Positions 1 through 64,000 of a stretch of DNA of 64,000 nucleotides are shown piece by piece. A program made the position numbers and the translations under genes. How positions within the stretch are numbered: position 1 is the first letter of the stretch; the number at the start of each line of letters is the position of its first letter. The stretch is from contig CAWIIV010000007.1 in the NCBI GenBank assembly GCA_963836205.1, positions 64,001-128,000 on the forward strand, written 5' to 3'. The stretch is from an uncultured Acidimicrobiia bacterium (GTDB lineage: Bacteria; Actinomycetota; Acidimicrobiia; Acidimicrobiales; AC-14). Below the pieces are notes generated by a model, which did not search any database, was not told the origin of the DNA, and saw only the letters and a program-made list of their open reading frames with translations.

Positions 1-465
1 TCGAAGGCGACGATCGCCGCCGCCGCCGGGATGTCGACTGCCGTCACCGGCGCCTCGCCCGGCCTGTCGGCCACTCCCACCAGGCGGGCGAGGGCCGCGG
101 TCGCGGCCTGGGCCTCGTCCAGGAGGTAGAGCAGCCCGTTGATGGGGTCGAACAGGCGCTGGAACTAGAGGGCGGCGGCGGTGACCGCACCCACGCTGGC
201 ATCGCCGTTGCGGACCCCAGAAGCCGGTGAGGAGGATGGCGCTCAGGCCGACGACCTCGGCCAGGTTGAGGCGGCCGAAGAACCGGGTCCGTAGCCGGCT
301 GGCGCTGACGACCAGCTCGACCGCGGTCCGGGACCGGCCCGCGACCTTGTCCGAGTGGCTGCCGGCCAGGTCGGACGCCCGCACCGTGTCGGCACCGGCG
401 ATGGTCTCCAGCAGCTGGCCCGCCCGTTCCCCGGCCGCGGCCCGCTCCGACGCGTACACGCTGAG
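1..465 (-). pseudogene. ABC exporter transmembrane-domain remnant (siderophore-associated ABC permease/ATPase type)
   Basis: Minus strand reads YASERAAAGERAGQLLETIAGADTVRA...RTRFFGRLNLAEVVGLSAILLTGF, then (frameshift) VGAVTAAAL*FQRLFDPINGLLYLLDEAQAATAALARLVGV; in-frame TAG at 165-167 where Tyr is expected; no intact 5' end. Confidence 0.7.
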
Positions 466-562
466 CCCCCGGTCAGGGAATCTGTAAGGCTCCCGATGCC
501 CGAGCGCTCCTTGTTCGTGAACGTGTCGCCACCGGACGACACCCAGGAGAGAGGAGCGAACG

Positions 563-805
563 ATGCATCGTCTACGGAAGCTGACCGTGATCGCAGCCAT
601 GGCCGGGGGCCTGCTCTGGACGGGCGAGGCCCAGGCCACGATCACCCCCACGCCCGACGACGCCAAGTGCACCTACACCAACGACAACGTCGCCGTGTGC
701 ACGCTGAAGGACGGGTCCACGATGTGCAAGGACCACAACGGGATGGACATCGACTGCCCGCAGCCGAGGGTCCGTCTCCGGCTGGGCGTCACCGCCGCCG
801 GCTGA
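563..805 (+). CDS. small secreted protein with 4 Cys
   Basis: GAGGAG RBS upstream, signal peptide ending AQA, GC3-biased codons. Confidence 0.7.
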   Translation: MHRLRKLTVIAAMAGGLLWTGEAQATITPTPDDAKCTYTNDNVAVCTLKDGSTMCKDHNGMDIDCPQPRVRLRLGVTAAG

Positions 806-891
806 GCCCGCTCACCCGCCCCACCCGTCCCGGCCGTCGTCCATCTGCTTGGGCGACGGCCGGGACGACGGCTGGGGCACCAGCCGGGTGA

Positions 892-1200
892 TCAACGGGC
901 GGTGTTCGTGGCGGGGTCGCCGTCGACCGCCGCTGCCAGGCGGGGAACCAGCTGGTCGAGCACGGTCGGCAGGCTGAGGAGGGTGTTGACCCCGTACGCC
1001 GCCTGCAGCAGGTCGTCCTGGGCGAGGAAGACGTCGCGGCCCTGCTTGGCCACGTCGAGCGTCGGTTAGACGGGGTTGCCGTCGAGGCGGCTCGTGGCCC
1101 CGTCCCGCAGGAACACGATCCAGACAACCAGATCGGCGGACACCAACCCGACCTGCTCGTCGCTCACCTCGGCGTAGAACCGGTCGGCGATCATGTCGGT
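892..1200 (-). pseudogene. iron-siderophore ABC substrate-binding protein, C-terminal remnant
   Basis: Reads ...FYAEVSDEQVGLVSADLVVWI...GNPV*PTLDVAKQGRDVFL...NTLLSLPTVLDQLVPRLAAAVDGDPATN; in-frame TAA at 1066-1068; N-terminus missing. Confidence 0.7.
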
Positions 1201-1217
1201 GACCGCCTTCCGCGGCC

Positions 1218-1430
1218 GGGCCCATCGCCTTCGTCGGACTGACCGTCCCCCACGTGGCCCGGGCCATCACCGGGCCCGACTACCGCTGGGTGTTGCCCTA
1301 CTCCGGCGTGCTGGCACCGATCCTGCTCCTCGGCTCCGACATCGTCGGCCGCCTCGTGCTGCGACCGGGCGAGCTGCAGGTGGGCATCGTCACCGCGGTG
1401 GTCGGTGCGCCGTTCTTCATCCTGCTCTCC
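1218..1430 (+). pseudogene. FecCD/FepD-type iron-siderophore permease, C-terminal fragment
   Basis: [68 protein letters not shown] is the typical FecCD C-terminus; rest deleted. Confidence 0.8.
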
Positions 1431-1470
1431 GGCCAGGCTGCCTCACAGCTCGGCCAGCTTGCGCCGGCGG

Positions 1471-2109
1471 ACGCTGGGCGGGGGTCTGGTCGCCACCCTC
1501 GCCGTCTACCTGCTCGCCTACCGGAAGGGCATCAGCGGCTACCGCCTGGTGCTGGTGGGCATCGGCATCTCCTTCATGCTCTACGCCGTCGTCGACTACA
1601 TGCTCACCCGGGCCGAGATCTTCGACGCGGCCCAGGCCACCATCTGGCTCACGGGGAGCCTCAACGGCCGGGGCTGGGAGCACGTCCGGCCCGCCGGCGT
1701 GGCCCTGGCCGTGCTGCTGCCGGCGGCGCTGGTCCTCAGCCGCCAGCTGCGCACGCTGCAGCTGGGCGACGACGCCGCCCGCGGCCTCGGTGTCCGCATC
1801 GGGCGGGCCCGGTTGGGGCTGATCGTGACCGGGGTGGGGCTGGCGGCGGTGGCGACGGCGTCGGCCGGGCCGGTCCCCTTCGTCGCCCTCGTCTCGCCCC
1901 AGATCGCCCGCCGGCTGGCGGGAGCATCGAACCTGTCCCTGGTGCCGGCGGCCCTGGCCGGGGCGGCCCTGATGCTCCTGTCCGACCTCGTCGGCCGCCG
2001 GCTGTTCGCGCCGACGCAGCTTCCCGTCGGGATCACCTCCTCGATCGTGGGCGCCCCCTACCTCCTGTGGCTCCTCGCCCGAGCCAACCGCATCGGTCGA
2101 GGCGGGTGA
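1471..2109 (+). pseudogene. FecCD/FepG-type iron-siderophore permease, N-terminally truncated
   Basis: [57 protein letters not shown] motifs; lacks roughly the first third. Confidence 0.8.
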
Positions 2110-2185
2110 CGACTATGGACCGGCGCCGTGGTTTGTGCCCGGCGCCAGGCGGGGTGTGCCGCGTGGGGCGTACGCTCGGGACGTC

Positions 2186-2788
2186 ATGAGGACGACCCCT
2201 CGCCGCGCCGGTGTGGCGGTGGTGGCCGCTCTCGGTCTGGCAGGCCTCGGCCTGGCCCACGTCCTCGAGTACCTCGCCCTGGTGCCGAATGGCCACCACC
2301 GGGCCGACGTCCTGGCCGCCACCGGGCACGCCTACCTTCCCTCCGTCCTCAGCGCGGCCGGCTTCCTGGCCGCAGTGGCAGTTGCCGCCGTGTTCGTGCG
2401 CGGGTTCCGCGCCGGCGACGGCAATGGGCGGGCGGTCACCACCACCGGGACGGACTGGACCCGACTCCTCCCTGTGGTCCAGGCCGCCGCGTTCGTGGCG
2501 GTAGAGGTGGCGGAGCGGCTCGTCGTCGGCGCCTCTCTTGCCGATCTCGGGCCCGTCCTGGTCCTCGGCCTGCCCTTGCAGGTGCTGGCCGGCATCGCCG
2601 GGGGTCGGGTGCTCTCCGCGGCGGCGCGGGCCGGCACCCGGCTGGCCCGAGCCTTGGCCGGCTCGGGTTTCGCTCGCCGCCGGCCGACCCCCGGTTGGCG
2701 GCCGCTCGCCGACGTCGCACCCGTCACCACGCTCGCGGGCGGGCCGACGCCGGCCCGCGGCCCACCCTCGCTCCTCGTTCCCGTCTGA
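2186..2788 (+). CDS. His-containing membrane protein with C-terminal RGPP motif (putative arrest-peptide uORF of copper operon)
   Basis: About 4 TM segments with AHVLEY, HH, GHAY; C-terminal PARGPP (RGPP codons 2756-2767); directly upstream of copper genes. Confidence 0.75.
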
Positions 2789-2835
2789 GCCAACACAACC
2801 GACCGCCCCGGCGCGGGGCGGCAGACAACGAGGAG
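2771..2835 (+). promoter_or_regulatory. SD-sequestering stem-loop
   Basis: CTCCTCGTT (2771-2779) is the exact complement of AACGAGGAG (2827-2835, SD of the 2843 ATG); GTCTG (2783-2787) pairs with CAGAC (2822-2826); inner 8-bp hairpin 2803-2821. Confidence 0.7.
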
Positions 2836-2842
2836 ACTTCCA

Positions 2843-3496
2843 ATGAGATCGCTTTTCCCGCGGCTGGCCGCGGCCGGATTCGGGCTCGTCATGCTCGTCG
2901 GACCCCTGGCCGGGGCCGCTTCCGCCCACGAGCGGCGCTCCGTCGGCACGCTCCAGTTTGTCGTCGGCTGGGGTGCCGAACCGACCTTCACCGGCTACCT
3001 CAACGGCGTGCAGATCACCATCCGGGACGCGTCGGCGGCCGGGGACCCGGTGCCCGTCACCGACGCTGCCGACACCCTGAAGGTGGAAGTGGCCTTCGGC
3101 GACCAGAAGGTCGGCCCTCTCGACCTCGACACCGTCTTCAACTCGCCCGGCGAGTACCAGGCGCCGCTCGTGCCCACCCGGGCCGGCGTCTACTCGTTCC
3201 GCTTCGTGGGGACGGTGAAGGGCCAGGCGGTGGACGAGACGTTCACCTCGTCGGACACCACGTTCGAGTCGCCCGAGGAGACAACGGAGATCGAGTTTCC
3301 GGTGAAGGACCCGAGCCCGGCCGAGCTCTCCAGCCGGGTCGAACGGGTGGACGCCCGGGCCGGGGCGGCCGCCGATTCGGCCGACGACGCCGGTAGCAAG
3401 GGCTCGACGGCGACCGCCATCGGTGCCGCCGGGCTGGCGCTGGCGGTGGTGGCCCTCGGGCTGGCCATCAGGCTGCGCAAGGGGTCCAAGGCCTAG
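2843..3496 (+). CDS. exported, C-terminally membrane-anchored protein with N-terminal His (YcnI-like position; putative Cu-binding)
   Basis: Signal peptide ASA-HE..., beta-rich domain, C-terminal TM plus basic tail; GAGGAG RBS; precedes CopC/D. Confidence 0.7.
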   Translation: MRSLFPRLAAAGFGLVMLVGPLAGAASAHERRSVGTLQFVVGWGAEPTFTGYLNGVQITIRDASAAGDPVPVTDAADTLKVEVAFGDQKVGPLDLDTVFNSPGEYQAPLVPTRAGVYSFRFVGTVKGQAVDETFTSSDTTFESPEETTEIEFPVKDPSPAELSSRVERVDARAGAAADSADDAGSKGSTATAIGAAGLALAVVALGLAIRLRKGSKA

Positions 3497-3499
3497 CCG

Positions 3500-5455
3500 G
3501 TGCCGCGCTCCACCCCGACGGTGGCCAGGGCGGTGCTGGTCGCCCTGGCCGTCGTGGCCGGACTGGCCGTGGGTCCGACGCGGGCGGCCTGGGCCCATGG
3601 CGTGCTGCGGGCGTCCGACCCGGCTGCCGGCGCGGCCGTCGACCAGTCCCCGGCCCACCTCACCCTCAGCTTCACCGAGGCGCCCGAGCTGCGCTTCTCG
3701 TCGGTGAAGGTCCTCGACGGCACCGGTCGCTCGTTCGGCACGGGCGGTGTGCAAGAGGTCGCGGGCGATCCGGAGACGATCACCCAACCCCTCCAACCCC
3801 TGCCCAAGGGCGTCTACACGGTGAGCTGGCGCATCGTGTCCCGGGTCGACGGCCACCTCACCGCAGGGTCCTTCGCGTTCGGCGTGCAGACGCCGGTGAC
3901 CGCGGACGCCGCGGCCGCGGCCGGCGCGCGGACGGCGTCGCCAGCCGCCAACCGGTCGCTGGCCGCCGTCGGGGGACGGGCCCTGCTCTACGCCGGGCTG
4001 GCGTGTCTCCTGGGCGGGGCGTGGGTCGGCGCCCTGCTGTTCCGCGAGCGGCGCCGAGGTCTGGTGGTCCTGCTGGGGGCGGGCTGGTTGGTCGCCCTCG
4101 CCGGGGTGGTGGCCGTCGGTCTGGCTCAGCGCAGCACGACGGGGGCCTCGCTCAGCGTGTTTCTCCAGTCCCGGCTGGGCCGTTCGGTGCTCTGGCGGCT
4201 GATCGGGCTGTTGGCGGCCGGCGTGGGCGTCGCCCTTGTCGCCGGCCGGCGCCGGTGGCGGCCGGGTCTGGCGCTGGTGGCCGCCGGCACGCTGGGCACG
4301 ATCGTGGCCCACGTGGTGTCGGGCCACGCGGCCGCGTCGTCGACGGCGTGGCTGGCCGTCGGTGTGCAGGCGGTCCACGTGGTGGCGATGGCCGTCTGGA
4401 TCGGCGGGCTGGCCGCGCTACTGGCGGGCGCCGTTGGCCGGGCGGGCGACCTCGCGGCGGCGGCCGCGGTCAGGAGGTTCTCGGCGGTGGCGGCCGTTTC
4501 CGTCGGCGCCCTGGTCGTCACGGGTGTGCTCCGGGCCATCGACGAGGTGGACGGGTGGCGGCCGCTGGTCGACGCCACCTACGGACGACTGGTGCTGGTC
4601 AAGGGCGCGCTCCTGGCCGTGATCGCCGCCCTGGGGGCGGTGAACCGCTACCGTCACGTGCCGGCCGCGGGCCGTTCTCTCACCGGCCTCCGCCGGATCG
4701 GGACGACGGAGGTGGCGGTGGCCCTCCTCGTGTTCGCCGTCACCGGCCTGCTGACGACGTCTCCGCCGCCGGCCACGGCCAGGGTGACCGATCCGGCGGT
4801 GGTGGTCACCGCCTCCGACTTCGGCACCACCGTCCGGGCCCGGCTGACGGTGTCACCGGGGCAGCCCGGCGTGAACCGGTTCACGGTCGAGCTCACCGAC
4901 TACGACACCTATGAGCCGGTGGCTGCGGCCGGCATATCCGCTCGCTTCGTCCTGCCCGCCGACGGAGGGGTCAGCCCGTCGACGCTCGACCTACCGCCGA
5001 CGGGTGCCGGGACCTTCGCCGCCTCCGGTCCCAACCTGACGCTGCCCGGCCGGTGGCGGGTCACGCTGGTCATCAATCGGGGGGCGGACGCTCTGGAGCT
5101 CACTGCCGACCTGGTGACCCGTGCGCCACCGGGACTGGTGACGATCACCCCCGGCCGGCCCACCGTCTACAGCGTCGACCTCGGCCAGGGCCGCACGGTC
5201 CAGGTCTACGCCGACCCCGAGGCACCCGGCGCCATCGAACTGCACGCCACCTTTTTCTCGGCCGCCGGCACCGAGGAGCCGGTCGACGTGGCCACCGTGA
5301 CCGCGTCGGGAGCGACGGCCACGCCTCGGCGGCTAGGGCCGGGCCATTTCGTCGCCGATGTCCAGGCCCCATCCGGCGCCTGGCCGGTTGAGGTCACCGG
5401 CGTCACGCCCGGCGGCGACTACCTGTACGCACCCCTGACCCTGGAGATCGAGTGA
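3500..5455 (+). CDS. copper resistance/uptake CopC-CopD fusion (YcnJ-like) with C-terminal Ig-like domains
   Basis: AWA-HGVLRASDP...GVYTVSWRIVSRVDGHLTAGSFAFGV (CopC); SGHAA, HVVAMAVWIGGL, RRFS, TYGRLVLVK (CopD). Confidence 0.9.
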   Translation: MPRSTPTVARAVLVALAVVAGLAVGPTRAAWAHGVLRASDPAAGAAVDQSPAHLTLSFTEAPELRFSSVKVLDGTGRSFGTGGVQEVAGDPETITQPLQPLPKGVYTVSWRIVSRVDGHLTAGSFAFGVQTPVTADAAAAAGARTASPAANRSLAAVGGRALLYAGLACLLGGAWVGALLFRERRRGLVVLLGAGWLVALAGVVAVGLAQRSTTGASLSVFLQSRLGRSVLWRLIGLLAAGVGVALVAGRRRWRPGLALVAAGTLGTIVAHVVSGHAAASSTAWLAVGVQAVHVVAMAVWIGGLAALLAGAVGRAGDLAAAAAVRRFSAVAAVSVGALVVTGVLRAIDEVDGWRPLVDATYGRLVLVKGALLAVIAALGAVNRYRHVPAAGRSLTGLRRIGTTEVAVALLVFAVTGLLTTSPPPATARVTDPAVVVTASDFGTTVRARLTVSPGQPGVNRFTVELTDYDTYEPVAAAGISARFVLPADGGVSPSTLDLPPTGAGTFAASGPNLTLPGRWRVTLVINRGADALELTADLVTRAPPGLVTITPGRPTVYSVDLGQGRTVQVYADPEAPGAIELHATFFSAAGTEEPVDVATVTASGATATPRRLGPGHFVADVQAPSGAWPVEVTGVTPGGDYLYAPLTLEIE

Positions 5456-5886
5456 TGAGAATCCGAAGCCCCCTGGCCGCGGCCGCCCTGCTCGCCCTGG
5501 CGACCGCCTGTGGCGGGGGCGACGGCGGAGGAGGGGCGCCCGAGGGCGTCCGACCATCGTCGACCGCCACCCTTTCCATCGTCGACCCGGCCAATGAGTC
5601 CACGGTCCCGCCCGGCCTGCTCACCGTCCGTCTCGACCTCCAGGGGGCCCGCATCGTGGAGGAGGCGACCACCGCCTTGCGGCCGGACGAGGGCCACGTC
5701 CACCTCAACCTCGACGGCAAGCTGGTGTCGATGGCGTACGGCCTCGAGCAACAGGTGGAGGTCACGCCCGGCATCCACCAGCTGATCGCCGAGTTCGTCG
5801 CCGGCGACCACGCCCCCTTCAACCCGCGGGTGGCGGCGACCCGGACCTTCGCGGTGTCCGACGGCCAGGCGCGCCCAAGTGGGTAG
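5452..5886 (+). CDS. lipoprotein, putative metal-binding (DUF4399-like)
   Basis: Lipobox LATAC; GHVHLNLDG and HQLIAEFVAGDH motifs; overlaps the copCD stop. Confidence 0.75.
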   Translation: MMRIRSPLAAAALLALATACGGGDGGGGAPEGVRPSSTATLSIVDPANESTVPPGLLTVRLDLQGARIVEEATTALRPDEGHVHLNLDGKLVSMAYGLEQQVEVTPGIHQLIAEFVAGDHAPFNPRVAATRTFAVSDGQARPSG

Positions 5887-5896
5887 AGAGGGTTCC

Positions 5897-6418
5897 ATGG
5901 TGGATCCCCGGCTGGACGTGCTCGCCGGCGTGGTGGGACGGGTGGAGGTGAAGGCGCGGTGGCTGGCGCGCCTGGCCACGAGGGGCGCCGTCGCCGGCGC
6001 GGTCGCCGCCTTCCCGTTGTGGTGGGTGGTGGCCGGCGACGGAGTCACCGAGTGGTTTGCGGGGACCGCGGCGTCGCTGCTGGTCCTGGGCCTGTTCCTC
6101 GCGCCGGCGGCGTGGCTGGTGAACGTGCGGTTCGCACTGCTCGAGCTGGTCGAGCTGCCGCAGAAGCTGGCCGGCGTGGCGACTCGTCGGGCGGCGCACC
6201 TGCGAACGGGCGCCCCGGAACGGCCCGACCAAGGATCCTTCGCCGCGGCGCGGTCGGTGTGGGGAGTCCTCAACGACTATGGCGACGTCGTCGGGGCCTG
6301 GGGCACCGTCGCCCAACTGGTCGCCCCGTGGTTCTGGCTCCTCACCGCCGCCGCCTTCGTTGCCGTGCCGGTGGTGGGGCTGCTGGCGGCGGTGATAGTG
6401 CTGGTGGGGCTCGTGTGA
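5897..6418 (+). CDS. hypothetical membrane protein
   Basis: ATG after GAGAGGG; 3 hydrophobic segments; contiguous with the operon. Confidence 0.6.
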   Translation: MVDPRLDVLAGVVGRVEVKARWLARLATRGAVAGAVAAFPLWWVVAGDGVTEWFAGTAASLLVLGLFLAPAAWLVNVRFALLELVELPQKLAGVATRRAAHLRTGAPERPDQGSFAAARSVWGVLNDYGDVVGAWGTVAQLVAPWFWLLTAAAFVAVPVVGLLAAVIVLVGLV

Positions 6419-6441
6419 TGACGCAGACCAAGGAGGACGCA

Positions 6442-6648
6442 ATGGAAACCGTGGCCCGGGTGACCGAGATCAGCGCCATGTCGGCGACCGGCTTCGAGGA
6501 CGCGATCCGGGTGGGGATCACCCGGGCCTCGCAGACCCTCCGCCAGGTCACGTCGGCCTGGGTCAAGGAGCAGCGAGTCGAGGTACGCGACGGCGCCATC
6601 GTCGGCTACCAGGTGAACATGCTGGTGACGTTCGTCCTCGACGACTAA
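6442..6648 (+). CDS. dodecin family flavin-binding protein
   Basis: METVARVTEISAMSATGFEDAIRVGITRASQTLRQVTSAWVKEQ...YQVNMLVTFVLDD; AGGAGG RBS. Confidence 0.9.
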   Translation: METVARVTEISAMSATGFEDAIRVGITRASQTLRQVTSAWVKEQRVEVRDGAIVGYQVNMLVTFVLDD

Positions 6649-6867
6649 CCCAACTCGGTCGCGGCTGGGGGTCGCCGCCGGTTCTCCACCCCGCGCCGGG
6701 GTCCCGTCCGCACGACGATTCCGCCGCACGGAACGCTCGTCGCGTTTGGCATCCGCCGAATCGGTGTGAAACGGGCGGCGAATCCAGCCCGAATCACGCC
6801 GGTTTCGGGGCACGAAGCCACGAGGAGCATTTGGATCAACCAAGACGTCGTGTACCGGGCGGGAGCG

Positions 6868-8070
6868 ATGGCCGCTCCCAAGTCACCGGCGCCACTGGTT
6901 CGGCGACGGAGGTGGCCGGTCGCGGGGCGGCCGTCGGCGGGGTGGAACAGTGGTGGCGTGGGCCGTCGCCGGGTGCCGAGGTCGCTCCGGCGGGTGGCGA
7001 CCGTGCTCATCGTGGTGGTGGTGATCGAGTACTTGGTCCTGCCCCAGATCGCGGGCGCCCGCCATTCCCTCGACCTGCTGGCCTCGGTCAGCATCCCCTA
7101 CCTGGTGGCCGGCGTCCTCTTGGAGGCGGCCGCCATCGGCGCCTACGCCAAGCTCACCCAGGCCACCCTGCCCGCCATCGGCCGCCCGCCCCTGCCCACC
7201 CTCCTGCGCATCGACCTGTCGACCATGGCCGCCAGCCACATCGTCCCCGGGGGCTCGGCGGCCGGCGCCGGCCTCGGCTATCGGCTCCTCACCGAGGCGG
7301 GGGTGAGCGGCACGAACGCCGGCTTCGCCCTCGCCACCCAGGGCCTGGGCTCGGCCGTCGTCCTCAACCTGATCCTCTGGCTGGGGCTGCTCGTCTCGAT
7401 CCCCCGCCGGGGCTTCAACCCCCTCTATCTCACCGCGGCCGTGGTCGGGGCGGTCTTGATCGGCGGCTTCGCCCTGGCTGTGGTGTCGCTGACCCGGGGC
7501 GAGGAACGTCTCGCCCGGGTGGTGTGCCGGGCCGCCGGCCACGTCCCGATCCTCGACGGCGACGCGGTCGCCCGGGGGCTGAGCCGGGTGGCGGAGCGGC
7601 TGCGGGTGCTGGGGGCCGACCGGAGGCTCCTCCTGCGGGCCGGGTCGTGGGCGACGGCCAACTGGCTGCTGGACGCGGCCTCGCTGTGGGTGTTCGTGGC
7701 CGCCTTCGGCCACCGGGTCGAGCTGGACGGGCTGATCGTCGCTTTCGGGCTGGCCAACGTGCTCGCTGCCGTACCCATCACCCCTGGTGGGTTGGGCGTG
7801 GTGGAGGCGGTGCTGACGTCGGCCCTCGTCGGTTTCGGGACCCCCCGCGGCACCGCGGTCCTGGGTGTGGTCATCTACCGGCTGGTCAACTTCTGGCTGC
7901 CCATCCCGATCGGCGGCCTGGCCTACCTCTCGCTCAAGGTGGGACCGGCCTCGGCCCGGGGCGAGCGGGCGGCCGTGCTGCGACGGGCGGCGGAGGAGTC
8001 GATCGCCGCCGCCGAGGACCCGAGGAAGTGGGCCGAGGACCGCGGCATCAGGCTCCCCCGGGGCGACTAG
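6868..8070 (+). CDS. lysylphosphatidylglycerol synthase TM-domain / YbhN flippase-like protein
   Basis: Multi-TM; IVPGG and PITPGGLGVVE...YRLVNFWLP motifs; start uncertain. Confidence 0.85.
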   Translation: MAAPKSPAPLVRRRRWPVAGRPSAGWNSGGVGRRRVPRSLRRVATVLIVVVVIEYLVLPQIAGARHSLDLLASVSIPYLVAGVLLEAAAIGAYAKLTQATLPAIGRPPLPTLLRIDLSTMAASHIVPGGSAAGAGLGYRLLTEAGVSGTNAGFALATQGLGSAVVLNLILWLGLLVSIPRRGFNPLYLTAAVVGAVLIGGFALAVVSLTRGEERLARVVCRAAGHVPILDGDAVARGLSRVAERLRVLGADRRLLLRAGSWATANWLLDAASLWVFVAAFGHRVELDGLIVAFGLANVLAAVPITPGGLGVVEAVLTSALVGFGTPRGTAVLGVVIYRLVNFWLPIPIGGLAYLSLKVGPASARGERAAVLRRAAEESIAAAEDPRKWAEDRGIRLPRGD

Positions 8071-8329
8071 TCGTCGTCATCCACGCGGCGGCGGTGGCCA
8101 GGGGCGCGGTGGTGGCCGACCAGAGCACCTCCCGACCCTCACGGCGGGAGTCGACCAGGTCGGCGTCGGCGAGGGACTGGAGGTGGTGGACCACCGCCTG
8201 GCGGCTCATGGGAAGGTCTCGGGCCAGACCGGTGGCCGGCATCGGGCCGCCCTCCACCAGGCGGGTGAGGAGCCACCGGCGGGTGGGGTCGGCCAGGGCC
8301 GCGAAGACTGCGTCGAGGGTGCCGCTCAT
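8048..8329 (-). CDS. ArsR/SmtB family transcriptional regulator
   Basis: VFAALADPTRR...LPMSRQAVVHHLQSLADADLV...GREV. Confidence 0.85.
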   Translation of the reverse strand: MSGTLDAVFAALADPTRRWLLTRLVEGGPMPATGLARDLPMSRQAVVHHLQSLADADLVDSRREGREVLWSATTAPLATAAAWMTTTSRPGGA

Positions 8330-8372
8330 GCAAAGGAATACTTGCACGTCGGCCGACCCGGAGGCCGGAGCC

Positions 8373-8597
8373 CTAGACCCGGCGGTCCGACTCGGCCAGC
8401 GCGGCCAGGATCAGGGACCACGACGCCAGGCCGTGCTCGCACCACTGGTCCGGGGCCACCAGGCACTCGTCGGGGCACCGGCAGACGCCGTCGGCCACCC
8501 ACTCGGCCAGGGTGTCGTCGTCGGGGGGCGCCCACCCGGTGTTGACCTCGAACCACTCATGGGCCCGGCGCACGGCGGCGGCGGCGGCGGAGGTCAC
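8373..8597 (-). CDS. small hypothetical protein with CxCxxxC...CxH motif
   Basis: CRCPDECLVAPDQWCEHG; in series with neighbouring minus-strand genes. Confidence 0.65.
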   Translation of the reverse strand: MTSAAAAAVRRAHEWFEVNTGWAPPDDDTLAEWVADGVCRCPDECLVAPDQWCEHGLASWSLILAALAESDRRV

Positions 8598-8604
8598 CCC
8601 GACG

Positions 8605-9147
8605 TCAAACCGCCCCGTCGATCACCGTGCGCCCGCCGAGGGGGGCGGTCAGGGTGACGGTGGCCGACTTCAGCTGGGCGATCATGATGCACATCGTCTC
8701 GCCACCGGCGGCCTTCTCGTAGATGGTGACCCGTACCGAGTCGGCGCCCTCGTCGGCCACGATCGAGTCGAAGACCGAGCACGGCTCGACCCCCGCGTAG
8801 TAGGTGAAGGTGAGGGTGGCCCCGTCGGCCCCGACCGTGTAGTCCTCCCACCGGTGGGGCTGGCCGCGGTCGCCGGGGATCGTCGTGGTCGGCGAGGGAT
8901 CCTCGTCGGCCGGCGGGCTGGTCGGCGCCGGCCCCGGCGTCGGCGTCGGCCCGGGGGCCGGTGCCGTCGAGGTCTGGCCCGACGGGACGGTGGTGACGAC
9001 GGTCGAGCCGGTCGTGGCCGTTGTCCGCCCGGCGCGCACCTCCTCGTCCGGATTCGAGTCGGCGCAGCCGGCCAGCGCGAGCGCCAGTGAGACGCCTGCC
9101 GCGGCGAGCATCCGGCCGGGGGTGAGGGTCCACGTGCGAGTGGTCAT
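8605..9147 (-). CDS. lipoprotein
   Basis: Lipobox LAGC, Thr/Pro linker, small domain with two Cys ending LTAPLGGRTVIDG. Confidence 0.75.
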   Translation of the reverse strand: MTTRTWTLTPGRMLAAAGVSLALALAGCADSNPDEEVRAGRTTATTGSTVVTTVPSGQTSTAPAPGPTPTPGPAPTSPPADEDPSPTTTIPGDRGQPHRWEDYTVGADGATLTFTYYAGVEPCSVFDSIVADEGADSVRVTIYEKAAGGETMCIMIAQLKSATVTLTAPLGGRTVIDGAV

Positions 9148-9577
9148 GTGCTTTGGACGACCGTCGGCGGCGTCAAGTTCCCTTCCCGGGACGGGCGGCG
9201 CGTAAGCGCCCCGCTCGCCTGACGGCGGATCAGGCGAGGCGGGGCGCACCAGATCTTGTCAGGTGTGGCCTCCGGGGGCAACGCAGGGTGTCGGAGATGG
9301 GGCTCCGGTTGCGGTGCGGTTGCGGAGGATCCGTATGGTCCACGGCAGGGACGTAGGCACGACGGACTTTCCAGGTCATCGGCGAAGAACGACGGAGCCG
9401 ATGACGTGGGTTGGGAATGTTGCCACCGCCGATGCCGGCCCGGTGGGGGCGGCCGGAGAACCGGCACGCTTGCTCGCGGCATCGGCGGGGTCCCGCCCCT
9501 GATGGCGCGCGGCTCCTTGTGGCACCCTTAAGAGCCCTCCGAACAGGCGTGATGGCAGACGAAGGGGCTCCCGTAAG

Positions 9578-12500
9578 GTGCGGATCTCTCTCAGCGGTCC
9601 CATGTCGATCGAGCTCGGCGACACCGTGGTGGAGGAGAATCGCCTCGGTGGGGCCCGGGCCCGGCTGGCCTTCGCGGTCCTCGTCCTCGAGCGGCCCCGG
9701 CCCGTCGACCGCCACCATCTGGCCGAGGTCTTGTGGCCCGACGCGCTCCCCGCCTCCTGGGAGGCGGCGCTGCGGGTCGTCATGAGCCGGGTGCGGGCCT
9801 TTCTCGGCGCCGCCGGCCTGCCCGCCGCTCAGGTCCTCACCAACAGCTACGGCTGCTACCGGTTGAGCCTGCCCGACGACGTCGTGGTCGACGTGGAGGT
9901 GGCCGCGGCGGCGGTGGAGGCGGCCGAGGCGGCCTGGGCTGCGGGGGCGCCGGAGCCGGCCCTCGCCGCGTCCGCCGAGGTGCGGGCCATCACCGCCCGG
10001 CCGTTCATCGGCGGGGCCGAGGGCGAGTGGACCGACGCCGTCCGGCGCCGCCTGGGCGCGCAGCGGGCGCGGGCCCTCGACGTCATGGTGCGGGCCTCGA
10101 TTCACCTCGGGGACGCGGCGCTGGCCATCGACGCGGCCCAGGAGTTGCTGAGCCTCGACCCTTACCGCGACACCAGCCACGTCCTGATCATGCAGGCCCA
10201 CCGGGCGGCCGGGAACCGGGCCGAGGCGCTGCGGGCCTACGGCTGGTGCCGCCACGTGCTGGCCGAGGAGCTGGGCGTCGACCCGTCCCCCGAGACCGAG
10301 TCCCTCTACCGCTCGCTCCTGCGGGAGGAGCACGGAGGCGACGCGGGCCGCGACGCGGTGTGGCTGCCCTCGTCCGCCGACCGGCCGCCCGACAACCTCC
10401 CGTCCCGGCTCAGCACCTTCGTCGGTCGCGACCGGGAGCTGCGGGAGATCGGGAAGCTGCTGGAGGGAGAGCGCCTGGTCACCCTCACCGGCCCCGCGGG
10501 ATCCGGCAAGACCCGCCTGGCCCTCGAGGTCACGTCCCGCTCACTGGCCGCCCATGCCGACGGCACGTGGTTCGTCGACCTGGGCCGGCTGTCCGACGAG
10601 GCCCTGGTGGCCCGGGCTTTCGCGGCGGCGGTGGGGGTGGTGGAGCAGCCCCCCCGGGCCCTCGTCGACACGCTCGTCGACCACCTCCGGCCCCGGGATG
10701 CGATCCTCGTGGTCGACAACTGCGAGCACGTGTTGGACGCAGCCGCCACCCTGGTCGATGCCCTCCTCCGGACCTGTCCCCTGCTGTGGGTGCTCGCCAC
10801 CAGCCGGGAGCCGCTGGGCGTCCCCGGTGAGGTCGTGTGGCGGGTGCCGCCGTTGTCGACCCCGGAGCCAGGAGCGGCAGCCGGTTCCATCGAGGCCCTG
10901 TTGGAGTACGAGGCGCCCCGGCTGTTCGTCGATCGCAGCCGGGCCCTGGCCGCCGACCGGGCGCTCACCGACGCCGACGCCCACGCCCTGGCCCAGATCT
11001 GCGTCCGCCTCGACGGCATCCCCCTCGCCATCGAGCTGGCCGCGGCCTGCACCACTGCCCTGAGCGTGGAGCAGATCTCCCTCCGCCTCGACGACCGCTT
11101 CCGGCTGCTCACCCTCGGCCCCCGCACCGCCCAGGCCCGCCACCAGACCCTCCAGCGGGCGGTGGAGTGGAGCCACGACCTGCTCACGCCCCGCCACCAG
11201 GTGCTGCTGCGGCGCCTGTCGGTGCTGGCCGGCGGCTTTACCCTGGAGGCGGCGGAGGACGTCGGCGCCGGGGGCGACCCGGCGGGCGATGGCCGTGCTG
11301 CCGGTGTCGAAATCGGCCGGGCCGACGTCCTCGACCTGCTCATCGGGCTGGTCAACGCGTCGTTGGTGGTCAGCCGCATCGCCGGCGGCCCGGCCCGCTA
11401 CGGGTTCCTGGAGACCATCCGCCACTTCGCCCGCGACCGGCTGGTGGAGTCGGATGAGGAGGCCGCAATCCGCGACGCCCACCTGGCGTGGTGCGTCTCG
11501 CTGGCGACGGAGGCGGAGCCGGAGCTGAGCGGGCCCGACCAGGAGGCGTGGTTCCGGCGGGTCGACGTCGAGCTCGACAACCTCCGGGGCGCCCTCGATT
11601 GGGCCTGCCGCCAGGGGGCAGCCGCGCCCGCCGTCCGCATCGCGGGTGCGCTCACCCTCTACTGGCACGTGCGGGGCTACTACCCGGAGGGTCGGCGGTG
11701 GACGGAGGCGGCCCTGGCCATCGGCGGCGACGTCCCGCCTCTTCTGCGGGCCAGGGCGCTGTGGGAACTCGGGTTCCTGTCCTTCTATCTGGGCGACGTC
11801 GCCGTCACCGTTCCCGCCATCGAGGAATGCCTGGGCCTGGCCCGGGCCGAGGGGGCGGCGGTGGAGACGGCTCGGGCGCTGGCCATGATGGGCGACCTGG
11901 CCGCGGCCCAGGACGTGCCTGCGGCCCACTCGATCCTCGCCGAGAGCGTGGATCTGGCTCGCAGCACGGGCGACTCGTGGTGCCTCTCCTACTCGCTGGC
12001 CAGCCGGGCGTGGGCCGAGTTCTACCGGGGCCCGTCGGCGGCGGGCCGGCGCTTCATCGAAGAGGCGATGGAGGTCGCCCGCCGGGCCGACGACACCCGC
12101 AACCTGCTGCGGGGCTCGGTGTGCATGGCCTGGGGCGCCCTCCTGGAAGGCGATTTCTCCACCGGCGGCGCCGCCGAGCAGGCGCTCGACCTGGGCTCCA
12201 CCCTGGCTCGGCGCCTGGGCGACCTGGGCTGGACCGGGCTCACGCTCCACGGCCAGGGCGAGCTCGCCTGGCGCCGGGGCGACTACGACCGCGCCGGTCG
12301 CCTGCTGGAGGAGAGCGCCGAGATCGGCCGCCGGCTGGGCTCGCCCTACGCCCTGGCCCCGCCGTACGGGCTGCTCGGGCGCCGGGCCAAGGCCATGGGC
12401 GACCTGGACGAGGCGGCCACCTGGTTCGAGGCTGCCCTCGACCTCTCCCGCCAGGCGGGGATCCACCTGTTCGTCCCGTGGTGGGTCGGGGGTCGGGCCG

Positions 12501-12991
12501 ACGTCTACCGGCTGGCGGGCGACCACGAGTCCGCCCGCACGTGGCTGGCCGAGGCCCGCTCGCTGGCGGAGGCGGTGGGCAACGAGCCGGTGGTGGCCCA
12601 CACCGTCTGGGCCCGCGGCGAGATGGCCCGGGTCGAGGGCCGGGTGGGCGAGGCCGACGGCCTGCACCGGGAGGCGCTGCGGCGGGCGCAGGCGGTGGGC
12701 GACGGGAATGCCATCCTCGACTCCCTCGAGGCCCTGGCCGGGCTGGCCGCCGCTCGGGGCCAGGCGGCACGCGCCGTCCGCCTGCTGGCCGCGGCCGGCG
12801 CCCACCGGTCGCTCACCCGCTGCGCCCGGGCCGCCGTGGCCCGAGCGGGCTACGACGCCGACCTGGCCGCGGCCCGGGCCGGCCTGTCCGACGACGCCTT
12901 CGCCCAGGCGTGGGCCGAGGGCCAACGGCTGTCCCGAGTCGACGCGGTTGCCCTCGCCCTGGGCGACGTCGACCGGCCGGCCGCGGTTTGA
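9578..12991 (+). CDS. AfsR/SARP-type regulator (wHTH-BTAD-ATPase-TPR)
   Basis: BTAD (LDPYRD...ELGVDPSPE), Walker A GPAGSGKT, VDNCEH, LATSRE, LDGIPLAIELAAA, TPR-like C-terminus. Confidence 0.9.
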   Translation: MRISLSGPMSIELGDTVVEENRLGGARARLAFAVLVLERPRPVDRHHLAEVLWPDALPASWEAALRVVMSRVRAFLGAAGLPAAQVLTNSYGCYRLSLPDDVVVDVEVAAAAVEAAEAAWAAGAPEPALAASAEVRAITARPFIGGAEGEWTDAVRRRLGAQRARALDVMVRASIHLGDAALAIDAAQELLSLDPYRDTSHVLIMQAHRAAGNRAEALRAYGWCRHVLAEELGVDPSPETESLYRSLLREEHGGDAGRDAVWLPSSADRPPDNLPSRLSTFVGRDRELREIGKLLEGERLVTLTGPAGSGKTRLALEVTSRSLAAHADGTWFVDLGRLSDEALVARAFAAAVGVVEQPPRALVDTLVDHLRPRDAILVVDNCEHVLDAAATLVDALLRTCPLLWVLATSREPLGVPGEVVWRVPPLSTPEPGAAAGSIEALLEYEAPRLFVDRSRALAADRALTDADAHALAQICVRLDGIPLAIELAAACTTALSVEQISLRLDDRFRLLTLGPRTAQARHQTLQRAVEWSHDLLTPRHQVLLRRLSVLAGGFTLEAAEDVGAGGDPAGDGRAAGVEIGRADVLDLLIGLVNASLVVSRIAGGPARYGFLETIRHFARDRLVESDEEAAIRDAHLAWCVSLATEAEPELSGPDQEAWFRRVDVELDNLRGALDWACRQGAAAPAVRIAGALTLYWHVRGYYPEGRRWTEAALAIGGDVPPLLRARALWELGFLSFYLGDVAVTVPAIEECLGLARAEGAAVETARALAMMGDLAAAQDVPAAHSILAESVDLARSTGDSWCLSYSLASRAWAEFYRGPSAAGRRFIEEAMEVARRADDTRNLLRGSVCMAWGALLEGDFSTGGAAEQALDLGSTLARRLGDLGWTGLTLHGQGELAWRRGDYDRAGRLLEESAEIGRRLGSPYALAPPYGLLGRRAKAMGDLDEAATWFEAALDLSRQAGIHLFVPWWVGGRADVYRLAGDHESARTWLAEARSLAEAVGNEPVVAHTVWARGEMARVEGRVGEADGLHREALRRAQAVGDGNAILDSLEALAGLAAARGQAARAVRLLAAAGAHRSLTRCARAAVARAGYDADLAAARAGLSDDAFAQAWAEGQRLSRVDAVALALGDVDRPAAV

Positions 12992-13013
12992 GCGAATCGA
13001 AGACGGGAGGAAC

Positions 13014-13262
13014 GTGGCCGAGAGCCTGCAGGAGGCCCGCAAGAAGCTGGAGGACGAGTTCGGGCAGGTGCGGCGGCATCTGGACAAGATCCACGACGCC
13101 CTCGACCGGGTGGAGGCGGCCGGTCCCGAGGACGACCTCACGGGGTTGCTCGACGACCTGGAGAAGGTGGTGAAGGAGATGCGCGACGGCGGCGTTCTCG
13201 GCTCCGGCGCCCACGGCCACAAGCGGGCCCGCAAGGAGTACCTGAAGCTCAAGGAAGGCTGA
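13014..13262 (+). CDS. small helical hypothetical protein
   Basis: GGAGGA RBS before GTG; coiled-coil-like sequence with coding-type codon bias. Confidence 0.7.
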   Translation: MAESLQEARKKLEDEFGQVRRHLDKIHDALDRVEAAGPEDDLTGLLDDLEKVVKEMRDGGVLGSGAHGHKRARKEYLKLKEG

Positions 13263-13431
13263 CCGCCGGGAGGAGGGGTGGCGACGGTCCGAGGAGGCCG
13301 GGAGGGAGTCCTGCGCAGCGGGTGTTCGCGTAGGTTGCCTTGGGAGTACCGGCCTCCCCAGGCCGTCGCATCAAAACACGTCGTCAACTCGGGCCCGCGG
13401 CTTGAGCGAAAACTCACGGTAGGTTCGGCCC

Positions 13432-13638
13432 GTGTTCCTGGGTGAAGACCTCCTGCCCTACCTCCTGCTCGCCCTCGGCGGGGCCCTGGTGTTCGGCAAC
13501 GTGCTCGCCCTCGCCCGGCCGCCCCGGGAGGCCAAGGACGGCGACCTGCCCCGCCCACCCCTCGGCCGGAGCGTCGTGATGATCGTCATCGGCCTGGTGA
13601 CGGCCATCTGGGCGCTGGCCAGCCTCGTCTCCGGCTGA
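13432..13638 (+). CDS. small two-TM membrane protein
   Basis: TAGGTT-N6-GTG leaderless pattern; two hydrophobic helices. Confidence 0.7.
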   Translation: MFLGEDLLPYLLLALGGALVFGNVLALARPPREAKDGDLPRPPLGRSVVMIVIGLVTAIWALASLVSG

Positions 13639-13671
13639 CCTCAGCCCGTCCGCCTCGCGGGCTTGCGGTCG

Positions 13672-13716
13672 TGGGCATGAAAAGGGGTGTCTGACGCACC
13701 TTTTCCTGCCCAAGAA
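13672..13716. repeat. 45-bp palindromic element, copy 1 (REP-like)
   Basis: TGGGCATGAAAAGGGGTGTCTGACGCACCTTTTCCTGCCCAAGAA; 38/45 identical to 20283-20327. Confidence 0.75.
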
Positions 13717-13833
13717 GGTTGATCGCGTCGCGTGATCGCCGACGCCTGACACGCCAGAGGACGGTCGGCCGGACTCGTCCCGCCCCGGACTCGACGCGCC
13801 GTCGGGCTGCCGCCCGCCCTGTCGCCGATTCGC

Positions 13834-14691
13834 TCAGGTGCCGGCGGCCGCCTGCTCGAGGGCGGTGGCCTGGCGTTCGGCCTCGTGGGCCGCGTCGCGC
13901 AGCTCGCGGGCGGCCCGGCGGGAGTCGACGGCCGTCTTGCGAGCCCGGATCACCTCCTCCTCCAGCCGTTCACGTTCGCGCTCGGCGTGCTCGGCCGCGT
14001 CCCGGGCCTGGTCGGCGAGGGTCCGGGCCCGGGTGGCCGCGGTCCGGGCCGTCACCGCCCGCTGGCGGGCCTCCTCCGCCCGCCGGGCCCGTTCCGCCGC
14101 CACCCGCTCCGCCTCCTCGTCCGCGGGCGGGGTGGTGGTGGCCTTGGCCTTGGCCGGCGGGGCGACAGGGCGCGGCGTGGGCGTGGTCGCCGTTGCCGTC
14201 CAGTCGAGCTCGCCGAAGCCGCTCGGCGGATCGAGCTCCTTGGACAGGCGGCCGGCGACCACGTCGGCGGCCACGTCGGGATCGAGGGAGGCGGCGTCGA
14301 GGGTGGCCGCGATCCCGTCCCGGTGGGCGTCGCCCGATCGTCCCGACTCGGTGAGGATGGCGACCGCCCGGTCGGCCAGGTCGGCGATGGCCTCCCGGCG
14401 GCGGCGTCCGGCGGCGGCGGTGTCGTCGTCGCGCCCGCCGGACAGCAGCCGCTCGTGCGCCCGCCGCAGCTCCGCGCCCCGCTCGACCAAGCCGTCCAGC
14501 TCGTCGGGGTGGCGGCGGGCCAGCTGGTTCACGGCCCAGGCGGCCGCCGTCGGCCGTCGCAGCCCGGCCACCTCCGCCGCGCCCGCCTTGTCGCCCTCCG
14601 CCCGCATCCGCTTCACCAGCGCCTGGCGGGCGGCGACGAACTGGTCCGGGTCGGCCGCGTAGAGAGCGTCGACGTCGTCCTCGACCGCCAT
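13834..14691 (-). CDS. conserved actinobacterial coiled-coil hypothetical protein
   Basis: LYAADPDQFVAARQAL...LRRPTAAAWAVNQL pattern; TAAGGT-N6-ATG. Confidence 0.75.
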   Translation of the reverse strand: MAVEDDVDALYAADPDQFVAARQALVKRMRAEGDKAGAAEVAGLRRPTAAAWAVNQLARRHPDELDGLVERGAELRRAHERLLSGGRDDDTAAAGRRRREAIADLADRAVAILTESGRSGDAHRDGIAATLDAASLDPDVAADVVAGRLSKELDPPSGFGELDWTATATTPTPRPVAPPAKAKATTTPPADEEAERVAAERARRAEEARQRAVTARTAATRARTLADQARDAAEHAERERERLEEEVIRARKTAVDSRRAARELRDAAHEAERQATALEQAAAGT

Positions 14692-14700
14692 CGGGCGACC

Positions 14701-15081
14701 TTACGCCGGGGGCGCCAGCCGGTCGAGGAGCCAGGTGGGCCCCACCACGTCGGCCCCCGCCCGCCGGGCTCGTTGTCCCAGCTCCCGGTCGGCCGACACC
14801 AGCGTCACCAGCTGACCGCCGCCGGTCAGGGCCGCGGCCAGGGCGGCCATGGTGTCGTCGCCCTCACCCCGGGCGTGGACGACCTCCACCCCGCCGACCG
14901 TCCCCTCCTCCACGCCCCGCCGGGCGGCACCCTCCAACACCACGACCACCGGTGTCTCCAGGCGCCCGCCCTCGGCCGCCGCCCGCACCTGGTCGACGAA
15001 CGTGCGGGCCGCGCCCGCCCGGTCGCGCCACCATCCCGTGGGGCGGGAGCCGACCACGTTGGCCGCGTCGACGAGGAGCAT
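14701..15081 (-). CDS. NYN/YacP-like PIN-fold protein
   Basis: LLVDAANVVGSRPTGWWRDR...VVLEG...GDD...LVSADREL. Confidence 0.75.
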   Translation of the reverse strand: MLLVDAANVVGSRPTGWWRDRAGAARTFVDQVRAAAEGGRLETPVVVVLEGAARRGVEEGTVGGVEVVHARGEGDDTMAALAAALTGGGQLVTLVSADRELGQRARRAGADVVGPTWLLDRLAPPA

Positions 15082-15106
15082 CCGGTCGACCTACCGGCGG
15101 GTCGCC

Positions 15107-15934
15107 CTACCGGCGCGTCGCGTAGCCGGCGGCGACGTTGAGGAGGGTGAGGGCGGCGGCGTCGACCGTGACGTGGGCCACGTCGGCCGTGGGATCGACT
15201 TCCACGATGTCGACCGCCCGCACCGACGGGTGGGCGCCGGCGGCGTAGGCGGCGTCGAACACCTCGCCCGGCCGGGCGCCCCCCGGCCGCGAACCCGGGC
15301 AGCCGGGGGCGAAGGCCCGGTCGAGGACGTCGAGGTCGATGTCGACGTAGATGGCGTCGCACCGCCCGGCGAGGATGTCGAGCAGGTCGGGTACGTCCTC
15401 CAGCCGGTTGGGCCCGAGGACGGTGATGCCCGCGGCCAGGCACCACTCGAAGTGGGCCCGGGAGTTGGAGAACCCGTTGATACCAACCTGGATGACGTTG
15501 CCCCCGGGCAGGCCGGCGTCGACCAGCGCCCGCACCGGCGACCCGTTGCCGACCGACCCCGGTTGGTACGGCCGGACGTCGTGGTGGGCGTCGAGCGTGA
15601 GCAGGCCCACCCGATCGAGCTCGGCGCCGGCGAGGGCGTGGAACGTCACCCCGTTGTGCCCGCCCAGGAGGACGGTGAGGGGGGCGGCGAGGGGCGGGGG
15701 CCGCACGTCGTCGCCCACGTCACGCACCTCGACGTGCTCCAGGTCGACCCGCCGAGGGCTTAGCCACGTCGACAGCTTCGCCAGCCGTTCACGCACCGCG
15801 GCCGGCGCCAGGTCGTAGCGCGACGCGGTGACCGCGTGCTCCACGAGGGGAACGCCCGCCACCACCAGGGCGTCGGGGTCGTCGCTCCCGCGGGCCAGCC
15901 ACTCCGACGCCCGGGGCCAGTCGGCCGCATTCAT
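15107..15934 (-). CDS. hutG: formimidoylglutamase (arginase family)
   Basis: LDAHHD, DIDLDVLD, APGCPGSRPGG, DIVEVDP motifs; last gene of the hut run. Confidence 0.85.
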   Translation of the reverse strand: MNAADWPRASEWLARGSDDPDALVVAGVPLVEHAVTASRYDLAPAAVRERLAKLSTWLSPRRVDLEHVEVRDVGDDVRPPPLAAPLTVLLGGHNGVTFHALAGAELDRVGLLTLDAHHDVRPYQPGSVGNGSPVRALVDAGLPGGNVIQVGINGFSNSRAHFEWCLAAGITVLGPNRLEDVPDLLDILAGRCDAIYVDIDLDVLDRAFAPGCPGSRPGGARPGEVFDAAYAAGAHPSVRAVDIVEVDPTADVAHVTVDAAALTLLNVAAGYATRR

Positions 15935-17082
15935 GCGACGACCCGCCCGTCCTTCACGACCGCGTGCACCAGGGGCATGCCCGGCCGGTAGGCGAGGTCG
16001 GCCCACCGGTCGCTGTCGAGGACCACCAGGTCGCCCCGCGCCCCCGGTCGGAGGTGTCCGACATCGCCCCGCCGGAGGGCCTTGGCCCCACCTTCGGTGG
16101 CGGCCCGCACCGCCTCGTCGGCGGTCAGCCCGTAGGCGCTGCACGCGAGGGCGATCACGAAAGGCATCGACGTGGTGTTCGACGTGCCCGGGTTGCAGTC
16201 GGTGCCGAGGGCGAGGGTCACGCCCCCATCGTGCAGCATCCGGGCGGGGGCGTAGCCCGACCGCAGGGAGAACGACGTGGCCGGCAGCAGGACGGCCACC
16301 ACCCCGGCCGCGGCCAACGCCCGGGCGTCGGCCTCGTCGACGAGCACCAGGTGGTCGGCCGACAGGCAGTGCAGCTCCGCCGCCAGCTTGGCCCCGCCGG
16401 TGTGGGCCAGCTCCTCGGCGTGGATGCGCGGCGCCAGCCCGTGGCGTTGCCCCGCCTCCAGCACCCGGCGGGCCTGGTCGACCGTCAGCGCCCCCTCGTC
16501 ACAGAAGGCGTCGCAGCTCACGGCCAGGCCGGCGCAGGCGGGCAGCATCTCGTCCACCACCAGGTCGAGGTAGTCGGGGTCGGGGGCGAGGTGGGCGCCC
16601 AGGAACGTGGGAACCAGCTCGGCCGGCGTGCGGGCGTCGGCCGCCGCGATCACCTCCAGCAGCCGCCGCTCGTGGGTGACGTCGAGCCCGTAGCCGGACT
16701 TGACCTCGATGGTCGTGGTCCCCGTGGCCAGCGCCGCCGCCGCCCGCCCGACCACGCCCTCGACCAGCTCCTCGAACGGCGCCGCCCGGGTGGCAGCCAC
16801 CGTCCGCATGATCCCCCCGGCGGCGTACGGCCGCCCGGCCAGCCGGGCCTCGAACTCGTCGCACCGGTCGCCGGCGAAGACGAGGTGGGTGTGGGCGTCG
16901 ACGAAGCCGGGGATCACCGCCCGCCCGCCGGCATCGAGCTCGGGCAGGTCGAGGTCGACCGTGACGTCGGCGTCGGCCACGACCCGCTCGACGACCCCGC
17001 CCCGCACCACGATCGCCGACGGCCCGTCATCGCGGCGGTAGCCGAACACCCGCCCCGCCCGTCGAACGACGAGGTCAGCCAT
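15931..17082 (-). CDS. hutI: imidazolonepropionase
   Basis: [47 protein letters not shown]. Confidence 0.95.
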
Positions 17083-18715
17083 CGGCCATCGGCACCCGTA
17101 CGCCCTTCGCGGCGGCGACGTCCCGGGCCCGGTCGTAGCCGGCGTCGGCATGCCGCATGACGCCGGTGGCGGGGTCGTTCCACAACATCAGCTCGGCTCG
17201 CCGGGCAGCGTCGTCCGACCCGTCGACCACCAGTTGGGCCCCGGCGTGGATCGACTTGCCCATCCCCACGCCCCCGCCGTGGTGGACGGCCACCCACGAC
17301 GCCCCCGAGGCTGTGTTCAGCAGGGCGTTGAGGATGGGCCAGTCGGCGATGGCGTCGGACCCGTCGGCCATGGCCTCGGTCTCCCGGTAGGGCGACGCCA
17401 CCGACCCCGCGTCGAGGTGGTCGCGGCCGATGACGATGGGCGCCTTCACGTCTCCCCGCCGCACCAACTCGTTGAACAGGACCCCGGCCCGGTCGCGCTC
17501 GCCCAGGCCCAGCCAGCAGATGCGGGCGGGCAGCCCCTGGAACCGCACCCGGGCCGGCGCCAGCTCCAGCCACCGCTGCAACAGGGGGTCGTCGGGGAAG
17601 GCGGCCGCCGCCGCGGCATCGGTGACGGCGATGTCGGCCGGGTCTCCGGACAGGGCCACCCACCGGAACGGACCCTTGCCCTCGCAGAACAGCGGGCGCA
17701 GGTAGGCGGGCACGAAGCCGGGGTACCCGAAGGCGTCGGCGAAGCCACCGGTCCGGGCCTCGCCCCGCAGGTTGTTCCCGTAGTCGAACACGACCGCCCC
17801 GGCCCGCAGGAACCCCACCATGGCTTCGCAGTGGGTGGCCATCGCCGCCCGGGCCCGCCGGACGTACTCGTCGGGCTCGGCCGCCCGTAGCGCCACGGCC
17901 TCCGTCAACGTCATCCGGTTGGGGACGTAGCCGTACAGGGGATCGTGGGCGGATGTCTGGTCGGTGACCACGTCCGCCTCGAAGCCCGCGGCCAACAATG
18001 CGGGGAAGGCGTCGGCCGCGTTGGCCACCACGCCCACCGACAACGCTCGCCCCTCGGCGGCCGCGGCCCGGCAGCGACGGACGGCGTCGTCCACCGAGTC
18101 GGCCCGCTCGTCGAGGTAACCCTCGGCCAGCCGCCGCTCCACCCTCGACGGGTCGACCTCGACGCACAGGCCCACCCCACCGTTCATGGTGACGGCCAGC
18201 GGCTGTGCTCCCCCCATCCCGCCGAGGCCGGAGGTGAGCACCACCCGTCCCGCCAGCGTCCCCCCGAAGTGACGGTCGGCGACCGCGGCGAACGTCTGGA
18301 ACGTCCCCTGGAGGATCCCCTGGGTGCCGATGTAGATCCACGACCCGGCCGTCATCTGGCCGTAGGCGGTCAGCCCCAACGCCTCCAGCCGCCAGAACTC
18401 GTCCCACGTGGCCCAGTCCGGCACCAGCAGGGAGTTGGCCAGCAGCACCCGGGGGGCCATGGGATGGGTGCGGAACACGCCCACCGGCTTGCCCGACTGC
18501 ACCAGCAGGGTCTGGTCGTCCTCCAGGGCGGTCAGCTCCCGGACGATGGCATGGAACGCGTCCCACGACCGGGCTGCCTTCCCCCGCCCGCCGTACACGA
18601 TCAGGTCTTCCGGACGCTCGGCCACCTCGGGGTCGAGGTTGTTCATCAGGCACCGCAGCGCCCCCTCCTGGGCCCACCCCTTGCACGTCCGCTCCGGACC
18701 GCGGGCCGCCCTCAC
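17075..18715 (-). CDS. hutU: urocanate hydratase
   Basis: [56 protein letters not shown]; GTG start overlaps hutH stop. Confidence 0.97.
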
Positions 18716-20262
18716 GCCAGCTCCACCGGCACCGAGCGGAGGACGGCCCCGCTGCGCACCAGTTCCTCGGCCGCGGCCAGGTCGGGCGCGAGGAAGCGGT
18801 CGACGTCCATGCGGGGGACGTGCCGGCGCAGGCACTCGAGGGCGGCCCCGGTGGCCGGACCCGGCTCCAGCCCCCGCAACTCCACCGCCTCCGCCGCGCA
18901 CACCAGCTCGATGGCCACCACCCGCATGGCGTCGGTGACGGCCGCCCGCAGCGACAGGCAGGCGTTCCACCCCATCGACACGTGGTCCTCCTGGCCGGCG
19001 GAGGTGGACACCGAGTCGCACGAGGCCGGCGTCGCCAAACCCCGCAGCCGGTTGACGAGGGCGGCCGCGGTGTAATGGGCCAGCATGAAGCCCGAGTTCA
19101 CGCCCGCCTCGGGGGCGAGGAACGGGGGCAGCCCGTCGGACCGGGACGGGTCCATGAGCCGGTCGACCCGCCGCTCGACGATCGACGCCAGGTCGGCCAG
19201 GGCGATGGTGGCGAAGTCGGCCGCGTACGCCAACGGCTGGCCGTGGAAGTTGCCCGTCGACACCACGTCGTCGGTCTCGGGGTCGTCCGACTCGGGAAAC
19301 ACGACCGGATTGTCGGTCACCGACGCCAGTTCGACCTCCACCACCCCCCGGCACCACTCGACCACGTCCCGGGCGGCGCCGTGCACCTGGGGCGCGCACC
19401 GCAGCGAGTAGGCGTCCTGCACCGCGTGCTCGACATGGCGGTGGGAGGCGACGATGGGGGATGCCTCGAGCAGGCGCCGGAGGTTGGCCGCGCTGGCCCG
19501 TTGCCCGGCGTGGGGCCGTAGGGCCTGGATGCGGTCGGCGAACGGGGCATCGGTGCCCCGCAGCGCCTCCACACTCAGGGCGCAGGTGATGTCGGCCGTC
19601 GGCAGGAGGACGTCGAGGTCGGCCAGGGCCAGGCAGAGGTGGGCGAGCATGCCCTCGGTGCCGTTGAGCAGGGCCAGCCCCTCCTTGGCCTCCAGCCGGA
19701 TGGGCTCCAGCCCGGCCGCGGCCAGGGCGGGACCGGCGTCGACCCGTTCGCCGGCGACCGTCCCATCGAGCACCCACCCCTTGCCGAGGAGGACGATGGC
19801 GGCGTGGGCCAGGGGGGCGAGGTCGCCCGACGCCCCCAGGGAGCCGATCTCGGGGACGGCCGGGGTGACGCCGGCGTTGAGGAGACCGGCGATGGCCCGC
19901 ACGAGGAGCGGTCGCACGCCCGACGCCCCCGCGGCCAGGGTGCGAGCCTTGAGCAGCTGCATGGCCCGCACCACCTCCCGGTCGACGTTCGCCCCCATGC
20001 CCGCGGCGTGGCTCTGCACGAGGGCGTACTGCACCTGGGCCACGTGCTCGGCCGGGATCCGGGTCGAGGCCAGGGCGCCGAAGCCGGTGGTCACGCCGTA
20101 GACCGTGCGCCCCTCGGCCACCGCCCGCTCGACCAGGGCCCGGGACGCGGCCATGGTCGTGTCGAGGTCGGCCGCCACCTCCACCGGCGCGCCGTCGCGA
20201 GCCACCGCCACCACGTCGGCCACCGCCAGCGGCTCCCGTCCGACGACGACCATCACGGCCAT
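18712..20262 (-). CDS. hutH: histidine ammonia-lyase
   Basis: [23 protein letters not shown] (ASG/MIO), [31 protein letters not shown]. Confidence 0.97.
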
Positions 20263-20282
20263 CTTGCCCGGACGGCCGTTCC

Positions 20283-20327
20283 TGGGCATGAAAAGGGGCG
20301 CCAGGCACCCCTTTTCGTGCCCAAGAA
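20283..20327. repeat. 45-bp palindromic element, copy 2 (REP-like or operator)
   Basis: TGGGCATGAAAAGGGGCGCCAGGCACCCCTTTTCGTGCCCAAGAA in the hutH/glpX divergent gap. Confidence 0.75.
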
Positions 20328-20380
20328 CCCAGCCTGATGCCCTGGTCGGACCCGTCGGCGGCCCCGGGTAGTGTCCGAAG

Positions 20381-21361
20381 GTGACCCCCGAACAGCTGCA
20401 CACGCCCGACCGCAACCTGGCCATGGAGTTCGTCCGGGCCACCGAGGCGGGGGCGATGGCCGCCGCCCGGTGGATGGGCCGGGGCGAGAAGGAGGAGGCC
20501 GACGGGGCCGCGGTGGAGGCCATGCGCCTGTTCCTCAACAGCGTCCTCATGACCGGCGTCGTCGTCATCGGGGAGGGGGAGAAGGACGAGGCTCCCATGC
20601 TCTACAACGGTGAGGAGCTGGGCCGGGGGGGCCCGCCCGAGGTCGACATCGCCGTCGACCCGGTGGAGGGCACCACCCTCGCCGCCCTGGGCCGGCCCAA
20701 CGCCCTGTCGGTGATCGCGGCCAGCGAGCGGGGGACGATGTTCGACCCCGGACCCTGCTTCTACATGAACAAGGTGGCGGTGGGCGCGGCCGCGGCCGGT
20801 TCGATCGACATCGACCGTCCCCCCCGGGAGAACCTGGAGGCGGTGGCCAAGGCCCTCGGCCTGCCGGTGAGCGACGTCACCGCGGTCGTCCTCGACCGTC
20901 CCCGCCACGCCGACCTCATCGCCGAGATCCGGGCCGCGGGCGCCCGCATCCGCCTCATCGAGCACGGCGACGTGGCCGGCGGCATCTCCACCGGCTGGCC
21001 CGACGCCGCCGGCGACATCCTCTTCGGCATCGGCGGCACCCCCGAGGGCGTCATCACCGCCGCCGCCCTCAAGTGCATGGGCGGCGAGATGCAGGCCCGC
21101 CTCTGGCCCAAGGACGACACCGAGCGCCAACGGGTGATCGACGCCGGCATCGACCCCGACCGCGTCCTCGGCACCCACGACCTGGTCCGGGGCGACAACT
21201 GCTTCTTCGCCTGCACCGGCATCACCGACGGCGAGCTGTGCCGGGGCGTCCGCTACGACGCCCGGGGCGTCACCACCGAGTCACTGGTGATGCGCTCCCA
21301 GTCGGGCACCGTCCGCAAGATCACCGCCGTCTACCCCCCCGGCCACGCCTGGGCCCACTGA
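20381..21361 (+). CDS. glpX: fructose-1,6-bisphosphatase class II
   Basis: [44 protein letters not shown]. Confidence 0.97.
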
Positions 21362-21376
21362 GGCCGGCGGCCCGGC

Positions 21377-22783
21377 TCAGGCGAGGAGCGCGAGCAGGGC
21401 CCGGCGGTCGGGCCCGGGCATTCGCAGGGGCGGGCCCGGGGGCACCGCCCCGACCTTCTCCATGAACCCGGGCCGGGCGAAGACCTCCTGGGGCAGGGCC
21501 AGGCACATGGCCGTCTCCAGGACACCCCGGAACACGTCCGGGTCGTGGAACATGGCTCCCCCCACCGCCACCATCGTGGGGTCGGGCGCCGGCGGCTCGT
21601 CGCCTCGGCGGAGGGCGTCCATCTCGGCAATCCGCCGACGGTCGGCCGTGATCTGGTTCCAGTAGTAGGGCGCCACCCGCTCCTCGGTCACCTGGTCGAA
21701 CGCCCTCACGAGTCCCTCGGGGTCAGCCACACCCCATGTCCGCACCACCTGCCGCAGTCCCTGGGCATGGACGAGCCCGACGGTGATGCCCCGCCCGGCG
21801 GACGGGTTGGTGCACGCCCACGCGTCCCCCACCGCGACCACGCCCGTCGCCACCGGTTGGTCGTCCACCACGAACCGCCGGTAGCGGTCGAGCACGCCGG
21901 CCATGGTGAGCACGCCCGTGATCGGTTCCCCCCGCACCCAGCCCGCCTGCAAGGGGCAGGCTTTCACCACCGCGGTGAACCGGTCGGCGTCCTTGAGCCC
22001 CCGCAGGGCGGTGTCGGCCGACGCCGCCCACACCGTCACCGACCACGTGCCGTTGTCGCCGGGGATGGTGAGCAGGGAGATGGTGCCGATCTCGGAGATC
22101 GGCGACGACAACACGCGGGGCAGCCTCGGGCCGGTGAAATACCGGGTGTGGTAGACGAACCCGGAGTCCTCCGACTCGACGTGGGGACGACGAGCGCCTA
22201 CCGCCTCCAGCCACTCGGCCAGGCGGGTGCGGCGGCCAGTGGCGTCGAGGACGAGGTCGGCGGCCAGCTCGTCGCCGTCGGTCGTGTGCACCCCGACCAC
22301 GTGGGGCACGCCCGCCACCACCTCCTCCGCCGCCGGTCCAGCAAGTAGTCCCGCGCCGGCGACGCCCCGCCGAACCTCCACCCCGTCCTCCGCTTCCGCC
22401 GCCTGGGCGAGCACCGCCTCGATCACCGGCCGCCGCCCGGTGACGAACCGGAACCGGTCGTCGCCGTCCTGCGGGGTCTTGTCGAGCGACGGCGGGGCCA
22501 TGCCGATGGGATCCACCCACACGCAGCCGGCCTCGACCAACCGGTCGACCACGCCCGGCAGTTCCTCGTCGAGGATGAGACGAGCCCGGGAGAACAGGTT
22601 GTGGGGCTGGTGGAACTGGGCCACTCCCGGCCGCGACCACCCCTCCCAGGCGTCGGCGGCCGGGCCCGGCGGCGGGGGCGACCCGTCCCGCTCCAAGACG
22701 GTCACCCGGTGGCCGTCCCGGGCCAGCATCATCGCCGACGCCAGCCCGATGACACTTCCCCCGCACACCACGATCGACGCCAT
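21377..22783 (-). CDS. FAD-dependent oxidoreductase (monooxygenase/halogenase-like fold)
   Basis: N-terminal Rossmann motif VVCGGSVIG...VLERD, LDATGR, VGDAWACTNPSAGRG. Confidence 0.85.
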   Translation of the reverse strand: MASIVVCGGSVIGLASAMMLARDGHRVTVLERDGSPPPPGPAADAWEGWSRPGVAQFHQPHNLFSRARLILDEELPGVVDRLVEAGCVWVDPIGMAPPSLDKTPQDGDDRFRFVTGRRPVIEAVLAQAAEAEDGVEVRRGVAGAGLLAGPAAEEVVAGVPHVVGVHTTDGDELAADLVLDATGRRTRLAEWLEAVGARRPHVESEDSGFVYHTRYFTGPRLPRVLSSPISEIGTISLLTIPGDNGTWSVTVWAASADTALRGLKDADRFTAVVKACPLQAGWVRGEPITGVLTMAGVLDRYRRFVVDDQPVATGVVAVGDAWACTNPSAGRGITVGLVHAQGLRQVVRTWGVADPEGLVRAFDQVTEERVAPYYWNQITADRRRIAEMDALRRGDEPPAPDPTMVAVGGAMFHDPDVFRGVLETAMCLALPQEVFARPGFMEKVGAVPPGPPLRMPGPDRRALLALLA

Positions 22784-22828
22784 CGCCACCACGGTACGGC
22801 GCCATGAGTTCTCCCGACCGCCGCCGGA

Positions 22829-24454
22829 TCAGAACTCGGGCAGCTTTTGCTGGCGACCGATCAGGGCGACAAGGGGGTCTCCCCGACCATTCCGATTACC
22901 TGGGGCCAGCCGGTCGAGGACGGTGCGGATCGTCCACCGGTCGGGGCGGAGGTCGGGGTCGTCGAGCTCGTCCCACTCGATCGGCACCGACACCGGGGCT
23001 CCCGGGGACGGGCGGGCGCTGAACGGGGCCACCAGGGTCTTGTTGATAGCGTTCTGGGTGTAGTCGAGGCGGGCCAGGCCGTGGCGGCGGTTGGTCTCCC
23101 ACTCCCAGCTGACCAGCTCGGGCACCGTCGCACCCACCGCCCGGGACACCTTCTCCACCCACTTGCGGGTCTCGGCGAACGTGTAGCCGTCGGCGACCGG
23201 CACCCAGATCTGGATGCCCCGCTTGCCCGTCACCTTGGGCATCCCGGCCACGCCCAGGTGCTCCAGGGCGGTGCGGTAGAGCCGGGCCAGGACGACGACA
23301 TCGTCGAACGTCACCTTGGGCCCGGGGTCGATGTCGATGAGGGCCCACGTCGGCTGGTGGACGTCGGGGAGCCGCGACGTCCACGCGTGCAGCTCGAGGC
23401 CCCCGTAGTTCGCCATCCAGGCCAGGGCGGGGACGCTGTCGACCACGAAGTACAACGCCGTCTCGCCCGGGTCGACGTCCTCCCGATGCCAGCGGGTCAG
23501 CCACTCGGGGGCGTGGCTCGGCACCTCCTTGTGCCAGAACCCGGGCTTGCCCGCCCCGTCGGGGAAGCGGTTGAGGTTGATGGGCCGGTCGTACAGGTAG
23601 GGGAGCATGAAGGGCGCGACCCGGGCGTGGTAGCGGATGAGGTCCCGCTTGGTCACCGCGTCCTCCCCGTCCCGGGCGGGAAAGAGGACCTTGTCGAGGT
23701 TGGTGAGCTTCAGCTCCTGGCCCTGGAGGGTCCACGTGCCGGCCTTGCCCAGGGCGTCGAGGGCGGCGAGTTCCTCGTCGGTCGGCGGGTCCCACGTGGG
23801 CGGCGGGCCGCTCCCCAGCTGGACGGCGGCCTCGGCCGCGGGCCGGTCGCTGTGCCACTCCACGTCGGGCGCGGCCAACACCTCGTCGTTGGTGCGCCCG
23901 GTCTTGACCGAACGGGGGTGCTCCTCCGGGTCCCACCCCGACTGGGCGTGGTCGTCCTTCTTGTGGAGCAGCAGCCACTGCTCCTTGCCGCCTTTGTCCT
24001 TGTCCCTATCGGTGCGGACGAGGACGAAGCGCCCGGCCAGCTTCTCTCCTTGGAGGTCGAAGTGAAGCTCGCCCTGGTCGATGGCGGCGGCCGCGTCGGC
24101 GTCGGCGGGGCGCGACGGCTGCCAGGTCCCCCAGTCCCAGACGATCACGTCGCCCCCGCCGTAGGAGCCCTTGGGGATGACGCCCTCGAAGTCGAAGTAC
24201 TCGATGGGATGGTCCTCCACGTGGACGGCCAGCCGGCGAGCCTTGGGGTCGAGGGTCGGGCCCTGCGGAACGGCCCAGCTGGCCAGCACCCCGTCGACCT
24301 CCAGCCGGAAGTCGTAGTGGAGCCGGCTGGCCCGGTGTCGCTGCACGACGAAACGCCTTGAGCCGGGTGACGTCGCGCCCCCGGCCGGCTCGGCGGTGAC
24401 GGTGAAGTCACGCTTGGCCCGGTAGGTCTTCAGCCGCTCCTGGGGATCGGGCAT
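22829..24454 (-). CDS. ligD: LigD-type NHEJ protein: 3'-phosphoesterase plus polymerase/primase domains, no ligase domain
   Basis: YRAKRDF..T.EP, FVVQRH.A.RLHYDFRLE, SWAVP, VEDHP (PE); LTNLDKVLFP, RFPDG, DIDP, KVTGKRG, RLDYTQN (Pol). Confidence 0.9.
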   Translation of the reverse strand: MPDPQERLKTYRAKRDFTVTAEPAGGATSPGSRRFVVQRHRASRLHYDFRLEVDGVLASWAVPQGPTLDPKARRLAVHVEDHPIEYFDFEGVIPKGSYGGGDVIVWDWGTWQPSRPADADAAAAIDQGELHFDLQGEKLAGRFVLVRTDRDKDKGGKEQWLLLHKKDDHAQSGWDPEEHPRSVKTGRTNDEVLAAPDVEWHSDRPAAEAAVQLGSGPPPTWDPPTDEELAALDALGKAGTWTLQGQELKLTNLDKVLFPARDGEDAVTKRDLIRYHARVAPFMLPYLYDRPINLNRFPDGAGKPGFWHKEVPSHAPEWLTRWHREDVDPGETALYFVVDSVPALAWMANYGGLELHAWTSRLPDVHQPTWALIDIDPGPKVTFDDVVVLARLYRTALEHLGVAGMPKVTGKRGIQIWVPVADGYTFAETRKWVEKVSRAVGATVPELVSWEWETNRRHGLARLDYTQNAINKTLVAPFSARPSPGAPVSVPIEWDELDDPDLRPDRWTIRTVLDRLAPGNRNGRGDPLVALIGRQQKLPEF

Positions 24455-24522
24455 CCCGCCTTCCTACCCGAACCGGTGACGATCAGCGCCGCGCACCGGA
24501 GTCCAGCGCCACCGGTTCGTCG

Positions 24523-25113
24523 TCAGGTGGCCGACCAGGCGGGGTCGCGGCCGGCGAGACCGACGACCCGGTCGATGAGGGGGGCCGAGTCGGGCTGCTC
24601 CACGGGCGGCCCGAACAGGCCTTGGCGGCCTTCCTCGTCCCCGGCCGCGACCTCGGCCACGAAGGCGTGCACCGCCTCCAGCGAGGCCGGGTCGCAGTCG
24701 TAGGGCTGGCCGCTGGCCCGGGCCACGTCCCAGCCGTGGACGACGAGCTCGTCGAGGGCGACCACGCCGGCCACCTCGCCCGGCAGGTCGATGCCGCCGG
24801 CCTGGGTCATGCCCTGCCACGCGGCCGGGTCCCGCCACGCCTCGGCCAGGGCGGCCAGTTGGCGGGGGATCTGGGTGCGCCAGTCGTCCGCCAATCGGGA
24901 CGCGTCGCCCGCCGGCCCCTGCGTCGTGGCCCCGCGGTCGAAGTCCTTGGCCGCGGCCGCGGTGAAGGCCGTTGCCAGCCCGCCGACGTGCTCGACCAGA
25001 TCGCCCAGCGAGTAGTCGGGACACGGCGTCGGCCCGGACAGGAGGTCGTCGGGGACGTTGGCGATCAGCTCGGCCATGCGCGTGGCGGCCGGTTCGAGGT
25101 CGACGGTCGTCAT
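24523..25113 (-). CDS. TIGR03086-type DinB/MDMPI family metal-binding protein
   Basis: PTPCPDYSLGDLVEH, ELVVHGWDVARASGQ, GRDP C-terminus. Confidence 0.85.
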   Translation of the reverse strand: MTTVDLEPAATRMAELIANVPDDLLSGPTPCPDYSLGDLVEHVGGLATAFTAAAAKDFDRGATTQGPAGDASRLADDWRTQIPRQLAALAEAWRDPAAWQGMTQAGGIDLPGEVAGVVALDELVVHGWDVARASGQPYDCDPASLEAVHAFVAEVAAGDEEGRQGLFGPPVEQPDSAPLIDRVVGLAGRDPAWSAT

Positions 25114-25271
25114 CAGAGGCGCTCCTCAGGGGTGGCGGTCGTGGTTCTCCCCAGTATGACGACGGGGGGCCGCCGAACTCGTCGGTGTCGGCGTCGTCAG
25201 CCGCGCTTGCCGGCCTGCGAGCGGGGGTAGGGATGCGCCTAGCCGCCGCCCGGAGTCCAGGAGGTCGCCCG

Positions 25272-26240
25272 ATGGTTGCCTACGGCTACACCCTGTCCAG
25301 CGAGGAGCACGGACCCTCCGACCTGGTGCACAACGCCCGCCGGGCGGAGGAGCTCGACTTCGATTTCGTCTCGGTCTCCGACCACTTCCATCCGTGGGTG
25401 AGCGCCCAGGGCCACAGCCCGTTCGTGTGGTCGGTGCTCGGGGCCATCGCCGCCTCCACCGAGCGGCTGCGGGTCGGCGTCGGCGTCACCTGCCCGATCA
25501 TCCGCATCCACCCCGCCATCGTCGCCCAGGCCACCGCCACCACCTCGCTCCTGTTCGAGGGCCGCTTCTTCTTCGGCGTGGGGTCGGGCGAGGCGCTCAA
25601 CGAGCACATCCTGGGCGAGCGGTGGCCGCCGCCCGGGGTTCGCCTGGCGATGCTGGAGGAGGCGGTCGAGCTGATCCGCAAGCTGTGGACGGGCAAGACC
25701 GTCGACCACCGGGGGGAGTACTACGAGGTCGAGAACGCTCGCCTCTTCGATCCCCCGACCGACCCGCCACCGGTCGTCGTGTCCGCCTTCGGGCCGAAGG
25801 CCATCGCCCTCGCCGCCCGCATCGGCGACGGCTACTGGGGCAACGCCCCCGAGCGCGAGCTGATCGACGGCTACCGCGACGGTGGCGGCACCGGTCCCCG
25901 CTACGCCCAGCTCGACATCTGTTGGGCCGACGACGAGGCGGTCGCCCGCAAGACGGTGCACGAGGTGTGGCCCAACGGCGGCGTCCCCGGCCAGCTCTCC
26001 CAGGACCTGCCCACGTGGACCCATTTCGAGGAAGCGGCCAAGCTGGTGACCGAGGAGGACGCCACCAAGTCGGTGCCGTGCGGGCCTGCGGTCGAGCCCG
26101 TCGTCGAATCCGTCCGCCAGTACCTCGACGCCGGCTACGACCACCTCTATTTCCACCAGATCGGCCCTGACCAGGACGGATTCTTCCGCTTCTGGTCGGA
26201 ACAGCTGCAACCGGCACTGGCCGACCTCGACGACACCTGA
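25272..26240 (+). CDS. F420-dependent LLM-class oxidoreductase (TIGR03557-like)
   Basis: LSSEEHGP, SDHFHPW, GVTCP, GVGSGEALNEH, HQIGPDQ; GGAGG RBS. Confidence 0.9.
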   Translation: MVAYGYTLSSEEHGPSDLVHNARRAEELDFDFVSVSDHFHPWVSAQGHSPFVWSVLGAIAASTERLRVGVGVTCPIIRIHPAIVAQATATTSLLFEGRFFFGVGSGEALNEHILGERWPPPGVRLAMLEEAVELIRKLWTGKTVDHRGEYYEVENARLFDPPTDPPPVVVSAFGPKAIALAARIGDGYWGNAPERELIDGYRDGGGTGPRYAQLDICWADDEAVARKTVHEVWPNGGVPGQLSQDLPTWTHFEEAAKLVTEEDATKSVPCGPAVEPVVESVRQYLDAGYDHLYFHQIGPDQDGFFRFWSEQLQPALADLDDT

Positions 26241-26255
26241 GCCCGGGGACGCGGC

Positions 26256-27965
26256 TCAGCCGCGGTTGATGGCCATCCAGAACCCGCGCCTGGGCAATGC
26301 GCCGCGGAGCTTCTCGAGGTCGATCCGCTCGCGGTTGCGCTGAGCCCGGCTCTGCTCGGCCGCCTCGCCGACCGTCGGCCAGTGCCGGTCGGGAAGCAGG
26401 CTCGGATTGCCGGTCTTCTTGGCCTCGGCCTCGAGGTCGGGGCTGACGAGCGGGATGCCGGTCGGCGCGGTCCCGGCGGCGCTCATCTTCCGCTGGAGCC
26501 GGGCGTGCAGCTCCCGCAGCCGCGGCTCGTCGTCGACGAGGCCGGCCAGATTCGAGTCCTCGGACGGGTCGGCCTTCAGGTCGTACATCTCGTACTCGAA
26601 CTTGCTGGCGATCGTGTTGAAGTACACCGCGTAGAGCCACTCGCCGGTGCGAATCGCCCGGATGTACGGCGGAATCTCGCCCGACAGATAGCCGTCGTCG
26701 TACGTGAAGTGGACCAACTCCTGCACCTGGGTGTCGGGGTCTTCGAGCACCGGGCCCAGGTCGACCCCGCGAAAGACGTACTCGTAGAAGTCGTACGAGC
26801 CCGCGATCCGGGCCAGCGTCGGCAGGAGGTCGATGCTGCTGGCCAGGGCCTCGGTCTCCCGCGGCTCGGGAAAGAGCAGGGGATTGGAGATGATCAGCGG
26901 CACGTGGATGGTCTCCTCGTAGGCGTTGTACATCTTCTCCCGCATCCCGTGCGCCACCCCCATCTCACCGTGGTCGGCGAAGCGCACGATGAGGGTCGAC
27001 TCGGTGAGCCCCCGTTCGTCGAGCGCGTCGAGGACGGCGGTCACGTGACGGTCGGCCAGCGTCTGCAGGTAGGCGTAGAAGTTGACGTAGGCGCTCTGGT
27101 TGGCCGGCAGCCTCATGCTCTTGTCGGGCCCGAACTCCTTCTCGGTCAGGGAGTCGTACTGGGCCCGGAAGTACTCCTGCGCCATCGGCTTGGTGACGAG
27201 ATCCTCGTCCGCGTTGGCGGGTATGGGCAGGCCGAACTCGCTACCCAGTCCCGGTACGTAGCCGCTGCCGGGGGCGAAGCCCGGCGCGGCCCAGATGTCG
27301 TGCGGGTTCACGATGGAGACGACCAGACAGAACGGTCCGTCTGCGGGGTCGACGGTGCGCAGGAACTCGAGCGCGCTCTGGCCGGCCGGCGAATCCCGGT
27401 CCCCGGGCAGGCGGACGCCGGTGGTGAAGCGGGCGTCGTTGTCGTACAGGTCGCCGCCGCCGAGGGTGCTGTAGTCGTCGATCGAGTCCCCGGCGTCGTT
27501 GGGGTTCCAGTCGTCGAACCCGTAGGCCGTGCGGATGAAGTCGACGTCGTCCTCAGTCCAACGATTCGTCCCGTCGACCGGCAGGCTGAGGTGCCACTTG
27601 CCCTTCCAGACCACCCTGTAGCCGGCGGCTTTCAGGACCCGCGCCAGGTTCGGCTGGGTCGGCAGGAGCGGTTGTTGTTCGAATCCCGGCGGCGCGTCGC
27701 CGTTGCTGCCGTCGCCCGGCATCGACAGCGTGTGCAAGACCCCGGTCTGGGCCGGATAGGTGCCCGTCAGCATCGCCCCCCGGCTCGGCGAGCAGGCACA
27801 CGTGGCGGTGAAGAAGTTGCGGAAGGTCAGGCCGTGCCGCATGAGCCGATTCATCGCCGGGAGGTGCTCGACCGCCCACTCGACGGGCCAGTCGCGCTCG
27901 AACCGCTGCTGGTCGTTCAACAAGATGAGGATGTTCGGCTTCATCGGAAGCTTCTCGAGACCCAT
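26256..27965 (-). CDS. formylglycine-dependent sulfatase
   Basis: KPNILILLNDQ, CSPSRGAMLTG (CxPxR), GKWHL, NPHD, ADHGE; no signal peptide. Confidence 0.9.
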   Translation of the reverse strand: MGLEKLPMKPNILILLNDQQRFERDWPVEWAVEHLPAMNRLMRHGLTFRNFFTATCACSPSRGAMLTGTYPAQTGVLHTLSMPGDGSNGDAPPGFEQQPLLPTQPNLARVLKAAGYRVVWKGKWHLSLPVDGTNRWTEDDVDFIRTAYGFDDWNPNDAGDSIDDYSTLGGGDLYDNDARFTTGVRLPGDRDSPAGQSALEFLRTVDPADGPFCLVVSIVNPHDIWAAPGFAPGSGYVPGLGSEFGLPIPANADEDLVTKPMAQEYFRAQYDSLTEKEFGPDKSMRLPANQSAYVNFYAYLQTLADRHVTAVLDALDERGLTESTLIVRFADHGEMGVAHGMREKMYNAYEETIHVPLIISNPLLFPEPRETEALASSIDLLPTLARIAGSYDFYEYVFRGVDLGPVLEDPDTQVQELVHFTYDDGYLSGEIPPYIRAIRTGEWLYAVYFNTIASKFEYEMYDLKADPSEDSNLAGLVDDEPRLRELHARLQRKMSAAGTAPTGIPLVSPDLEAEAKKTGNPSLLPDRHWPTVGEAAEQSRAQRNRERIDLEKLRGALPRRGFWMAINRG

Positions 27966-28120
27966 GTCCGTCTCCTTGTGAGGTCCTACGGTCTTCTACC
28001 TCTTCTTGGTGGCTGGCGTCCGTCCTCCTGGGAGAATGTGCCGCCGTTGTATCGGTCGATGTCCCACACCGCGTGTGGCCGGTTCGGCTCGAAACACCTG
28101 CGCCCGATTGATTGACGGGT

Positions 28121-28594
28121 TTACCTGGCACCCGTCACGCAGAGCGGCCCGATGATGCAGCGGCAGTGATCGAGATCGTCCTCGATATTCTCCACGACGG
28201 CGTCGAGCCTCCTGTTGAGATGGATCATTGCCGAGTTGTCGCGGTGGACGACCGACGAAACCGCCACCGCGCCCGCGGCCTTGGCTTCAGCCATTACGGC
28301 CTCCTTGAGCATCCGGCCGTAGCCCTTGCGCTGGTGGCGCAAAGCGACTGCGACGACATCGCTTCGGCACAGGACTGGAGGCATCACGTCGTAGATTCGC
28401 CACGAAGCGACACCACAGAGCACGGCGTTCTCATCGAACAGCCCTACTGCAGACACACAACCAGCGACGAGCTGGTCGGTGAGGTCGTGCCTGACGACCT
28501 CCTGGACCGCCTCCGTCCATGCTTCGCCGATTCTGGCGCAGGTAAAGGTGGCAAGCAGCTCTCGATCGGCGGCGGTGAGCGGCCGGATCGTCAC
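28121..28594 (-). CDS. GNAT acetyltransferase (putative toxin partner of Panacea protein)
   Basis: VAVALRHQRKGYGRML acetyl-CoA motif A, N..MIHLNRRL; 8 bp downstream of the Panacea gene. Confidence 0.75.
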   Translation of the reverse strand: MTIRPLTAADRELLATFTCARIGEAWTEAVQEVVRHDLTDQLVAGCVSAVGLFDENAVLCGVASWRIYDVMPPVLCRSDVVAVALRHQRKGYGRMLKEAVMAEAKAAGAVAVSSVVHRDNSAMIHLNRRLDAVVENIEDDLDHCRCIIGPLCVTGAR

Positions 28595-28602
28595 CGGATC
28601 GG

Positions 28603-29151
28603 TCAGGTTCGAACGCTGTCGCCCAAGATCCGGAGTGTTGCCTCGCGGAGGACATCCGGCATCGGGGGACCCTCAAGGCCGTAGACGTCCCGTCGCTCGC
28701 GCAGCCTTGCAACCGCGGCCCTTTGGGCGAGGTATTCGTCATCCTGGCCAAACCACGACAGGAGTGCGTGGTGGGTTATTTCCGGGTTCTCCGTGGCGAA
28801 GCTTTCGTCGCTCTCGCTCACATCCCTCCACGGGTCTTCGAGATGGGTCTTCCTCACCAACTCGCGGCCCGTGTACCTCCCATAGCGTCCGACCACATAG
28901 TCGATGACCGCGAGTTGGTCGTCATCCGGTTGCTGCGCCGGGGGGAGAAGGCGGCCCCGCTTTTCGTCGTGCCAGAGATCGGCGACGACCGGTCCGTTCG
29001 TCCAAGCCTCGATCTGCTCTGGGAACATGCATTCGCCAGTTCGTACGATGTGCCAACCCTGGCAGTAGTACACGAGCTTGTGTATCTTCAGGTCGCCTAC
29101 CTGAGGCAGCCGGTGGCGCAACTCACGGGCGACATCGTGCGCAGACAGCAT
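28603..29151 (-). CDS. Panacea domain (DUF4065/SocA-like) antitoxin
   Basis: LKIHKLVYYCQGWH...FPEQIEAWTNGPVV...ELVRKTHLEDPW; AGGAGG RBS. Confidence 0.85.
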   Translation of the reverse strand: MLSAHDVARELRHRLPQVGDLKIHKLVYYCQGWHIVRTGECMFPEQIEAWTNGPVVADLWHDEKRGRLLPPAQQPDDDQLAVIDYVVGRYGRYTGRELVRKTHLEDPWRDVSESDESFATENPEITHHALLSWFGQDDEYLAQRAAVARLRERRDVYGLEGPPMPDVLREATLRILGDSVRT

Positions 29152-29279
29152 GGGCGGCACCTCCTTTCCTGTCTCTACCAACGGTAACGAATGGCTGGGA
29201 CAGCTTCGGTGACCCCGCCGGAACGTTAACACCGCAGTCTGACGACACGTTGGCCGACGCCGCCGCAACGCCGTCCTAG

Positions 29280-30275
29280 TTACGCGGGAAGCAGCGCCGC
29301 TCCGATCGGCGAGGACTTCGCGTCGACAGTGGGGGCGCCGGTCGTCACCCGGACCGAGACCGCCGACCCCACCTCGAGGCCGAGGGACAGAGAGTCCGTC
29401 CGGGTCATCGTCGCGACCACGACCTGATCGGCGGTCGCGATCTCGAGCCGTACCTCGAATCCGACGCGGACGACCCGGTTGACGCGCCCTTGGACGGCGT
29501 CCGCGACCGCCGGGCCGGCTCGAACCTCCAGGTCGTGCGGGCGGACCAGCTTCGGGCCGAGCTGGGTCACCGGGCCCAGGAAGCGCATGACGAAGTCGCC
29601 GCTCGGAGAGTCGTAGAGGTCGTCGGGTGAGCCGATCTGCTCCACCCGACCTTCGTTGATGACGACGATCTCGTCGGCCACCTCCAGCGCCTCCTCCTGA
29701 TCGTGGGTGACGAAGACGGTGGTGACGTGGACCTCGTCGTGGAGGCGGCGCAGCCAGTCCCGCAGCTCCTTGCGCACCTGGGCGTCGAGGGCGCCGCACG
29801 GCTCGTCGAGGAGAAGCACCTTGGGCTCCACTGCCAGCGCTCGGGCCAGCGCCATCCGCTGCCGCTGGCCGCCCGAGAGCTGGGACGGGAGCCGGTCGGC
29901 GAACTGCTCGAGGTGCACCAACGCCAGCAGCTCGTGGACCCGCTCCTTGATCTCGGCCTTGGGCCGCTTGCGGATCTCCAGGCCGAACGCCACGTTGCGG
30001 CACACCGACAGGTGCTTGAAGGCGGCGTAGTCCTGGAACACGAACCCGATCTTCCGCCGCTCGGGCGGAAGATCGGTGGCGTCGACGCCCTCGATCTCCA
30101 CCCGGCCGTCGTCGGCCCGCTCCAGGCCGGCGATGATGCGCAGCAGCGTCGACTTGCCACCCCCACTGGGGCCGAGCAGGGCCGTGAGTTGGCCGGTCGG
30201 GATGCTCACCGAGACGTTGTCGAGGGCCACGAAGTCGCCGAAGCGCTTGTTGAGGTTGATGACCTCGATACTCAT
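29280..30275 (-). CDS. cysA: sulfate ABC transporter ATP-binding subunit (possibly decaying)
   Basis: [27 protein letters not shown] (F>C versus the usual motif), [12 protein letters not shown]-like tail. Confidence 0.9.
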
Positions 30276-30285
30276 GTCCGGGGGC

Positions 30286-31131
30286 TCACTGTTCCTTCGG
30301 TCGGAGGATGGAGACGATCACGATGCAGGCGACGGAGATCAAGGCGAGCAGGAAGGCGGTGGCGTAGGCCCCGCCCCTGGTCGAAGTTGAGGTACTTCTC
30401 CTCCACCACGAGCGTGGCCGTTCGCGTCTCCCCCAGGATGTTGTCGGACACGACCTTGACCGCGCCGAACTCCCCCAGCGATCGGGCCAGGCTGAGGACG
30501 ACGCCGTAGACGATCGCCCACTTGATCGCCGGCAAGGTGATGCGGCGGAAGGTCTGCAAGGCGCTCGCCCCCAGGCTGTGGGCGGCCTGCTCCTGCTCGA
30601 CGCCGATCTCCTCGAGCACCGGCACCACCTCCCGGATGACGAGCGGGAGGGCCACGAACACCGGCCATCACGATCCCGGGAGTGTTGAAGATCACCCGGA
30701 GTCCGGCGCCCTCGAGCGTGGGCCCGAACCAGCCGTCCCGACCCCCGTACACCAGGACCAGGGCGAGGCCCACCACGATCGGCGACACCGACAGGGGCAG
30801 GTCGATGAGGGCGCTCAGGATCCGCTTGCCCGGGAACTGGTACCGCGTCAGTAGCATCGAGATACCGACGCCGAAGACGGTGTTGATCACCACCGCGATG
30901 ACGGCCACGGTGACGGTGAGGCGCAGGGCGTGGACGATGTCGGGGTCGTCGAGCACGCGCCCGCAGGTTGTCGAGGCCGCCGGCGAAGGTCTTGCGGGCA
31001 ACGAGCGACACCGGCCACGCCACCAGGAGGAACAGATAGGCGGTGGCGATCAGACGGAAGACGTAGGTGCTGACGGTGGGCTTCGGTTTGTACCGGCGAC
31101 CCACGGCCGGCACCGGGGGATGGTCAACCAC
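30286..31131 (-). pseudogene. cysW: sulfate ABC permease, frameshifted
   Basis: Homology split over frames: YLFLLVAWPV / DLPLSVSPIVVGLAL / FVALPLVIREVVPVLEEIG...SLGEFGAV / GAYATAFLL. Confidence 0.85.
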
Positions 31132-31414
31132 GTCGGGCCACCCGCCGTTGCAGGACGTCGAGGATCACGATCACCGCCAGCGAGATGGCGAGCAGGATGA
31201 CCGCCACCGCGGCGGCTCCGGCCGGGTTGTCGTTCTCGATACTGCTCAGGATGCGCACCGAGGTGACCTCGGTCTTGAAGGGCAGGTTTCCCGAGAGCAG
31301 CACCAGCGACCCGTACTCGCTCACCCCCCGGGCGAACGAGAGCCCCGGTCGAGCTACGCCTCGGGGCACTCGTTGGGCGCCTGGGGTCCTCCAGCAGCTC
31401 GGCGAGCATGCCAC
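31124..31414 (-). pseudogene. cysT: sulfate ABC permease, 3' remnant
   Basis: LSFARGVSEYGSLVLLSGNLPFKTEV...ENDNPAGAAAVAVILL; 5' two-thirds absent. Confidence 0.8.
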
Positions 31415-31825
31415 CCGGCCGGCGGCGCCTCCGGGCCACGAGCGTGGTGCGGGGCGGTGGCGGTCCGGCCATGGCTACGACGAGGTCGTCGTAGCCAGCA
31501 CGGCGATGACGGCACTGTGCCGGCTGTGACCCCATCACCGGCGCGGGGGTCCTGCTGCCCCCGCCCCTGATGGTGGGCGGGGTCGGGCACCACGGGCGAC
31601 GATCATCTGGTCCGGATCGCATACATCGCCCGGCTCCAGTGACGTGTTCTCTCTCACTGGCCGCCGTACGCGAACTGCTGTGGGGCTGGGACCAGGGCCC
31701 GCCCGCACCGAGGTGTGGGGTAGGCCTTGCCGGCCGGCCTCGCCACCGCCCAGTTGGGATACCATCACGGCGCGGCTCGGGCGCGACACGACTTTCAGAT
31801 TTCAAATCGAGAAAGGATCCGTCCC

Positions 31826-32353
31826 ATGAGGAGTCGGCTCTCACTACTCATGGTTGGCGCGCTTACGGCGACCATGCTACTTATCGTCACCCCGGCGGCG
31901 TCGGCGGGGCCGCAGCCGGTCGACCTTACGTGCGTAGGCAACTTGGCGGCCACGTTCAGCCCCGGCGTCACCTTGGCGTCCGTTGACCAGACGGTGACCG
32001 TGGTACTCAAAGGCGGCAGTGATTTCCAGTCTGGTCTGGCCTGCACTTCGGCCAACGCCATCGCATACCAGGGTGTGACCGCCATTGTGAATTTGACCGG
32101 GAAGGTGTCTTGTATCGTCGGGAACCTTGTGGGGAACGGCACCTTGGCTTGGGAAAACGGTGATGTCTCCACTGTGAGCGTGCGGGCAACCACCATCGGG
32201 GCGGTTCCACTCATCGACGCCCGGATCACCAGTGGCGCGCTGATCGGGTCCCGAGTGGTCGTGGTGGGTGTCCCGACTGCCTTCTCTGGCCTCTGCATCA
32301 CGCCGGTGACTCGAATCTCCTACGTGGGCGCAGGTGCCTTCCTGAAGCTGTAG
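31826..32353 (+). CDS. secreted beta-rich hypothetical protein with 4 Cys
   Basis: AAAGGA RBS, signal peptide ending ASA, lower GC3. Confidence 0.7.
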   Translation: MRSRLSLLMVGALTATMLLIVTPAASAGPQPVDLTCVGNLAATFSPGVTLASVDQTVTVVLKGGSDFQSGLACTSANAIAYQGVTAIVNLTGKVSCIVGNLVGNGTLAWENGDVSTVSVRATTIGAVPLIDARITSGALIGSRVVVVGVPTAFSGLCITPVTRISYVGAGAFLKL

Positions 32354-32387
32354 GCAGCGGCGCCATCGCCCGGCAGTCAGCGTAGGG

Positions 32388-33752
32388 TCATCTTGGCGAA
32401 TCCTCGGTTCTCGGGGGAAGTCTGACGACCTCGAACAGGGCGGCCAGGTAGGCCTCGACGAAACGCCCGGCGGCTGCCGGCCCGAACAATCGGCGGCAGT
32501 AACGAAACGACAGGTGGAGCCGTCCCCCGGCCGTGACCGCGCCGACCGCGAGGCCAAGGGGCATACGCGCCGGGCCGGAGAAGAGCATCTCCTGGATGTC
32601 GCCGGCGCCGGTTCCGAACGACGGCACATCGGCGAGGCGGCCGAGATTGGAAAGCATGGCGGTGTCGATCAGCCGGTTGCCGGTGATGGGGACTAGGCCC
32701 ACGATGCCCCGCTTGGCCCACAGCGGGAGCAGCGCGGAGTGACCCAGAGCAGCAAGCATCGCCAGGCCGATATCCGAGGAGTTCTTCTTGCGGCGGGTCT
32801 GAGTGGTTACAGCGTCCAGTGCGTTGGCCGCCGTGCGGCGGCTGCGGCGGCGAGTCGACACCCGCGCTGTGAGGCTGAAGTTCCCCGCGATGTCCTGACG
32901 CCACTGCGGTGGGCGGAGGTTGATAGGCACGATGACGCCGACCCGGCCGCACCGTGCTCCGTGCGCCGAGTTCCATCTCGCGATCGCCAGATGGAGCGCG
33001 GCGAGGAGAGCGTCGTTGACGGTTCCTCGGCGGTCGCCCTCCACGAGGGCCTTCGTGGTTTGCGCAGGCAGTGAGACCTGGCAGAACCCGTACCCGATCT
33101 CGTCGGTTGCACCGTCTTTCGCGACGCGGGCTGCGGGCGCGACCAGGTCCCGCAGCCCTGCTGCGAGAGAGAGCCAGCGGCGAGCGGTGACGCGGGCCTC
33201 GGCGACGCTCGCCAGGCGCGCCGGCAGCTCGCGGGCCTCCTCGAAGGCCAGCAGGGGAGCGGGGTCGGGCCGGCCGGCGTACGCGTTGGCTATGGATTGC
33301 AGTACCCGCACGGCGCCGACGCCGTCCATTGCCGCATGGTTCACGTTCATCATGAGCACGTCGCCGTCGGGATGGCGGGCCAGCCATACGCGCAGGGGAG
33401 GCGACTCCGAAAGAGGCACCGCCACGCTCAGCAGTTCGGCGCGGGCGACGCCGAGGGCGACATCATCGGGACAGTCGACGACCCGAAGAGCGTTGATGTC
33501 GGGCGCAGATGGGAACGCCCAGATGTCGCGATGCCCGGTACTGGGGGACGCTACCTTCCGGGCCCTCGCCATGGGGTGGATGGCAATGGCGCGTTCGAGC
33601 GCCGACCGCAGCCGATCCTCATCGAGGGATCCACTGACCCGGGTCTCAAGCTGGATGCTCCATGGGGCGGCCTCGATGTCGAGAAGGTGGAACACCTCGT
33701 CGAGCATGCTAAACGGCACCACATCGAGGGGAGGCGGTAGCTCGGAGACCAA
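32388..33752 (-). CDS. condensation-domain / PapA-like CoA-dependent acyltransferase
   Basis: NHAAMDG (HxxxDG), TVNDALLAA, VPINLR, LSNLG; start uncertain (TTG). Confidence 0.85.
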   Translation of the reverse strand: MVSELPPPLDVVPFSMLDEVFHLLDIEAAPWSIQLETRVSGSLDEDRLRSALERAIAIHPMARARKVASPSTGHRDIWAFPSAPDINALRVVDCPDDVALGVARAELLSVAVPLSESPPLRVWLARHPDGDVLMMNVNHAAMDGVGAVRVLQSIANAYAGRPDPAPLLAFEEARELPARLASVAEARVTARRWLSLAAGLRDLVAPAARVAKDGATDEIGYGFCQVSLPAQTTKALVEGDRRGTVNDALLAALHLAIARWNSAHGARCGRVGVIVPINLRPPQWRQDIAGNFSLTARVSTRRRSRRTAANALDAVTTQTRRKKNSSDIGLAMLAALGHSALLPLWAKRGIVGLVPITGNRLIDTAMLSNLGRLADVPSFGTGAGDIQEMLFSGPARMPLGLAVGAVTAGGRLHLSFRYCRRLFGPAAAGRFVEAYLAALFEVVRLPPRTEDSPR

Positions 33753-34000
33753 ATGCTCGACAACCTCGGATCAGAAGTGAGCGAATATTCCGGGAGGCTA
33801 CCGTCTCTTGGAAGGTTGATGAATGAGCCTGATCGGAGCCCCAGCGGAGGGCCGTACTGCCTCGTAGACAAAGGGCCAGAGGTTCATCAAGTCATCCTGG
33901 CGTCCCGAACGGGCCGGACAAATGTCGATGCTGGGGCTCGAATGTGGCTTCCGGTGGTCGAGCGAGCAGCGAAGTGTCTGGGAGTGGGAGAGTTCCACGC

Positions 34001-35020
34001 GTGACCCCGCAACTCGCTGTCGAGGTCCGGAATCTTGAGAAGTGCTACGAGAACGCGGGCGTGCAGGCCCTCGGCGACGTCAGCTTCGACGTCGAGGAAG
34101 GTGAGATTTTCGGCTACCTCGGCCGCAACGGCGCTGGGAAGTCGACCACCGTTCGCATCTTGACCACCCTGTTGCGTCCGAGCGCGGGGCGCGCTCTGGT
34201 GCGGGGGTTCGACGTCTGCACCCAGCCGGGCGAGGTGAGGCGGGTGATCGGAGCGGCACTGCAGCAGGCGGCGCTCGACGACCTCATGACCGGGCGAGAG
34301 CACCTGCTTCTCGCGGCGCGACTCGCCGGCCTCGGCAAGGTCGGATCGCGTCACCGTGCGGCGGAGCTTCTCGAGGTTTTCGGCCTTGGCGCGGCCGCCG
34401 ACCGCATCGCAGCCAGGTACTCCGGAGGCATGCGCCGGCGCCTCGACGTCGCCATGGCCATGATCCGCCGACCGGGCGTGCTCTTCTTGGACGAACCAAC
34501 GACAGGGCTCGATCCCCAGGGCCGTCGAGCCCTGTGGGCTCTCGTCAGCGACTTCCGAGACCAGGGTTCGACTGTGTTCCTCACCACTCAGAATCTGCAA
34601 GAGGCCGACGAGCTCGCCGCCCGGGTGGCAATCGTCCACGAAGGACGGATCGCAGCCATCGGCAGTCCCGCGGAGCTGAAGACTCAGTTCGGTGGAGCGA
34701 CGACGATCCGTTTGCGGGCAGACGCCGCCAACATGGCCCGGGTCCGGGGCGCGACCAACGACCAGCAGTGCAGCGAGAGCGGCGACGGGTGGTTCACCCT
34801 GATGGTGGCCGGGGGCGAGGCCGCGGTCCCATCGTTGATAGCCCGCCTCGGTGAGGCGAAAGCATCCATCGAGCACCTCAGTGTTCGGTCCCCGAGCCTG
34901 GAGGACGTCTTCGTCAACCTTACGGGCTCCGAGATCGAGTCTTCGGCTACGTCCGATGACGCCGGATCCCTGGCCGCCATCCAACGCGGGCGGGGCGTGG
35001 TTCCTGGGAGCTCGCGGTGA
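34001..35020 (+). CDS. DrrA-type ABC exporter ATP-binding protein
   Basis: GRNGAGKS, YSGGMRRRLD, LFLDEPTTGLDP, PSLEDVF. Confidence 0.92.
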   Translation: MTPQLAVEVRNLEKCYENAGVQALGDVSFDVEEGEIFGYLGRNGAGKSTTVRILTTLLRPSAGRALVRGFDVCTQPGEVRRVIGAALQQAALDDLMTGREHLLLAARLAGLGKVGSRHRAAELLEVFGLGAAADRIAARYSGGMRRRLDVAMAMIRRPGVLFLDEPTTGLDPQGRRALWALVSDFRDQGSTVFLTTQNLQEADELAARVAIVHEGRIAAIGSPAELKTQFGGATTIRLRADAANMARVRGATNDQQCSESGDGWFTLMVAGGEAAVPSLIARLGEAKASIEHLSVRSPSLEDVFVNLTGSEIESSATSDDAGSLAAIQRGRGVVPGSSR

Positions 35021-35790
35021 GCCCGCTCGACCAGGTCCGGCTCCTCCTGGTACGAAGCCTCCGGGAAGGGACCCGCAACCCGCTGCTGGCCTATGCCCTC
35101 CCCGTGGTCATCCCGTTGGCCTTGCTCGTGTTGGTCGCGACAACCCTGTCCCGGGCCACCGAGCTGCCCGGCTTCCCTACCGACAACTACGCAGCGTGGA
35201 TAACGCCTCCAGTCGTCATGCTGACGGCGATGACGGGCGTGGGCTTCGCCGCGACGAGCCTTGTGATCGACATCCAGTCCGGCTTCATCGACCGTCTCCG
35301 CCTCCTCGATGCCAGGCCGCAGGCGCTGCTGCTCAGCCGCCTGCTCTTTGACGTACTGCGAGTGCTCTTCGCCGGCGCCGTCGTGCTGGTCCTTGGTGTC
35401 GTGCTGGGAACCGAGGTCCACGGCGGGCTGGTGGGGCTGCTGATGCTCTTCGGCCTGCTGACGCTGTGGGCCGCGGCCTACGGCGGTCTGTACTTCGTCG
35501 TCGCACTCACGACGATGCTGCCCCAGGCCCCCCTCGCCCTCCTGGCGATCGCCTTTCCGCTGGCATTCCTGTCGACGTTGTTCTTGCCCGACTCCCTGCT
35601 GCCGCGCTGGGCGGAGGTCGCCTCCCGCTGGAACCCGTACAGCTATATGGCCGATGCGAGCAGGGTCCTGATCACCGGGCCCTTCTCCGCCGCACCAGTC
35701 GCTCGAGCGGTGGCGGTGGCCGTGGGTGTCCTGCTGGTCACCCTGGTGGTTTCGTTGCGATCCTTCTCGCGCGCCGTCGGTGCCCGGTAA
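35017..35790 (+). CDS. ABC-2 (DrrB-type) permease
   Basis: 6 TM segments, DIQSGFIDRL, LPRW...WNPYSY; GTGA overlap with the ATPase. Confidence 0.9.
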   Translation: MSPLDQVRLLLVRSLREGTRNPLLAYALPVVIPLALLVLVATTLSRATELPGFPTDNYAAWITPPVVMLTAMTGVGFAATSLVIDIQSGFIDRLRLLDARPQALLLSRLLFDVLRVLFAGAVVLVLGVVLGTEVHGGLVGLLMLFGLLTLWAAAYGGLYFVVALTTMLPQAPLALLAIAFPLAFLSTLFLPDSLLPRWAEVASRWNPYSYMADASRVLITGPFSAAPVARAVAVAVGVLLVTLVVSLRSFSRAVGAR

Positions 35791-36046
35791 GCCAATGGCG
35801 CCGTGGGCGATCCGATCTTAGGAAGCTTCGCCTCGTTGGTTGACATGTCGGGTTCGTGATGCTGTGCTCTTGCGAGCGGCGCGCACCGCCGTGCTGCACG
35901 GTTTGCTCCAGCAGGACCCGTTCTTCCATAGGTAGTACTGACGACATCATGCGGCCTCCAATCCGTGCGCTGCTGGGGATGTCAACACTTGACGCTGAAA
36001 TCATTTCCGCGACCAGGCCCCAGTAAGCAGACTCCCAGGAGAGGCC

Positions 36047-36360
36047 ATGATGCAATCATTGCAAAGGCACAAGTCCGTGGTCATGGCGGCCGCCCTCACA
36101 GCGACGTTCGCCAACGCGACGACGGTGGGGTTGTAGACGCCGCGGTGACCCATTCAGCTGACGTGAGGCATCCGAGATGCGTCTCACGGTTGGTGTGGTC
36201 CAAGTCGACCAACGAAAGTGGTTCAATGACGGAGCAAAGCTACGACACCGGGGGACCATTCGCGGGTGACGCGGGGCCTCTCCCGCTGGTCGCCGGCGTC
36301 AGTCCTGCAAGCTGCTCGACTCCGACGGGGTTGACGACAGCGATGTTTGCCAACGCTTCG
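36047..36360 (+). pseudogene. possible degraded secreted-protein gene
   Basis: AGGAG RBS then MMQSLQRHKSVVMAAALTATF...stop; a later frame has GPFAG...SCSTPTGLT, resembling the ends of the 31826 protein. Confidence 0.35.
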
Positions 36361-36436
36361 ACTGGTCGGGTTATGAAGCGGAACCCCCGATTGCGATTCG
36401 ACTCTCCTTATCCCACTGGCACGACAGACCTTTCTC

Positions 36437-39400
36437 ATGAGTGATCCCGCCGCTTATCGCGACGACGCGCTCGCGATTGTCGGATTGGCGTTTCGGCTTC
36501 CGGGCGGCGTCACCACATTGGACGATTTGTGGTCGGCCTTGTCCACGAGACGGAATCTCATAACTGATATTCCTGCTGACCGTTTCGAGACGTCACGCTT
36601 CTTCGACCCGGTCCCGACTCGCGCCGGGAAGGCCTTTACGTTCGCCGGGGGATACATCGGTGACATCACCGGTTTCGATGCGGACTACTTCGGTATATCG
36701 CCCCGCGAGGCGACGTTGATGGACCCACAGCAGCGACTTCTCCTGGAGATGACCGCGGACGCGTTCGACGACGCCGGCATCGATCCGCAGTCCGTGGCCG
36801 GCACCGATACCTCGGTGTTCGTGGGTATGTCCGACATGGGTTACCTCGCCCTGCAAATGTGCTCGCCGGAGACAATTGCCTCCCATACGATGTCCGGCGG
36901 CGCCCTGTCGATCGCCTCGAACCGTCTGTCGTATGTGTTCGACCTTCGTGGGCCGAGCATGACCCTCGACACTGCCTGCTCGTCGGTGATGGTCGCGTTG
37001 CACCAGGCGTGCCAGACGGTGCTCACTGGGCGCAGCGCCCTGGCCGTGGTCGGGGGCGTTCACCTCCTGCTCGGGCCGCACCCGTTCATCGGTTTCGCCA
37101 AGGCCTCGATGCTGTCACCGCTCGGACGTTGCGCGACCTTCTCCGCCGACGCCGACGGCTACGTGCGGGCCGAAGGCGGAGGGGTGCTACTGGTCAAGCG
37201 GCTGTCGGCCGCCGTGGCCGCGGGGGATCGGGTGCACGCGGTGATCGTGTCCACCGAGGTCAACACGGACGGCCGGACCAGTGGGATGACCGTGCCCAGC
37301 GTCGAGATGCAGGCGGCGTTGCTGCGGACCGTTTACCAGCGAGCCGGGGTGGGCGCCGACGACCTCTCCTACTTCGAGGCGCACGGTACCGGTACGCCTC
37401 TCGGTGACCCCATCGAATGCGAGGCGGTTGGGCGGGCGCTCGGGCGGCGGCGCACGCCCGGTCAGCCCCTGCCGATCGGGTCGGTGAAGACGAATCTCGG
37501 CCACATGGAGCCTGCATCCGGCATCTCGGGCATTCTCAAAGCCATCCTGGTGCTCCAGCATCGGACGATCCCTCCGTCATTGCATGGCTCACCGCCGAAC
37601 CCGTTGATCGACTTCGCAGCCTTGGGATTGGCGCCAGTTCACGAGGCCCAGCCGGTCGAGCGAGGCCGGGCCCTGGTCGGGGTGAACAGCTTCGGCTTCG
37701 GTGGCGCCAACTGCCATGCGCTGCTGGCGGAGGCGCCGGCCGCTCGGTCGACGGCTCGACCAGAGGTCGAGCTGCCACTGGTCGTGTCGGCGCGCAGCGA
37801 ACCCGCGCTGATCCAGGCCGTCGGCCGGCTGGCCGAGCGGCTGGCAGGTTGCGCCCAGGACGACTACTACGACCTCTGCCACACGGCCGCCCGCAGGGCC
37901 CGGCACCCGCACCGAGCCGTGGTGCTGGCGTCCACGCCCCGATCCGCGGCGGATCGACTGGCCGCGGTGGCCGGGGGCGACGCTGCCGACGGTGCTGCCA
38001 GCGGAATCGCGGCGAAGGACGGGCGGGTCGTGTTCGCCTTCTCGGGCAACGGGTCGCAGTGGCCCGGCATGGGCGCCGACCTCATAGCGTCGGAACCGGT
38101 GTTCCAGGCCGCTATCGAGGAGGTCGACCGGCTCCTGTGCCGGCGGCTGGGATGGTCGGTGCTGGAGGAGCTGGTCGCGCCGCCTGAGCGATCACGATCG
38201 AGCGACACCGCTTTCGCCCAGCCGGCGCTGTTCGCGGTCCAGGTCGGGCTGGTGGCCTTGTTCGCCGCCCGCGGCATCCGCCCGGCGGCGGTCACCGGCC
38301 ACAGCGTCGGCGAGGTGGCAGCGGCCTACGCGTCGGGGGCTCTCGACCTGGACGCGGCGTGCCAGGTGATCGCTGGCCGCAGCGAGGCCCAGGCCCTCAC
38401 CGCCGGCCAGGGCCGGATGGCGGCGGTCGGCTTGAGCCCGGCTGAGGCGGAGCAGGCGCTGGCGCCCTTCTCCGGTCGCCTCGAGATCGCGGCGATCAAC
38501 ACGGACAGGGACGTGACCGTGTCTGGTGAGGCGGCAGCCGTCGCCGAACTGGCAACACGGCTCGACAGCGCGGTGTTCTTCCGCCAACTCGACCTCGACT
38601 ACGCCTTCCACTGCCGCCATATGGACGCCATCGAGCAGCCGCTGCGGGCGTCGCTGCGCGGCCTTCGCCCGTCAGAGGCCACGGTGCCGTTCGTGTCCTC
38701 CGTCACCGGCGGCCCTGTCGGTGGCGCCGAGCTCGACGCCGACTACTGGTGGGCGAACGTCCGCCAGCCCGTTCGATTCGCCTCGGCCGCCGACCATCTT
38801 CGGGCGCACGGATACGACGTCTTTCTCGAGATCGGGCCCCATCCGGTCCTTACCACCTACCTGCGCCGGATCACGGCGTCGAGCGGCCCAACCGCGGTCG
38901 TGCCGACGCTCAGGCGCGACACCGACGGACCCGCCGCCATTCGCACCGCGACGGCCGCGGTGATGGCCGTCGGCGCACGAGTCGACGAACGTCTGTCTCT
39001 CTCGGGACCGGGGCGGGTCGTGGACCTGCCCCCCTACCCGTGGCAGCGAGAGAGGTACTGGAACGGAACGCCTGGTCAATGGGTTCGCAGCAGTGGCGAC
39101 GGCACCATCGATCACCCACTGTTGGGGGAACGCATGCCCGTGCTGGAGCCCACGTGGCTGGCCACGGTCGAACCTGCGCTTGTGCCGTGGCTGGCGAGTC
39201 ACAAGCTCTGGGGTGCCGTCCTCTGGCCCGCGGTCGGGCACGTGGAAATGGCTATGGCCGCGGGGCGGCGAGTGCTGCATGCTCCCGTCGAGGTCACCGA
39301 CCTGGCCATCCCGGCGCCGCTGGTGCTGCCGTGGAACACGGGCATGGACGTACGGATCCAAACGTCGATGTCGGGCGACGACGGCGTCGTCCGGATCGCC

Positions 39401-42400
39401 AGCACCACTGGCACCGGGACCGACTGGCGATTGCACGCCCAGGGACGGGTCCGGCGGCTGCTGTGCGACGCGCCTCCAGCCGTCGACCTAGGCGTACTCG
39501 AGGAGCGCACCACGAGGCATTGGGATGCCGACGACTTCTACGCCCTCCTCGACCACGTCGGACTTCAGTACGGCCCGTTCTTACAAGTGTTGCGCGACGT
39601 GTACGCGGGCCCTGCAGACGTGGTGGCCTACTACAGCACCGCCATCGATCAAGAGGGTTACGAGGCCCATCCGGCGATCCTCGACGGAGCGCTCCACGCA
39701 GGAGTGCCCCTTCTGGAGGGCCGTTCGTTCATGCCTGGTGCCATCGACCGGGTCCGGCTGTGGCGCCAGCCGTCATCCTCCGGCTTCGTCCATGTCCGTC
39801 AGCGCTCACGGACCAGGCGCGAAGCGTGCTGGGACGTCCTCGTTGGCAACGACGACGGCACCGTGGTCGCCGAGCTGCGGGGTTGCAGGATGCGCCGGGC
39901 CGACGCCGAGCAGGCGCCTTCGGTGCACTACGCGACCGTGCTGCGGGCCGCGCCCAGAAAGCAGGAGCCCGCAGCGCCGAGCCCTCTGCCCGCGCCCGTT
40001 CAGCTTGTCGCCTACGCCCAGAGCCAGATCGAAGACCTCCAGGCTGGTTGGAACCAGAGAGGCTACGAGCGACTCGACGCCACGGCGAAGGTGGCGGCCG
40101 CCCATTTCGCAAGGGCGGCGGTCGACGCCATGCTGGCCGGACAGGAGGAGTTCACCACCGACGACCTCGTGGCCGCCGGGATGTTGCCCAAATACGTGCG
40201 GATGTGGCAGCTCGTGTCCCGTCTCTGCGTCGAGCACGGCCTGCTCGAGCGGCAGAGCAGTGACCGGTGGCGTACGACCGGCAGGAAAGCGAAGCGACCC
40301 AGGGATTTCGCCGAAGGTTTCCTGCTCGCCGAGCCGCGGTTCGCCCCGGACGTGCTCATGTCGGGACGATTGGGGAACCATTGGGCGGACCTTCTTTGTG
40401 GACGGCGCAAGCCAGTCGACCTGCTGTTCGGCGGTGGCGGGTCCGACACCGTCGAACATTTCTACGACACCTCGCCGATCGCAGGAATGCTCAACCACCT
40501 GACGAAGTCGCTGGTGGAGGCCATTGTCCAGAGTTGGCCGACCGACCGTCCGCTCCGGGTTCTGGAGGTGGGAGCCGGGACGGGTGGCACGACGGCCACC
40601 CTCCTGCCAGTTCTTCCCCCGGAACGCACGCGGTACGTGTTCACCGATGTGTCAGCCGCCTTTCTCACGGCGGCCGAAGCACGGTTCGAGACGTACGGGT
40701 TCGTCGATTACCGCCTGCTGGACATCGACCAGGACCTCCGCGAACAAGGTTTCGACGAGACGACTTTCGACCTGATCGTGGCGGCAAACGTCCTGCACGT
40801 GGCGCGGGACCTACGGCGCGCCCTGCGGCGACTCGGCTGCCTTCTGTCGCCGGGCGGCCAGATGCTGGCATGCGAGGTTCACGATCCGGAACTGCTCGTC
40901 GCGCCGCTCGGGTTCCTGGACCAGTTCTGGTCGTTCACCGACAGCGATCTTCGACCCGAGTCGGCTCTGCTCTCTCGCGAGCGATGGTCAGGCGTGTTCC
41001 GCGAGTGCGGGTTCGACGAGGTGGTCCAATGCGGGGCCTCCCAGGAGCCGGCGCGCTCCGACTTCTCGGTGACCCTGGCCCGCCGGGATCGCCGCCCGAC
41101 GGCACCATCGACATCGCCTCGCGCCGAGCCGGGCGGGTCGTGGGTCCTGGCAGTGGAGGACCCAGGCGACGTCGGTGTTGCGTCGGAGTTGGCGGACTTG
41201 CTCTTCGCTGGGGGGGCGGAGGCGGTCGCGGTCATCGCTGAGGCAGACGGAGCGTTGACGGCGGAGCGAGTGCAAGCTGGTGGGTCGATCGTCTTCGTGC
41301 TGGGCGGCGACAGCAGCGGCGACGCGGCGGGAGCGGTCTCCCGCGCCGTTCGACGATTCGGCGTTCTGCGTGCCTTTGCCACGGCATGTGAGGCCTTCCC
41401 ACCAGGTCACGGGACGAGGTTATGGCTGGTGACCCGGCCGAGCGGCGCTCTGCCCGAGCCGGAGCGGCCGCTCGTGCCCGAGGATGCTGCCCTCTGGGGC
41501 GCGGCACGGGTCCTGGCCAACGAACGCACCGACGCTGTGATCAGGAGGATCTCCTGGCAACGCAGCCAGGACGCCACGGAGGACGCCCGTCGACTGGCGC
41601 TCGAGCTGCTCGATCCCTCCGAGGAGGACGAGGTCGTCCTCACCAGGGCAGGGAGGTTCGTGCCCAGGCCGCTCGAGCGCCATCGGCCGCTGCGCCTGGT
41701 TGAGCGGCGACAACAGGCCTACGAGCTGGAGCTCCGCAATCAGGGTCTGTCCTACGAGCTGGCCTGGGTGGAGGCCGCGCCCCTGCGCCCTCTACCCGAC
41801 GAGGTGGTCGTCGAGGTGAGGGCGACGGCGCTCAACTACAGGGATGTCATGATCGCCATGGGCACCATGCCGCCCGACGCCGAGGGCGCCGTTGCCGGTG
41901 GCGAGCAGTTGATCGGGCTGGAGTATGCCGGGGTGGTCGCGGCGGTGGGAGGCGACGTCGAGACGCTGCGGCCGGGTGACCGTGTATGCGGAGTCGCCTA
42001 CCGGTCGTTCGCATCCCACGTGGTCACCAAGGCCGAATTCGTTCTGGAGATACCGGACGACATGGATTTCGCCGGCGCCGCGACCCTGCCGGTGGCTTTT
42101 CTCACCGTGCATCACAGCCTCGACCACCTCGCCCGGCTGGCCCCGGGCGAGACCATCCTGATCCATGGCGCCGCCGGCGGCGTGGGCCTGGCCGCCATCC
42201 AGTACGCGAACCTGGTCGAAGCCAGCGTGATCGCAACTGCGGGAACGGAGGCCAAGCGCGACCTCCTGTCGCTGCTCGGGGTCGACGATGTTCTCGACTC
42301 GCGCAGCATGGCCTTCGCCGACCAGGTCATGGCGCTCACCGACGGCGTCGGCGTCGACGTCGTGCTCAACTCCCTGAGCGGCGAGGCGATCTCCCGAGGG

Positions 42401-43930
42401 CTGGAGCTGCTCCGACCGCACGGGCGGTTCGTCGAGCTGGGCAAGCGCGACATCTACGCCAACAGCCGGATCGGGCTGCGGGCTTTCCGTAACAACATCA
42501 GCCTGCTCTGCGTCGACGTCTCGCAGTTGGCGGGCACCCGGCCGTCATTGGCCCGATCGGAGAGGCGCGAGATCGTTCGCCGCATCCGCGCCGGTGAGTA
42601 CCGGCCGCTGTTGTACCGGGCCTTCCCTGCCCGCCGGATCGACGAGGCGTTCCGGCTTCTTCAGCACTCCCGCCACATCGGCAAGGTGGTGGTCACCTTC
42701 GACGACCCCGTTCCCGTCGAACACAGCCCGGTGCCGGTCCGGCTCGACGCGGAGGCGACGTATCTGGTCTCGGGAGGCTTGAGCGGCATGGGTGCGGCGG
42801 TGGCGCGGGGTCTCGATCGTTGGGGCGCCCGCCATCTCGTCCTGGTCGGCCGGCGAGGCATGGCATCCCCGGAAGCACCGGAGCTGGTGGAGTGGCTCAC
42901 CCGCCACGGGGTCGAGGCCACCGTGTACGCCGCCGACGCCGCCGACCCGGTGGCCATGGCCATGGTGGTCGCGGCCACCGACGACGCTGGCCATCCACTC
43001 CGAGGGGTGATTCACGCAGCCATGCAGCTCGACGACGGCCTCATCGCCGACCTCGGCGACGAGCGCGTCCGGACCGCAGTGACGCCCAAGTTGGGGGGGG
43101 CCATGGTGCTGGACACCCTGACGCGTAGCCGCCCCCTCGACTTCTTCGTCGGCTTTTCGTCCATGACCGCGCTTGTCGGAAGCGTCAGGCAGGCCAACTA
43201 CTCAGCAGGGAACTTGTACGTCGAAGCGCTCACCCGGGCCCGGAACGACGCCGGCCTGCCGGGGCTGGCGGTCGCCTGGGCCGGGATCAGCGACGTCGGC
43301 TACGTCGCCCGCCACGGTCTTCGGGATTCCCTGTCCGGAATGGGGCTGTTGTTCCTCTCGCCCGACCAAGTGATGGCGGCCCTGGCCGATCTTTTGGGCC
43401 TCCCCGTAGGTGTCGTAGGGGTTGGCGGCATCGACTGGGGACGGTTGAGCGCGGTGCTGCCGTCGGCGACGACCCCCCGGTTGGCCGACCTGTTACCGCC
43501 GCTCATCGAGGGCACGGAGTATCGGCGCGACGAGTTCGTGAAAGTCCTGTCCGATGCCTCGCCCGAGGACGCCCGGTGTCTCGTGGAGGACTGCCTGGTG
43601 CAGGTCGTCGCCGGGATCCTTCAGTCGCCCCTGGACAGAATCGACCGCTCCAAGCGACTCAGCGACATGGGCATGGACTCACTGATGATGGTCGAGCTGG
43701 TTACGAGCACATCGGAACAGTTCCAATGCAACATCCCGCTCGCGGAGCTGGCCAACAGCGCCGGCACCATTCGGGCCATAGCCGAGATCATTCTTGGGAG
43801 GCTTGGTATTCAGGCCGGTGGATTGAACGGCGAGGCCAGCGTCGAGAAGACGCCGCGGGATCTCGACTCGGTTGCGGCGGGCCGACCTCGTACGACCTCG
43901 GAGCCGGCGACGGACGTCGTCGTCGCATGA
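36437..43930 (+). CDS. single-module highly reducing type I PKS (KS-AT-DH-cMT-ER-KR-ACP)
   Basis: KS DTACSS/EAHGTGT/KTNLGH; AT GHSVG, YAFH; DH HKLWGAVLWP, HPAILD; MT VLEVGAGTGG; ER IHGAAGGVG; KR SGGLSGMG, NYSAGN; ACP GMDSL; no TE. Confidence 0.95.
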   Translation: MSDPAAYRDDALAIVGLAFRLPGGVTTLDDLWSALSTRRNLITDIPADRFETSRFFDPVPTRAGKAFTFAGGYIGDITGFDADYFGISPREATLMDPQQRLLLEMTADAFDDAGIDPQSVAGTDTSVFVGMSDMGYLALQMCSPETIASHTMSGGALSIASNRLSYVFDLRGPSMTLDTACSSVMVALHQACQTVLTGRSALAVVGGVHLLLGPHPFIGFAKASMLSPLGRCATFSADADGYVRAEGGGVLLVKRLSAAVAAGDRVHAVIVSTEVNTDGRTSGMTVPSVEMQAALLRTVYQRAGVGADDLSYFEAHGTGTPLGDPIECEAVGRALGRRRTPGQPLPIGSVKTNLGHMEPASGISGILKAILVLQHRTIPPSLHGSPPNPLIDFAALGLAPVHEAQPVERGRALVGVNSFGFGGANCHALLAEAPAARSTARPEVELPLVVSARSEPALIQAVGRLAERLAGCAQDDYYDLCHTAARRARHPHRAVVLASTPRSAADRLAAVAGGDAADGAASGIAAKDGRVVFAFSGNGSQWPGMGADLIASEPVFQAAIEEVDRLLCRRLGWSVLEELVAPPERSRSSDTAFAQPALFAVQVGLVALFAARGIRPAAVTGHSVGEVAAAYASGALDLDAACQVIAGRSEAQALTAGQGRMAAVGLSPAEAEQALAPFSGRLEIAAINTDRDVTVSGEAAAVAELATRLDSAVFFRQLDLDYAFHCRHMDAIEQPLRASLRGLRPSEATVPFVSSVTGGPVGGAELDADYWWANVRQPVRFASAADHLRAHGYDVFLEIGPHPVLTTYLRRITASSGPTAVVPTLRRDTDGPAAIRTATAAVMAVGARVDERLSLSGPGRVVDLPPYPWQRERYWNGTPGQWVRSSGDGTIDHPLLGERMPVLEPTWLATVEPALVPWLASHKLWGAVLWPAVGHVEMAMAAGRRVLHAPVEVTDLAIPAPLVLPWNTGMDVRIQTSMSGDDGVVRIASTTGTGTDWRLHAQGRVRRLLCDAPPAVDLGVLEERTTRHWDADDFYALLDHVGLQYGPFLQVLRDVYAGPADVVAYYSTAIDQEGYEAHPAILDGALHAGVPLLEGRSFMPGAIDRVRLWRQPSSSGFVHVRQRSRTRREACWDVLVGNDDGTVVAELRGCRMRRADAEQAPSVHYATVLRAAPRKQEPAAPSPLPAPVQLVAYAQSQIEDLQAGWNQRGYERLDATAKVAAAHFARAAVDAMLAGQEEFTTDDLVAAGMLPKYVRMWQLVSRLCVEHGLLERQSSDRWRTTGRKAKRPRDFAEGFLLAEPRFAPDVLMSGRLGNHWADLLCGRRKPVDLLFGGGGSDTVEHFYDTSPIAGMLNHLTKSLVEAIVQSWPTDRPLRVLEVGAGTGGTTATLLPVLPPERTRYVFTDVSAAFLTAAEARFETYGFVDYRLLDIDQDLREQGFDETTFDLIVAANVLHVARDLRRALRRLGCLLSPGGQMLACEVHDPELLVAPLGFLDQFWSFTDSDLRPESALLSRERWSGVFRECGFDEVVQCGASQEPARSDFSVTLARRDRRPTAPSTSPRAEPGGSWVLAVEDPGDVGVASELADLLFAGGAEAVAVIAEADGALTAERVQAGGSIVFVLGGDSSGDAAGAVSRAVRRFGVLRAFATACEAFPPGHGTRLWLVTRPSGALPEPERPLVPEDAALWGAARVLANERTDAVIRRISWQRSQDATEDARRLALELLDPSEEDEVVLTRAGRFVPRPLERHRPLRLVERRQQAYELELRNQGLSYELAWVEAAPLRPLPDEVVVEVRATALNYRDVMIAMGTMPPDAEGAVAGGEQLIGLEYAGVVAAVGGDVETLRPGDRVCGVAYRSFASHVVTKAEFVLEIPDDMDFAGAATLPVAFLTVHHSLDHLARLAPGETILIHGAAGGVGLAAIQYANLVEASVIATAGTEAKRDLLSLLGVDDVLDSRSMAFADQVMALTDGVGVDVVLNSLSGEAISRGLELLRPHGRFVELGKRDIYANSRIGLRAFRNNISLLCVDVSQLAGTRPSLARSERREIVRRIRAGEYRPLLYRAFPARRIDEAFRLLQHSRHIGKVVVTFDDPVPVEHSPVPVRLDAEATYLVSGGLSGMGAAVARGLDRWGARHLVLVGRRGMASPEAPELVEWLTRHGVEATVYAADAADPVAMAMVVAATDDAGHPLRGVIHAAMQLDDGLIADLGDERVRTAVTPKLGGAMVLDTLTRSRPLDFFVGFSSMTALVGSVRQANYSAGNLYVEALTRARNDAGLPGLAVAWAGISDVGYVARHGLRDSLSGMGLLFLSPDQVMAALADLLGLPVGVVGVGGIDWGRLSAVLPSATTPRLADLLPPLIEGTEYRRDEFVKVLSDASPEDARCLVEDCLVQVVAGILQSPLDRIDRSKRLSDMGMDSLMMVELVTSTSEQFQCNIPLAELANSAGTIRAIAEIILGRLGIQAGGLNGEASVEKTPRDLDSVAAGRPRTTSEPATDVVVA

Positions 43931-44982
43931 CGATCGCCATCACCGGCGCCACCGGCTTTCTGGGGTTACGGGTGCTGCCGCGGCTGATGGAACGTGGCTG
44001 CCCGATCATTGTTCTGGCGAACGCCGGCAGCGCGCCCGCGCAAGACCGGATCGAGCGTCACTTCCGGCGCAGCGGCGGGCCGATCGGTCGGGCCCGCGAC
44101 CTCACCGTCGTGCCTATCGACCTCACCAGGCCGCTGCTAGGCCTGTCGCAGCCGGAGTTCGCGGCGTTGGCGGCTCGCCTCACCGAGATCTGGCATTGTG
44201 CCGGATCGATCGATTTGGTCGGACTCGAGCTGGTCCGACGGGTCAACGTGCACGGCACCTACGCCATGCTCGAGCTGGCCGGCGCGGGATCGGCGACGAT
44301 CTTCCACGTCAGCACTGCCTTCGTCGCCGGCGGACGCATCACTGGGACCATCGGCGAGGGCGACCTTGACGGCTCGTACGGCTTTGAGAGCCCTTATCAG
44401 CAATCCAAGTTCGACGGCGAGCAGGCGATCCGCGATTGGTCCCGGCGCAACGACCGACCCGCCGTGATCTTTCGGCCGAGCATTCTCGTCACCGACCGGC
44501 GGCCGCCGCCGGGAGAGTCAAGTCATCCGCTCTTCTCCGCCCTCCGCCTTACGGACCGCATCCAGGCGATGATGGCGCGTGAGGTGGCACCCGGTGAGCG
44601 TGTCCCGATCCGGGCGGCAGCAGACCCCGACGCCCACCTCAATCTCATCCCGGTCGAGCTGGCGGCCCGGCTGATGATCGAGCTCGCCGAGCGGGTCCAG
44701 CCGATAGGTGTGTACACGGCCCACATCACCTATCCGCACGAGGTCACCGTCGCCACTCTTCTGTCCGTGTTCGAACAGCGTTACCCCGTCGACCTGATCC
44801 TGAGCCTTGAGTGGCCCGAGGATCTCACGATCCTGGAATCGTTGTTGCGGACCCAGATGCGCGCCTTCACACCCTTCGCCTTCCACCATCGCTATTACGA
44901 CTGTGCCGCGCTCCGAGACGCAGGCCTTGAGCCGTCGGACGCTCCTCCGCTCGACCTGCCCTACCTGCTCGCGGGCACCTGA
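43927..44982 (+). CDS. stand-alone thioester reductase-like SDR (NAD_binding_4)
   Basis: ITGATGFLG, WHCAG, HVSTAFV, YQQSK, FRPSI; ATGA overlap with the PKS. Confidence 0.88.
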   Translation: MTIAITGATGFLGLRVLPRLMERGCPIIVLANAGSAPAQDRIERHFRRSGGPIGRARDLTVVPIDLTRPLLGLSQPEFAALAARLTEIWHCAGSIDLVGLELVRRVNVHGTYAMLELAGAGSATIFHVSTAFVAGGRITGTIGEGDLDGSYGFESPYQQSKFDGEQAIRDWSRRNDRPAVIFRPSILVTDRRPPPGESSHPLFSALRLTDRIQAMMAREVAPGERVPIRAAADPDAHLNLIPVELAARLMIELAERVQPIGVYTAHITYPHEVTVATLLSVFEQRYPVDLILSLEWPEDLTILESLLRTQMRAFTPFAFHHRYYDCAALRDAGLEPSDAPPLDLPYLLAGT

Positions 44983-45445
44983 CCGGACGACGACGGGAGC
45001 CGACATCGCGGCGAACTCAGGAACGCCTCAGAGGCCGCACCGAATCCTCAGCCGGGGCTCACCAGCGACGTCGAAGCCGACTGCTCCGGGCAGACCAACG
45101 TGGACACTGGCCGCGGGGAGGCACCTGCAACGCGGTCGCTCACTGGGTCCCTTGTCCCGGCCGGACCGAGGTAGACGCGCGACGCGTTTGTTGGTTCGTA
45201 TGGGATCAGCCCAAAACGAGATTTTTCGAGCAGTACCAGGCGACCTCGAAGGCGGCTGGGTTTGAGCGGCGGGACTCTGGAGGGCATTCGCCTAGCCACC
45301 GTCGAGCATATCGCCGGGGCGGCGTGCAGGTTCACGTCGCCCGGCTCGCCTGACGGGTCGCTCCGCCAGTCCGGGAGCAGCCGAACGAGGGCCATCAGCC
45401 ACCAGCAGCACAGGGAGGCCAGTACCCTCTGACGAGATTTGTGGA

Positions 45446-45492
45446 GAGCGGACGACGGGAATCGAACCCGCGTTCTCAGTTTGGGAAGCTGA
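45446..45492 (-). repeat. att site (duplicated tRNA-Gly 3' part)
   Basis: GAGCGGACGACGGGAATCGAACCCGCGTTCTCAGTTTGGGAAGCTGA matches 59757-59803 with 2 mismatches. Confidence 0.92.
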
Positions 45493-45581
45493 GCGGAGGG
45501 AGTCTCGCGGCCTGCTCGAATCCGCGAAAGTCCTGGTCAGAGGCTATGTGGGGTGTCCGCCAATGACCACTGGAACTTGCC

Positions 45582-45614
45582 CGTGACCGTGAGTTAGGTC
45601 ACGTTTAGGTCACG
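45582..45614. repeat. putative integrase arm-type sites
   Basis: AGGTCACG at 45596 and 45607 (11-bp period) plus inverted CGTGACC at 45582; the same motifs occur at 59640-59685. Confidence 0.65.
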
Positions 45615-45652
45615 CCGGGCCCGACGGCGGCGCCGGCTGGCATCATGAAAGG

Positions 45653-45844
45653 GTGCCTCGCTACTTCCACCTCGAGCGGTACCCGGGCAAGTTCGTGGCC
45701 ATCGACATGGCGACCGATGAGGTGGTCCTGACGGCTGACACGCCCGAGGAGCTCCACGAGCAGATCCAGCAGCGCGGCCTGCGCAATGTCGCCGTGATGC
45801 GTGCTCCGAGAGAGGACGAACCCCTCTTCGTCGGCCTGAACTGA
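45653..45844 (+). CDS. DUF5678-like small protein
   Basis: LERYPGKFVAID...VVLTADTPEEL pattern. Confidence 0.6.
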   Translation: MPRYFHLERYPGKFVAIDMATDEVVLTADTPEELHEQIQQRGLRNVAVMRAPREDEPLFVGLN

Positions 45845-46180
45845 TCCCGCGGATGGCCGACGGGCTCCTGGTTGCACCAGAACCTGGCCGAGCACTCCAA
45901 GGCGGTATGACCTCAGCGCCCTTCTTGGCGATGAGCAACCGCATCCCTGGGCATGGGAGCTGCTGACAAACCATTCGACCGCATGCGCAGCCGAGGTCAG
46001 CCGCCTTGTGCACGTCGTCTCCTGGGTACGCGCCCTCGGTCGGCCGACGGGACGGTGGACGTCCGCTGACGGGACACGCCGGCCGGGGGGTTGACTAAAG
46101 TGGGGTGGAAGCGGCTGATTACTTGACGAGATGGGATCAACACGACACATTGGTGGCGCGGTATCTACCTGCCCACGGCC

Positions 46181-46837
46181 TTGGGAGCGCCCTTGACTGG
46201 CGATGAACTGAACACAGAGCTCGGGTCCAGTTTCCCAGACCCGTTCCTACGGGGCTGCCTTCACGCTGTCTTCACGGCACGTCGCCTTGCCTGGGAGGAT
46301 TGCCACCAGCGCTACGCACCAACCGAGGCCGAGAACGCACGACCATGGTTGGCTCGGGCAAACTTGGAAGGCCTACTCCGGGATGTGGCTAACCGGTTCG
46401 ATATCAAGGCAACAGTCATGAAGGCGTCGAACTGGAACCACACGGAGATTCGTGGCGGACGTCTCGTAATGACCCAGAACTCAGTTGCCACGCCTTGCGC
46501 CGTTATAGACACATCTGAGTTTCGGAAGAGCTTGGCTCGAAGCAATCAGGGCCTGCTATGGCCCGAGTATGCGCAGGTTTCGGAGGACGCATCCATCTTT
46601 ATCCTCCTACTTCATAGCCAAAGCCGGTTTCTGGCGCGGGACGAGCAGGAACGATATGGGCACCTAGCCGGCTCCGCTTATCTAGCGGTTCCCGCAGCTG
46701 ACCTGAAAGGTTACCTCCATACGGTTAACCTCTTTGAGAGGTTCCCAGAGGTTGTCCATAGTTACCTACCGAAAGATTGGGATGAGGAGGCCCGAATACG
46801 GTACATCAGCCGGGCAAGACGAACGGATGTTGCGTGA
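46181..46837 (+). CDS. hypothetical protein, putative toxin coupled to HTH-peptidase
   Basis: 218-aa low-GC ORF with GTGA overlap to the next gene; start uncertain. Confidence 0.65.
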   Translation: MGAPLTGDELNTELGSSFPDPFLRGCLHAVFTARRLAWEDCHQRYAPTEAENARPWLARANLEGLLRDVANRFDIKATVMKASNWNHTEIRGGRLVMTQNSVATPCAVIDTSEFRKSLARSNQGLLWPEYAQVSEDASIFILLLHSQSRFLARDEQERYGHLAGSAYLAVPAADLKGYLHTVNLFERFPEVVHSYLPKDWDEEARIRYISRARRTDVA

Positions 46838-48042
46838 AAACGGGTACTCCAGGGTTCGTGGGCAGTCGACTCCGAGAGGCGCGCGATATTCGCGGCCTAA
46901 CGGCGATTTCTCTTGCTGAATTGACCGGTGTTAGCCGACAGGCTATTTCTCAGTACGAGAACGGAAGGGCATCTCCGAGCCAAGACGTCGTTAGTGCATT
47001 GGCAATAATACTTCGGGTTCCACCACAATTCTTTCTTCGTGCGGAACGAAAGCCAGAGCCTGGAACAATATTCTTCAGGTCGATGAGCTCGACGACTAAA
47101 GGTGCAAGGGCTCGTGCTGAAGGTCGCTTACACTGGCTTCACGATATTGCCAAGTTTCTATCGCAGTACGTCGAGCTGCCTACTTCGAACGTGCCGTCCC
47201 TCGGTCTTGCCGCCGAGCCGCTCCTGCTATCCGACGATGATATCGAGGCTGCCGCCGAGGAAGTCCGCCGCTACTGGGGACTTCGCGACGGCCCGATCGG
47301 AAATATGGTCCGGCTCTTAGAGAACAATGGAGCCGTGATTGGTCGGGATGAACTTGGGGCTGAAACGCTAGATGGCTTGTCGAAGTTTACTGAGGGTCGA
47401 CCCTACGTCATCGTTGGAACTGACAAAGGGACCCCTGTTCGTTGGCGATTCGATGCTGCGCATGAGCTAGGACACCTGGTATTGCACGCTGAGGTCAAGC
47501 GTGAACGCCTGCTGAAGCCAGGCGAGTTCAAGAGAATTGAGGAGCAGGCTCACCGCTTCGCGGCGGCCTTCTTGTTGCCCATGGCCCCGTTCGCTAACGA
47601 TTTCTTCGCTCCGAACCTCGATGTTCTGCGAGCTTTGAAACCCAAGTGGAATGTCTCCATTTCAATGATGATCATCAGAGCACGCCATGCAGGTCTGCTC
47701 TCTGAACAGACCGAGCGGAGCCTGTGGGTCAATGTGGCAAGGCGTGGCTGGCGGAGAAATGAGCCTTATGACGATTCGATGCAACCTGAGGAACCACGCC
47801 TACTCCGGCGGGCATTCGAGGTACTCCTAAACGAAGCGGGCCTTACGCCGGATGAGATTGTGGCTGGGTTGGCGTTGCCTGCATCTGATATCGAGTCGCT
47901 GATCGGCCTTCACCGCGGCTATTTTGACGAGGCCTGCGTTCCGATCGTACTAAAGACTCCTCACCATGGTTCGGCGAACCAGAATGACAACGAAGGTCAG
48001 GCGGAGGTTATCCGGCTGCCATTTAGGCCGCGGACATCGTGA
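46834..48042 (+). CDS. XRE HTH + ImmA/IrrE (Peptidase_M78) Zn-metallopeptidase
   Basis: RLREARDIRGLT..LAELTGVSRQAISQYENG; RFDAAHELGHLVLH; EEQAHRFAAAFLLP. Confidence 0.9.
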   Translation: MKTGTPGFVGSRLREARDIRGLTAISLAELTGVSRQAISQYENGRASPSQDVVSALAIILRVPPQFFLRAERKPEPGTIFFRSMSSTTKGARARAEGRLHWLHDIAKFLSQYVELPTSNVPSLGLAAEPLLLSDDDIEAAAEEVRRYWGLRDGPIGNMVRLLENNGAVIGRDELGAETLDGLSKFTEGRPYVIVGTDKGTPVRWRFDAAHELGHLVLHAEVKRERLLKPGEFKRIEEQAHRFAAAFLLPMAPFANDFFAPNLDVLRALKPKWNVSISMMIIRARHAGLLSEQTERSLWVNVARRGWRRNEPYDDSMQPEEPRLLRRAFEVLLNEAGLTPDEIVAGLALPASDIESLIGLHRGYFDEACVPIVLKTPHHGSANQNDNEGQAEVIRLPFRPRTS

Positions 48043-48154
48043 TGCAAGATTGGCTCGGTTCCGATCCAAGGCGGCAAGCTGCCATTCCGTGACAGCGCAG
48101 CCTCATTGCGGAGCAAGCTAATCATTGAGGAGAATCCCGGCGTGAAGAGGTAGC

Positions 48155-49423
48155 GTGGAGAAGTTTGAGCAAGGGTTGCGGTGCCAGGATATTCACGCGG
48201 GGTTGCGTGGTGTTGATCCGAACTCGCCGGCGCTAGCGCGACTCGACGATACGCGGATGGTTGGCATGGCGGCGAGCCTTGCCGCGGCTGTACGCGGGCA
48301 GGACATAATCCGTGATGCTCAAACTCTGAAGATGGTCGCAGCGGATCAGCTCGACGTCGACTCGCTCGCATTCCCGGCGGTGGTTGAGATTCTCGACGCG
48401 GCAGGATTTGTTCATACGATCGTGCGGCGGGGCGGGAAGATTGTTTCGTTTGTAGAGGACGTTCCATTCCACCAGAATCTGTATGAGACACTCGGGCAGG
48501 TCTGGTCAGATCGGAATCCAACCGAAATCGAACAGGAGATGCTCGCGACTGTTCACCGCCTGGCTGCTGGACCCGTCCCGGCAGAGAACCTCGCTGATGA
48601 GCTAGGCCTTAACCCCAGGGACGTCCCCGGCATTTTGACTCTTGCCCGTGAGGCAGATCTCGTAAAGGGAATCGCCACAGTTGACGGCGAGATACTCTAC
48701 TCACCGTTTATGGGATTCGAGCATCCCACGGCGATAGCCGAGATTCTCACCAGTCATGGCCCGGATCAATTTCAAGAGGAACTCGCTCTTCTTCGGTCGT
48801 ACCAAGGAATGCCAGTCGATGCAACCCGGTGTCCGGCGCTAACGGATGCTGTTGGGCTTGGCCTTATTATGGCGCCGTCTGTTGAAAGGCCAGATCACGT
48901 CTCCCAACCCTTTGGCGCCCTACCGTATTCTCCAGACCCGAGTCTCTTTGGCGTGCGCAAGCCGATACTTGATAAGGCGCTTGCGGTGCTTGCGTGCGTA
49001 AGGTGCGGACAGCATTTCGGCGGCTCGACGGGCATCACAAGTCCACTTGCGATTCTCGACGCCTTACTGGATCCCGCTCGCGGAAATAGGCTTCGCGCCC
49101 ATTCATCTCATAGGCGTCAGTACCAGCTACTGTTCCGTCGCCAAATTGTTGATTTCATGCCCTCTGGAGGATGGGTGATCCCGCGGCTTATTGACACGGA
49201 AGATAATCTCGCTGCTGTGAGACTCGCGAGAGACTTGATTGCCTACGGTGAGCCGCTCCAAGATCGAACTGGCTCGAATGAAGAGGCGCGGCGACTGTTG
49301 ATGACCGAGGCAGAGTATCTTACGCCGCTCCAAACCGTGCATCAGCGTCGACGGGAGCTTCGCCTGACGTCGGCTCAGTACGCGAATGCCATGGAGGCGC
49401 TTATGGGTCGGAGCGCGCTGTGA
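48155..49423 (+). CDS. hypothetical protein, probable tandem winged-helix repeats
   Basis: 422-aa low-GC ORF, GAGG RBS; several helix-helix-(G/D)-hydrophobic-strand units; no family recognised. Confidence 0.7.
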   Translation: MEKFEQGLRCQDIHAGLRGVDPNSPALARLDDTRMVGMAASLAAAVRGQDIIRDAQTLKMVAADQLDVDSLAFPAVVEILDAAGFVHTIVRRGGKIVSFVEDVPFHQNLYETLGQVWSDRNPTEIEQEMLATVHRLAAGPVPAENLADELGLNPRDVPGILTLAREADLVKGIATVDGEILYSPFMGFEHPTAIAEILTSHGPDQFQEELALLRSYQGMPVDATRCPALTDAVGLGLIMAPSVERPDHVSQPFGALPYSPDPSLFGVRKPILDKALAVLACVRCGQHFGGSTGITSPLAILDALLDPARGNRLRAHSSHRRQYQLLFRRQIVDFMPSGGWVIPRLIDTEDNLAAVRLARDLIAYGEPLQDRTGSNEEARRLLMTEAEYLTPLQTVHQRRRELRLTSAQYANAMEALMGRSAL

Positions 49424-50709
49424 CGGAAAAAGATCTCTATCTCAAGGCCGCCATTCGCCGCGTGTTCTGGCAAATGGGCTTTAGCACCAAGCTGAACGTT
49501 CCACTGAGGGCCTTTGTCCCTACTCAGCGTCCGACGAGTCGGCAGCGCCCGAAGGCGATGTATGAGGCGTTCACCGACCTTGACGTTCTCGGCATTCACA
49601 TTTCGCCGGACTTGCGCGTTCAGACGGCGATTGCCGACTGCAAGACAAGTACGAAGGGCTCAACGGAACGCATGTTTTGGATTCGCGGCGTCGCCGACTT
49701 CTTCACAGCTGATGATGCCTACATGGTTAGGTCCGGCGATGTCACGGCGGCGTCTCGTCAACTCGCTGCTCGTCTCGGGGTTGCTGTCCTGATGCCGAAC
49801 GATCTCGCGGCCCTGGAGACTCACTATGGAAGCCGACTCCCTGCCGAACCAGGGGCGCTTGATTTCCTCTTCGATGCATCGAGCATTAGTTCAAGCCGTC
49901 AGGCATTTACTGAGCTTGATCGCCGACTTCAGTCGTTGCGTGAATACCAGGAGTTCGATTTTTGGGTCTATGAAGAGTACCGCAACCTCCAGCAGGTGGT
50001 TGCTCATCTCAAGGCAGTGAGCCAGCATCTCGATCCATCCCACCCGTCTCATCAGGCGCTCTTCTTTGAATCTGCATGGCTATACGCGCTTTCTCTCGCG
50101 CGTGCGGTTCATCATGTTCGTCGTACTCACCTTAGTGATATCGACACCAGTCTGCGTGAGTACCTCTTCGGGGGTCAGCTTGGACTCCGAGAGAAGCAAC
50201 ACTTGGCGAAGGTGTTGCGTGCTGCTGCTGGGAAATCGGGCGGTGAGTCCGATGAGGGGGTCTTCCCGCCGTACTTTCCTGCCCTCCTTGAACTCTCGAC
50301 TCGGTTCCTAAGACGGCCGACACTTGCCCTCACGGTGTTGCGCTACGGAGAGTGGGCAGCCGAGGCGCACGTCGCAGGGCAAGTACGACCTGCTGCGGAG
50401 GTTTTCGGAGAGTGCTTCGACGACGTTGCAGCCAAGCTCCTCTCCGATGTGTGTGGTTTCCTCGTGAGCACGACGGGTCTCGATGGCGCCTTTAGGGCCC
50501 GTGCCCGTCAGCTGCTTGCACCAGGCGTGCCACTCCAGCATGGGGCCCCGGAGTCCCGCCGCCCGCTTGGTAGTGGGAGCGACCTGGGGCTCCGGCGGCG
50601 TGGCACGCCCTTCTTGAATCAGGCGCCATTGCCGATTGACTCGATCGGCGGGGATCCCGACGATCCTCCCGTGGGACCACCGCCCTCCGCAGACGACGCA
50701 TCCACTTGA
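49420..50709 (+). CDS. hypothetical protein with N-terminal PD-(D/E)xK-like nuclease motif
   Basis: TDLDVLG...AIADCKT...ERMFWIRG, then a helical C-terminus; GTGA overlap with the upstream gene. Confidence 0.65.
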   Translation: MTEKDLYLKAAIRRVFWQMGFSTKLNVPLRAFVPTQRPTSRQRPKAMYEAFTDLDVLGIHISPDLRVQTAIADCKTSTKGSTERMFWIRGVADFFTADDAYMVRSGDVTAASRQLAARLGVAVLMPNDLAALETHYGSRLPAEPGALDFLFDASSISSSRQAFTELDRRLQSLREYQEFDFWVYEEYRNLQQVVAHLKAVSQHLDPSHPSHQALFFESAWLYALSLARAVHHVRRTHLSDIDTSLREYLFGGQLGLREKQHLAKVLRAAAGKSGGESDEGVFPPYFPALLELSTRFLRRPTLALTVLRYGEWAAEAHVAGQVRPAAEVFGECFDDVAAKLLSDVCGFLVSTTGLDGAFRARARQLLAPGVPLQHGAPESRRPLGSGSDLGLRRRGTPFLNQAPLPIDSIGGDPDDPPVGPPPSADDAST

Positions 50710-50832
50710 CGCCATTGCGCTCGCAGCGTGGGACAGTCACCTCACTAAGCTGAGTATTGGCTCGGCCGGGGGACAGTTGGCGTGCTGTCGATCTCGCGGA
50801 TTTTGGGTGGGCGCGCGGCTAGCGAGGCAGAG

Positions 50833-52530
50833 TCATCTCGGCCGTACTGGCGTTTGTCGAGGGTCAACGGCTGCGGACCCCTTGGCGGCGGCAGACAGGC
50901 GCTGTGCGAGGTACTGGACCGGCTCTCGTTGATCGGGTGGGAGATGCTCGCCGCCGGTGGTCTCGGCGATGACGAACACGCGATTCCGGACCCGTCCCCT
51001 CGTCAGGGCGGTGTAGCCGGACTCGGCACCGAGGTTCTCGCCCCAGACCAGGGCGACGTCGCAGGTGGCGCCCTGGGCCTTGTGGACGGTGAGGGCGTAG
51101 CCGTGGCTGAGGTTGCCGGCGGCCAGGTAGGCCTCGGGTAGCTCTACCTCCCCGTTGTCGAGGGTGACGATGGGGGCCTTGTCGCCGACGCCCGCGACGG
51201 TGCCGGTGTCGCCATTGACGACGCCGAGGCGCTTGATGTTTCTGGTGCACACGACCCGGTCGCCGACGGCGAACTCGACGTGGCCCACCTGGGCCACGAC
51301 GGGGCCGAGCGAGCCTTCGGCCTCCATACGCTGACGGGCCCGGGCGTTGAGTTCGGCGACGGTGTCGCGGGTGGGGCCGAGCATGAGCACGTCCTTGCCC
51401 GCCTTGGTCGCGGCAGACCAATCCTCGACCATGGCGTCGGCCAAGGCGTCGGCGTTGGTGACCACGACCATGCCGCCCAGGCGGCGAAGACGCTCGACCG
51501 CCCGCCGCACGTGGCCGTCCCGCAGGTCGGCCACCACTGCCCGCTCGCCGGGGTGCTGCTGCCGTCGGTTGCCGGTGAGCTGGGTCGTCCCCAGGCGGGA
51601 GGCGAGGGCCTCAAACAGGCCCCCTGCCTCGATGGCCGGCAGTTGCTTGGGGTCGCCGACGAGCACCAGCTTGGCCTCGGCGTGGGCGCAGGCGTGGACC
51701 AGGCGGGCCAGCTTGCGGGTCCCCACCATCGCCGCTTCGTCGATGACCACGATCGATCTTCGGTCCAGCGACTCGTTCCCCGCTTTGAGGTCGATGAGGA
51801 GGCGGTCGATGGTGCGGCTGGTGATTCCCGAGCCCGCTTGCAGGCCCCGGGCGGCCCGGGCGGCGAGGGCGCAGCCCAATACCCGGGAGCCGCCCGCCTG
51901 CCATGCGGCACGGGCCGCGTCGAGGGCGAAGGTCTTGCCCGAGCCGGGAGCCCCGACCACCACGTCGATCTGGTCGCCGCTGGTGGCAATCCGCCGGACC
52001 ACCGCCACCTGCTCGTAGGACAGCGACGGCCGTGCACTCAGGGCCTCGTCCACGCGCTCGTCATCGGCGACACCGAACCCACTGGCCCGACCGCCGACGG
52101 CGATTGCGACCACCCGTTCCTCCAGGGCCAGCATCTTGGTCGTCGTCCACCGCCCTTCGGCGACTTCGACGACGAGGGGACTGGCCAGGAACGCCTGCGC
52201 ACGCTCCCCGATCTCGGCCAGTTCGGCGCCGTCGGATGCGGCGGCGGCCACCACCCACACCGCCTTGGCCGCATCGAAGGTGGCCTCGTCCAGGGTGATG
52301 CGACCGGCAAGGGCCTCGTCGATGGGCAGAGGGGCGAAGGCGCGACCGGACGAGCGGGGGACAGACGCCGGGTCGAAGCCGAGCTGTTCCGCCTCCTCTC
52401 GCCATCCGATGCGCAGGTCCAACTCGGAGACTGAACGGTCCTTGGCCTGGCGGGTGCGAGGGTGGCGACCTCGGCCGCCCTGGGCCCGGACGTGCCCTTC
52501 TTGCGCATGTCGATGGCCGCTCGGCGCCGA
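50833..52530 (-). pseudogene. MobF/TrwC relaxase-helicase, N-terminal relaxase domain deleted
   Basis: GAPGSGKT, VIDEAAMV, LVGDPKQL, LTGNRRQ, GYALTVHKAQGAT, YTALTRGR; upstream frameshifted RRAAID...RAAEVATL/TRQAK is the tail of the TrwC domain. Confidence 0.85.
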
Positions 52531-53649
52531 CAGCTTGGAGGGGTCGATCGCCTACCGTCCGGTCGTTACCGCGTCCGGCTGACCGACCCGGCAACCGGAG
52601 CGAGGGTCAGCGCGGGCACGTACACGAACAAGGCTGACGCGGAGAAGGCGTTCGCCTCGGCGGTGACGGCCCAGGACCGGGGCACCTGGGTTGCTCCCCG
52701 GACCACCCTCACCCTCGCTGACTACTCGGGACAGTGGCTGGAGTCGAGGCTGACGAGCAAGGGATCGAGGCTGCGGCCTCGGGTCCGGGAACTATGCGAG
52801 GGCCAGCTCCGGCTCCACATCCTCCCGACCCTCGGACGGGCGCCACTGGCAAAGCTGCGTCCCACGACGGTCCGGTCCTGGTACACGGCCCTGGTCGACC
52901 ACGGGCCGGGCGCCATCACCGCGGCCAAGTGCTACCGGCTCCTGCGGGCGATCCTGAACACCGCCGTCGAGGACGGGCTGCTGGCCGTCAATCCCTGTAC
53001 CATTCGCGGGGCCGGCGCCGAACGGTCGCCGGAGCGCATCATCCCCACGGTCGGCCAAGTCGTCGAGCTCGCCGACACGGTCGACCCCAGGTATCGGGCA
53101 CTCGTGCTCCTCGCCGCGTTCGGGGGACTGCGGCGGGGCGAACTGTTCGGGCTGCGGCGCCGTCACGTCGATCTGACGCGGGGCGTGGTGACCATTGAGG
53201 TGCAGCGCCAGCAGCTGGCCCACGGCGAGCAGATCGTCGGACCGCCCAAGTCGGAGGCCGGCCGGCGCACCGTCGCATTGCCGCCGCAGGCGATCGTCGC
53301 CCCACAGTCACACCTCGACCAGTGGACAGGTCCGGCGGCCGACGATTGGGTCTTCACCGGCGCCAAGGGCGGTCCGCTGCGTGACGCCGTCTGGCAGCAC
53401 CAGTGGGACGTCGCCCGTCGAAGCGCCGGTCTCCCGAACCTCCACTTTCACGACCTCCGCCACGTCTCGGCCACGCTCACAGCGGCCACCGGCGCCGGTG
53501 TGAAGGAGATCATGCATCGCCTCGGGCACTCGTCGGCCCAGGCCGCCCTCCGCTACCAGCACGCCACGCCGGAGCGGGACCGGGCCATCGCCGAGGCCAT
53601 CTCCCGGCTAATAGAAGCGGCTGCCACCACCGATCCAAACCCATCATGA
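52507..53649 (+). CDS. tyrosine recombinase/integrase
   Basis: LPSGRYRVR N-terminal arm, GLRRGEL, PKSEAG, HDLRH, RLGHS, RYQH catalytic set. Confidence 0.95.
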   Translation: MSMAARRRQLGGVDRLPSGRYRVRLTDPATGARVSAGTYTNKADAEKAFASAVTAQDRGTWVAPRTTLTLADYSGQWLESRLTSKGSRLRPRVRELCEGQLRLHILPTLGRAPLAKLRPTTVRSWYTALVDHGPGAITAAKCYRLLRAILNTAVEDGLLAVNPCTIRGAGAERSPERIIPTVGQVVELADTVDPRYRALVLLAAFGGLRRGELFGLRRRHVDLTRGVVTIEVQRQQLAHGEQIVGPPKSEAGRRTVALPPQAIVAPQSHLDQWTGPAADDWVFTGAKGGPLRDAVWQHQWDVARRSAGLPNLHFHDLRHVSATLTAATGAGVKEIMHRLGHSSAQAALRYQHATPERDRAIAEAISRLIEAAATTDPNPS

Positions 53650-53679
53650 CCGGCGGAACGCGATCGACGGTATGCAGCC

Positions 53680-55371
53680 TCATTCGTCAGGGGGCGGTCC
53701 GTAACGCACGCCTCGCCCGCCTCGCGCGTCACCAATCTTCGTGACGAGGCCGCGGGATCGCAGATCGGCGAGCAGGTTTCGGGCTCGGTAAACGTCGATG
53801 TCGAACATTCGCTGAACGGTTCGATTGGTCACATAGCCGTACTCTCGAATGTGGTCGAGGACCTTGTCGTCAGATCCATCGAGTTGCCGACGATGGTATG
53901 TCAAGGCTCGGGCCAGTCCCGCGACGGCCTCTGGGCGCAGGCGGTAGGTGGGGACAGGGTGGTGCGCCGTCCGCCGCGTCGGTTCAGCCACCCGCTCGTC
54001 GGACATTCGCTGCAGGATTCGCTGGGCCTCTGCAGGAGACCGCTGGATGGCTGCGGCGAGGATCAGTGCATCGATGGTTCGCCGCCGCCTGAGCATCGAT
54101 AGAGCGAGTAGCACGTCGACGTCTCGGCCAAGAGCATCGGGGAGGTCGGCCACGTACCGCACGAAAGGCTTGTTGCCCGTGCCGCCCTCCAAGACGGCCT
54201 GGACCAATACGTCCTCCGCTCGGAACGAGGGGGGTTCCTTCCCGCTCCGAAGCATCTCCCGATAGGCCCGATCAACCCCCTGTCCGGTCCGTTCGGCTAG
54301 CTGCAGGAGAGCAATGGTCTCGGTCAGCAGCCTGTTTCGGGGTGTGGACGGGTAGGTGAGGATGTTCTCGGGAGTCACGCCAGCTACGAACCCGCCAGGG
54401 CTCGAGATCGTCAGCTGGTCAGCGGTGTGCTCGATGTCGACGGTGCCGTGGGTGTCGTACGAGCGGTGGATCAGAGCGTTCACGACCAGCTCCCGAACGG
54501 CGTCGATGGGATAGTCGGTGAGTGAAAGCTGTACCCCTCCCGGAAGACTCAGCGGCTCACTCTCGGTACGTCGTTCGACCGCGTCGATGAGCAGCTCGAT
54601 CGCAGCGAGCATCGGCTCCCTGCCTCGGATTCGACTCGTTGCCTCTGCCCCCGACGTCGGTCGGTACTGGTATGAGTACCCGTATTCAGGGAAGCGTTCC
54701 GCGAGTATTTCGGTAGGAGCGAGGAGAATTGCTCCTGCTCTTGTCACTCGGCCATCCACTGCCAATCTGAGGTCGGCCAGCAGCCGCTCCGTGTCGATTC
54801 CGGCAAGCTCGCGGCGACCGGCGCGCCGAAGCAGCTGCCGGAGCCGTTCAATCTCAAGCGGGGCGAGTTGTGCCGGCCGCACGTCAGCTTCCTCCGCCGA
54901 CCAGTCGATCAGACCGCGGGCCGCAAGGACCTCCCGCTGCTGATCAGGCGTGAACGGAAGGCACTCATGCCCGAGTCGGCGTGTCGCGAGCCCGGCTGCA
55001 TTCGAACAGGTGCCGACGCCTTGGGGCACCAACACGACCACAAGCCGGCGACCGTGCTCGATGCGCTCGGCGACGAAGCACGTCAGGCTCGGGCGGGTGC
55101 GGTCGAAGATGCCCTTCCGGATGATGTCGACGCTGAGCCCCGGTGGTACGTCCTGGAAGGCCTCTGAGCCACCCCGGTCATCGATCACCCCGAGCACGAT
55201 GTCGCCGCCCCGGGCGTTCGCGAAGCACACCGCTGCGTCGGCGAGCATCCGAAGCGTGCCCTTCAGGTCGCGGTCGGCCTGCTTGAACTCAAGCGTGTCC
55301 CCCTCAAGTTCTCGCGCCCTCAGACCCATGGCCACGCTCGCTAGAGCAGCTTCGACCGAGCTCGGAACCAT
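53680..55371 (-). CDS. AlbA_2 (Schlafen-like) domain + HATPase_c_4/RecG-C-like + wHTH protein
   Basis: EGDTLEFK, FANARGGDIVLGV, RELVVNALIHRSY, SPGG, PRNRLL, ERTGQGV. Confidence 0.88.
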   Translation of the reverse strand: MVPSSVEAALASVAMGLRARELEGDTLEFKQADRDLKGTLRMLADAAVCFANARGGDIVLGVIDDRGGSEAFQDVPPGLSVDIIRKGIFDRTRPSLTCFVAERIEHGRRLVVVLVPQGVGTCSNAAGLATRRLGHECLPFTPDQQREVLAARGLIDWSAEEADVRPAQLAPLEIERLRQLLRRAGRRELAGIDTERLLADLRLAVDGRVTRAGAILLAPTEILAERFPEYGYSYQYRPTSGAEATSRIRGREPMLAAIELLIDAVERRTESEPLSLPGGVQLSLTDYPIDAVRELVVNALIHRSYDTHGTVDIEHTADQLTISSPGGFVAGVTPENILTYPSTPRNRLLTETIALLQLAERTGQGVDRAYREMLRSGKEPPSFRAEDVLVQAVLEGGTGNKPFVRYVADLPDALGRDVDVLLALSMLRRRRTIDALILAAAIQRSPAEAQRILQRMSDERVAEPTRRTAHHPVPTYRLRPEAVAGLARALTYHRRQLDGSDDKVLDHIREYGYVTNRTVQRMFDIDVYRARNLLADLRSRGLVTKIGDARGGRGVRYGPPPDE

Positions 55372-55445
55372 GGAACTGATCCTAACTGATTGACTTCCGT
55401 ATTCGTCGGACTATCAGTTAGCCGCCAGTTGTAGGAGCGGTGACC

Positions 55446-57333
55446 TAGGAAGCTTGACCTCCATGTTCTGTCGTCGGTGAGTCAAGTTCTGAGACCGATT
55501 CCCTCGGACCGAGTTGGGTCAGGCCGCGGGACTGAGGGTGAAGCCGGACTGCTTGGCTATCCGGTCGAGCTCGCGGTCGAGGTTGGCGATGGCGCGTCGG
55601 AGCTTGCCGTCGGGGTCGCCCCTGGGGTTGGTGGCCAGGTCGGCCATGGCGGTGGCGGTGAACCGGGCATGGGCGCGGTGCAGCACGACGGCGGCGTTGA
55701 GGCCGAAGTCGGTGACGGTGTAGCGGTGGGTGTGGGGGATCCGCTCGATGAGCCCGTGGAGGCGGAGCCGGCGCAGGTGATAGGTCATGCGGCCCGGGGT
55801 CATGGTCTCGGCGGGGACGCCGAGCAGGGGTGCGAGCAAGCCTCGCAGGTCGCGGTTGGCGAAACCGGTGGGCAGCAGGTGGCAGACGACGAGCGCGCCG
55901 AACAGGGCCTGGGTGACGGGGTGGTCGAAGCGCAGGGCGGGGACGCGCTGGCCCTCGACGTGGACGGGTAGGCAGACGCGGTTGTAGGTGTCGGCTCCGA
56001 GGATGGGGTCGCTGCTGGTTCGTTGCACCTGGAGGAGGCGCCGGTTGGCGGGGAAGCCGACCTGCCGCAGGGCGGGCAGGTTGGTCAGCCGCTTGCCGAT
56101 CCCGAAGTCGCGGGTGTCGTTGACGGTCGTCTCCGTGCGAAGGGCGATCTCCTTCTTGAAGTACTGCTTGATCCGGGAGTGCTTGTAGTCGACGTGGACC
56201 GACGGGATGACCCCCTCGGTGAGAACTCTGGTCCGGAACCGGAATCGCTTCAGCGTCGGCTTGGGGATCCGTCGCCCGAAGGTGAGCGACACCTGGTCGG
56301 GCCGGCCGGCGTCGAGGTTGGCCCGGATGACATCCTCGAAGAACACCCGCCCCGCCACGGGCCGGTCGAGAACCTGGGTGAGGGAGAACTCGGCTTGCAG
56401 GACCGAGATGTCGTAGCGGTAACCGGCAGCCCGGTCCTCGGGGGTGAAGGGGTGCGGGAGCCGGGCCAACCACTTGCGGACGAAGGCGTCGATCTCGTCG
56501 GGCCCCAGCCGGTCGCAGATCGCCTGCAGGGCGGCCGGGTCCTCACAGGCACCGAACACGTTGTCCAGCCGTTCAAAGCCGAGCCCGGCCTTGGCCGCTT
56601 GCTGCTGGGCCCAGTGGTGGCCGTTGATGCACACCTTGGCCGTGTAGGGAAAGTAGGTGCAGAACTTGACGAAGAACGGGCCGAAGTCGGCGTCGAAGCC
56701 GTAGAAGTAGAAGTGGTTCGGCATGGCGGTGGCGTTCACGATCCACGGGTAGGCCTTGCCCGTCATGGGGTTGAGCCGCTTCTCGGTCCGATAGACCCGG
56801 GTCTTCTCCTGGGCCCGGCCGACGAACAGGACCTGCTCGCTCACCCCGTCGTGGCCGGCCAGGTACTCATGGGCGACGTCGTCCTTGCGTTGGCCCTTGG
56901 TGAAGTGGACCAGGTCGAGGCCGTGGTCGCGGATGAACCGGTGGATCCCCTCGACGAAGGCGGTGGTCATCGGGTCCATCAGCGCAGAGGAGGCGAAGGG
57001 CATCTGTCGGTGGCCCCTGAAGAAGCCGACCACACCACCCGGGAACATCAGCTTGGGCTGGTAGAGGTTCAGGTACATGCGGTCGATGCAGTCGATCTCG
57101 AAGATGACGTGGTCGTCGAGCACGTCGGCCATCGTGGCGGGTACGGTCATCGTCGGGCTCCGGTCGACTCAGGCCCTCAACGGCCAACAACCGCTTCAGG
57201 CGGTACAAGCGACACCTTCGGGCGTCGCATCTAGGCTCGACCGGAGCCTACGAACACCTGCCGCCGACGCCAACCGCACCGACCTGATCGCGCCACCACA
57301 CCGCCTCGTCGGGCTGGGGCGAAGCCCCGTTAG
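55446..57333 (-). mobile_element. putative IS-like element without terminal inverted repeats (TAG borders, subterminal hairpins)
   Basis: High-GC3 single-ORF unit within lower-GC flanks; TAG at 55446-55448 and 57331-57333; hairpins CTTGAC..GTCAAG (55453-55486) and GGGGC-GAA-GCCCC (57316-57328). Confidence 0.5.
55519..57150 (-). CDS. putative transposase / Rep_trans-like nickase with C-terminal wHTH
   Basis: IKQYFK...LRTETTVND resembles the YxK...RxE motif of rolling-circle initiators; C-terminal TYHLRRLRLHGLIERIPHTHRY wHTH; no DDE or HUH motif seen. Confidence 0.6.
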   Translation of the reverse strand: MTVPATMADVLDDHVIFEIDCIDRMYLNLYQPKLMFPGGVVGFFRGHRQMPFASSALMDPMTTAFVEGIHRFIRDHGLDLVHFTKGQRKDDVAHEYLAGHDGVSEQVLFVGRAQEKTRVYRTEKRLNPMTGKAYPWIVNATAMPNHFYFYGFDADFGPFFVKFCTYFPYTAKVCINGHHWAQQQAAKAGLGFERLDNVFGACEDPAALQAICDRLGPDEIDAFVRKWLARLPHPFTPEDRAAGYRYDISVLQAEFSLTQVLDRPVAGRVFFEDVIRANLDAGRPDQVSLTFGRRIPKPTLKRFRFRTRVLTEGVIPSVHVDYKHSRIKQYFKKEIALRTETTVNDTRDFGIGKRLTNLPALRQVGFPANRRLLQVQRTSSDPILGADTYNRVCLPVHVEGQRVPALRFDHPVTQALFGALVVCHLLPTGFANRDLRGLLAPLLGVPAETMTPGRMTYHLRRLRLHGLIERIPHTHRYTVTDFGLNAAVVLHRAHARFTATAMADLATNPRGDPDGKLRRAIANLDRELDRIAKQSGFTLSPAA

Positions 57334-57357
57334 TCAATGATGTGAACGTCCCTCGTG

Positions 57358-57528
57358 CTGGTCGCCACCGGAGCCGGGGTGAAAGAGATCTTGCACCGTC
57401 TCGGGCACTCCTCCGCCCAGGCCGCCCTCCGCTACCAGCACGACTCCCCGGAGCGAGACCGAGCCATCGCCGAGGCCATCTCCCGCCTCATCGAGCCGGC
57501 CAACACCGCCAAATCGGACCCGCCGTAG
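57358..57528 (+). pseudogene. duplicated integrase 3' end
   Basis: LVATGAGVKEILHRLGHSSAQAALRYQHDSPERDRAIAEAISRLIE, nearly identical to the C-terminus of the 52507-53649 integrase. Confidence 0.88.
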
Positions 57529-57848
57529 CACTGGGGAGCGTTCAGGAAGGCGGGTCGAACTGGCGCACCCCTCCGGGCGTCGACCACCCAGAGCTGGCTC
57601 GTGGGATCGCCAATCTCCAAGGCCGTGCACAATCGCTCCAGTACGGCCTCCAACTCGACTCTGCCGGGGCGGTCGCTGACCCGCAGTACGACGATCCCCG
57701 CCGTCGCCTCGGGAGGGAACCGGAACGGGTTGGAGAAGTCGAGGTCGAGCGTGACGCGGGCCCGGGTCGCGCCGGCGGCGGCAGCGAGCACGTCAGCGTC
57801 GAACGCCCCTTCCATTCCCTCGTCGGAGACGGTGTCGACGTCATAACC

Positions 57849-59261
57849 GGTTCTTCGCGAAACCTGGTGATCGCGCCGCCTGAATGGCTTCCCCGTCATC
57901 ATCGGCGATCCCGGCCTCAGCTCGCCAGCGCTGGCGGGTGACCGGAGCAGAACAGAAGCACCCGGGCTCGGTAGTTGGCTCTGGAGGCGAACCCGTACGC
58001 CATTCGCTCCAGCACCTCGATGCGGGTGTTCACCCCCTCCGAGGCTCCGTTGGTGGCCCGGTCGGTCTTGTGGAAGTTGAGCGCCTCGACCCCCCAGCGG
58101 CAGAACGTGGTGATGGCCGATCCCAGGTTGATTCCCGCGGCCAGGTAGGCGTCGGTGAACCAGTCCAGCGCTTGCTCGGCGTCGGCGTCGTTCTCGGCGC
58201 AGAACACGACGTGAAATCTCTGCACCAGGCCCCACACCACGCCGAGCTCGGGATGGGCGTCGAAGAGTGCGCCCAGGCGGGCCATCTCCTCGCCGCTGAG
58301 TCGGTCGAGCCGCTTCATCAGCAGGAACCGGGCCCGGAACACCTCGGCGTCATGCGGCTGGCCGAGGGGGCTGCGCTGGGCGTCCCGGCGGGCGCTGACC
58401 AGCACCTTGGCGAAGCCGCGCACGACATGGAACCGATCCGCCACGTGGCGGGCGTGGGGCAGGTGCTTGCGCACCGCAACCCGGTAGCACTCGGCCATGT
58501 CGGTCACCACCACCGACACGCCCCCTCGCCAAGATGGGCTCTGAGCTGCGAGGAAGCCCCCCAGCACATCCGCCGAGCGGCCCTTGAGCACGGCGATGAC
58601 GGCGCCCCGGTCGCCGTCGGTGAGGATGGTGGAGAACTGGCCCCGGCCCTTGCGCATCGACTTCTCGTCGACCAGCAGCACCCGGCAGGGACGACGCCGT
58701 CGAGCCCGGGCCAGCAGCTCGCCCTCGGCCAGCACCAGGCGCATCACCCGGTGCCAGGACAGTCCGTGGCGGCGGGCCACGGCGGCAACGGTCATGTCCT
58801 TGGCGTCGGCCACCACCGCCCGGGCCAGTCGCCTGGTCATGCGGTCGACGAAGAACGGATGGCTCTCCGTCGTCGTCGTGCGACAGTTCTTGCACCGGAA
58901 CCGGCGGCGGTGCCAGACCAGGGTGACGGGCCGTCCCGACACGGCCAGGTCGGCGATGCGGACCTTGCGGGTGGCATGCACCCGGGCCGTCTTGTGCCCG
59001 CAGGCCGAGCAGCGGATCACGTTGGCGATGGCCACCACCGCCACCACCAGGGACTCGGGCAGGTCCTCCACCACCTCCAGTACACGCACCGCGCGCAGGT
59101 GCAGGCGGATCGTCATAGCGTCGAGGGCAGCCACCAGGCCTCCTTGTTCGATCAGCTTCGTCACTGACCAGTTCAGGAGGCCCGGTGGCCCAGATGGTGG
59201 ATGCCGGCTACGGCACCGGCGCCCGTTCACGAGAGGCCGTCACCAGCTTTCGCGAAGAGGG
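57849..59261 (-). mobile_element. ISL3 family insertion sequence
   Basis: Imperfect 22-bp IRs (GGTTCTTCGCGAAACCTGGTGA / rc CCCTCTTCGCGAAAGCTGGTGA); TCATAACC duplicated at 57841-57848 and 59262-59269. Confidence 0.9.
57917..59134 (-). CDS. ISL3 family transposase
   Basis: CSACG...RRRFRCKNC zinc finger, LLVDEKS, VTDMAECY, DRFHVV, TNGASEGVN; start uncertain. Confidence 0.93.
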   Translation of the reverse strand: MAALDAMTIRLHLRAVRVLEVVEDLPESLVVAVVAIANVIRCSACGHKTARVHATRKVRIADLAVSGRPVTLVWHRRRFRCKNCRTTTTESHPFFVDRMTRRLARAVVADAKDMTVAAVARRHGLSWHRVMRLVLAEGELLARARRRRPCRVLLVDEKSMRKGRGQFSTILTDGDRGAVIAVLKGRSADVLGGFLAAQSPSWRGGVSVVVTDMAECYRVAVRKHLPHARHVADRFHVVRGFAKVLVSARRDAQRSPLGQPHDAEVFRARFLLMKRLDRLSGEEMARLGALFDAHPELGVVWGLVQRFHVVFCAENDADAEQALDWFTDAYLAAGINLGSAITTFCRWGVEALNFHKTDRATNGASEGVNTRIEVLERMAYGFASRANYRARVLLFCSGHPPALAS

Positions 59262-59325
59262 TCATAACCGCGGTCGCGGAGGCCGTTGATCTAGGTGGCG
59301 CCGAGGTTCTCGTCGAGCTTCAGCC

Positions 59326-59560
59326 TCACGCCACGTCGACGAAGCGGGATGTGGCCATCAGGGCGCCGTAGGCCAGGCAGGCGTGCACATCGTCGGTGAC
59401 TAGCTGGGGGTACTCCTCGAGGACGCCCTCCGTGCGTCGCGCCGTCGGCGAGCAGGCCGAGGACGAGGCCTACCCAGATGCGCGTGCCCCGGACGACCGG
59501 CTTGCCGAAGCAGACCTGCGGGTCGATGACGATCCGGTCGAGGAGGGCATCAGGTGACAC
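59326..59560 (-). pseudogene. DUF433 antitoxin, frameshifted
   Basis: RIVIDPQVCFGKPVVRGTRIWV...GAT / EGVLEEYPQLVTDDVHACLAY split by a frameshift near 59430. Confidence 0.85.
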
Positions 59561-59639
59561 AGCGTCATCGTACGGGGGCCGGGGAGAAGAACGCTCGCAA
59601 CGTTGCCTGCGGCGACCGGCACGGCCCGTCCCGACCGCT

Positions 59640-59685
59640 CGTGACCCTCACGTGACCGGAATCCTAAGGTCACGCCAAGGTCACG
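59640..59685. repeat. putative integrase arm-type sites
   Basis: CGTGACC at 59640 and 59651; AGGTCACG at 59667 and 59678. Confidence 0.65.
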
Positions 59686-59754
59686 CCGGCCTTTGGAGCC
59701 CGATTCGGAGCCCTCGCCAGAGCCTAGAAATAGCCCCTGACCTGGGCTTTTGTC

Positions 59755-59828
59755 TGGAGCGGGCGACGGGAATCGAACCCGCGTTCTCAGCTTGGGAAGC
59801 TGATGTTCTGCCGCTGAACTACGCCCGC
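59755..59828 (-). tRNA. tRNA-Gly (CCC)
   Basis: GCGGGCGTAGTTCAGCGGCAGAACATCAGCTTCCCAAGCTGAGAACGCGGGTTCGATTCCCGTCGCCCGCTCCA folds as a cloverleaf, anticodon CCC, encoded CCA. Confidence 0.97.
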
Positions 59829-59850
59829 GAGGCGGGGCTTACTTTACCGG

Positions 59851-60489
59851 TCAGTCGGGGTGGCCGGCGTAGAGGGCGGTGAGGGCGTCGAGGTCGTGCT
59901 GGTCGTACCAGTGGAGCTGGCCGTCGAAGTTGGCGTTGGCGTGCATCGTCGCGCCCGGCTCGGGCCGGTGGGAGAGGCCGAAGACGTGGCCCATCTCGTG
60001 GGTGACGACGGTGAAGAGCTGTCCGTAGTTGAGGGTCCCAGGGCGGATGACGACGTAGGGGGTCGTGATGTGGGCGCCGGTCCATTGCAGGCCGGTGACG
60101 CCGGTGGTGCCGGGGTCGCCGACGCAGACGGTGGTGAACGAGTAGCCCGGCCATCCGAAGTTCTTGCAGGCCCCGATGTTGGCGTCGTCCTGGACGTACA
60201 TCACCGACGGGGCGCTGCGCACGTTGAGGTTGCGCTGGCCGTTCCACGACTGCACCCACTGCTGGAGCGCCTTGTGCATCGCCGCGTTGCCGGTGCGGTC
60301 GAACAGCCAGAACGACCGCTCGGTCGACACGACTGTGTTGTTCCACCGGTAACGTCCCCAATGGACGCCGCCGTTCTTGGTCTGGTGGTCGGCAGAGGCA
60401 GTGCCCGTCGTCAGACACGCGACGATCGCAATCGCCGCGACCAACATCGTCGCCCGCCCGCCCCCTCTCATCTGTCGGCTCCGGATCAT
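59851..60489 (-). CDS. secreted matrixin-like (metzincin) zinc metalloprotease
   Basis: Signal peptide ending ASA; HEMGHVFGLSH and Met-turn ATMH; start may be a few codons later. Confidence 0.85.
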   Translation of the reverse strand: MIRSRQMRGGGRATMLVAAIAIVACLTTGTASADHQTKNGGVHWGRYRWNNTVVSTERSFWLFDRTGNAAMHKALQQWVQSWNGQRNLNVRSAPSVMYVQDDANIGACKNFGWPGYSFTTVCVGDPGTTGVTGLQWTGAHITTPYVVIRPGTLNYGQLFTVVTHEMGHVFGLSHRPEPGATMHANANFDGQLHWYDQHDLDALTALYAGHPD

Positions 60490-60725
60490 GGTTTAGGTGG
60501 TCGACCGTCAACCGGAGAAGGTTGAGCCTTTTATGATGAGTCATCCTCATCATCGCGGGACCTCCTTAACGATCGGCGTAGCGCGTTTGCACCGGAGCGC
60601 CGTCCGTGCCCCCGACTCGGCAAACTCTCGGCGGGGGGGCCGCCACCGGACCGCAGAGGTTCATCGTCGGGAAACACAGCCGCAATACGGGCGCCGTACG
60701 TTCAGCCGGCAATGGAGTCGAACCC

Positions 60726-61226
60726 GTGGACGTGACGCTCCTGCGCTGGCCCGACGAGGACGCCCGCCGGGCTCGGCTCAGCGTGGCGGGCGATCCCCGG
60801 CTGCTGCTGGTGGAAGACGGCCAGGACCCTCCACCGATCTGCGACTGCCTGGAGGACTGGATCCGCGTGCCGGCCGCCGAGGGCGACGTCCGGGCCCGGG
60901 TCGACGCCCTCACCCTCCGCAGCCAGGCCCATCGCCACGACGCACCCGGCCTCGACCTGCACGGTGTCCTGCGCTTCGGCGGACGGTGGGTGGCGCTGCC
61001 GCCGCTGGAGGCCCGTCTCACCGACGCCCTCGTCGCCCGCTTCGGCGCCGTCGCCAGCCGGGAGGCCCTCGTCCGCGCCGGGTGGCCGGAAGGGGCTCCC
61101 GGTCGCAACGCGCTCGACGTCCACGTCCTGCGCCTGCGCCGGCGGCTGTGGCCGCTGGGCCTGGCCATCCGCACCGTCCGGTCCCGCGGCTACCTCTTGG
61201 AGACGGCGCCGATCGAGGAGGCATGA
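60726..61226 (+). CDS. OmpR-type winged-helix DNA-binding protein with degenerate receiver-like N-terminus
   Basis: LEDWIRVP...; LPPLEARL...SREAL...W...NALDVHVLRLRRRL...IRTVRSRGY. Confidence 0.8.
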   Translation: MDVTLLRWPDEDARRARLSVAGDPRLLLVEDGQDPPPICDCLEDWIRVPAAEGDVRARVDALTLRSQAHRHDAPGLDLHGVLRFGGRWVALPPLEARLTDALVARFGAVASREALVRAGWPEGAPGRNALDVHVLRLRRRLWPLGLAIRTVRSRGYLLETAPIEEA

Positions 61227-61360
61227 CGGTGGCCCACCCGGGGGTGGTGTTCGCACGGAGGAGTCGGTGGACCCCAGCCCCGCCGGCTCCTCCGGCGACA
61301 TTCGGTCCGTCTCCGACCTGCGCCTTCTCTAGGCTGACTCCTTGTCTCTAGGCTGACATC

Positions 61361-62560
61361 GTGATCCTCGACATCGCCGCCCTCGTCCAACCCGCACCCG
61401 GCAAGATCGTGCTGGTGGTGCTCGACGGCCTGGCCGGCTTCGCCGGTCCCGACCGGGGCACCGAGTTGGAGGAGGCCCACACCCCCAACCTCGACGCCCT
61501 GGCCGCCGCCGGCAGCATCGGCCTGCACGACCCGGTGGGGGCCGGGATCACCCCCGGTTCGGGGCCGGCCCACATGGCCCTGTTCGGCTACGACCCGGTG
61601 GAGTTCCAGCTCGGGCGGGGTGCGCTGTCGGCCGCCGGCCTCGAGGTCGAGATCAGGCCGGGCGACGTGGCCGCACGGGGCAACCTGGCCACCCTCGACG
61701 CCGAGGGCCGCATCACCGACCGCCGGGCGGGACGGCTCCCCGACGACGAGGCGGCCGAGGTGGTGGCCCGGCTCCGGGCCGCCATCTCCATCCCCGGAGT
61801 CGAGGTCACCCTGGCCCACGAGGCCCAGCACCGGGTGCTGGTCGTGTTCCGGGGCGAGAATCTGAGCCCGCTGCTGGCCGACACCGACCCTCAGAAGGTA
61901 GGCGTCCCGCCCGCCGCCCCCCTCCCCGACATGCCCGTCGCCGACCACATGGCCGAGGTGGTGGCCGAGTTCGACCGCCAGGCCCGGGCCGTCCTCGCCG
62001 ACCATCCCCGCGCCAACGTCGTCCTCCTGCGGGGCTGGGACTCCCACCGGGAGCTGCCCTCGATGTACGAGCGTTACGGCGTGCGCTCGGCGGCCATCGC
62101 CGTCTACCCCATGTACCGGGGCGTCGGCAGCCTGGTGGGGATGGACGTGCTCCCCCGGCCGGCCAACCTCGACGAGGAGCTGGCCCTCCTGCGCAAGTAC
62201 TGGGACGACTACGACTACTTCTTCTTCCACCACAAGTCACCCGACTCGGCGGGGGAGGACGGCAACTTCGAGGCCAAGGTGGCGGCCATCGAGGCCCTCG
62301 ACGCGGCCATCCCCGAGGTGGCGGCCATGGGCCCCGACGTGCTCATCGTCACCGGCGACCACTCCACGCCCAGCCAGATGGCGGCCCACTCGTGGCACCC
62401 GGTGCCGGTGCTGATGTGGGGCCCGCGGATCGGCCGCGACGACCAGACCCGCTTCGGCGAGCGCTGGTGCCTCCACGGCGCCCTCGGCCGCCGCCCCGGA
62501 CAGCAGCTCATGCCGATGGCCCTCGGCGCCAGCGGCCGCCTGGCCAAGTTCGGGGCCTAG
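61361..62560 (+). CDS. apgM: 2,3-bisphosphoglycerate-independent phosphoglycerate mutase (ApgM type)
   Basis: VLDGL, TPNLD, PGSGPAHMALFGYDP, RGALSAAG, PDSAGEDG, TGDHSTP, HSWHPVP. Confidence 0.92.
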   Translation: MILDIAALVQPAPGKIVLVVLDGLAGFAGPDRGTELEEAHTPNLDALAAAGSIGLHDPVGAGITPGSGPAHMALFGYDPVEFQLGRGALSAAGLEVEIRPGDVAARGNLATLDAEGRITDRRAGRLPDDEAAEVVARLRAAISIPGVEVTLAHEAQHRVLVVFRGENLSPLLADTDPQKVGVPPAAPLPDMPVADHMAEVVAEFDRQARAVLADHPRANVVLLRGWDSHRELPSMYERYGVRSAAIAVYPMYRGVGSLVGMDVLPRPANLDEELALLRKYWDDYDYFFFHHKSPDSAGEDGNFEAKVAAIEALDAAIPEVAAMGPDVLIVTGDHSTPSQMAAHSWHPVPVLMWGPRIGRDDQTRFGERWCLHGALGRRPGQQLMPMALGASGRLAKFGA

Positions 62561-63375
62561 CCGGTCGTCCGCCCGGGGTCCGCCGGGGGGTTGAGGTTGC
62601 CGCTGCGGAAGCCCTCCAGGTCGACCGTCACCCGTTGGTAGCCGGCTGCTCTCACCGCTTCGACGACCTCCAGCCGGCGGTCGATCGCCGACGGTAGGTC
62701 GGCCGCCTCGAACTCCAGGCGGGCGACGTCGCCGTAGTGGCGGACTCTCACCTGGCGGAAGCCGAGGTGGTGGAGGGCGGCCTCGGCGCTACCCACCCGG
62801 TCGAGGACGCCCACGGTGACGGGGGTGCCGTAGGGGACCCGGGACGCCAGGCAGGCGGCGGCGGGCTTGTCCCAGGTGCGCAGCCCGAGCGCACGGGACG
62901 CCTCCCGGACCGCGGCCTTGGTGAAGCCGGCGTCGACGAGGGGGAAGGCCGCGCCCCGCTCGGCGGCCGCAGCCTGGCCGGGGCGGTGGTCGTGGAGGTC
63001 GTCGAGGTTGGTGCCGAGGACGATGGTGGCGGACTCGGCCGTCGCCCGCGGGGCGAGGGCGTCCATCAGCTCCGCCTTGCAGTGGGCGCAGCGGTCGGTG
63101 TCGTTGGCCACGTAGGCCGGACGGTCGAGCTCGTTGGTGTCGACGACCGACCATCGCAGGCCCCACTCCGCGGCCAGGGCGGCACAGTCGGCGGCCTCCT
63201 CGCCGGCCAGCGATGCCGACACCGCGGTGACCGCCGAGGCCCCCGACGGCCCCAGCGTGTCGTGGGCCATCCAGGCCAGGAAGGCGGAATCGGCCCCGCC
63301 GCTGAAGGCGACGACCACCCGCTCGAGCTCCCGCAACCTCCGCCGCAGAGCATCGAGCAGGACGGTCTCGGCCAC
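62557..63375 (-). CDS. larE: ATP-dependent sacrificial sulfur transferase LarE family
   Basis: AFSGGADS PP-loop, DRCAHCK, GTNLDDLHDHRPG, WDKPAAACLASRVPYG, RVRH, DLEGFRSG. Confidence 0.92.
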   Translation of the reverse strand: MAETVLLDALRRRLRELERVVVAFSGGADSAFLAWMAHDTLGPSGASAVTAVSASLAGEEAADCAALAAEWGLRWSVVDTNELDRPAYVANDTDRCAHCKAELMDALAPRATAESATIVLGTNLDDLHDHRPGQAAAAERGAAFPLVDAGFTKAAVREASRALGLRTWDKPAAACLASRVPYGTPVTVGVLDRVGSAEAALHHLGFRQVRVRHYGDVARLEFEAADLPSAIDRRLEVVEAVRAAGYQRVTVDLEGFRSGNLNPPADPGRTTG

Positions 63376-63428
63376 CGGACAGACGTTACCGCTACTGTTC
63401 GTCGGTCGAGCCCGGCAAGGAGGTCCCA

Positions 63429-64000
63429 ATGGTCGTGACGAAGCGACGGTCCTGGCGAACGCTCACCCTGGCGATGGTGGCGGTATTGGCCCTGGCTGCG
63501 TGTGGCAGCGATGCCGAGGAAAGCGGAGGCGACGATCGGAAAGTCGCCAAGATCGGCGTGATCGTTCCCTTGTTGGCCGGTTCGACCTCGTTCGGCATCG
63601 GCATCCGCAACTCGGTCGACCTGGCCATCCGCCAGGCCAACGACGCCGACAAGATCCCCGGCTGGCGCCTCGAGCTGGCCGCCGAGGACGACAGCAGCAA
63701 GCCCGACGTCGGCAGCCGGGCGGCCAGCAAGCTGGCGTCCGACGGCGCCGTGGTCGGCGTGGTCGGCACGTTCAACTCGTCGGTGGCCCAGCAGACGAAG
63801 CCGATCCTCGACGGCGCCAGCATCGTCCAGGTGTCGCCCGGCAACACCAACGACACCCTGACCCGGGGCGAGAACTTCGCCACGGCGCCGGTCCGGCCCA
63901 ACAAGAACTACTTCCGGACGTCCACCGTCGACTCCCTCCAGGGCGGCTTCGCGGCCGACTACGCCTACAAGGACGCGGGCAAGCGGACGGTGGTGATCGT
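63429..64000 (+). CDS. branched-chain amino acid ABC substrate-binding lipoprotein (runs off the window)
   Basis: AGGAGG RBS, lipobox LAAC, KIGVIVPL, EDD, VVGTFNSSV, VSPGNT, NYFRT. Confidence 0.88.
   Translation, partial: MVVTKRRSWRTLTLAMVAVLALAACGSDAEESGGDDRKVAKIGVIVPLLAGSTSFGIGIRNSVDLAIRQANDADKIPGWRLELAAEDDSSKPDVGSRAASKLASDGAVVGVVGTFNSSVAQQTKPILDGASIVQVSPGNTNDTLTRGENFATAPVRPNKNYFRTSTVDSLQGGFAADYAYKDAGKRTVVI

Follow-up and report, generated by a model that had tools for sequence, protein, structure and literature searches.

Arrest motifs of the RAPP and RGPP type are strongly avoided across bacterial proteomes; both caused robust arrest, reported as refractory to EF-P, when examined in the context of four arrest peptides (ApcA, ApdA, ApdP and SecM), and the seven C-terminal RAPP/RGPP proteins of S. 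lividans that were assayed all showed Arg-dependent arrest, in vitro and in vivo (PMC12992588). Membrane RAPP/RGPP arrest peptides located upstream of copper-related genes in Actinomycetota were described in the same work (Fujiwara et al., EMBO J 2025), where SLIV_18480, a S. lividans protein with 4 transmembrane (TM) segments, showed arrest both in vitro and with a reporter in B. subtilis; of six terms for the Shine-Dalgarno (SD) sequence, stem-loops or mRNA structure, none occurs in the main text of that work. The statement in the preliminary description of the DNA studied here, that no example of this form had been characterised, therefore has to be withdrawn, as TM RAPP/RGPP uORFs 5' of copper-related genes had already been reported (PMC12992588). 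Two copper-linked leaders carrying the DUF2946 domain are also known. CruR, at the head of the bfrG copper-homeostasis operon of Bordetella pertussis, is an exported protein with a CXXC motif, strictly conserved spacing (45 residues) between this metal motif and RAPP, and RAPP three residues from its end; copper relieves the arrest, and Rho can then terminate transcription in the 162-bp spacer that separates the uORF from the gene after it (PMC9426467). CutF, upstream of cutO in Rhodobacter capsulatus, has a Sec signal peptide and a CXXXC motif, and a copper-induced, EF-P-sensitive PPP stall at its C-terminus melts the stem-loop shielding the cutO ribosome-binding site (bioRxiv 10.1101/2025.02.05.636593). 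SecM-secA, MifM-yidC2 and ApdA/ApdP combine a force-sensitive C-terminal arrest near the stop codon, motifs of the RAPP/RAGP class and an SD-unmasking logic, and monitor the protein-localisation machinery encoded downstream.

The window analysed in this work (the whole stretch of 64,000 nucleotides) contains, on the plus strand at 2186..2788, an ORF for a putative leader and sensor protein of 200 amino acids (ATG at 2186, TGA at 2786-2788). Its RGPP arrest-motif codons, CGC GGC CCA CCC (2756-2767, plus strand; residues 191-194 of 200), lie six codons upstream of the stop and are followed by SLLVPV. The motif suggests that the ribosome may arrest here and, by analogy with the CruR toeprint (PMC12992588), the predicted stall would put CCA (2762-2764) and CCC (2765-2767) in the P and A sites, respectively. 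The leader shares the features of the RAPP/RGPP class: it is shorter than 300 amino acids, R-A/G-P-P is near the C-terminus, hydropathy indicates TM segments as the localisation signal, and a co-directional gene (2843-3496) starts 54 nt downstream on the same strand. A co-directional downstream gene was present in 45 of 45 family loci, loci having been kept only if such a start was called. Two other ORFs in the 64-kb window end in a C-terminal R[AG]PP, 22138-22443 (plus strand) and 13458-13640 (minus strand); neither was taken as a gene, the former for its low GC3 (0.52) and the latter for its doubtful coding status.

No family was matched by the leader in Pfam (E≤0.01) or NCBIfam. Judging by sequence similarity, it is a member of a large unnamed actinobacterial family with at least 2181 cluster representatives at E≤0.001 (clusters at 50% identity). 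Homologues were found in 14 of 41 relatives and in 95 of 401 genomes of the phylum sample, none of the 95 larger than 6.6 Mb; these tallies include the unpublished genomes G008, G015, G021, G432, G448, G508, G514, G569, G593, G641 and G653, for which the depositors' permission is needed. The single leader protein retrieved no related loci when used as a query against the genome and metagenome contig collections. One family alignment (A3) retrieved two metagenome loci and four genome loci (the latter matching L002-L005), and another (A1) offered no conserved stretch usable as a locus-search query. The most conserved feature of the family, as supported by the alignments, was R[AG]PP itself. Among the best 150 of the at least 2181 representatives, R[AG]PP was present in 141 (107 RGPP and 34 RAPP), was 10 residues or fewer from the C-terminus in 139, and was replaced by RSPP at the same place in four others. 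It was also retained in 48 of 50 complete genomic copies, down to approximately 30% identity, and R191, P193 and P194 were invariant among 90 aligned sequences; the conservation check proposed at the outset thus came out in favour of the motif.

Hydrophobic stretches at residues 8-33, 49-76 and 111-143, together with positive charge at the N-terminus, in the loop 72-92 and in the C-tail (the C-terminal linker is Arg-rich), indicate that the leader probably has 4 TM segments with both termini inside. The 4-TM topology of the preliminary description fits this hydropathy and positive-inside reading, with the reservation that the third helix (93-114, containing E107, E110 and R111) falls below the hydropathy threshold. 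Fourteen columns were invariant in the family alignment (90 sequences). H25, Y29, R39, G47 and H48 were among them, and Y50 and P34 were at least 90% conserved; the codons for H25, Y29, R39, G47-H48 and Y50 (2258..2329, plus strand), at the end of TM1 and in the first outside loop, include candidate metal ligands. Invariant columns were also found at Q99, F103, E107, E110 and R111 (codons at 2480..2518, plus strand), an ExxER motif in the weakly hydrophobic third helix. H25, H48, E107 and E110 would face outward in the topology read from hydropathy and charge. No Met or Cys column was invariant or at least 90% conserved in the 90 sequences, and Cys is absent from the 200 residues of the leader. 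The suggestion that a polytopic His protein replaces the Cys-motif DUF2946 peptide was thus upheld, with conserved Glu making it a His/Glu protein; its histidines fared unevenly, H25 and H48 being invariant in the 90 sequences and the HH pair (H36/H37) not being conserved among relatives. The linker joining ExxER to RxPP is poorly conserved in sequence but fixed in length, at approximately 85 residues. Counted to the R of RxPP, the distance from ExxER had a median of 85 residues, it was 84-86 in 129 of 164 proteins, and it was exactly 85 in a divergent paralogue with 29% identity to the leader (hhalign).

The leader resembles the class of SLIV_18480 as a membrane protein of fewer than 300 amino acids from Actinomycetota, with approximately 4 TM segments, an R[AG]PP motif shortly before the C-terminus, conserved His as the proposed metal site and a co-directional gene for extracytoplasmic metal handling downstream. 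The ligands differ from those described for it: SLIV_18480 is reported to have three conserved His, one Met and two Cys (Cys40 and Cys127; PMC12992588), whereas the invariant set here is H25, H48, E107 and E110 with no Cys in the leader. CutF and CruR are alike in being copper-linked leaders with C-terminal arrest, and a proline stall which melts a stem shielding the ribosome-binding site, as in CutF, is what is proposed for 2186-2788. In contrast to the DUF2946 leaders, the leader has no DUF2946 match in Pfam, no CXXC or CXXXC, RGPP in place of the PPP of CutF, a polytopic rather than a signal-peptide architecture, a motif spacing of 85 residues instead of the 45 of CruR, and a 54-nt spacer with an SD-sequestering stem instead of the 162-bp spacer of CruR. 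The force-sensitive arrest and SD unmasking of SecM, MifM and ApdA/ApdP are likewise proposed for the leader, but copper genes rather than localisation machinery are encoded downstream, and candidate metal ligands are conserved.

The RNA around the leader stop codon is predicted to form a nested stem in which the SD of the next gene is paired. The anti-SD strand CTCCTCGTT (2771-2779, plus strand) lies within the last leader codons and is the exact complement of the SD strand AACGAGGAG (2827-2835, plus strand), which includes the SD core GAGGAG (2830-2835, plus strand) 7 nt 5' of the ATG at 2843. A middle helix is formed by GTCTG (2783..2787, plus strand), overlapping the leader stop codon, and CAGAC (2822-2826), which is continuous with the SD strand (2822..2835, plus strand). 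Within it lies a GC-rich intergenic hairpin of 8 bp with a 3-nt loop (2803..2821, plus strand). The preliminary description had placed the RGPP codons and described the perfect pairing, its GTCTG/CAGAC extension and the inner hairpin, and all were found in the sequence where it had put them. The fold of 2740-2860 that it called for gave exactly the proposed nested stem as the RNAfold minimum free energy (MFE) structure (-51.8 kcal/mol, z = -2.49); as stable a fold was obtained for 3 of 200 shuffled sequences. The unpaired probability of the SD core was 0.001 in the free RNA vs. 0.16 without the stall window (local model), and the sequestration was equalled by none of 60 codon permutations. In a model with 100 nt of upstream context, the SD in the window re-paired approximately 100 nt upstream, across the ribosome, when the footprint was blocked; as such re-pairing was judged physically implausible, the local model was computed too and both sets of numbers are given. 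The only Rfam match at E≤1 was a snoRNA model on the minus strand (2064-2124), far below the gathering score, and no relevant match was found.

The anti-SD strand occupies +9 to +17 relative to the P-site codon for Pro (2762), a geometry consistent with unmasking of the SD by the stalled ribosome: as in SecM, MifM and CutF, the SD in the window pairs with sequence that the arrested ribosome would occupy or unwind. As a genome-wide control, 123 same-strand gene junctions with gaps of 25-100 nt were called heuristically in the same genome. The median unpaired probability of the SD core was 0.34, vs. 0.0012 at the leader junction, and four of the 123 junctions, the leader junction included, were at or below this value (approximately the top 3%). 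Only a single further junction sequence, found twice, has its SD equally fully paired with the end of the ORF before it. Junctions lacking any arrest motif also sequester the SD as strongly in this genome. The comparative evidence is a stronger argument than this single-locus stem.

Forty-five family loci were compared. Loci were dropped if the ORF ran off the locus (L013, L014, L022 and L026) or if they were duplicates (L015 of L001, and L027-L030 of L002-L005); L032 (no in-frame stop or motif, probably a frameshift), L040 (ending 38 nt past the stop), L046 and L055 (no downstream start with an SD by the rule used) and L051 (RDPP and a doubtful start) were also left out. The automatic choice of the SD core was wrong in at least L059, which counts against the hypothesis. 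The statistics include loci from unpublished genomes, L010 (G008), L011 (G021), L034 (G514) and L054 (G569), for which the depositors' permission is needed.

In local MFE folds, at least four of the six SD-core nucleotides were paired with the stall footprint in 30 of the 45 loci, and fewer than four were paired at all in 7. The stall window was the best SD partner of the whole ORF in 10 loci and among the top 5% in 14. The mean duplex energy between stall window and SD region was -16.2 kcal/mol for native pairs and -14.0 kcal/mol for mismatched pairs, a native mean reached by none of 5000 permutations; after dereplication to 31 loci the values were -17.0 and -14.7, again with 0 of 5000. Tail and SD-flank sequences co-varied (CCACTCC/GGAGTGG, CTCCCGT/ACGGGAG and CTCCTCC/GGAGGAG). 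The first Pro codon was the rare CCT in 18 of 45 loci, compared with 88 of 1187 background Pro codons (7.4%; binomial 1e-9, a figure which, like the Wilcoxon ones, overstates significance because the loci are phylogenetically related), and the tail Leu codons were CTC in 33 of 45 vs. 43% in the background. Part of the complementarity to GGAGG comes free, since Pro-Pro and Leu codons are inherently rich in CCNCC and CUC; the rare CCT codons and the SD-matched tails indicate selection at the RNA level. Across many lineages, the codons at and just after the predicted stall site are therefore supported as the preferred partner of the SD of the next gene.

This pairing does not always amount to a stem. 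In partition-function models, the free SD was unpaired at 0.1 or less in only 10 of the 45 loci, and removing or blocking the stall window raised accessibility (at least 3-fold in the local model or at least 2-fold in the long model) in only 13. The predicted SD stem is thus recurrent but not universal, being clear in roughly 10-13 of the 45 loci (about a quarter), and the same-genome paralogue (contig C11), which has RGPP and the 85-residue spacing, lacks it (z = +1.18); of the conserved pairing expected at first, the native preference held, while a stem at every locus did not. Among five genus-level sequences, 88% of the cells of the middle helix were paired, the inner hairpin was 100% paired with two compensatory pairs, and the anti-SD/SD helix was conserved with no compensatory change, as its SD strand is invariant.

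These observations suggest, with a probability of roughly 0.6, that the ORF at 2186-2788 is a cis-acting regulatory leader and membrane sensor, in which a small polytopic domain in the membrane is joined to an RGPP arrest peptide. As long as the mRNA is free, the codons of the arrest motif and the tail of six codons would base-pair with the SD and start region of the gene that follows, and the stable intergenic hairpin would clamp this helix. Arrested with Pro192-tRNA (codon 2762-2764) and Pro-tRNA in its P and A sites, respectively, the ribosome would cover the mRNA to approximately +15 and keep the anti-SD (+9 to +17) open, so that the gene for the secreted His-protein, and the CopCD operon with it, could be translated. 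At this point the fourth helix (approximately residues 123-146), some 47 residues back, would be just out of the exit tunnel, and its insertion and packing against the His/Glu site could generate the pulling force that ends the arrest. Without metal the arrest would persist and the operon would be ON; copper bound at the outer His/Glu site would let the TM3-TM4 hairpin insert or pack firmly, the arrest would be released, the stem would re-form and the operon would be OFF. A wider proposal is put forward tentatively, as more doubtful than the first: that the family (at least 2181 clusters) is a distinct actinobacterial family of co-translational membrane metal sensors, in which insertion of the weakly hydrophobic ExxER helix, or its packing against H25/H48, requires an extracytoplasmic metal (probably copper) to bridge His and Glu, this event, exactly 85 residues from the peptidyl-transferase centre, sets the force ending the RGPP arrest, and the arrest codons (CCU-CCN and the CUC tail) were recruited as anti-SD. 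A site of two His and two Glu is not a classic Cu(I) site, and it is solely the neighbouring genes that point to copper.

These genes also bear on the direction of the response. The first (2843..3496, plus strand) encodes a secreted protein of 217 amino acids that contains the conserved motif VGWGxEPxYxG and has a TM anchor at its C-terminus; cleavage of its signal peptide at ASA|H is predicted to leave His as the mature N-terminus. It matched nothing in Pfam, NCBIfam or the PDB, its 270 homologues are all "hypothetical protein" wherever the source gives a name, and it comes after the sensor gene in 32 loci. The label ycnI that it had been given was not borne out: besides the Pfam, NCBIfam and PDB sequence searches, the YcnI/DUF1775 profile PF07987 matched neither this genome nor seq­uences of seven same-genus genomes (a B. 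subtilis control was positive), and hhalign against a DUF1775 protein gave a probability of 26%, with an alignment confined to the signal peptide and the N-terminal His. Unlike in the class of Fujiwara et al. (2025), the downstream gene here thus belongs to an unnamed family and is not an annotated YcnI. The second gene (3500..5455, plus strand) encodes a CopC-CopD-YtkA fusion of 651 amino acids (Pfam CopC 7e-21, CopD 2e-18, YtkA 1.5e-5), above the Pfam gathering cut-offs for CopC (75.5 bits, cut-off 23.3) and CopD (67.2 bits, cut-off 32.1) and below the NCBIfam cut-offs for both; a CopC(D) gene is downstream in most family loci. The third (5452..5886, plus strand), whose start overlaps the CopCD stop, encodes a DUF4399-like lipoprotein (Pfam 5.8e-5, below cut-off), homologues of which separate CopC from the secreted protein in many of the phylum-level loci. 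For all lineages examined, the products encoded downstream were copper-type proteins, secreted or lipoprotein (His-protein, DUF4399-like, cupredoxin-like and CopC-CopD).

Pfam and NCBIfam describe CopC and CopD as copper resistance or homeostasis proteins, which would be in line with the same arrest peptide and RNA switch working with the opposite polarity: copper, as in CutF, would block the force-generating insertion or folding and prolong the arrest, turning the operon ON under copper excess. Yet YcnJ of B. subtilis, a CopCD-type fusion, is linked to copper acquisition, the inspected loci showed no gene for an efflux ATPase or a multicopper oxidase and none of the CsoR type, and copper relieves the arrest in CruR, the other characterised copper uORF. 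Overall the reversed response is possible though rather unlikely, and copper as the OFF signal is slightly favoured.

The intergenic hairpin raises the question of transcriptional output. A GC-rich hairpin between stop and SD is commoner than the SD stem, with 36 of the 45 loci having a helix of 6 bp or more at this position, and the last 100 nt of the ORF and the spacer are C-rich (GC skew -0.23 to -0.25 at 2700-2819). The arrest could accordingly be real and act mainly on transcriptional polarity, as the relief of RAPP arrest does in CruR, the stalled ribosome blocking either Rho or the pausing or termination of RNA polymerase at the hairpin, with SD pairing secondary. However, a similar C over G skew occurs elsewhere in the ORF (2260-2379), the hairpin begins at +41 from the P-site codon, outside the reach of the stalled ribosome, and no terminator-like site or U-tract following the hairpin was found on the plus strand; the hairpin is terminator-like on the minus strand only (1 site vs. 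0.8 expected). A Rho-only model also gives no role to the selection of CCUCC/CUC codons or to the locus-specific SD complementarity, and an output of this kind is considered unlikely.

TM segments, a linker of fixed length and a C-terminal arrest motif are the architecture of the known monitors of membrane insertion, and actinobacterial TM arrest proteins share arrest-peptide features related to Sec/YidC (PMC12992588). The leader might then report insertion capacity or envelope state, as a force sensor of the Sec/YidC type similar to MifM and SecM, with His and Glu serving the folding of the domain instead of binding metal. This is improbable: no downstream gene was recognised as Sec/YidC machinery in the 45 loci or in L046, L051 and L055, which have copper-type secreted proteins and CopCD instead, and a pure insertion monitor leaves the clustering of the invariant His and Glu toward one membrane face unexplained. 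Least probable of all is that the ORF encodes a conventional, stable membrane subunit belonging to the copper system, with R[AG]PP as a structural or interaction motif and the stem as a GC-rich coincidence: the well-conserved membrane domain, with its 14 invariant columns, is what a folded functional protein would show and some 3% of the junctions in the genome sequester the SD equally without an arrest motif, but a motif that is avoided in proteomes and arrested translation in every C-terminal case tested (PMC12992588) lies 1-10 residues from the stop, preceded by a linker of fixed length and non-conserved sequence, with rare CCT codons and SD-matched tails.

The leader as regulatory arrest peptide and membrane sensor would thus join a kind already described, the copper-linked RAPP/RGPP arrest peptides of Fujiwara et al. 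(2025), and its sequence features make it likely to be a translational switch. How arrest peptides report anything besides secretion capacity is the question raised there for the copper-linked candidates. The family is a favourable case for addressing it: it offers the candidate ligands H25, H48, E107 and E110 with a rigid 85-residue ruler between ExxER and RxPP, a motif for which arrest has been demonstrated in several unrelated sequence contexts and, in the window, an unusually clean stem, both strands of which are open to synonymous mutation and compensation. The analysis also points to the unnamed secreted family with a predicted mature N-terminal His as a partner of CopCD that is conserved among Acidimicrobiia and further Actinomycetota. 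If the proposed mechanism is true, one short sequence would serve both as a protein-level brake and as an RNA-level gate for N-terminal-His secreted copper proteins and CopCD.

The sensor P0001, the 200-aa leader protein of the copper operon, is translated from ATG 2186 to TGA 2786-2788 (+), downstream of a FecCD-type permease gene that ends at 2109. It is followed by genes for a 217-aa secreted protein (2843-3496, +), a CopC-CopD-YtkA fusion (3500-5455, +) and a DUF4399-like lipoprotein (5452-5886, +). In the window the lipoprotein gene overlaps the CopCD stop; elsewhere, in many lineages (loci L031-L056), a DUF4399-like homologue is flanked by the secreted His-protein and CopC, and the order of genes in the operon thus varies between lineages. 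The RGPP codons (2756-2767, +) are followed by six codons and the stop. The anti-Shine-Dalgarno strand CTCCTCGTT (2771-2779, +) is exactly complementary to AACGAGGAG (2827-2835, +), which holds the Shine-Dalgarno (SD) sequence GAGGAG, 7 nt upstream of ATG 2843; the helix is extended by GTCTG/CAGAC (2783-2787/2822-2826, +), which flanks an inner 8-bp GC hairpin (2803-2821, +). Every coordinate of these elements in the preliminary description was correct, and the folding of 2740-2860 proposed there returned exactly this nested stem as the minimum free energy (MFE) structure (RNAfold, -51.8 kcal/mol, z -2.49). On the minus strand (2802-2822), the inner hairpin followed by CGGTTGTGTT was the only terminator-like site in 1900-6600; it is probably meaningless, 1 such site being found vs. 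0.8 expected.

The stem was compared with 123 same-strand gene junctions of the same genome (coding-like ORFs, SD present, gap of 25-100 nt). The unpaired probability of the SD core was 0.0012 at the junction between P0001 and the gene at 2843, vs. a median of 0.34, and 4 of the 123 junctions were at or below this value. Only one other distinct junction sequence, present twice, had an SD that pairs equally completely with the final part of the upstream ORF, and the arrest motif was absent at the other strongly SD-pairing junctions of this genome. The stem by itself is thus unusual at the ~3% level, not unique. The two copies of the twice-present junction are identical (contig C5, ~942-985, -; contig C8, ~223731-223774, -) and represent a repeated element or a duplicated region.

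P0001 matched no Pfam or NCBIfam family, and homologues were found in 14 of 41 related genomes, 10 of 401 genomes of the class and 95 of 401 genomes of the phylum. A profile search against 1.84 billion representatives gave 2181 matches at E<=0.001 (1405 at E<=1e-10). Fourteen columns were invariant in a 90-sequence alignment: H25, Y29, R39, G47, H48, Q99, F103, E107, E110, R111, G128, R191, P193 and P194; the “HH” that had been listed among the sensor features was not conserved in relatives. As we read them, hydropathy and charge distribution are compatible with four membrane spans (N-in, C-in), the third of which (93-114, carrying ExxER) is below the hydropathy threshold; H25, H48, E107 and E110 would in this reading be oriented toward the outer face.

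Conservation of RGPP in homologues, proposed earlier as a check, was borne out. Among the best 150 representatives, 141 carried R[AG]PP (107 RGPP, 34 RAPP), and the motif lay at most 10 residues from the end in 139; four others had RSPP at the same place, and the last five appear to be truncations, fusions or frameshifts. In complete genomic copies R[AG]PP was located 1-8 residues before the stop in 48 of 50, the exceptions being L032, whose frame continues, and L051, with RDPP in place of the motif. From ExxER to the arginine of RxPP the median distance was 85 residues, and 129 of 164 proteins fell within 84-86, although the linker sequence itself was not conserved. CruR likewise has a conserved ruler between sensing element and arrest point, of 45 residues (PMC9426467) as against 85 in the P0001 family. 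A divergent second copy is encoded outside the window in the same genome (contig C11, L062:733-1302, +); it matched the family profile with an hhalign probability of 97.9% (29% identity over the aligned stretch), ends in RGPPAARFA with RGPP five residues from the stop, and has an ExxE[RH]-to-RGPP spacing of exactly 85. The genes downstream of it encode a lipoprotein of 145 aa that contains an EEVHVHTYD motif, a polytopic membrane protein of 456 aa without a Pfam family, and an Rce1-like protease. A putative 60-codon open frame in the window (13458-13640, -; GC3 0.97), in a stretch without an obvious long gene, ends in ...NTRAPPRASRR, with RAPP 5 residues from the stop.

SD pairing was analyzed in the 45 loci with a complete ORF end, the motif and a callable downstream start. 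In local MFE folds at least 4 of the 6 SD core positions were paired in 38 of these loci, and in 30 the pairing partner of the SD core was the stall footprint, which runs from -12 to +17 relative to the P-site Pro codon. In a duplex rank test the 28-nt stall window was the best SD partner among all ORF windows in 10 loci, in the top 5% in 14 and in the top 10% in 21. The codons CCU-CCN and CUC spell the anti-SD, and with Pro and Leu codons part of the SD complementarity comes for free; the first Pro codon was CCT in 18/45 loci vs. 88/1187 (7.4%) of the other Pro codons of the same loci (binomial 1e-9; the loci being related, this and the permutation p-values below are optimistic), and CTC was the tail Leu codon in 33/45 vs. 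a background of 43%. The mean energy of the duplex between stall window and SD region was -16.2 kcal/mol for native and -14.0 kcal/mol for mismatched loci (0 of 5000 permutations as low), and -17.0 vs. -14.7 after each close group was reduced to a single locus (n = 31; 0 of 5000). The complementarity is therefore specific to each locus and exceeds generic CCUCC:GGAGG pairing. The GC-rich hairpin between stop and SD was more general than the SD stem: 36 of 45 loci had a helix of 6 bp or more there, and z was <= -2 in 20 of 43. Among five genus-level sequences, the inner hairpin was 100% paired with two compensatory pairs, and the anti-SD/SD helix 86.7% paired with no covariation, because the SD strand is invariant.

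The partition-function effect was clear in a minority of loci only. In the local model the median unpaired probability of the SD was 0.20 when free and 0.41 with the stall window removed; the free SD was <=0.1 unpaired in 10 of 45 loci, and 13 loci showed a rise of at least 3-fold. When 100 nt of upstream context were included, blocking the footprint doubled accessibility in 13/45 loci, vs. 4/45 and 2/45 for two control blocks. No SD-sequestering stem was predicted for the C11 paralogue. We conclude from these comparisons that SD sequestration by the stall-site codons is a recurrent, selected feature of the family, not an obligatory one, and particularly strong in the window and its genus.

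The 217-aa protein begins with a signal peptide ending ASA|H, and its mature form is predicted to start with His; it also contains a VGWGxEPxYxG block that is conserved, and it is anchored at the C-terminus. The architecture is similar to that of YcnI, the identity assumed in the preliminary description. No YcnI identity was detectable: the protein had no Pfam, NCBIfam or PDB sequence match, PF07987 had no match in this genome or in seven same-genus genomes (the B. subtilis control was found), and hhalign against a real DUF1775 protein gave 26% probability, over the signal peptide and His only. Each of its 270 homologues that is named by a source is a “hypothetical protein”, and the family lies downstream of the sensor in 32 loci. 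Judged from sequence, these proteins form a separate, unnamed family that is a conserved partner of both the sensor and CopCD and a candidate new family of extracytoplasmic copper-binding proteins. In some of the lineages (loci L017, L018, L020, L021, L024), lipoproteins of 310-390 aa take the place of the His-protein behind the sensor; they contain long low-complexity stretches rich in His/Asp/Met and match DUF4399 or cupredoxin weakly. The gene downstream of the sensor is apparently frameshifted near its 5' end in L003 (~2176-2200; one extra base with respect to L002) and L019 (~2130-2180; a run of G), which may reflect assembly errors or pseudogenes.

Membrane RAPP/RGPP uORFs upstream of copper-type genes have already been published (Fujiwara et al., EMBO J 2025, PMC12992588), and the earlier statement that no example of this form was characterized is therefore outdated. 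As reported there, RAPP/RGPP motifs are depleted from proteomes and over-represented close to the C-terminus in small proteins that are secreted or membrane-bound, the genes downstream of which include YcnI-family, PCu(A)C and TonB-receptor genes; TM segments are present in most YcnI-class uORFs. Arg-dependent translation arrest was seen for all seven C-terminal RAPP/RGPP proteins of S. lividans, among them SLIV_18480, a 4-TM protein with a predicted three-His, one-Met copper site. Regulation of downstream genes by these proteins was not part of that work, the main text of which makes no mention of Shine-Dalgarno, stem-loop, secondary structure or mRNA structure. The two characterized copper-linked uORFs, CruR and CutF, are both DUF2946 proteins: CruR arrest is relieved by copper, after which Rho terminates transcription (PMC9426467), and the CutF stall is induced by copper, melting an RBS-shielding stem (bioRxiv 10.1101/2025.02.05.636593). 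In our literature search no further paper dealt with membrane RGPP leaders of copper operons. This kind of system is already known; in the literature examined, neither the P0001 family nor its putative RNA gate is described.

If the CruR toeprint given in PMC12992588 is taken as a guide, arrest would occur with the P site at CCA 2762-2764 and the A site at CCC 2765-2767. The footprint would take in most of the anti-SD (+9 to +17), and the SD and start region of the gene at 2843 would be open while arrest lasts. A ribosome covers ~15 nt downstream of its P-site codon. At arrest the fourth helix (~123-146) would be ~47 residues from the peptidyl-transferase center, just out of the tunnel. Insertion of TM segments is reported to pull on arrest peptides at about this range. 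Given the ruler fixed at 85 residues and the invariant His and Glu residues, the force ending arrest may be set by the TM3-TM4 hairpin, inserting or packing in a metal-dependent manner. We infer metal as the signal from the neighboring genes, which in every lineage examined encode secreted or lipoprotein copper-type proteins and CopC-CopD. As for polarity, release of arrest by metal, turning the operon off, is weakly favored; this is the logic of CruR and would suit an acquisition system, and the opposite, CutF-like polarity is nearly as likely. Comparative evidence gives good support to a putative metal switch in which arrest would unmask the SD. The finding is of value for a very large, sharply defined family and for a putative RNA gate that is, in the window, unusually clean and mutable.

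What the first reader, a model, noticed from the sequence alone, without database searches (positions are those of the whole stretch)
31826..44982. Compact reducing-PKS cluster with reductive release, acyltransferase and exporter
Seen: one KS-AT-DH-MT-ER-KR-ACP module with canonical motifs and no TE, coupled to a stand-alone thioester-reductase-like SDR. Beside it are a divergent HxxxDG acyltransferase, a DrrAB-type ABC pair and a secreted beta protein. Known: this domain order occurs in fungal HR-PKSs and WcbR/RkpA-type bacterial PKSs, and PKS + PapA + DrrAB + carrier protein is the logic of mycobacterial wax-ester lipids. Inference: iterative synthesis of a C-methylated long-chain alcohol that is esterified and exported as a surface lipid. 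No WcbT-like PLP enzyme, capsule genes, acyl-AMP ligase or PPTase are visible in the cluster.
Basis: partly seen in the sequence, partly recalled or inferred. Interest (0 to 1): 0.7.

Follow-up and report, generated by a model that had tools for sequence, protein, structure and literature searches.

The report
PKS lipid cluster with reductase, exporter
An intact six-gene set in an uncultured soil-type actinobacterium most likely builds a methyl-branched fatty chain, reduces it to an alcohol, esterifies it and pumps it out to a small secreted barrel protein, an arrangement that parallels the wax lipids of mycobacteria but uses different parts.

Summary
Window 31826-44982 holds six intact genes: a secreted 175-aa protein (SEC), a condensation-fold acyltransferase, a DrrA/DrrB-type ABC pair, a 2497-aa KS-AT-DH-cMT-ER-KR-ACP synthase with all catalytic motifs, and a 351-aa stand-alone thioester reductase (TR) overlapping the synthase stop by 4 nt.

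The linkage is not chance. A genome of the same family (G428) carries four paralogous copies. One has all six genes in a different order, and all seven of its SEC genes lie in these clusters. Variants swap parts in a telling way. A same-genus genome has a true WS/DGAT plus a prenyl-synthase fusion in place of the C-type acyltransferase and TR. Large-genome relatives pair the same synthase type with a TR, glycosyltransferase and MMPL.

Best reading (about 0.5): a branched acyl chain is released reductively as an alcohol, O-acylated, exported and bound by a new secreted 8-stranded beta-barrel family. This is the logic of PDIM and wax esters. However, the acyltransferase is neither PapA nor WS/DGAT by sequence, branching is by cMT rather than methylmalonyl, and the KS-AT is of bacterial modular type, not fungal.

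Product, chain length and iterativity are untested, and no MIBiG comparison was possible. It is a new variant of a known kind, of moderate interest.

The parts
31826..32353 (+). SEC: a secreted 175-aa protein of an uncharacterised actinobacterial family. It has a signal-like N-terminus and 4 invariant Cys, and is predicted to be an 8-stranded up-and-down beta-barrel.
   Evidence: Translation. No Pfam or NCBIfam hit. Only 53 representatives among 1.84 billion proteins. Alignment A1. AF2 pLDDT 87.2. VIA-align best match 2q03 at Z 12.2, rmsd 2.8 over 118 residues. The hydrophobic face of the strands is the conserved one.
32388..33752 (-). Stand-alone condensation-fold acyltransferase with motif NHAAMDG. 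The TTG start is uncertain, and the database form is 439 aa.
   Evidence: PF00668 at 41.1 bits (cut-off 30.6). WS_DGAT_cat at 19.1 bits, below its cut-off. TIGR02946 at 47.8 bits against a cut-off of 309.95. AF2 pLDDT 85.2. Foldseek finds NRPS C/E/Cy domains at about E 1e-22. Nearest solved sequence is SgcC5, 4znm, at 1.2e-5.
33753..33943 (.). A 191-bp divergent intergenic region between the acyltransferase and the ABC operon. It is a presumed promoter region.
   Evidence: Sequence. No sigma-70-like consensus was found.
33944..35020 (+). DrrA-type ABC ATPase with the DrrA C-terminal domain.
   Evidence: ABC_tran 94.9 bits and DrrA1-3_C 41.5 bits. TIGR01188 drrA 315.9 bits against a cut-off of 312.45.
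35017..35790 (+). ABC-2 type permease (DrrB-like). It overlaps the ATPase gene by 4 nt.
   Evidence: ABC2_membrane 67.7 bits. TIGR01247 drrB 60.1 bits, below its cut-off of 223.
36047..36363 (+). Two remnants of a second SEC paralog ('type a'), which is intact just upstream of the synthase in G428:C16. The first is a 29-codon fusion of its N- and C-termini (36047-36133). The second is a C-terminal fragment (36181-36363).
   Evidence: tblastn: 64% over 22 aa, 92% over 12 aa, and 65% over 48 aa (E 3.5e-13).
36437..43930 (+). Single-module type I polyketide synthase of 2497 aa. Domains: KS 36470-37585, AT 38030-38974, DH 39113-39913, C-methyltransferase 40523-40897, ER 41795-42694, KR 42755-43285, ACP 43595-43789. 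It has no loading module and no thioesterase.
   Evidence: Pfam and motifs. The cMT is closest to CurJ 5thy at 1.3e-51, with His and Glu aligned. The KS-AT is closest to DEBS at 620 bits, then MAS 559 and LovB 449.
43927..44982 (+). Stand-alone thioester-reductase-type SDR of 351 aa, translationally coupled to the synthase through an ATGA overlap.
   Evidence: NAD_binding_4 113.4 bits. TIGR01746 102.5 bits, below its cut-off of 213. Nearest solved chains are MxaA R 4u7w at 2.5e-16, 8v1x and 4dqv. GATGFLG, STA and YQQSK are read and are invariant in A3.

Best explanation
This is a self-contained cluster for an exported, methyl-branched polyketide-derived ester lipid.

Shown by sequence:
- One fully reducing synthase module has a malonyl-type AT motif and an intact SAM-dependent C-methyltransferase.
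- A translationally coupled stand-alone reductase is of the type that releases carrier-bound thioesters.
- A free-standing condensation-fold acyltransferase carries the catalytic HxxxDG.
- A DrrAB-type exporter is present.
- A secreted beta-barrel has a conserved hydrophobic interior.

Inferred:
- The synthase is primed by a cellular acyl thioester and works iteratively, as mycocerosic acid synthase does. It makes a saturated chain whose methyl branches come from SAM rather than from methylmalonyl-CoA.
- The TR acts in trans on the ACP thioester and gives the aldehyde and then the primary alcohol.
- The acyltransferase esterifies that alcohol with a second acyl thioester, possibly another chain still on the synthase ACP, to give a wax-ester-like lipid.
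- DrrAB moves the lipid across the membrane, and SEC binds it in the wall.
For: Domains and motifs.

PKS-TR and ABC_A-ABC_B 4-nt overlaps.

The nearest solved relatives of the TR are terminal R domains of assembly lines: MxaA, a type I PKS TR, and the Mtb Nrp R. That MxaA and Nrp R reduce to the alcohol is recalled, not tested.

The acyltransferase has the carrier-protein-dependent C-domain fold. Its nearest solved sequence is SgcC5, which I recall as an ester-forming free-standing C enzyme.

Conserved linkage:
- G428:C9 has PKS 71%, TR 70%, acyltransferase 67%, ABC 72% and SEC 38% identity, in another gene order.
- G428:C16 has PKS 88-90%, TR 84%, ABC 71-73% and three SEC genes.
- PKS and acyltransferase clusters share four contig lengths in public assemblies.

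Part-swapping in variants:
- G401 has a prenyl-synthase fusion, WS/DGAT and DrrAB beside the same synthase type, with no TR in the spans fetched (16-20 kb).
- G306 has glycosyltransferase, epimerase, TR, PKS and MMPL.
- A TR is adjacent in 5 of 16 loci of genus g47, and an MMPL lies within the span in 5, with a partial match in a sixth.

All 7 SEC genes of G428 lie in its PKS clusters.

PPTases exist elsewhere in the genome, with 4 matches.
Against: - No product, transcript or protein evidence exists. No RNA run was available.
- Iterativity and chain length cannot be read from sequence.
- No acyl-AMP ligase or loading domain explains priming.
- The wider family of the acyltransferase is not synthase-linked in 14 of 14 other places, so its recruitment here is lineage-specific. 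G428:C16 lacks it within the 36 kb fetched.
- Two of the three full SEC genes of the window's own genome lie away from any synthase, so SEC is not strictly dedicated.
- The cluster lies in a region of lower G+C beside an integrative element and holds SEC pseudogene remnants.
- Three of the four G428 synthase copies have broken frames. Sequencing errors in these low-contig assemblies could cause that.
- G428 copies carry a CsaB-like pyruvyltransferase (3 of 4) that this model does not explain.
Confidence: 0.5

Rival explanations
1. The same enzymes work with a different wiring. The condensation-fold enzyme is the true release catalyst, as PapA5 or SgcC5 are. It transfers the ACP-bound chain to a non-polyketide acceptor such as a sugar, polyol, amine or wall polymer. 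The TR serves another step, giving an aldehyde or alcohol by-product or reducing a different thioester.
For: The C-domain fold and closeness to carrier-dependent enzymes. G428 copies carry a CsaB-like polysaccharide pyruvyltransferase (3 of 4 copies). Distant TR homologues sit directly after such transferases without any synthase (L059 and L060). G401 manages without a TR.
Against: The window has no sugar or amine-supplying gene. The TR is translationally coupled to the synthase, and it is retained in all three G428 copies where the region after the synthase could be read.
Confidence: 0.2
2. The product is a small diffusible bioactive polyketide. The ABC pair is a self-resistance pump. SEC is an extracellular enzyme, such as a dirigent- or Diels-Alderase-like cyclase, rather than a lipid carrier.
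For: The drrA model is named for antibiotic resistance. SEC's structural neighbours include the Diels-Alderases PloI4, AbnU, Cyc15 and PyrI4, as well as dirigent proteins (Z 8.4-10.9).
Against: A fully reducing module with ER gives saturated chains that are poor cyclisation substrates. Related clusters carry lipid-specific parts: WS/DGAT and MMPL. No tailoring oxidases are present in the window cluster.
Confidence: 0.15
3. The cluster is a decaying passenger of mobile DNA and makes nothing today.
For: G+C is 0.66-0.70 against 0.72-0.77 in the flanks. An integrative element with a tRNA-Gly repeat starts 456 bp after the TR. SEC remnants are present, and paralogs in G428 are broken.
Against: All six genes in the window are open, with gene-like codon bias. 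Every catalytic motif checked is intact.
Confidence: 0.1

Closest known systems
Mycobacterial phthiocerol dimycocerosate system (Mas, PapA5, DrrABC, MmpL7, LppX)
   Same: The logic is the same: an iterative reducing synthase makes methyl-branched acyl chains, a condensation-superfamily enzyme esterifies them to an alcohol, a DrrAB-type ABC transporter exports, and an extracytoplasmic protein is needed for transport. The roles of DrrABC, MmpL7 and LppX are stated in the abstract of PMC11539658, seen in the search listing. The roles of Mas and PapA5 are recalled.
   Different: Branches here are inferred to come from an in-line C-methyltransferase with a malonyl-type AT, not from methylmalonyl-CoA. 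The alcohol would come from a trans TR, not from Pps synthases. No chain named PapA5 is among the 6 listed by the PDB sequence search at E<=1. There is one permease gene, not DrrB plus DrrC. There is no MmpL and no FadD ligase. SEC is a closed 8-stranded barrel; that LppX has a different fold is recalled. The host is not known to have a mycolate outer membrane.
Bacterial wax-ester pathway (fatty acyl reductase plus WS/DGAT)
   Same: An NAD_binding_4 reductase makes a fatty alcohol and an HxxxDG acyltransferase esterifies it. The same-genus variant G401 carries a true WS/DGAT (PF03007 121.7 bits, PF06974 53.9 bits).
   Different: The window enzyme is below the WS/DGAT cut-offs. The acyl chain is made by a dedicated synthase. 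The product is apparently exported rather than stored.
Heterocyst glycolipid pathway of cyanobacteria (Hgl synthases with reductive release, HglT, DevBCA) - recalled, not checked in a paper
   Same: Synthase-made chain, thioester-reductase release to an alcohol, conjugation, then export through an ABC system to an envelope layer. The g47 relatives with glycosyltransferase, TR, PKS and MMPL look closest to this.
   Different: The window has an acyltransferase instead of a glycosyltransferase, a single module with a cMT, and a different exporter type.
CurJ-type C-methyltransferase domains and fungal HR-PKS (LovB)
   Same: The domain order KS-AT-DH-MT-ER-KR-ACP equals that of fungal highly reducing synthases. 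The cMT aligns with CurJ 5thy at 1.3e-51 with the His and Glu conserved, and with LovB at 7e-25.
   Different: The KS-AT scores 620 bits to DEBS module 3 but 449 to LovB. It is therefore a bacterial cis-AT-type module, not a fungal-type enzyme.
SgcC5 and other free-standing condensation enzymes
   Same: SgcC5 is the best solved sequence match of the acyltransferase (4znm) and shares the same two-lobed fold. Its ester-forming chemistry is recalled.
   Different: Similarity is only E 1.2e-5 over residues 37-170. The substrates are unrelated.

Membership tests
Type I reducing polyketide synthase module | KS, AT, DH, ER, KR and ACP domains above the family cut-offs, with catalytic motifs | tested here: met
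   Pfam scores. Motifs DTACSS/HGTGT/NLGH, GHSVG, HPLLG, LIHGAAGGVG, NYSAGN and GMDSL.
PKS C-methyltransferase (CurJ type) | SAM motif I and the His/Glu catalytic pair | tested here: met
   LEVGAGTGG. In the alignment to CurJ 5thy at 1.3e-51, NVLH and the Glu 26 residues later are aligned. That this pair is catalytic is recalled.
Iterative (MAS-like or fungal HR) synthase | Repeated use of one module, with product length programmed | not testable with these tools
   Only indirect evidence: a single module with no loading module and no TE.
Mycobacterial MAS/Pks2 family | Equivalog-level similarity, and methylmalonyl-specific AT without a cMT | tested here: not met
   NF041183 at 1054 bits against a cut-off of 2400. 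A cMT is present, and the AT has YAFH, which I recall as the malonyl type.
Fungal HR-PKS clade | KS-AT closest to the fungal enzymes | tested here: not met
   DEBS 620 bits, MAS 559 and LovB 449.
Thioester reductase (terminal R domain type) | NAD_binding_4 fold with TGxxGxxG and YxxxK | tested here: met
   PF07993 at 113.4 bits. GATGFLG and YQQSK, invariant in A3. TIGR01746 at 102.5 bits is below its cut-off of 213.35.
PapA (polyketide-associated acyltransferases) | Sequence kinship with PapA5, plus HxxxD | tested here: inconclusive
   No chain named PapA5 is among the 6 PDB sequences listed at E<=1 or among the top Foldseek rows shown. The list is cut, and I did not verify that PapA5 is in the copy. 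The HxxxDG motif is present.
WS/DGAT wax-ester synthases | Scores above the PF03007 and TIGR02946 cut-offs | tested here: not met
   19.1 bits against 23.6. 47.8 bits against 309.95.
NRPS condensation-domain superfamily | PF00668 above its cut-off, the two-lobed CAT-like fold, and HHxxxDG | tested here: met
   41.1 bits against 30.6. Foldseek E 1.8e-22, TMq up to 0.74. The motif is NHAAMDG, so the first His is replaced.
DrrAB-type ABC exporter | DrrA subfamily ATPase and DrrB subfamily permease | tested here: inconclusive
   DrrA is met: 315.9 bits against 312.45. DrrB at 60.1 bits is below its cut-off of 223, but ABC2_membrane at 67.7 bits is met.
WcbR/RkpA capsule-lipid synthases | A neighbouring WcbT-like PLP acyltransferase and capsule export genes | tested here: not met
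   No such family was found among the 31 ORFs scanned across 22.8-62.6 kb.

The most novel reading that the evidence does not exclude
SEC founds a new family of secreted, disulfide-stapled 8-stranded beta-barrels. They would serve as dedicated extracytoplasmic carriers or placement factors for synthase-made lipids in actinobacteria that lack the mycobacterial LppX/LprG system. The module 'cMT synthase, alcohol supplier, O-acyltransferase, DrrAB, SEC' would be a mobile, mix-and-match kit for building a waxy envelope layer outside the Mycobacteriales.
Probability: 0.3. Interest if true: 0.7.

Novelty: new variant of a known kind. Interest (0 to 1): 0.55.

Why it matters
If the reading holds, envelope wax-type lipids made by a dedicated synthase are not a speciality of mycobacteria. 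They would also occur, built from non-homologous parts, in an uncultured actinobacterial family.

The single-module cMT synthase type is common: 15 of 151 sampled genomes of one large-genome genus. My five searches of the held paper library for the synthase type found no paper that characterises it. This compact, intact six-gene version is a practical entry point for assigning a product.

It would also give a first function to a small, unannotated family of secreted barrels. And it would show that SAM-dependent branching can stand in for methylmalonyl-based branching in lipid synthases.

Tried and rejected
I repeated it on residues 1180-1780.
2. The genome-contig scan with the acyltransferase gave one distant locus, L016, with no synthase.
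3. The metagenome scan with the TR alignment A3 returned 80 loci. All were at most 42% identical (best segment), and none had the cMT synthase. One, L079, has a 35% KS-like match. The degenerate patterns were too generic, so this says nothing about distribution.
4. The earlier-findings look-ups returned nothing.
5. Paper searches for the domain string, for bacterial HR-PKS with cMT and TR, and for MMPL/Streptomyces/fatty alcohol found only fungal or unrelated work. The passages of PMC5301196 that I read concern a synthase without a cMT.
6. Rfam found no match in 26-52 kb. The promoter scan found 0 sites, and terminator-like sites were not enriched: 8 against 5.9 expected.
7. Sequencing runs: no RNA holder was listed, and only small-share DNA holders from one study. 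I did not lay reads.
8. Foldseek of SEC against the PDB gave no match at E<=0.001. VIA-align was needed.
9. The Atlas look-up of SEC gave only unnamed actinobacterial clusters.
10. SEC as an outer-membrane barrel (OprF, OmpW and PagL at Z of about 10) was considered and thought less likely. The hydrophobic strand face is the conserved one and carries an invariant Cys (C36) and the invariant Trp. This was judged without coordinates.
11. A translation of the ER-ACP part for a PDB search failed on a frame error and was not repeated.
12. No complex prediction was run.
Full report
WHAT IS THERE. The window is G000:C7:64001-128000 of a 4.05-Mb, 25-contig, 88.6%-complete genome. G+C is 0.72-0.77 up to 26 kb and after 60 kb. 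It is 0.66-0.71 across 26-46 kb and 0.57 at 46-50 kb.

Codon-position G+C and Pfam define six genes in 31826-44982:
- SEC, 31826-32353 (+), 175 aa.
- A condensation-fold acyltransferase, 32388-33752 (-).
- ABC_A, 33944-35020 (+).
- ABC_B, 35017-35790 (+).
- A 2497-aa synthase, 36437-43930 (+).
- A 351-aa thioester reductase (TR), 43927-44982 (+).

ABC_A/ABC_B and synthase/TR each overlap by 4 nt.

THE SYNTHASE. Pfam gives KS, AT, DH (two models), methyltransferase, ER (ADH_N and ADH_zinc_N), KR and PP-binding in that order. There is no thioesterase. Every motif I checked in the translation is canonical:
- KS: DTACSS, HGTGT and NLGH.
- AT: GHSVG and YAFH. I recall the xAFH form as marking malonyl-specific ATs.
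- DH: HPLLG, YGP and DGALH.
- MT: LEVGAGTGG.
- ER: LIHGAAGGVG.
- KR: an LDD motif and NYSAGN.
- ACP: GMDSL.

The methyltransferase is closest to the solved CurJ C-methyltransferase (5thy, E 1.3e-51). Its NVLH histidine, and a glutamate 26 residues later, align to the same residues of CurJ. I recall these as the catalytic pair.

The KS-AT didomain scores 620 bits to DEBS module 3, 559 to mycocerosic acid synthase, 449 to LovB and about 415 to animal FAS. The enzyme is therefore a bacterial cis-AT-type module. It merely shares the domain order of fungal highly reducing synthases. NCBIfam's Pks2 equivalog is far below its cut-off, at 1054 against 2400 bits.

THE REDUCTASE. NAD_binding_4 scores 113 bits. 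The nearest solved sequences are the MxaA terminal reductase (4u7w, 2.5e-16), a type I PKS reductase (8v1x) and the M. tuberculosis Nrp reductase (4dqv). GATGFLG, the ST of VSTAF and YQQSK are present, and they are invariant among five homologues. It has no carrier domain of its own, so it must act in trans. That step is inferred.

THE ACYLTRANSFERASE.
- PF00668 scores 41 bits, above its cut-off. WS_DGAT_cat at 19.1 bits and TIGR02946 at 47.8 bits are both far below theirs.
- The AF2 model (44-row alignment, pLDDT 85.2) is a two-lobed condensation fold. Foldseek E is about 1e-22 to NRPS C, E and Cy domains, TMq is 0.74 to AzeD, and the free-standing SgcC5 is also matched.
- SgcC5 is the best solved match by sequence, at 1.2e-5.
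- The motif is NHAAMDG.
- The family is large and well conserved. 568 proteins reach E<=0.001 among the 8000 scored, and the 120 listed are 53-85% identical. Most come from uncultured Actinomycetota and Acidimicrobiales, and none has a functional name.
- It is not generally synthase-linked. In a 401-genome sample of the phylum, 13 genomes including G000 had a match at E<=1e-30. None of the 7 closer places (41-57% identity), the 6 weaker ones in genus g47 or locus L016 lay near a synthase or TR. Their neighbours are unrelated to one another.

THE EXPORTER. ABC_A reaches the drrA subfamily cut-off (315.9 against 312.45 bits) and has the DrrA C-terminal domain. ABC_B is an ABC-2 permease that scores below the drrB cut-off.

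SEC. No Pfam or NCBIfam family matches it. A search of 1.84 billion representatives found only 53 relatives at E<=0.001. The Atlas lists only unnamed actinobacterial clusters.

In 31 aligned sequences, four cysteines and one tryptophan are invariant. AF2 gives eight long antiparallel strands after a signal-like helix (pLDDT 87.2). Foldseek found nothing at E<=0.001.

VIA-align's best matches are:
- An uncharacterised Shewanella barrel, 2q03: Z 12.2, rmsd 2.8 over 118 residues.
- The Diels-Alderase PloI4: Z 10.9.
- Dirigent proteins and allene oxide cyclase: Z about 9.
- 8-stranded outer-membrane barrels: Z about 10.

In six of the eight strands the hydrophobic face is the more conserved and nearly free of charge, while the other face is polar and variable. 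That fits a soluble barrel with a hydrophobic interior. I had no coordinates to check which face points inward.

IS THE LINKAGE REAL? Among 61 relatives, 5 genomes including G000 match the cMT-linker part of the synthase at E<=1e-20. G428, of the same family, has four paralogous clusters:
- C9 has synthase 71%, TR 70%, acyltransferase 67%, ABC 72% and two SEC genes, in the order PKS-TR-acyltransferase-ABC_B-ABC_A-SEC-SEC. That is the same six gene types, rearranged.
- C16 has ABC, SEC, PKS (88-90%, with one frame break near residue 801), TR (84%) and two SEC genes. No acyltransferase lies in the 36 kb fetched.
- C2 has a multiply broken synthase and TR, with two SEC genes.
- C1 has a broken synthase at a contig end.

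All 7 SEC matches in G428 lie in these clusters.

Public protein clusters agree. The 64%-identical synthase cluster and the 67%-identical acyltransferase cluster share four contig lengths, and the 61%/85% pair shares one. This is a proxy, not a proof, of co-location.

In the window, the 646-bp gap before the synthase holds two remnants of the SEC 'type a' gene, which is intact at that position in G428:C16.

Against strict dedication:
- G000 has two further full SEC genes on other contigs, with no synthase or DrrAB beside them.
- SEC matches occur in 7 of 61 relatives, some of which lack a synthase hit.

These genomes are low-contig assemblies. The frame breaks may be sequencing errors rather than decay.

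VARIANTS THAT INFORM THE MECHANISM. G401, of the same genus, carries two nearly identical copies of a different layout. A 608-aa fusion of a squalene/phytoene-synthase domain and a cis-prenyltransferase domain is followed by a true WS/DGAT (PF03007 121.7 bits, PF06974 53.9 bits), then DrrA (70%) and DrrB (62%). These face a 2531-aa synthase of the same architecture (47%). No TR or SEC lies in the spans fetched.

In genus g47 the genomes are 5.5-11 Mb. It is probably Streptomyces, judging by the named hits, but that is an inference. There, 15 of 151 sampled genomes have a roughly 2500-aa synthase of this type. Of the 16 loci examined:
- G306 reads glycosyltransferase, epimerase, TR, PKS, MMPL.
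- A TR is adjacent in 5 of 16 (L037, L043, L044, L049, L051).
- An MMPL lies within the 20-kb span in 5, with a partial match in a sixth.
- A glycosyltransferase with an epimerase occurs in 2.
- An unrelated condensation-type protein occurs in 1.
- The rest are diverse: P450s, an AMP-ligase with KAS III, regulators.

The recurring theme is a branched-chain synthase, a source of an alcohol, a transferase that conjugates it, and a lipid exporter. The family is heterogeneous, and these counts come from a sample.

MECHANISM. I propose the following, at about 0.5.
1. The module is primed by a cellular acyl thioester and extends it, probably iteratively, with malonyl units that are C-methylated and fully reduced.
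2. The coupled TR reduces the ACP thioester to the aldehyde and then the alcohol.
3. The condensation-fold enzyme esterifies the alcohol with a second acyl thioester, perhaps another chain on the same ACP. Its fold is that of carrier-protein-dependent enzymes.
4. DrrAB exports the ester.
5. SEC binds it outside the membrane.

The domains, motifs, couplings and synteny are shown. Each chemical step is inferred.

Priming is unexplained, since there is no ligase or loading domain. The PPTase must come from elsewhere. Four PF01648 matches exist, one of them beside another synthase cluster on contig C20.

The rivals are listed separately: direct transfer to a non-lipid acceptor, a diffusible metabolite with a resistance pump, and a decaying passenger cluster.

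CONTEXT. A tRNA-Gly(CCC) gene lies at 59755-59828 (-). A 55-nt copy of its 3' part, 91% identical, lies at 45438-45492, and a 26-nt core occurs exactly twice against 0 expected. Between them are an HTH/M78 regulator, a RecD-like helicase, a tyrosine integrase, a Schlafen/AlbA protein and an ISL3 transposase. An integrative element of about 14.3 kb therefore sits 456 bp after the TR.

The cluster itself is outside that element. It lies in a 26-45 kb stretch of lower G+C that also holds a sulfatase, a GNAT, a Panacea-domain protein and fragments of a sulfate ABC system. The synthase type was not found in the other same-order families sampled: 0 of 24 genomes outside family f1. Together this points to lateral acquisition, which is an inference.

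COMPARISON AND NOVELTY. By function, the closest known system is the mycobacterial PDIM pathway. The abstract of PMC11539658 names DrrABC, MmpL7 and LppX as export factors (seen in the listing). Mas and PapA5 are recalled. The bacterial reductase-plus-WS/DGAT wax-ester route and the heterocyst glycolipid pathway (recalled) also share steps.

Membership in the PapA, WS/DGAT, MAS/Pks2, fungal HR-PKS or WcbR groups was either not met or could not be settled (see the membership table).

My five searches of the held library for the synthase type found no paper on this bacterial synthase type. That library lacks most subscription journals, and I could not query MIBiG, so prior characterisation elsewhere is not excluded.

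I rate this a new variant of a known kind. The SEC family is the most original element.

Noticed in passing
window 45438-59828: An integrative element of about 14.3 kb at tRNA-Gly(CCC). A 55-nt direct repeat (91%) of the tRNA 3' part lies at 45438-45492 and 59749-59803. Inside are a tyrosine integrase (52435-53649), a RecD-like helicase (50833-52422), an HTH plus M78 peptidase regulator (46834-48042), two 420-430-aa ORFs with no family in a 57% G+C stretch (48155-50709), a Schlafen/AlbA_2 protein (53680-55410) and an ISL3 transposase (57917-59239).
   Followed up: partly
window 53485-53642 and 57364-57521: A 158-nt direct repeat (83% identity). One copy overlaps the 3' end of the integrase gene, and the other lies 3.9 kb downstream before the ISL3 transposase. 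It is unexplained.
   Followed up: no
window 26256-31844: A stretch of lower G+C left of the cluster. It holds a sulfatase (26256-27965), a GNAT (28121-28594), a SocA/Panacea-domain ORF (28603-30003, overlapping the next gene), a CysA-like ABC ATPase with a TOBE domain (29280-30275) and only a 129-aa fragment of a BPD permease (30272-30661). The sulfate-uptake operon looks truncated or frameshifted.
   Followed up: no
L030:813-2108, L031:9148-10389, L033:5291-6100; L059:3860-5065, L060:8767-9969: A CsaB-like polysaccharide pyruvyltransferase sits beside 3 of the 4 synthase clusters of G428 but is absent from the window. In two metagenome loci a 34-36% identical homologue lies directly upstream of a TR-like gene with no synthase. 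This suggests an independent pyruvyltransferase-reductase pairing.
   Followed up: partly
L034:2771-4597 and L035:2648-4474: A 608-aa fusion of a squalene/phytoene-synthase domain and a cis-prenyltransferase domain lies directly upstream of a WS/DGAT, DrrAB and a cMT synthase in G401. This may be a prenyl-alcohol ester variant. The two copies are nearly identical, and L035 has a long poly-T run just before the gene that looks like an assembly artefact.
   Followed up: partly
L055 (G000:C20:70000-89999): A second synthase cluster in the same genome. It has a PfaD-like nitronate-monooxygenase-domain protein, an AT protein, a 2111-aa KS-AT-DH protein and a hydrolase/glycosyltransferase fusion. 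A PF01648 match in a 219-aa frame lies at C20:74489-74827. This is a possible source of the PPTase for the window's synthase.
   Followed up: no
L030:17008-18471; L029:6996-8213: The paralogous clusters in G428 are flanked by a group II intron reverse transcriptase/maturase and by a Fic-domain protein. Like the window copy, they lie in mobile, variable DNA.
   Followed up: no
proteins P0009-P0012 and others; L009:2596-4389, L010:3030-4817, L011:2819-4711: About half of the acyltransferase family members are 580-650 aa long. They have an N-terminal extension of about 150-180 residues with no Pfam match. Its nature was not examined.
   Followed up: no
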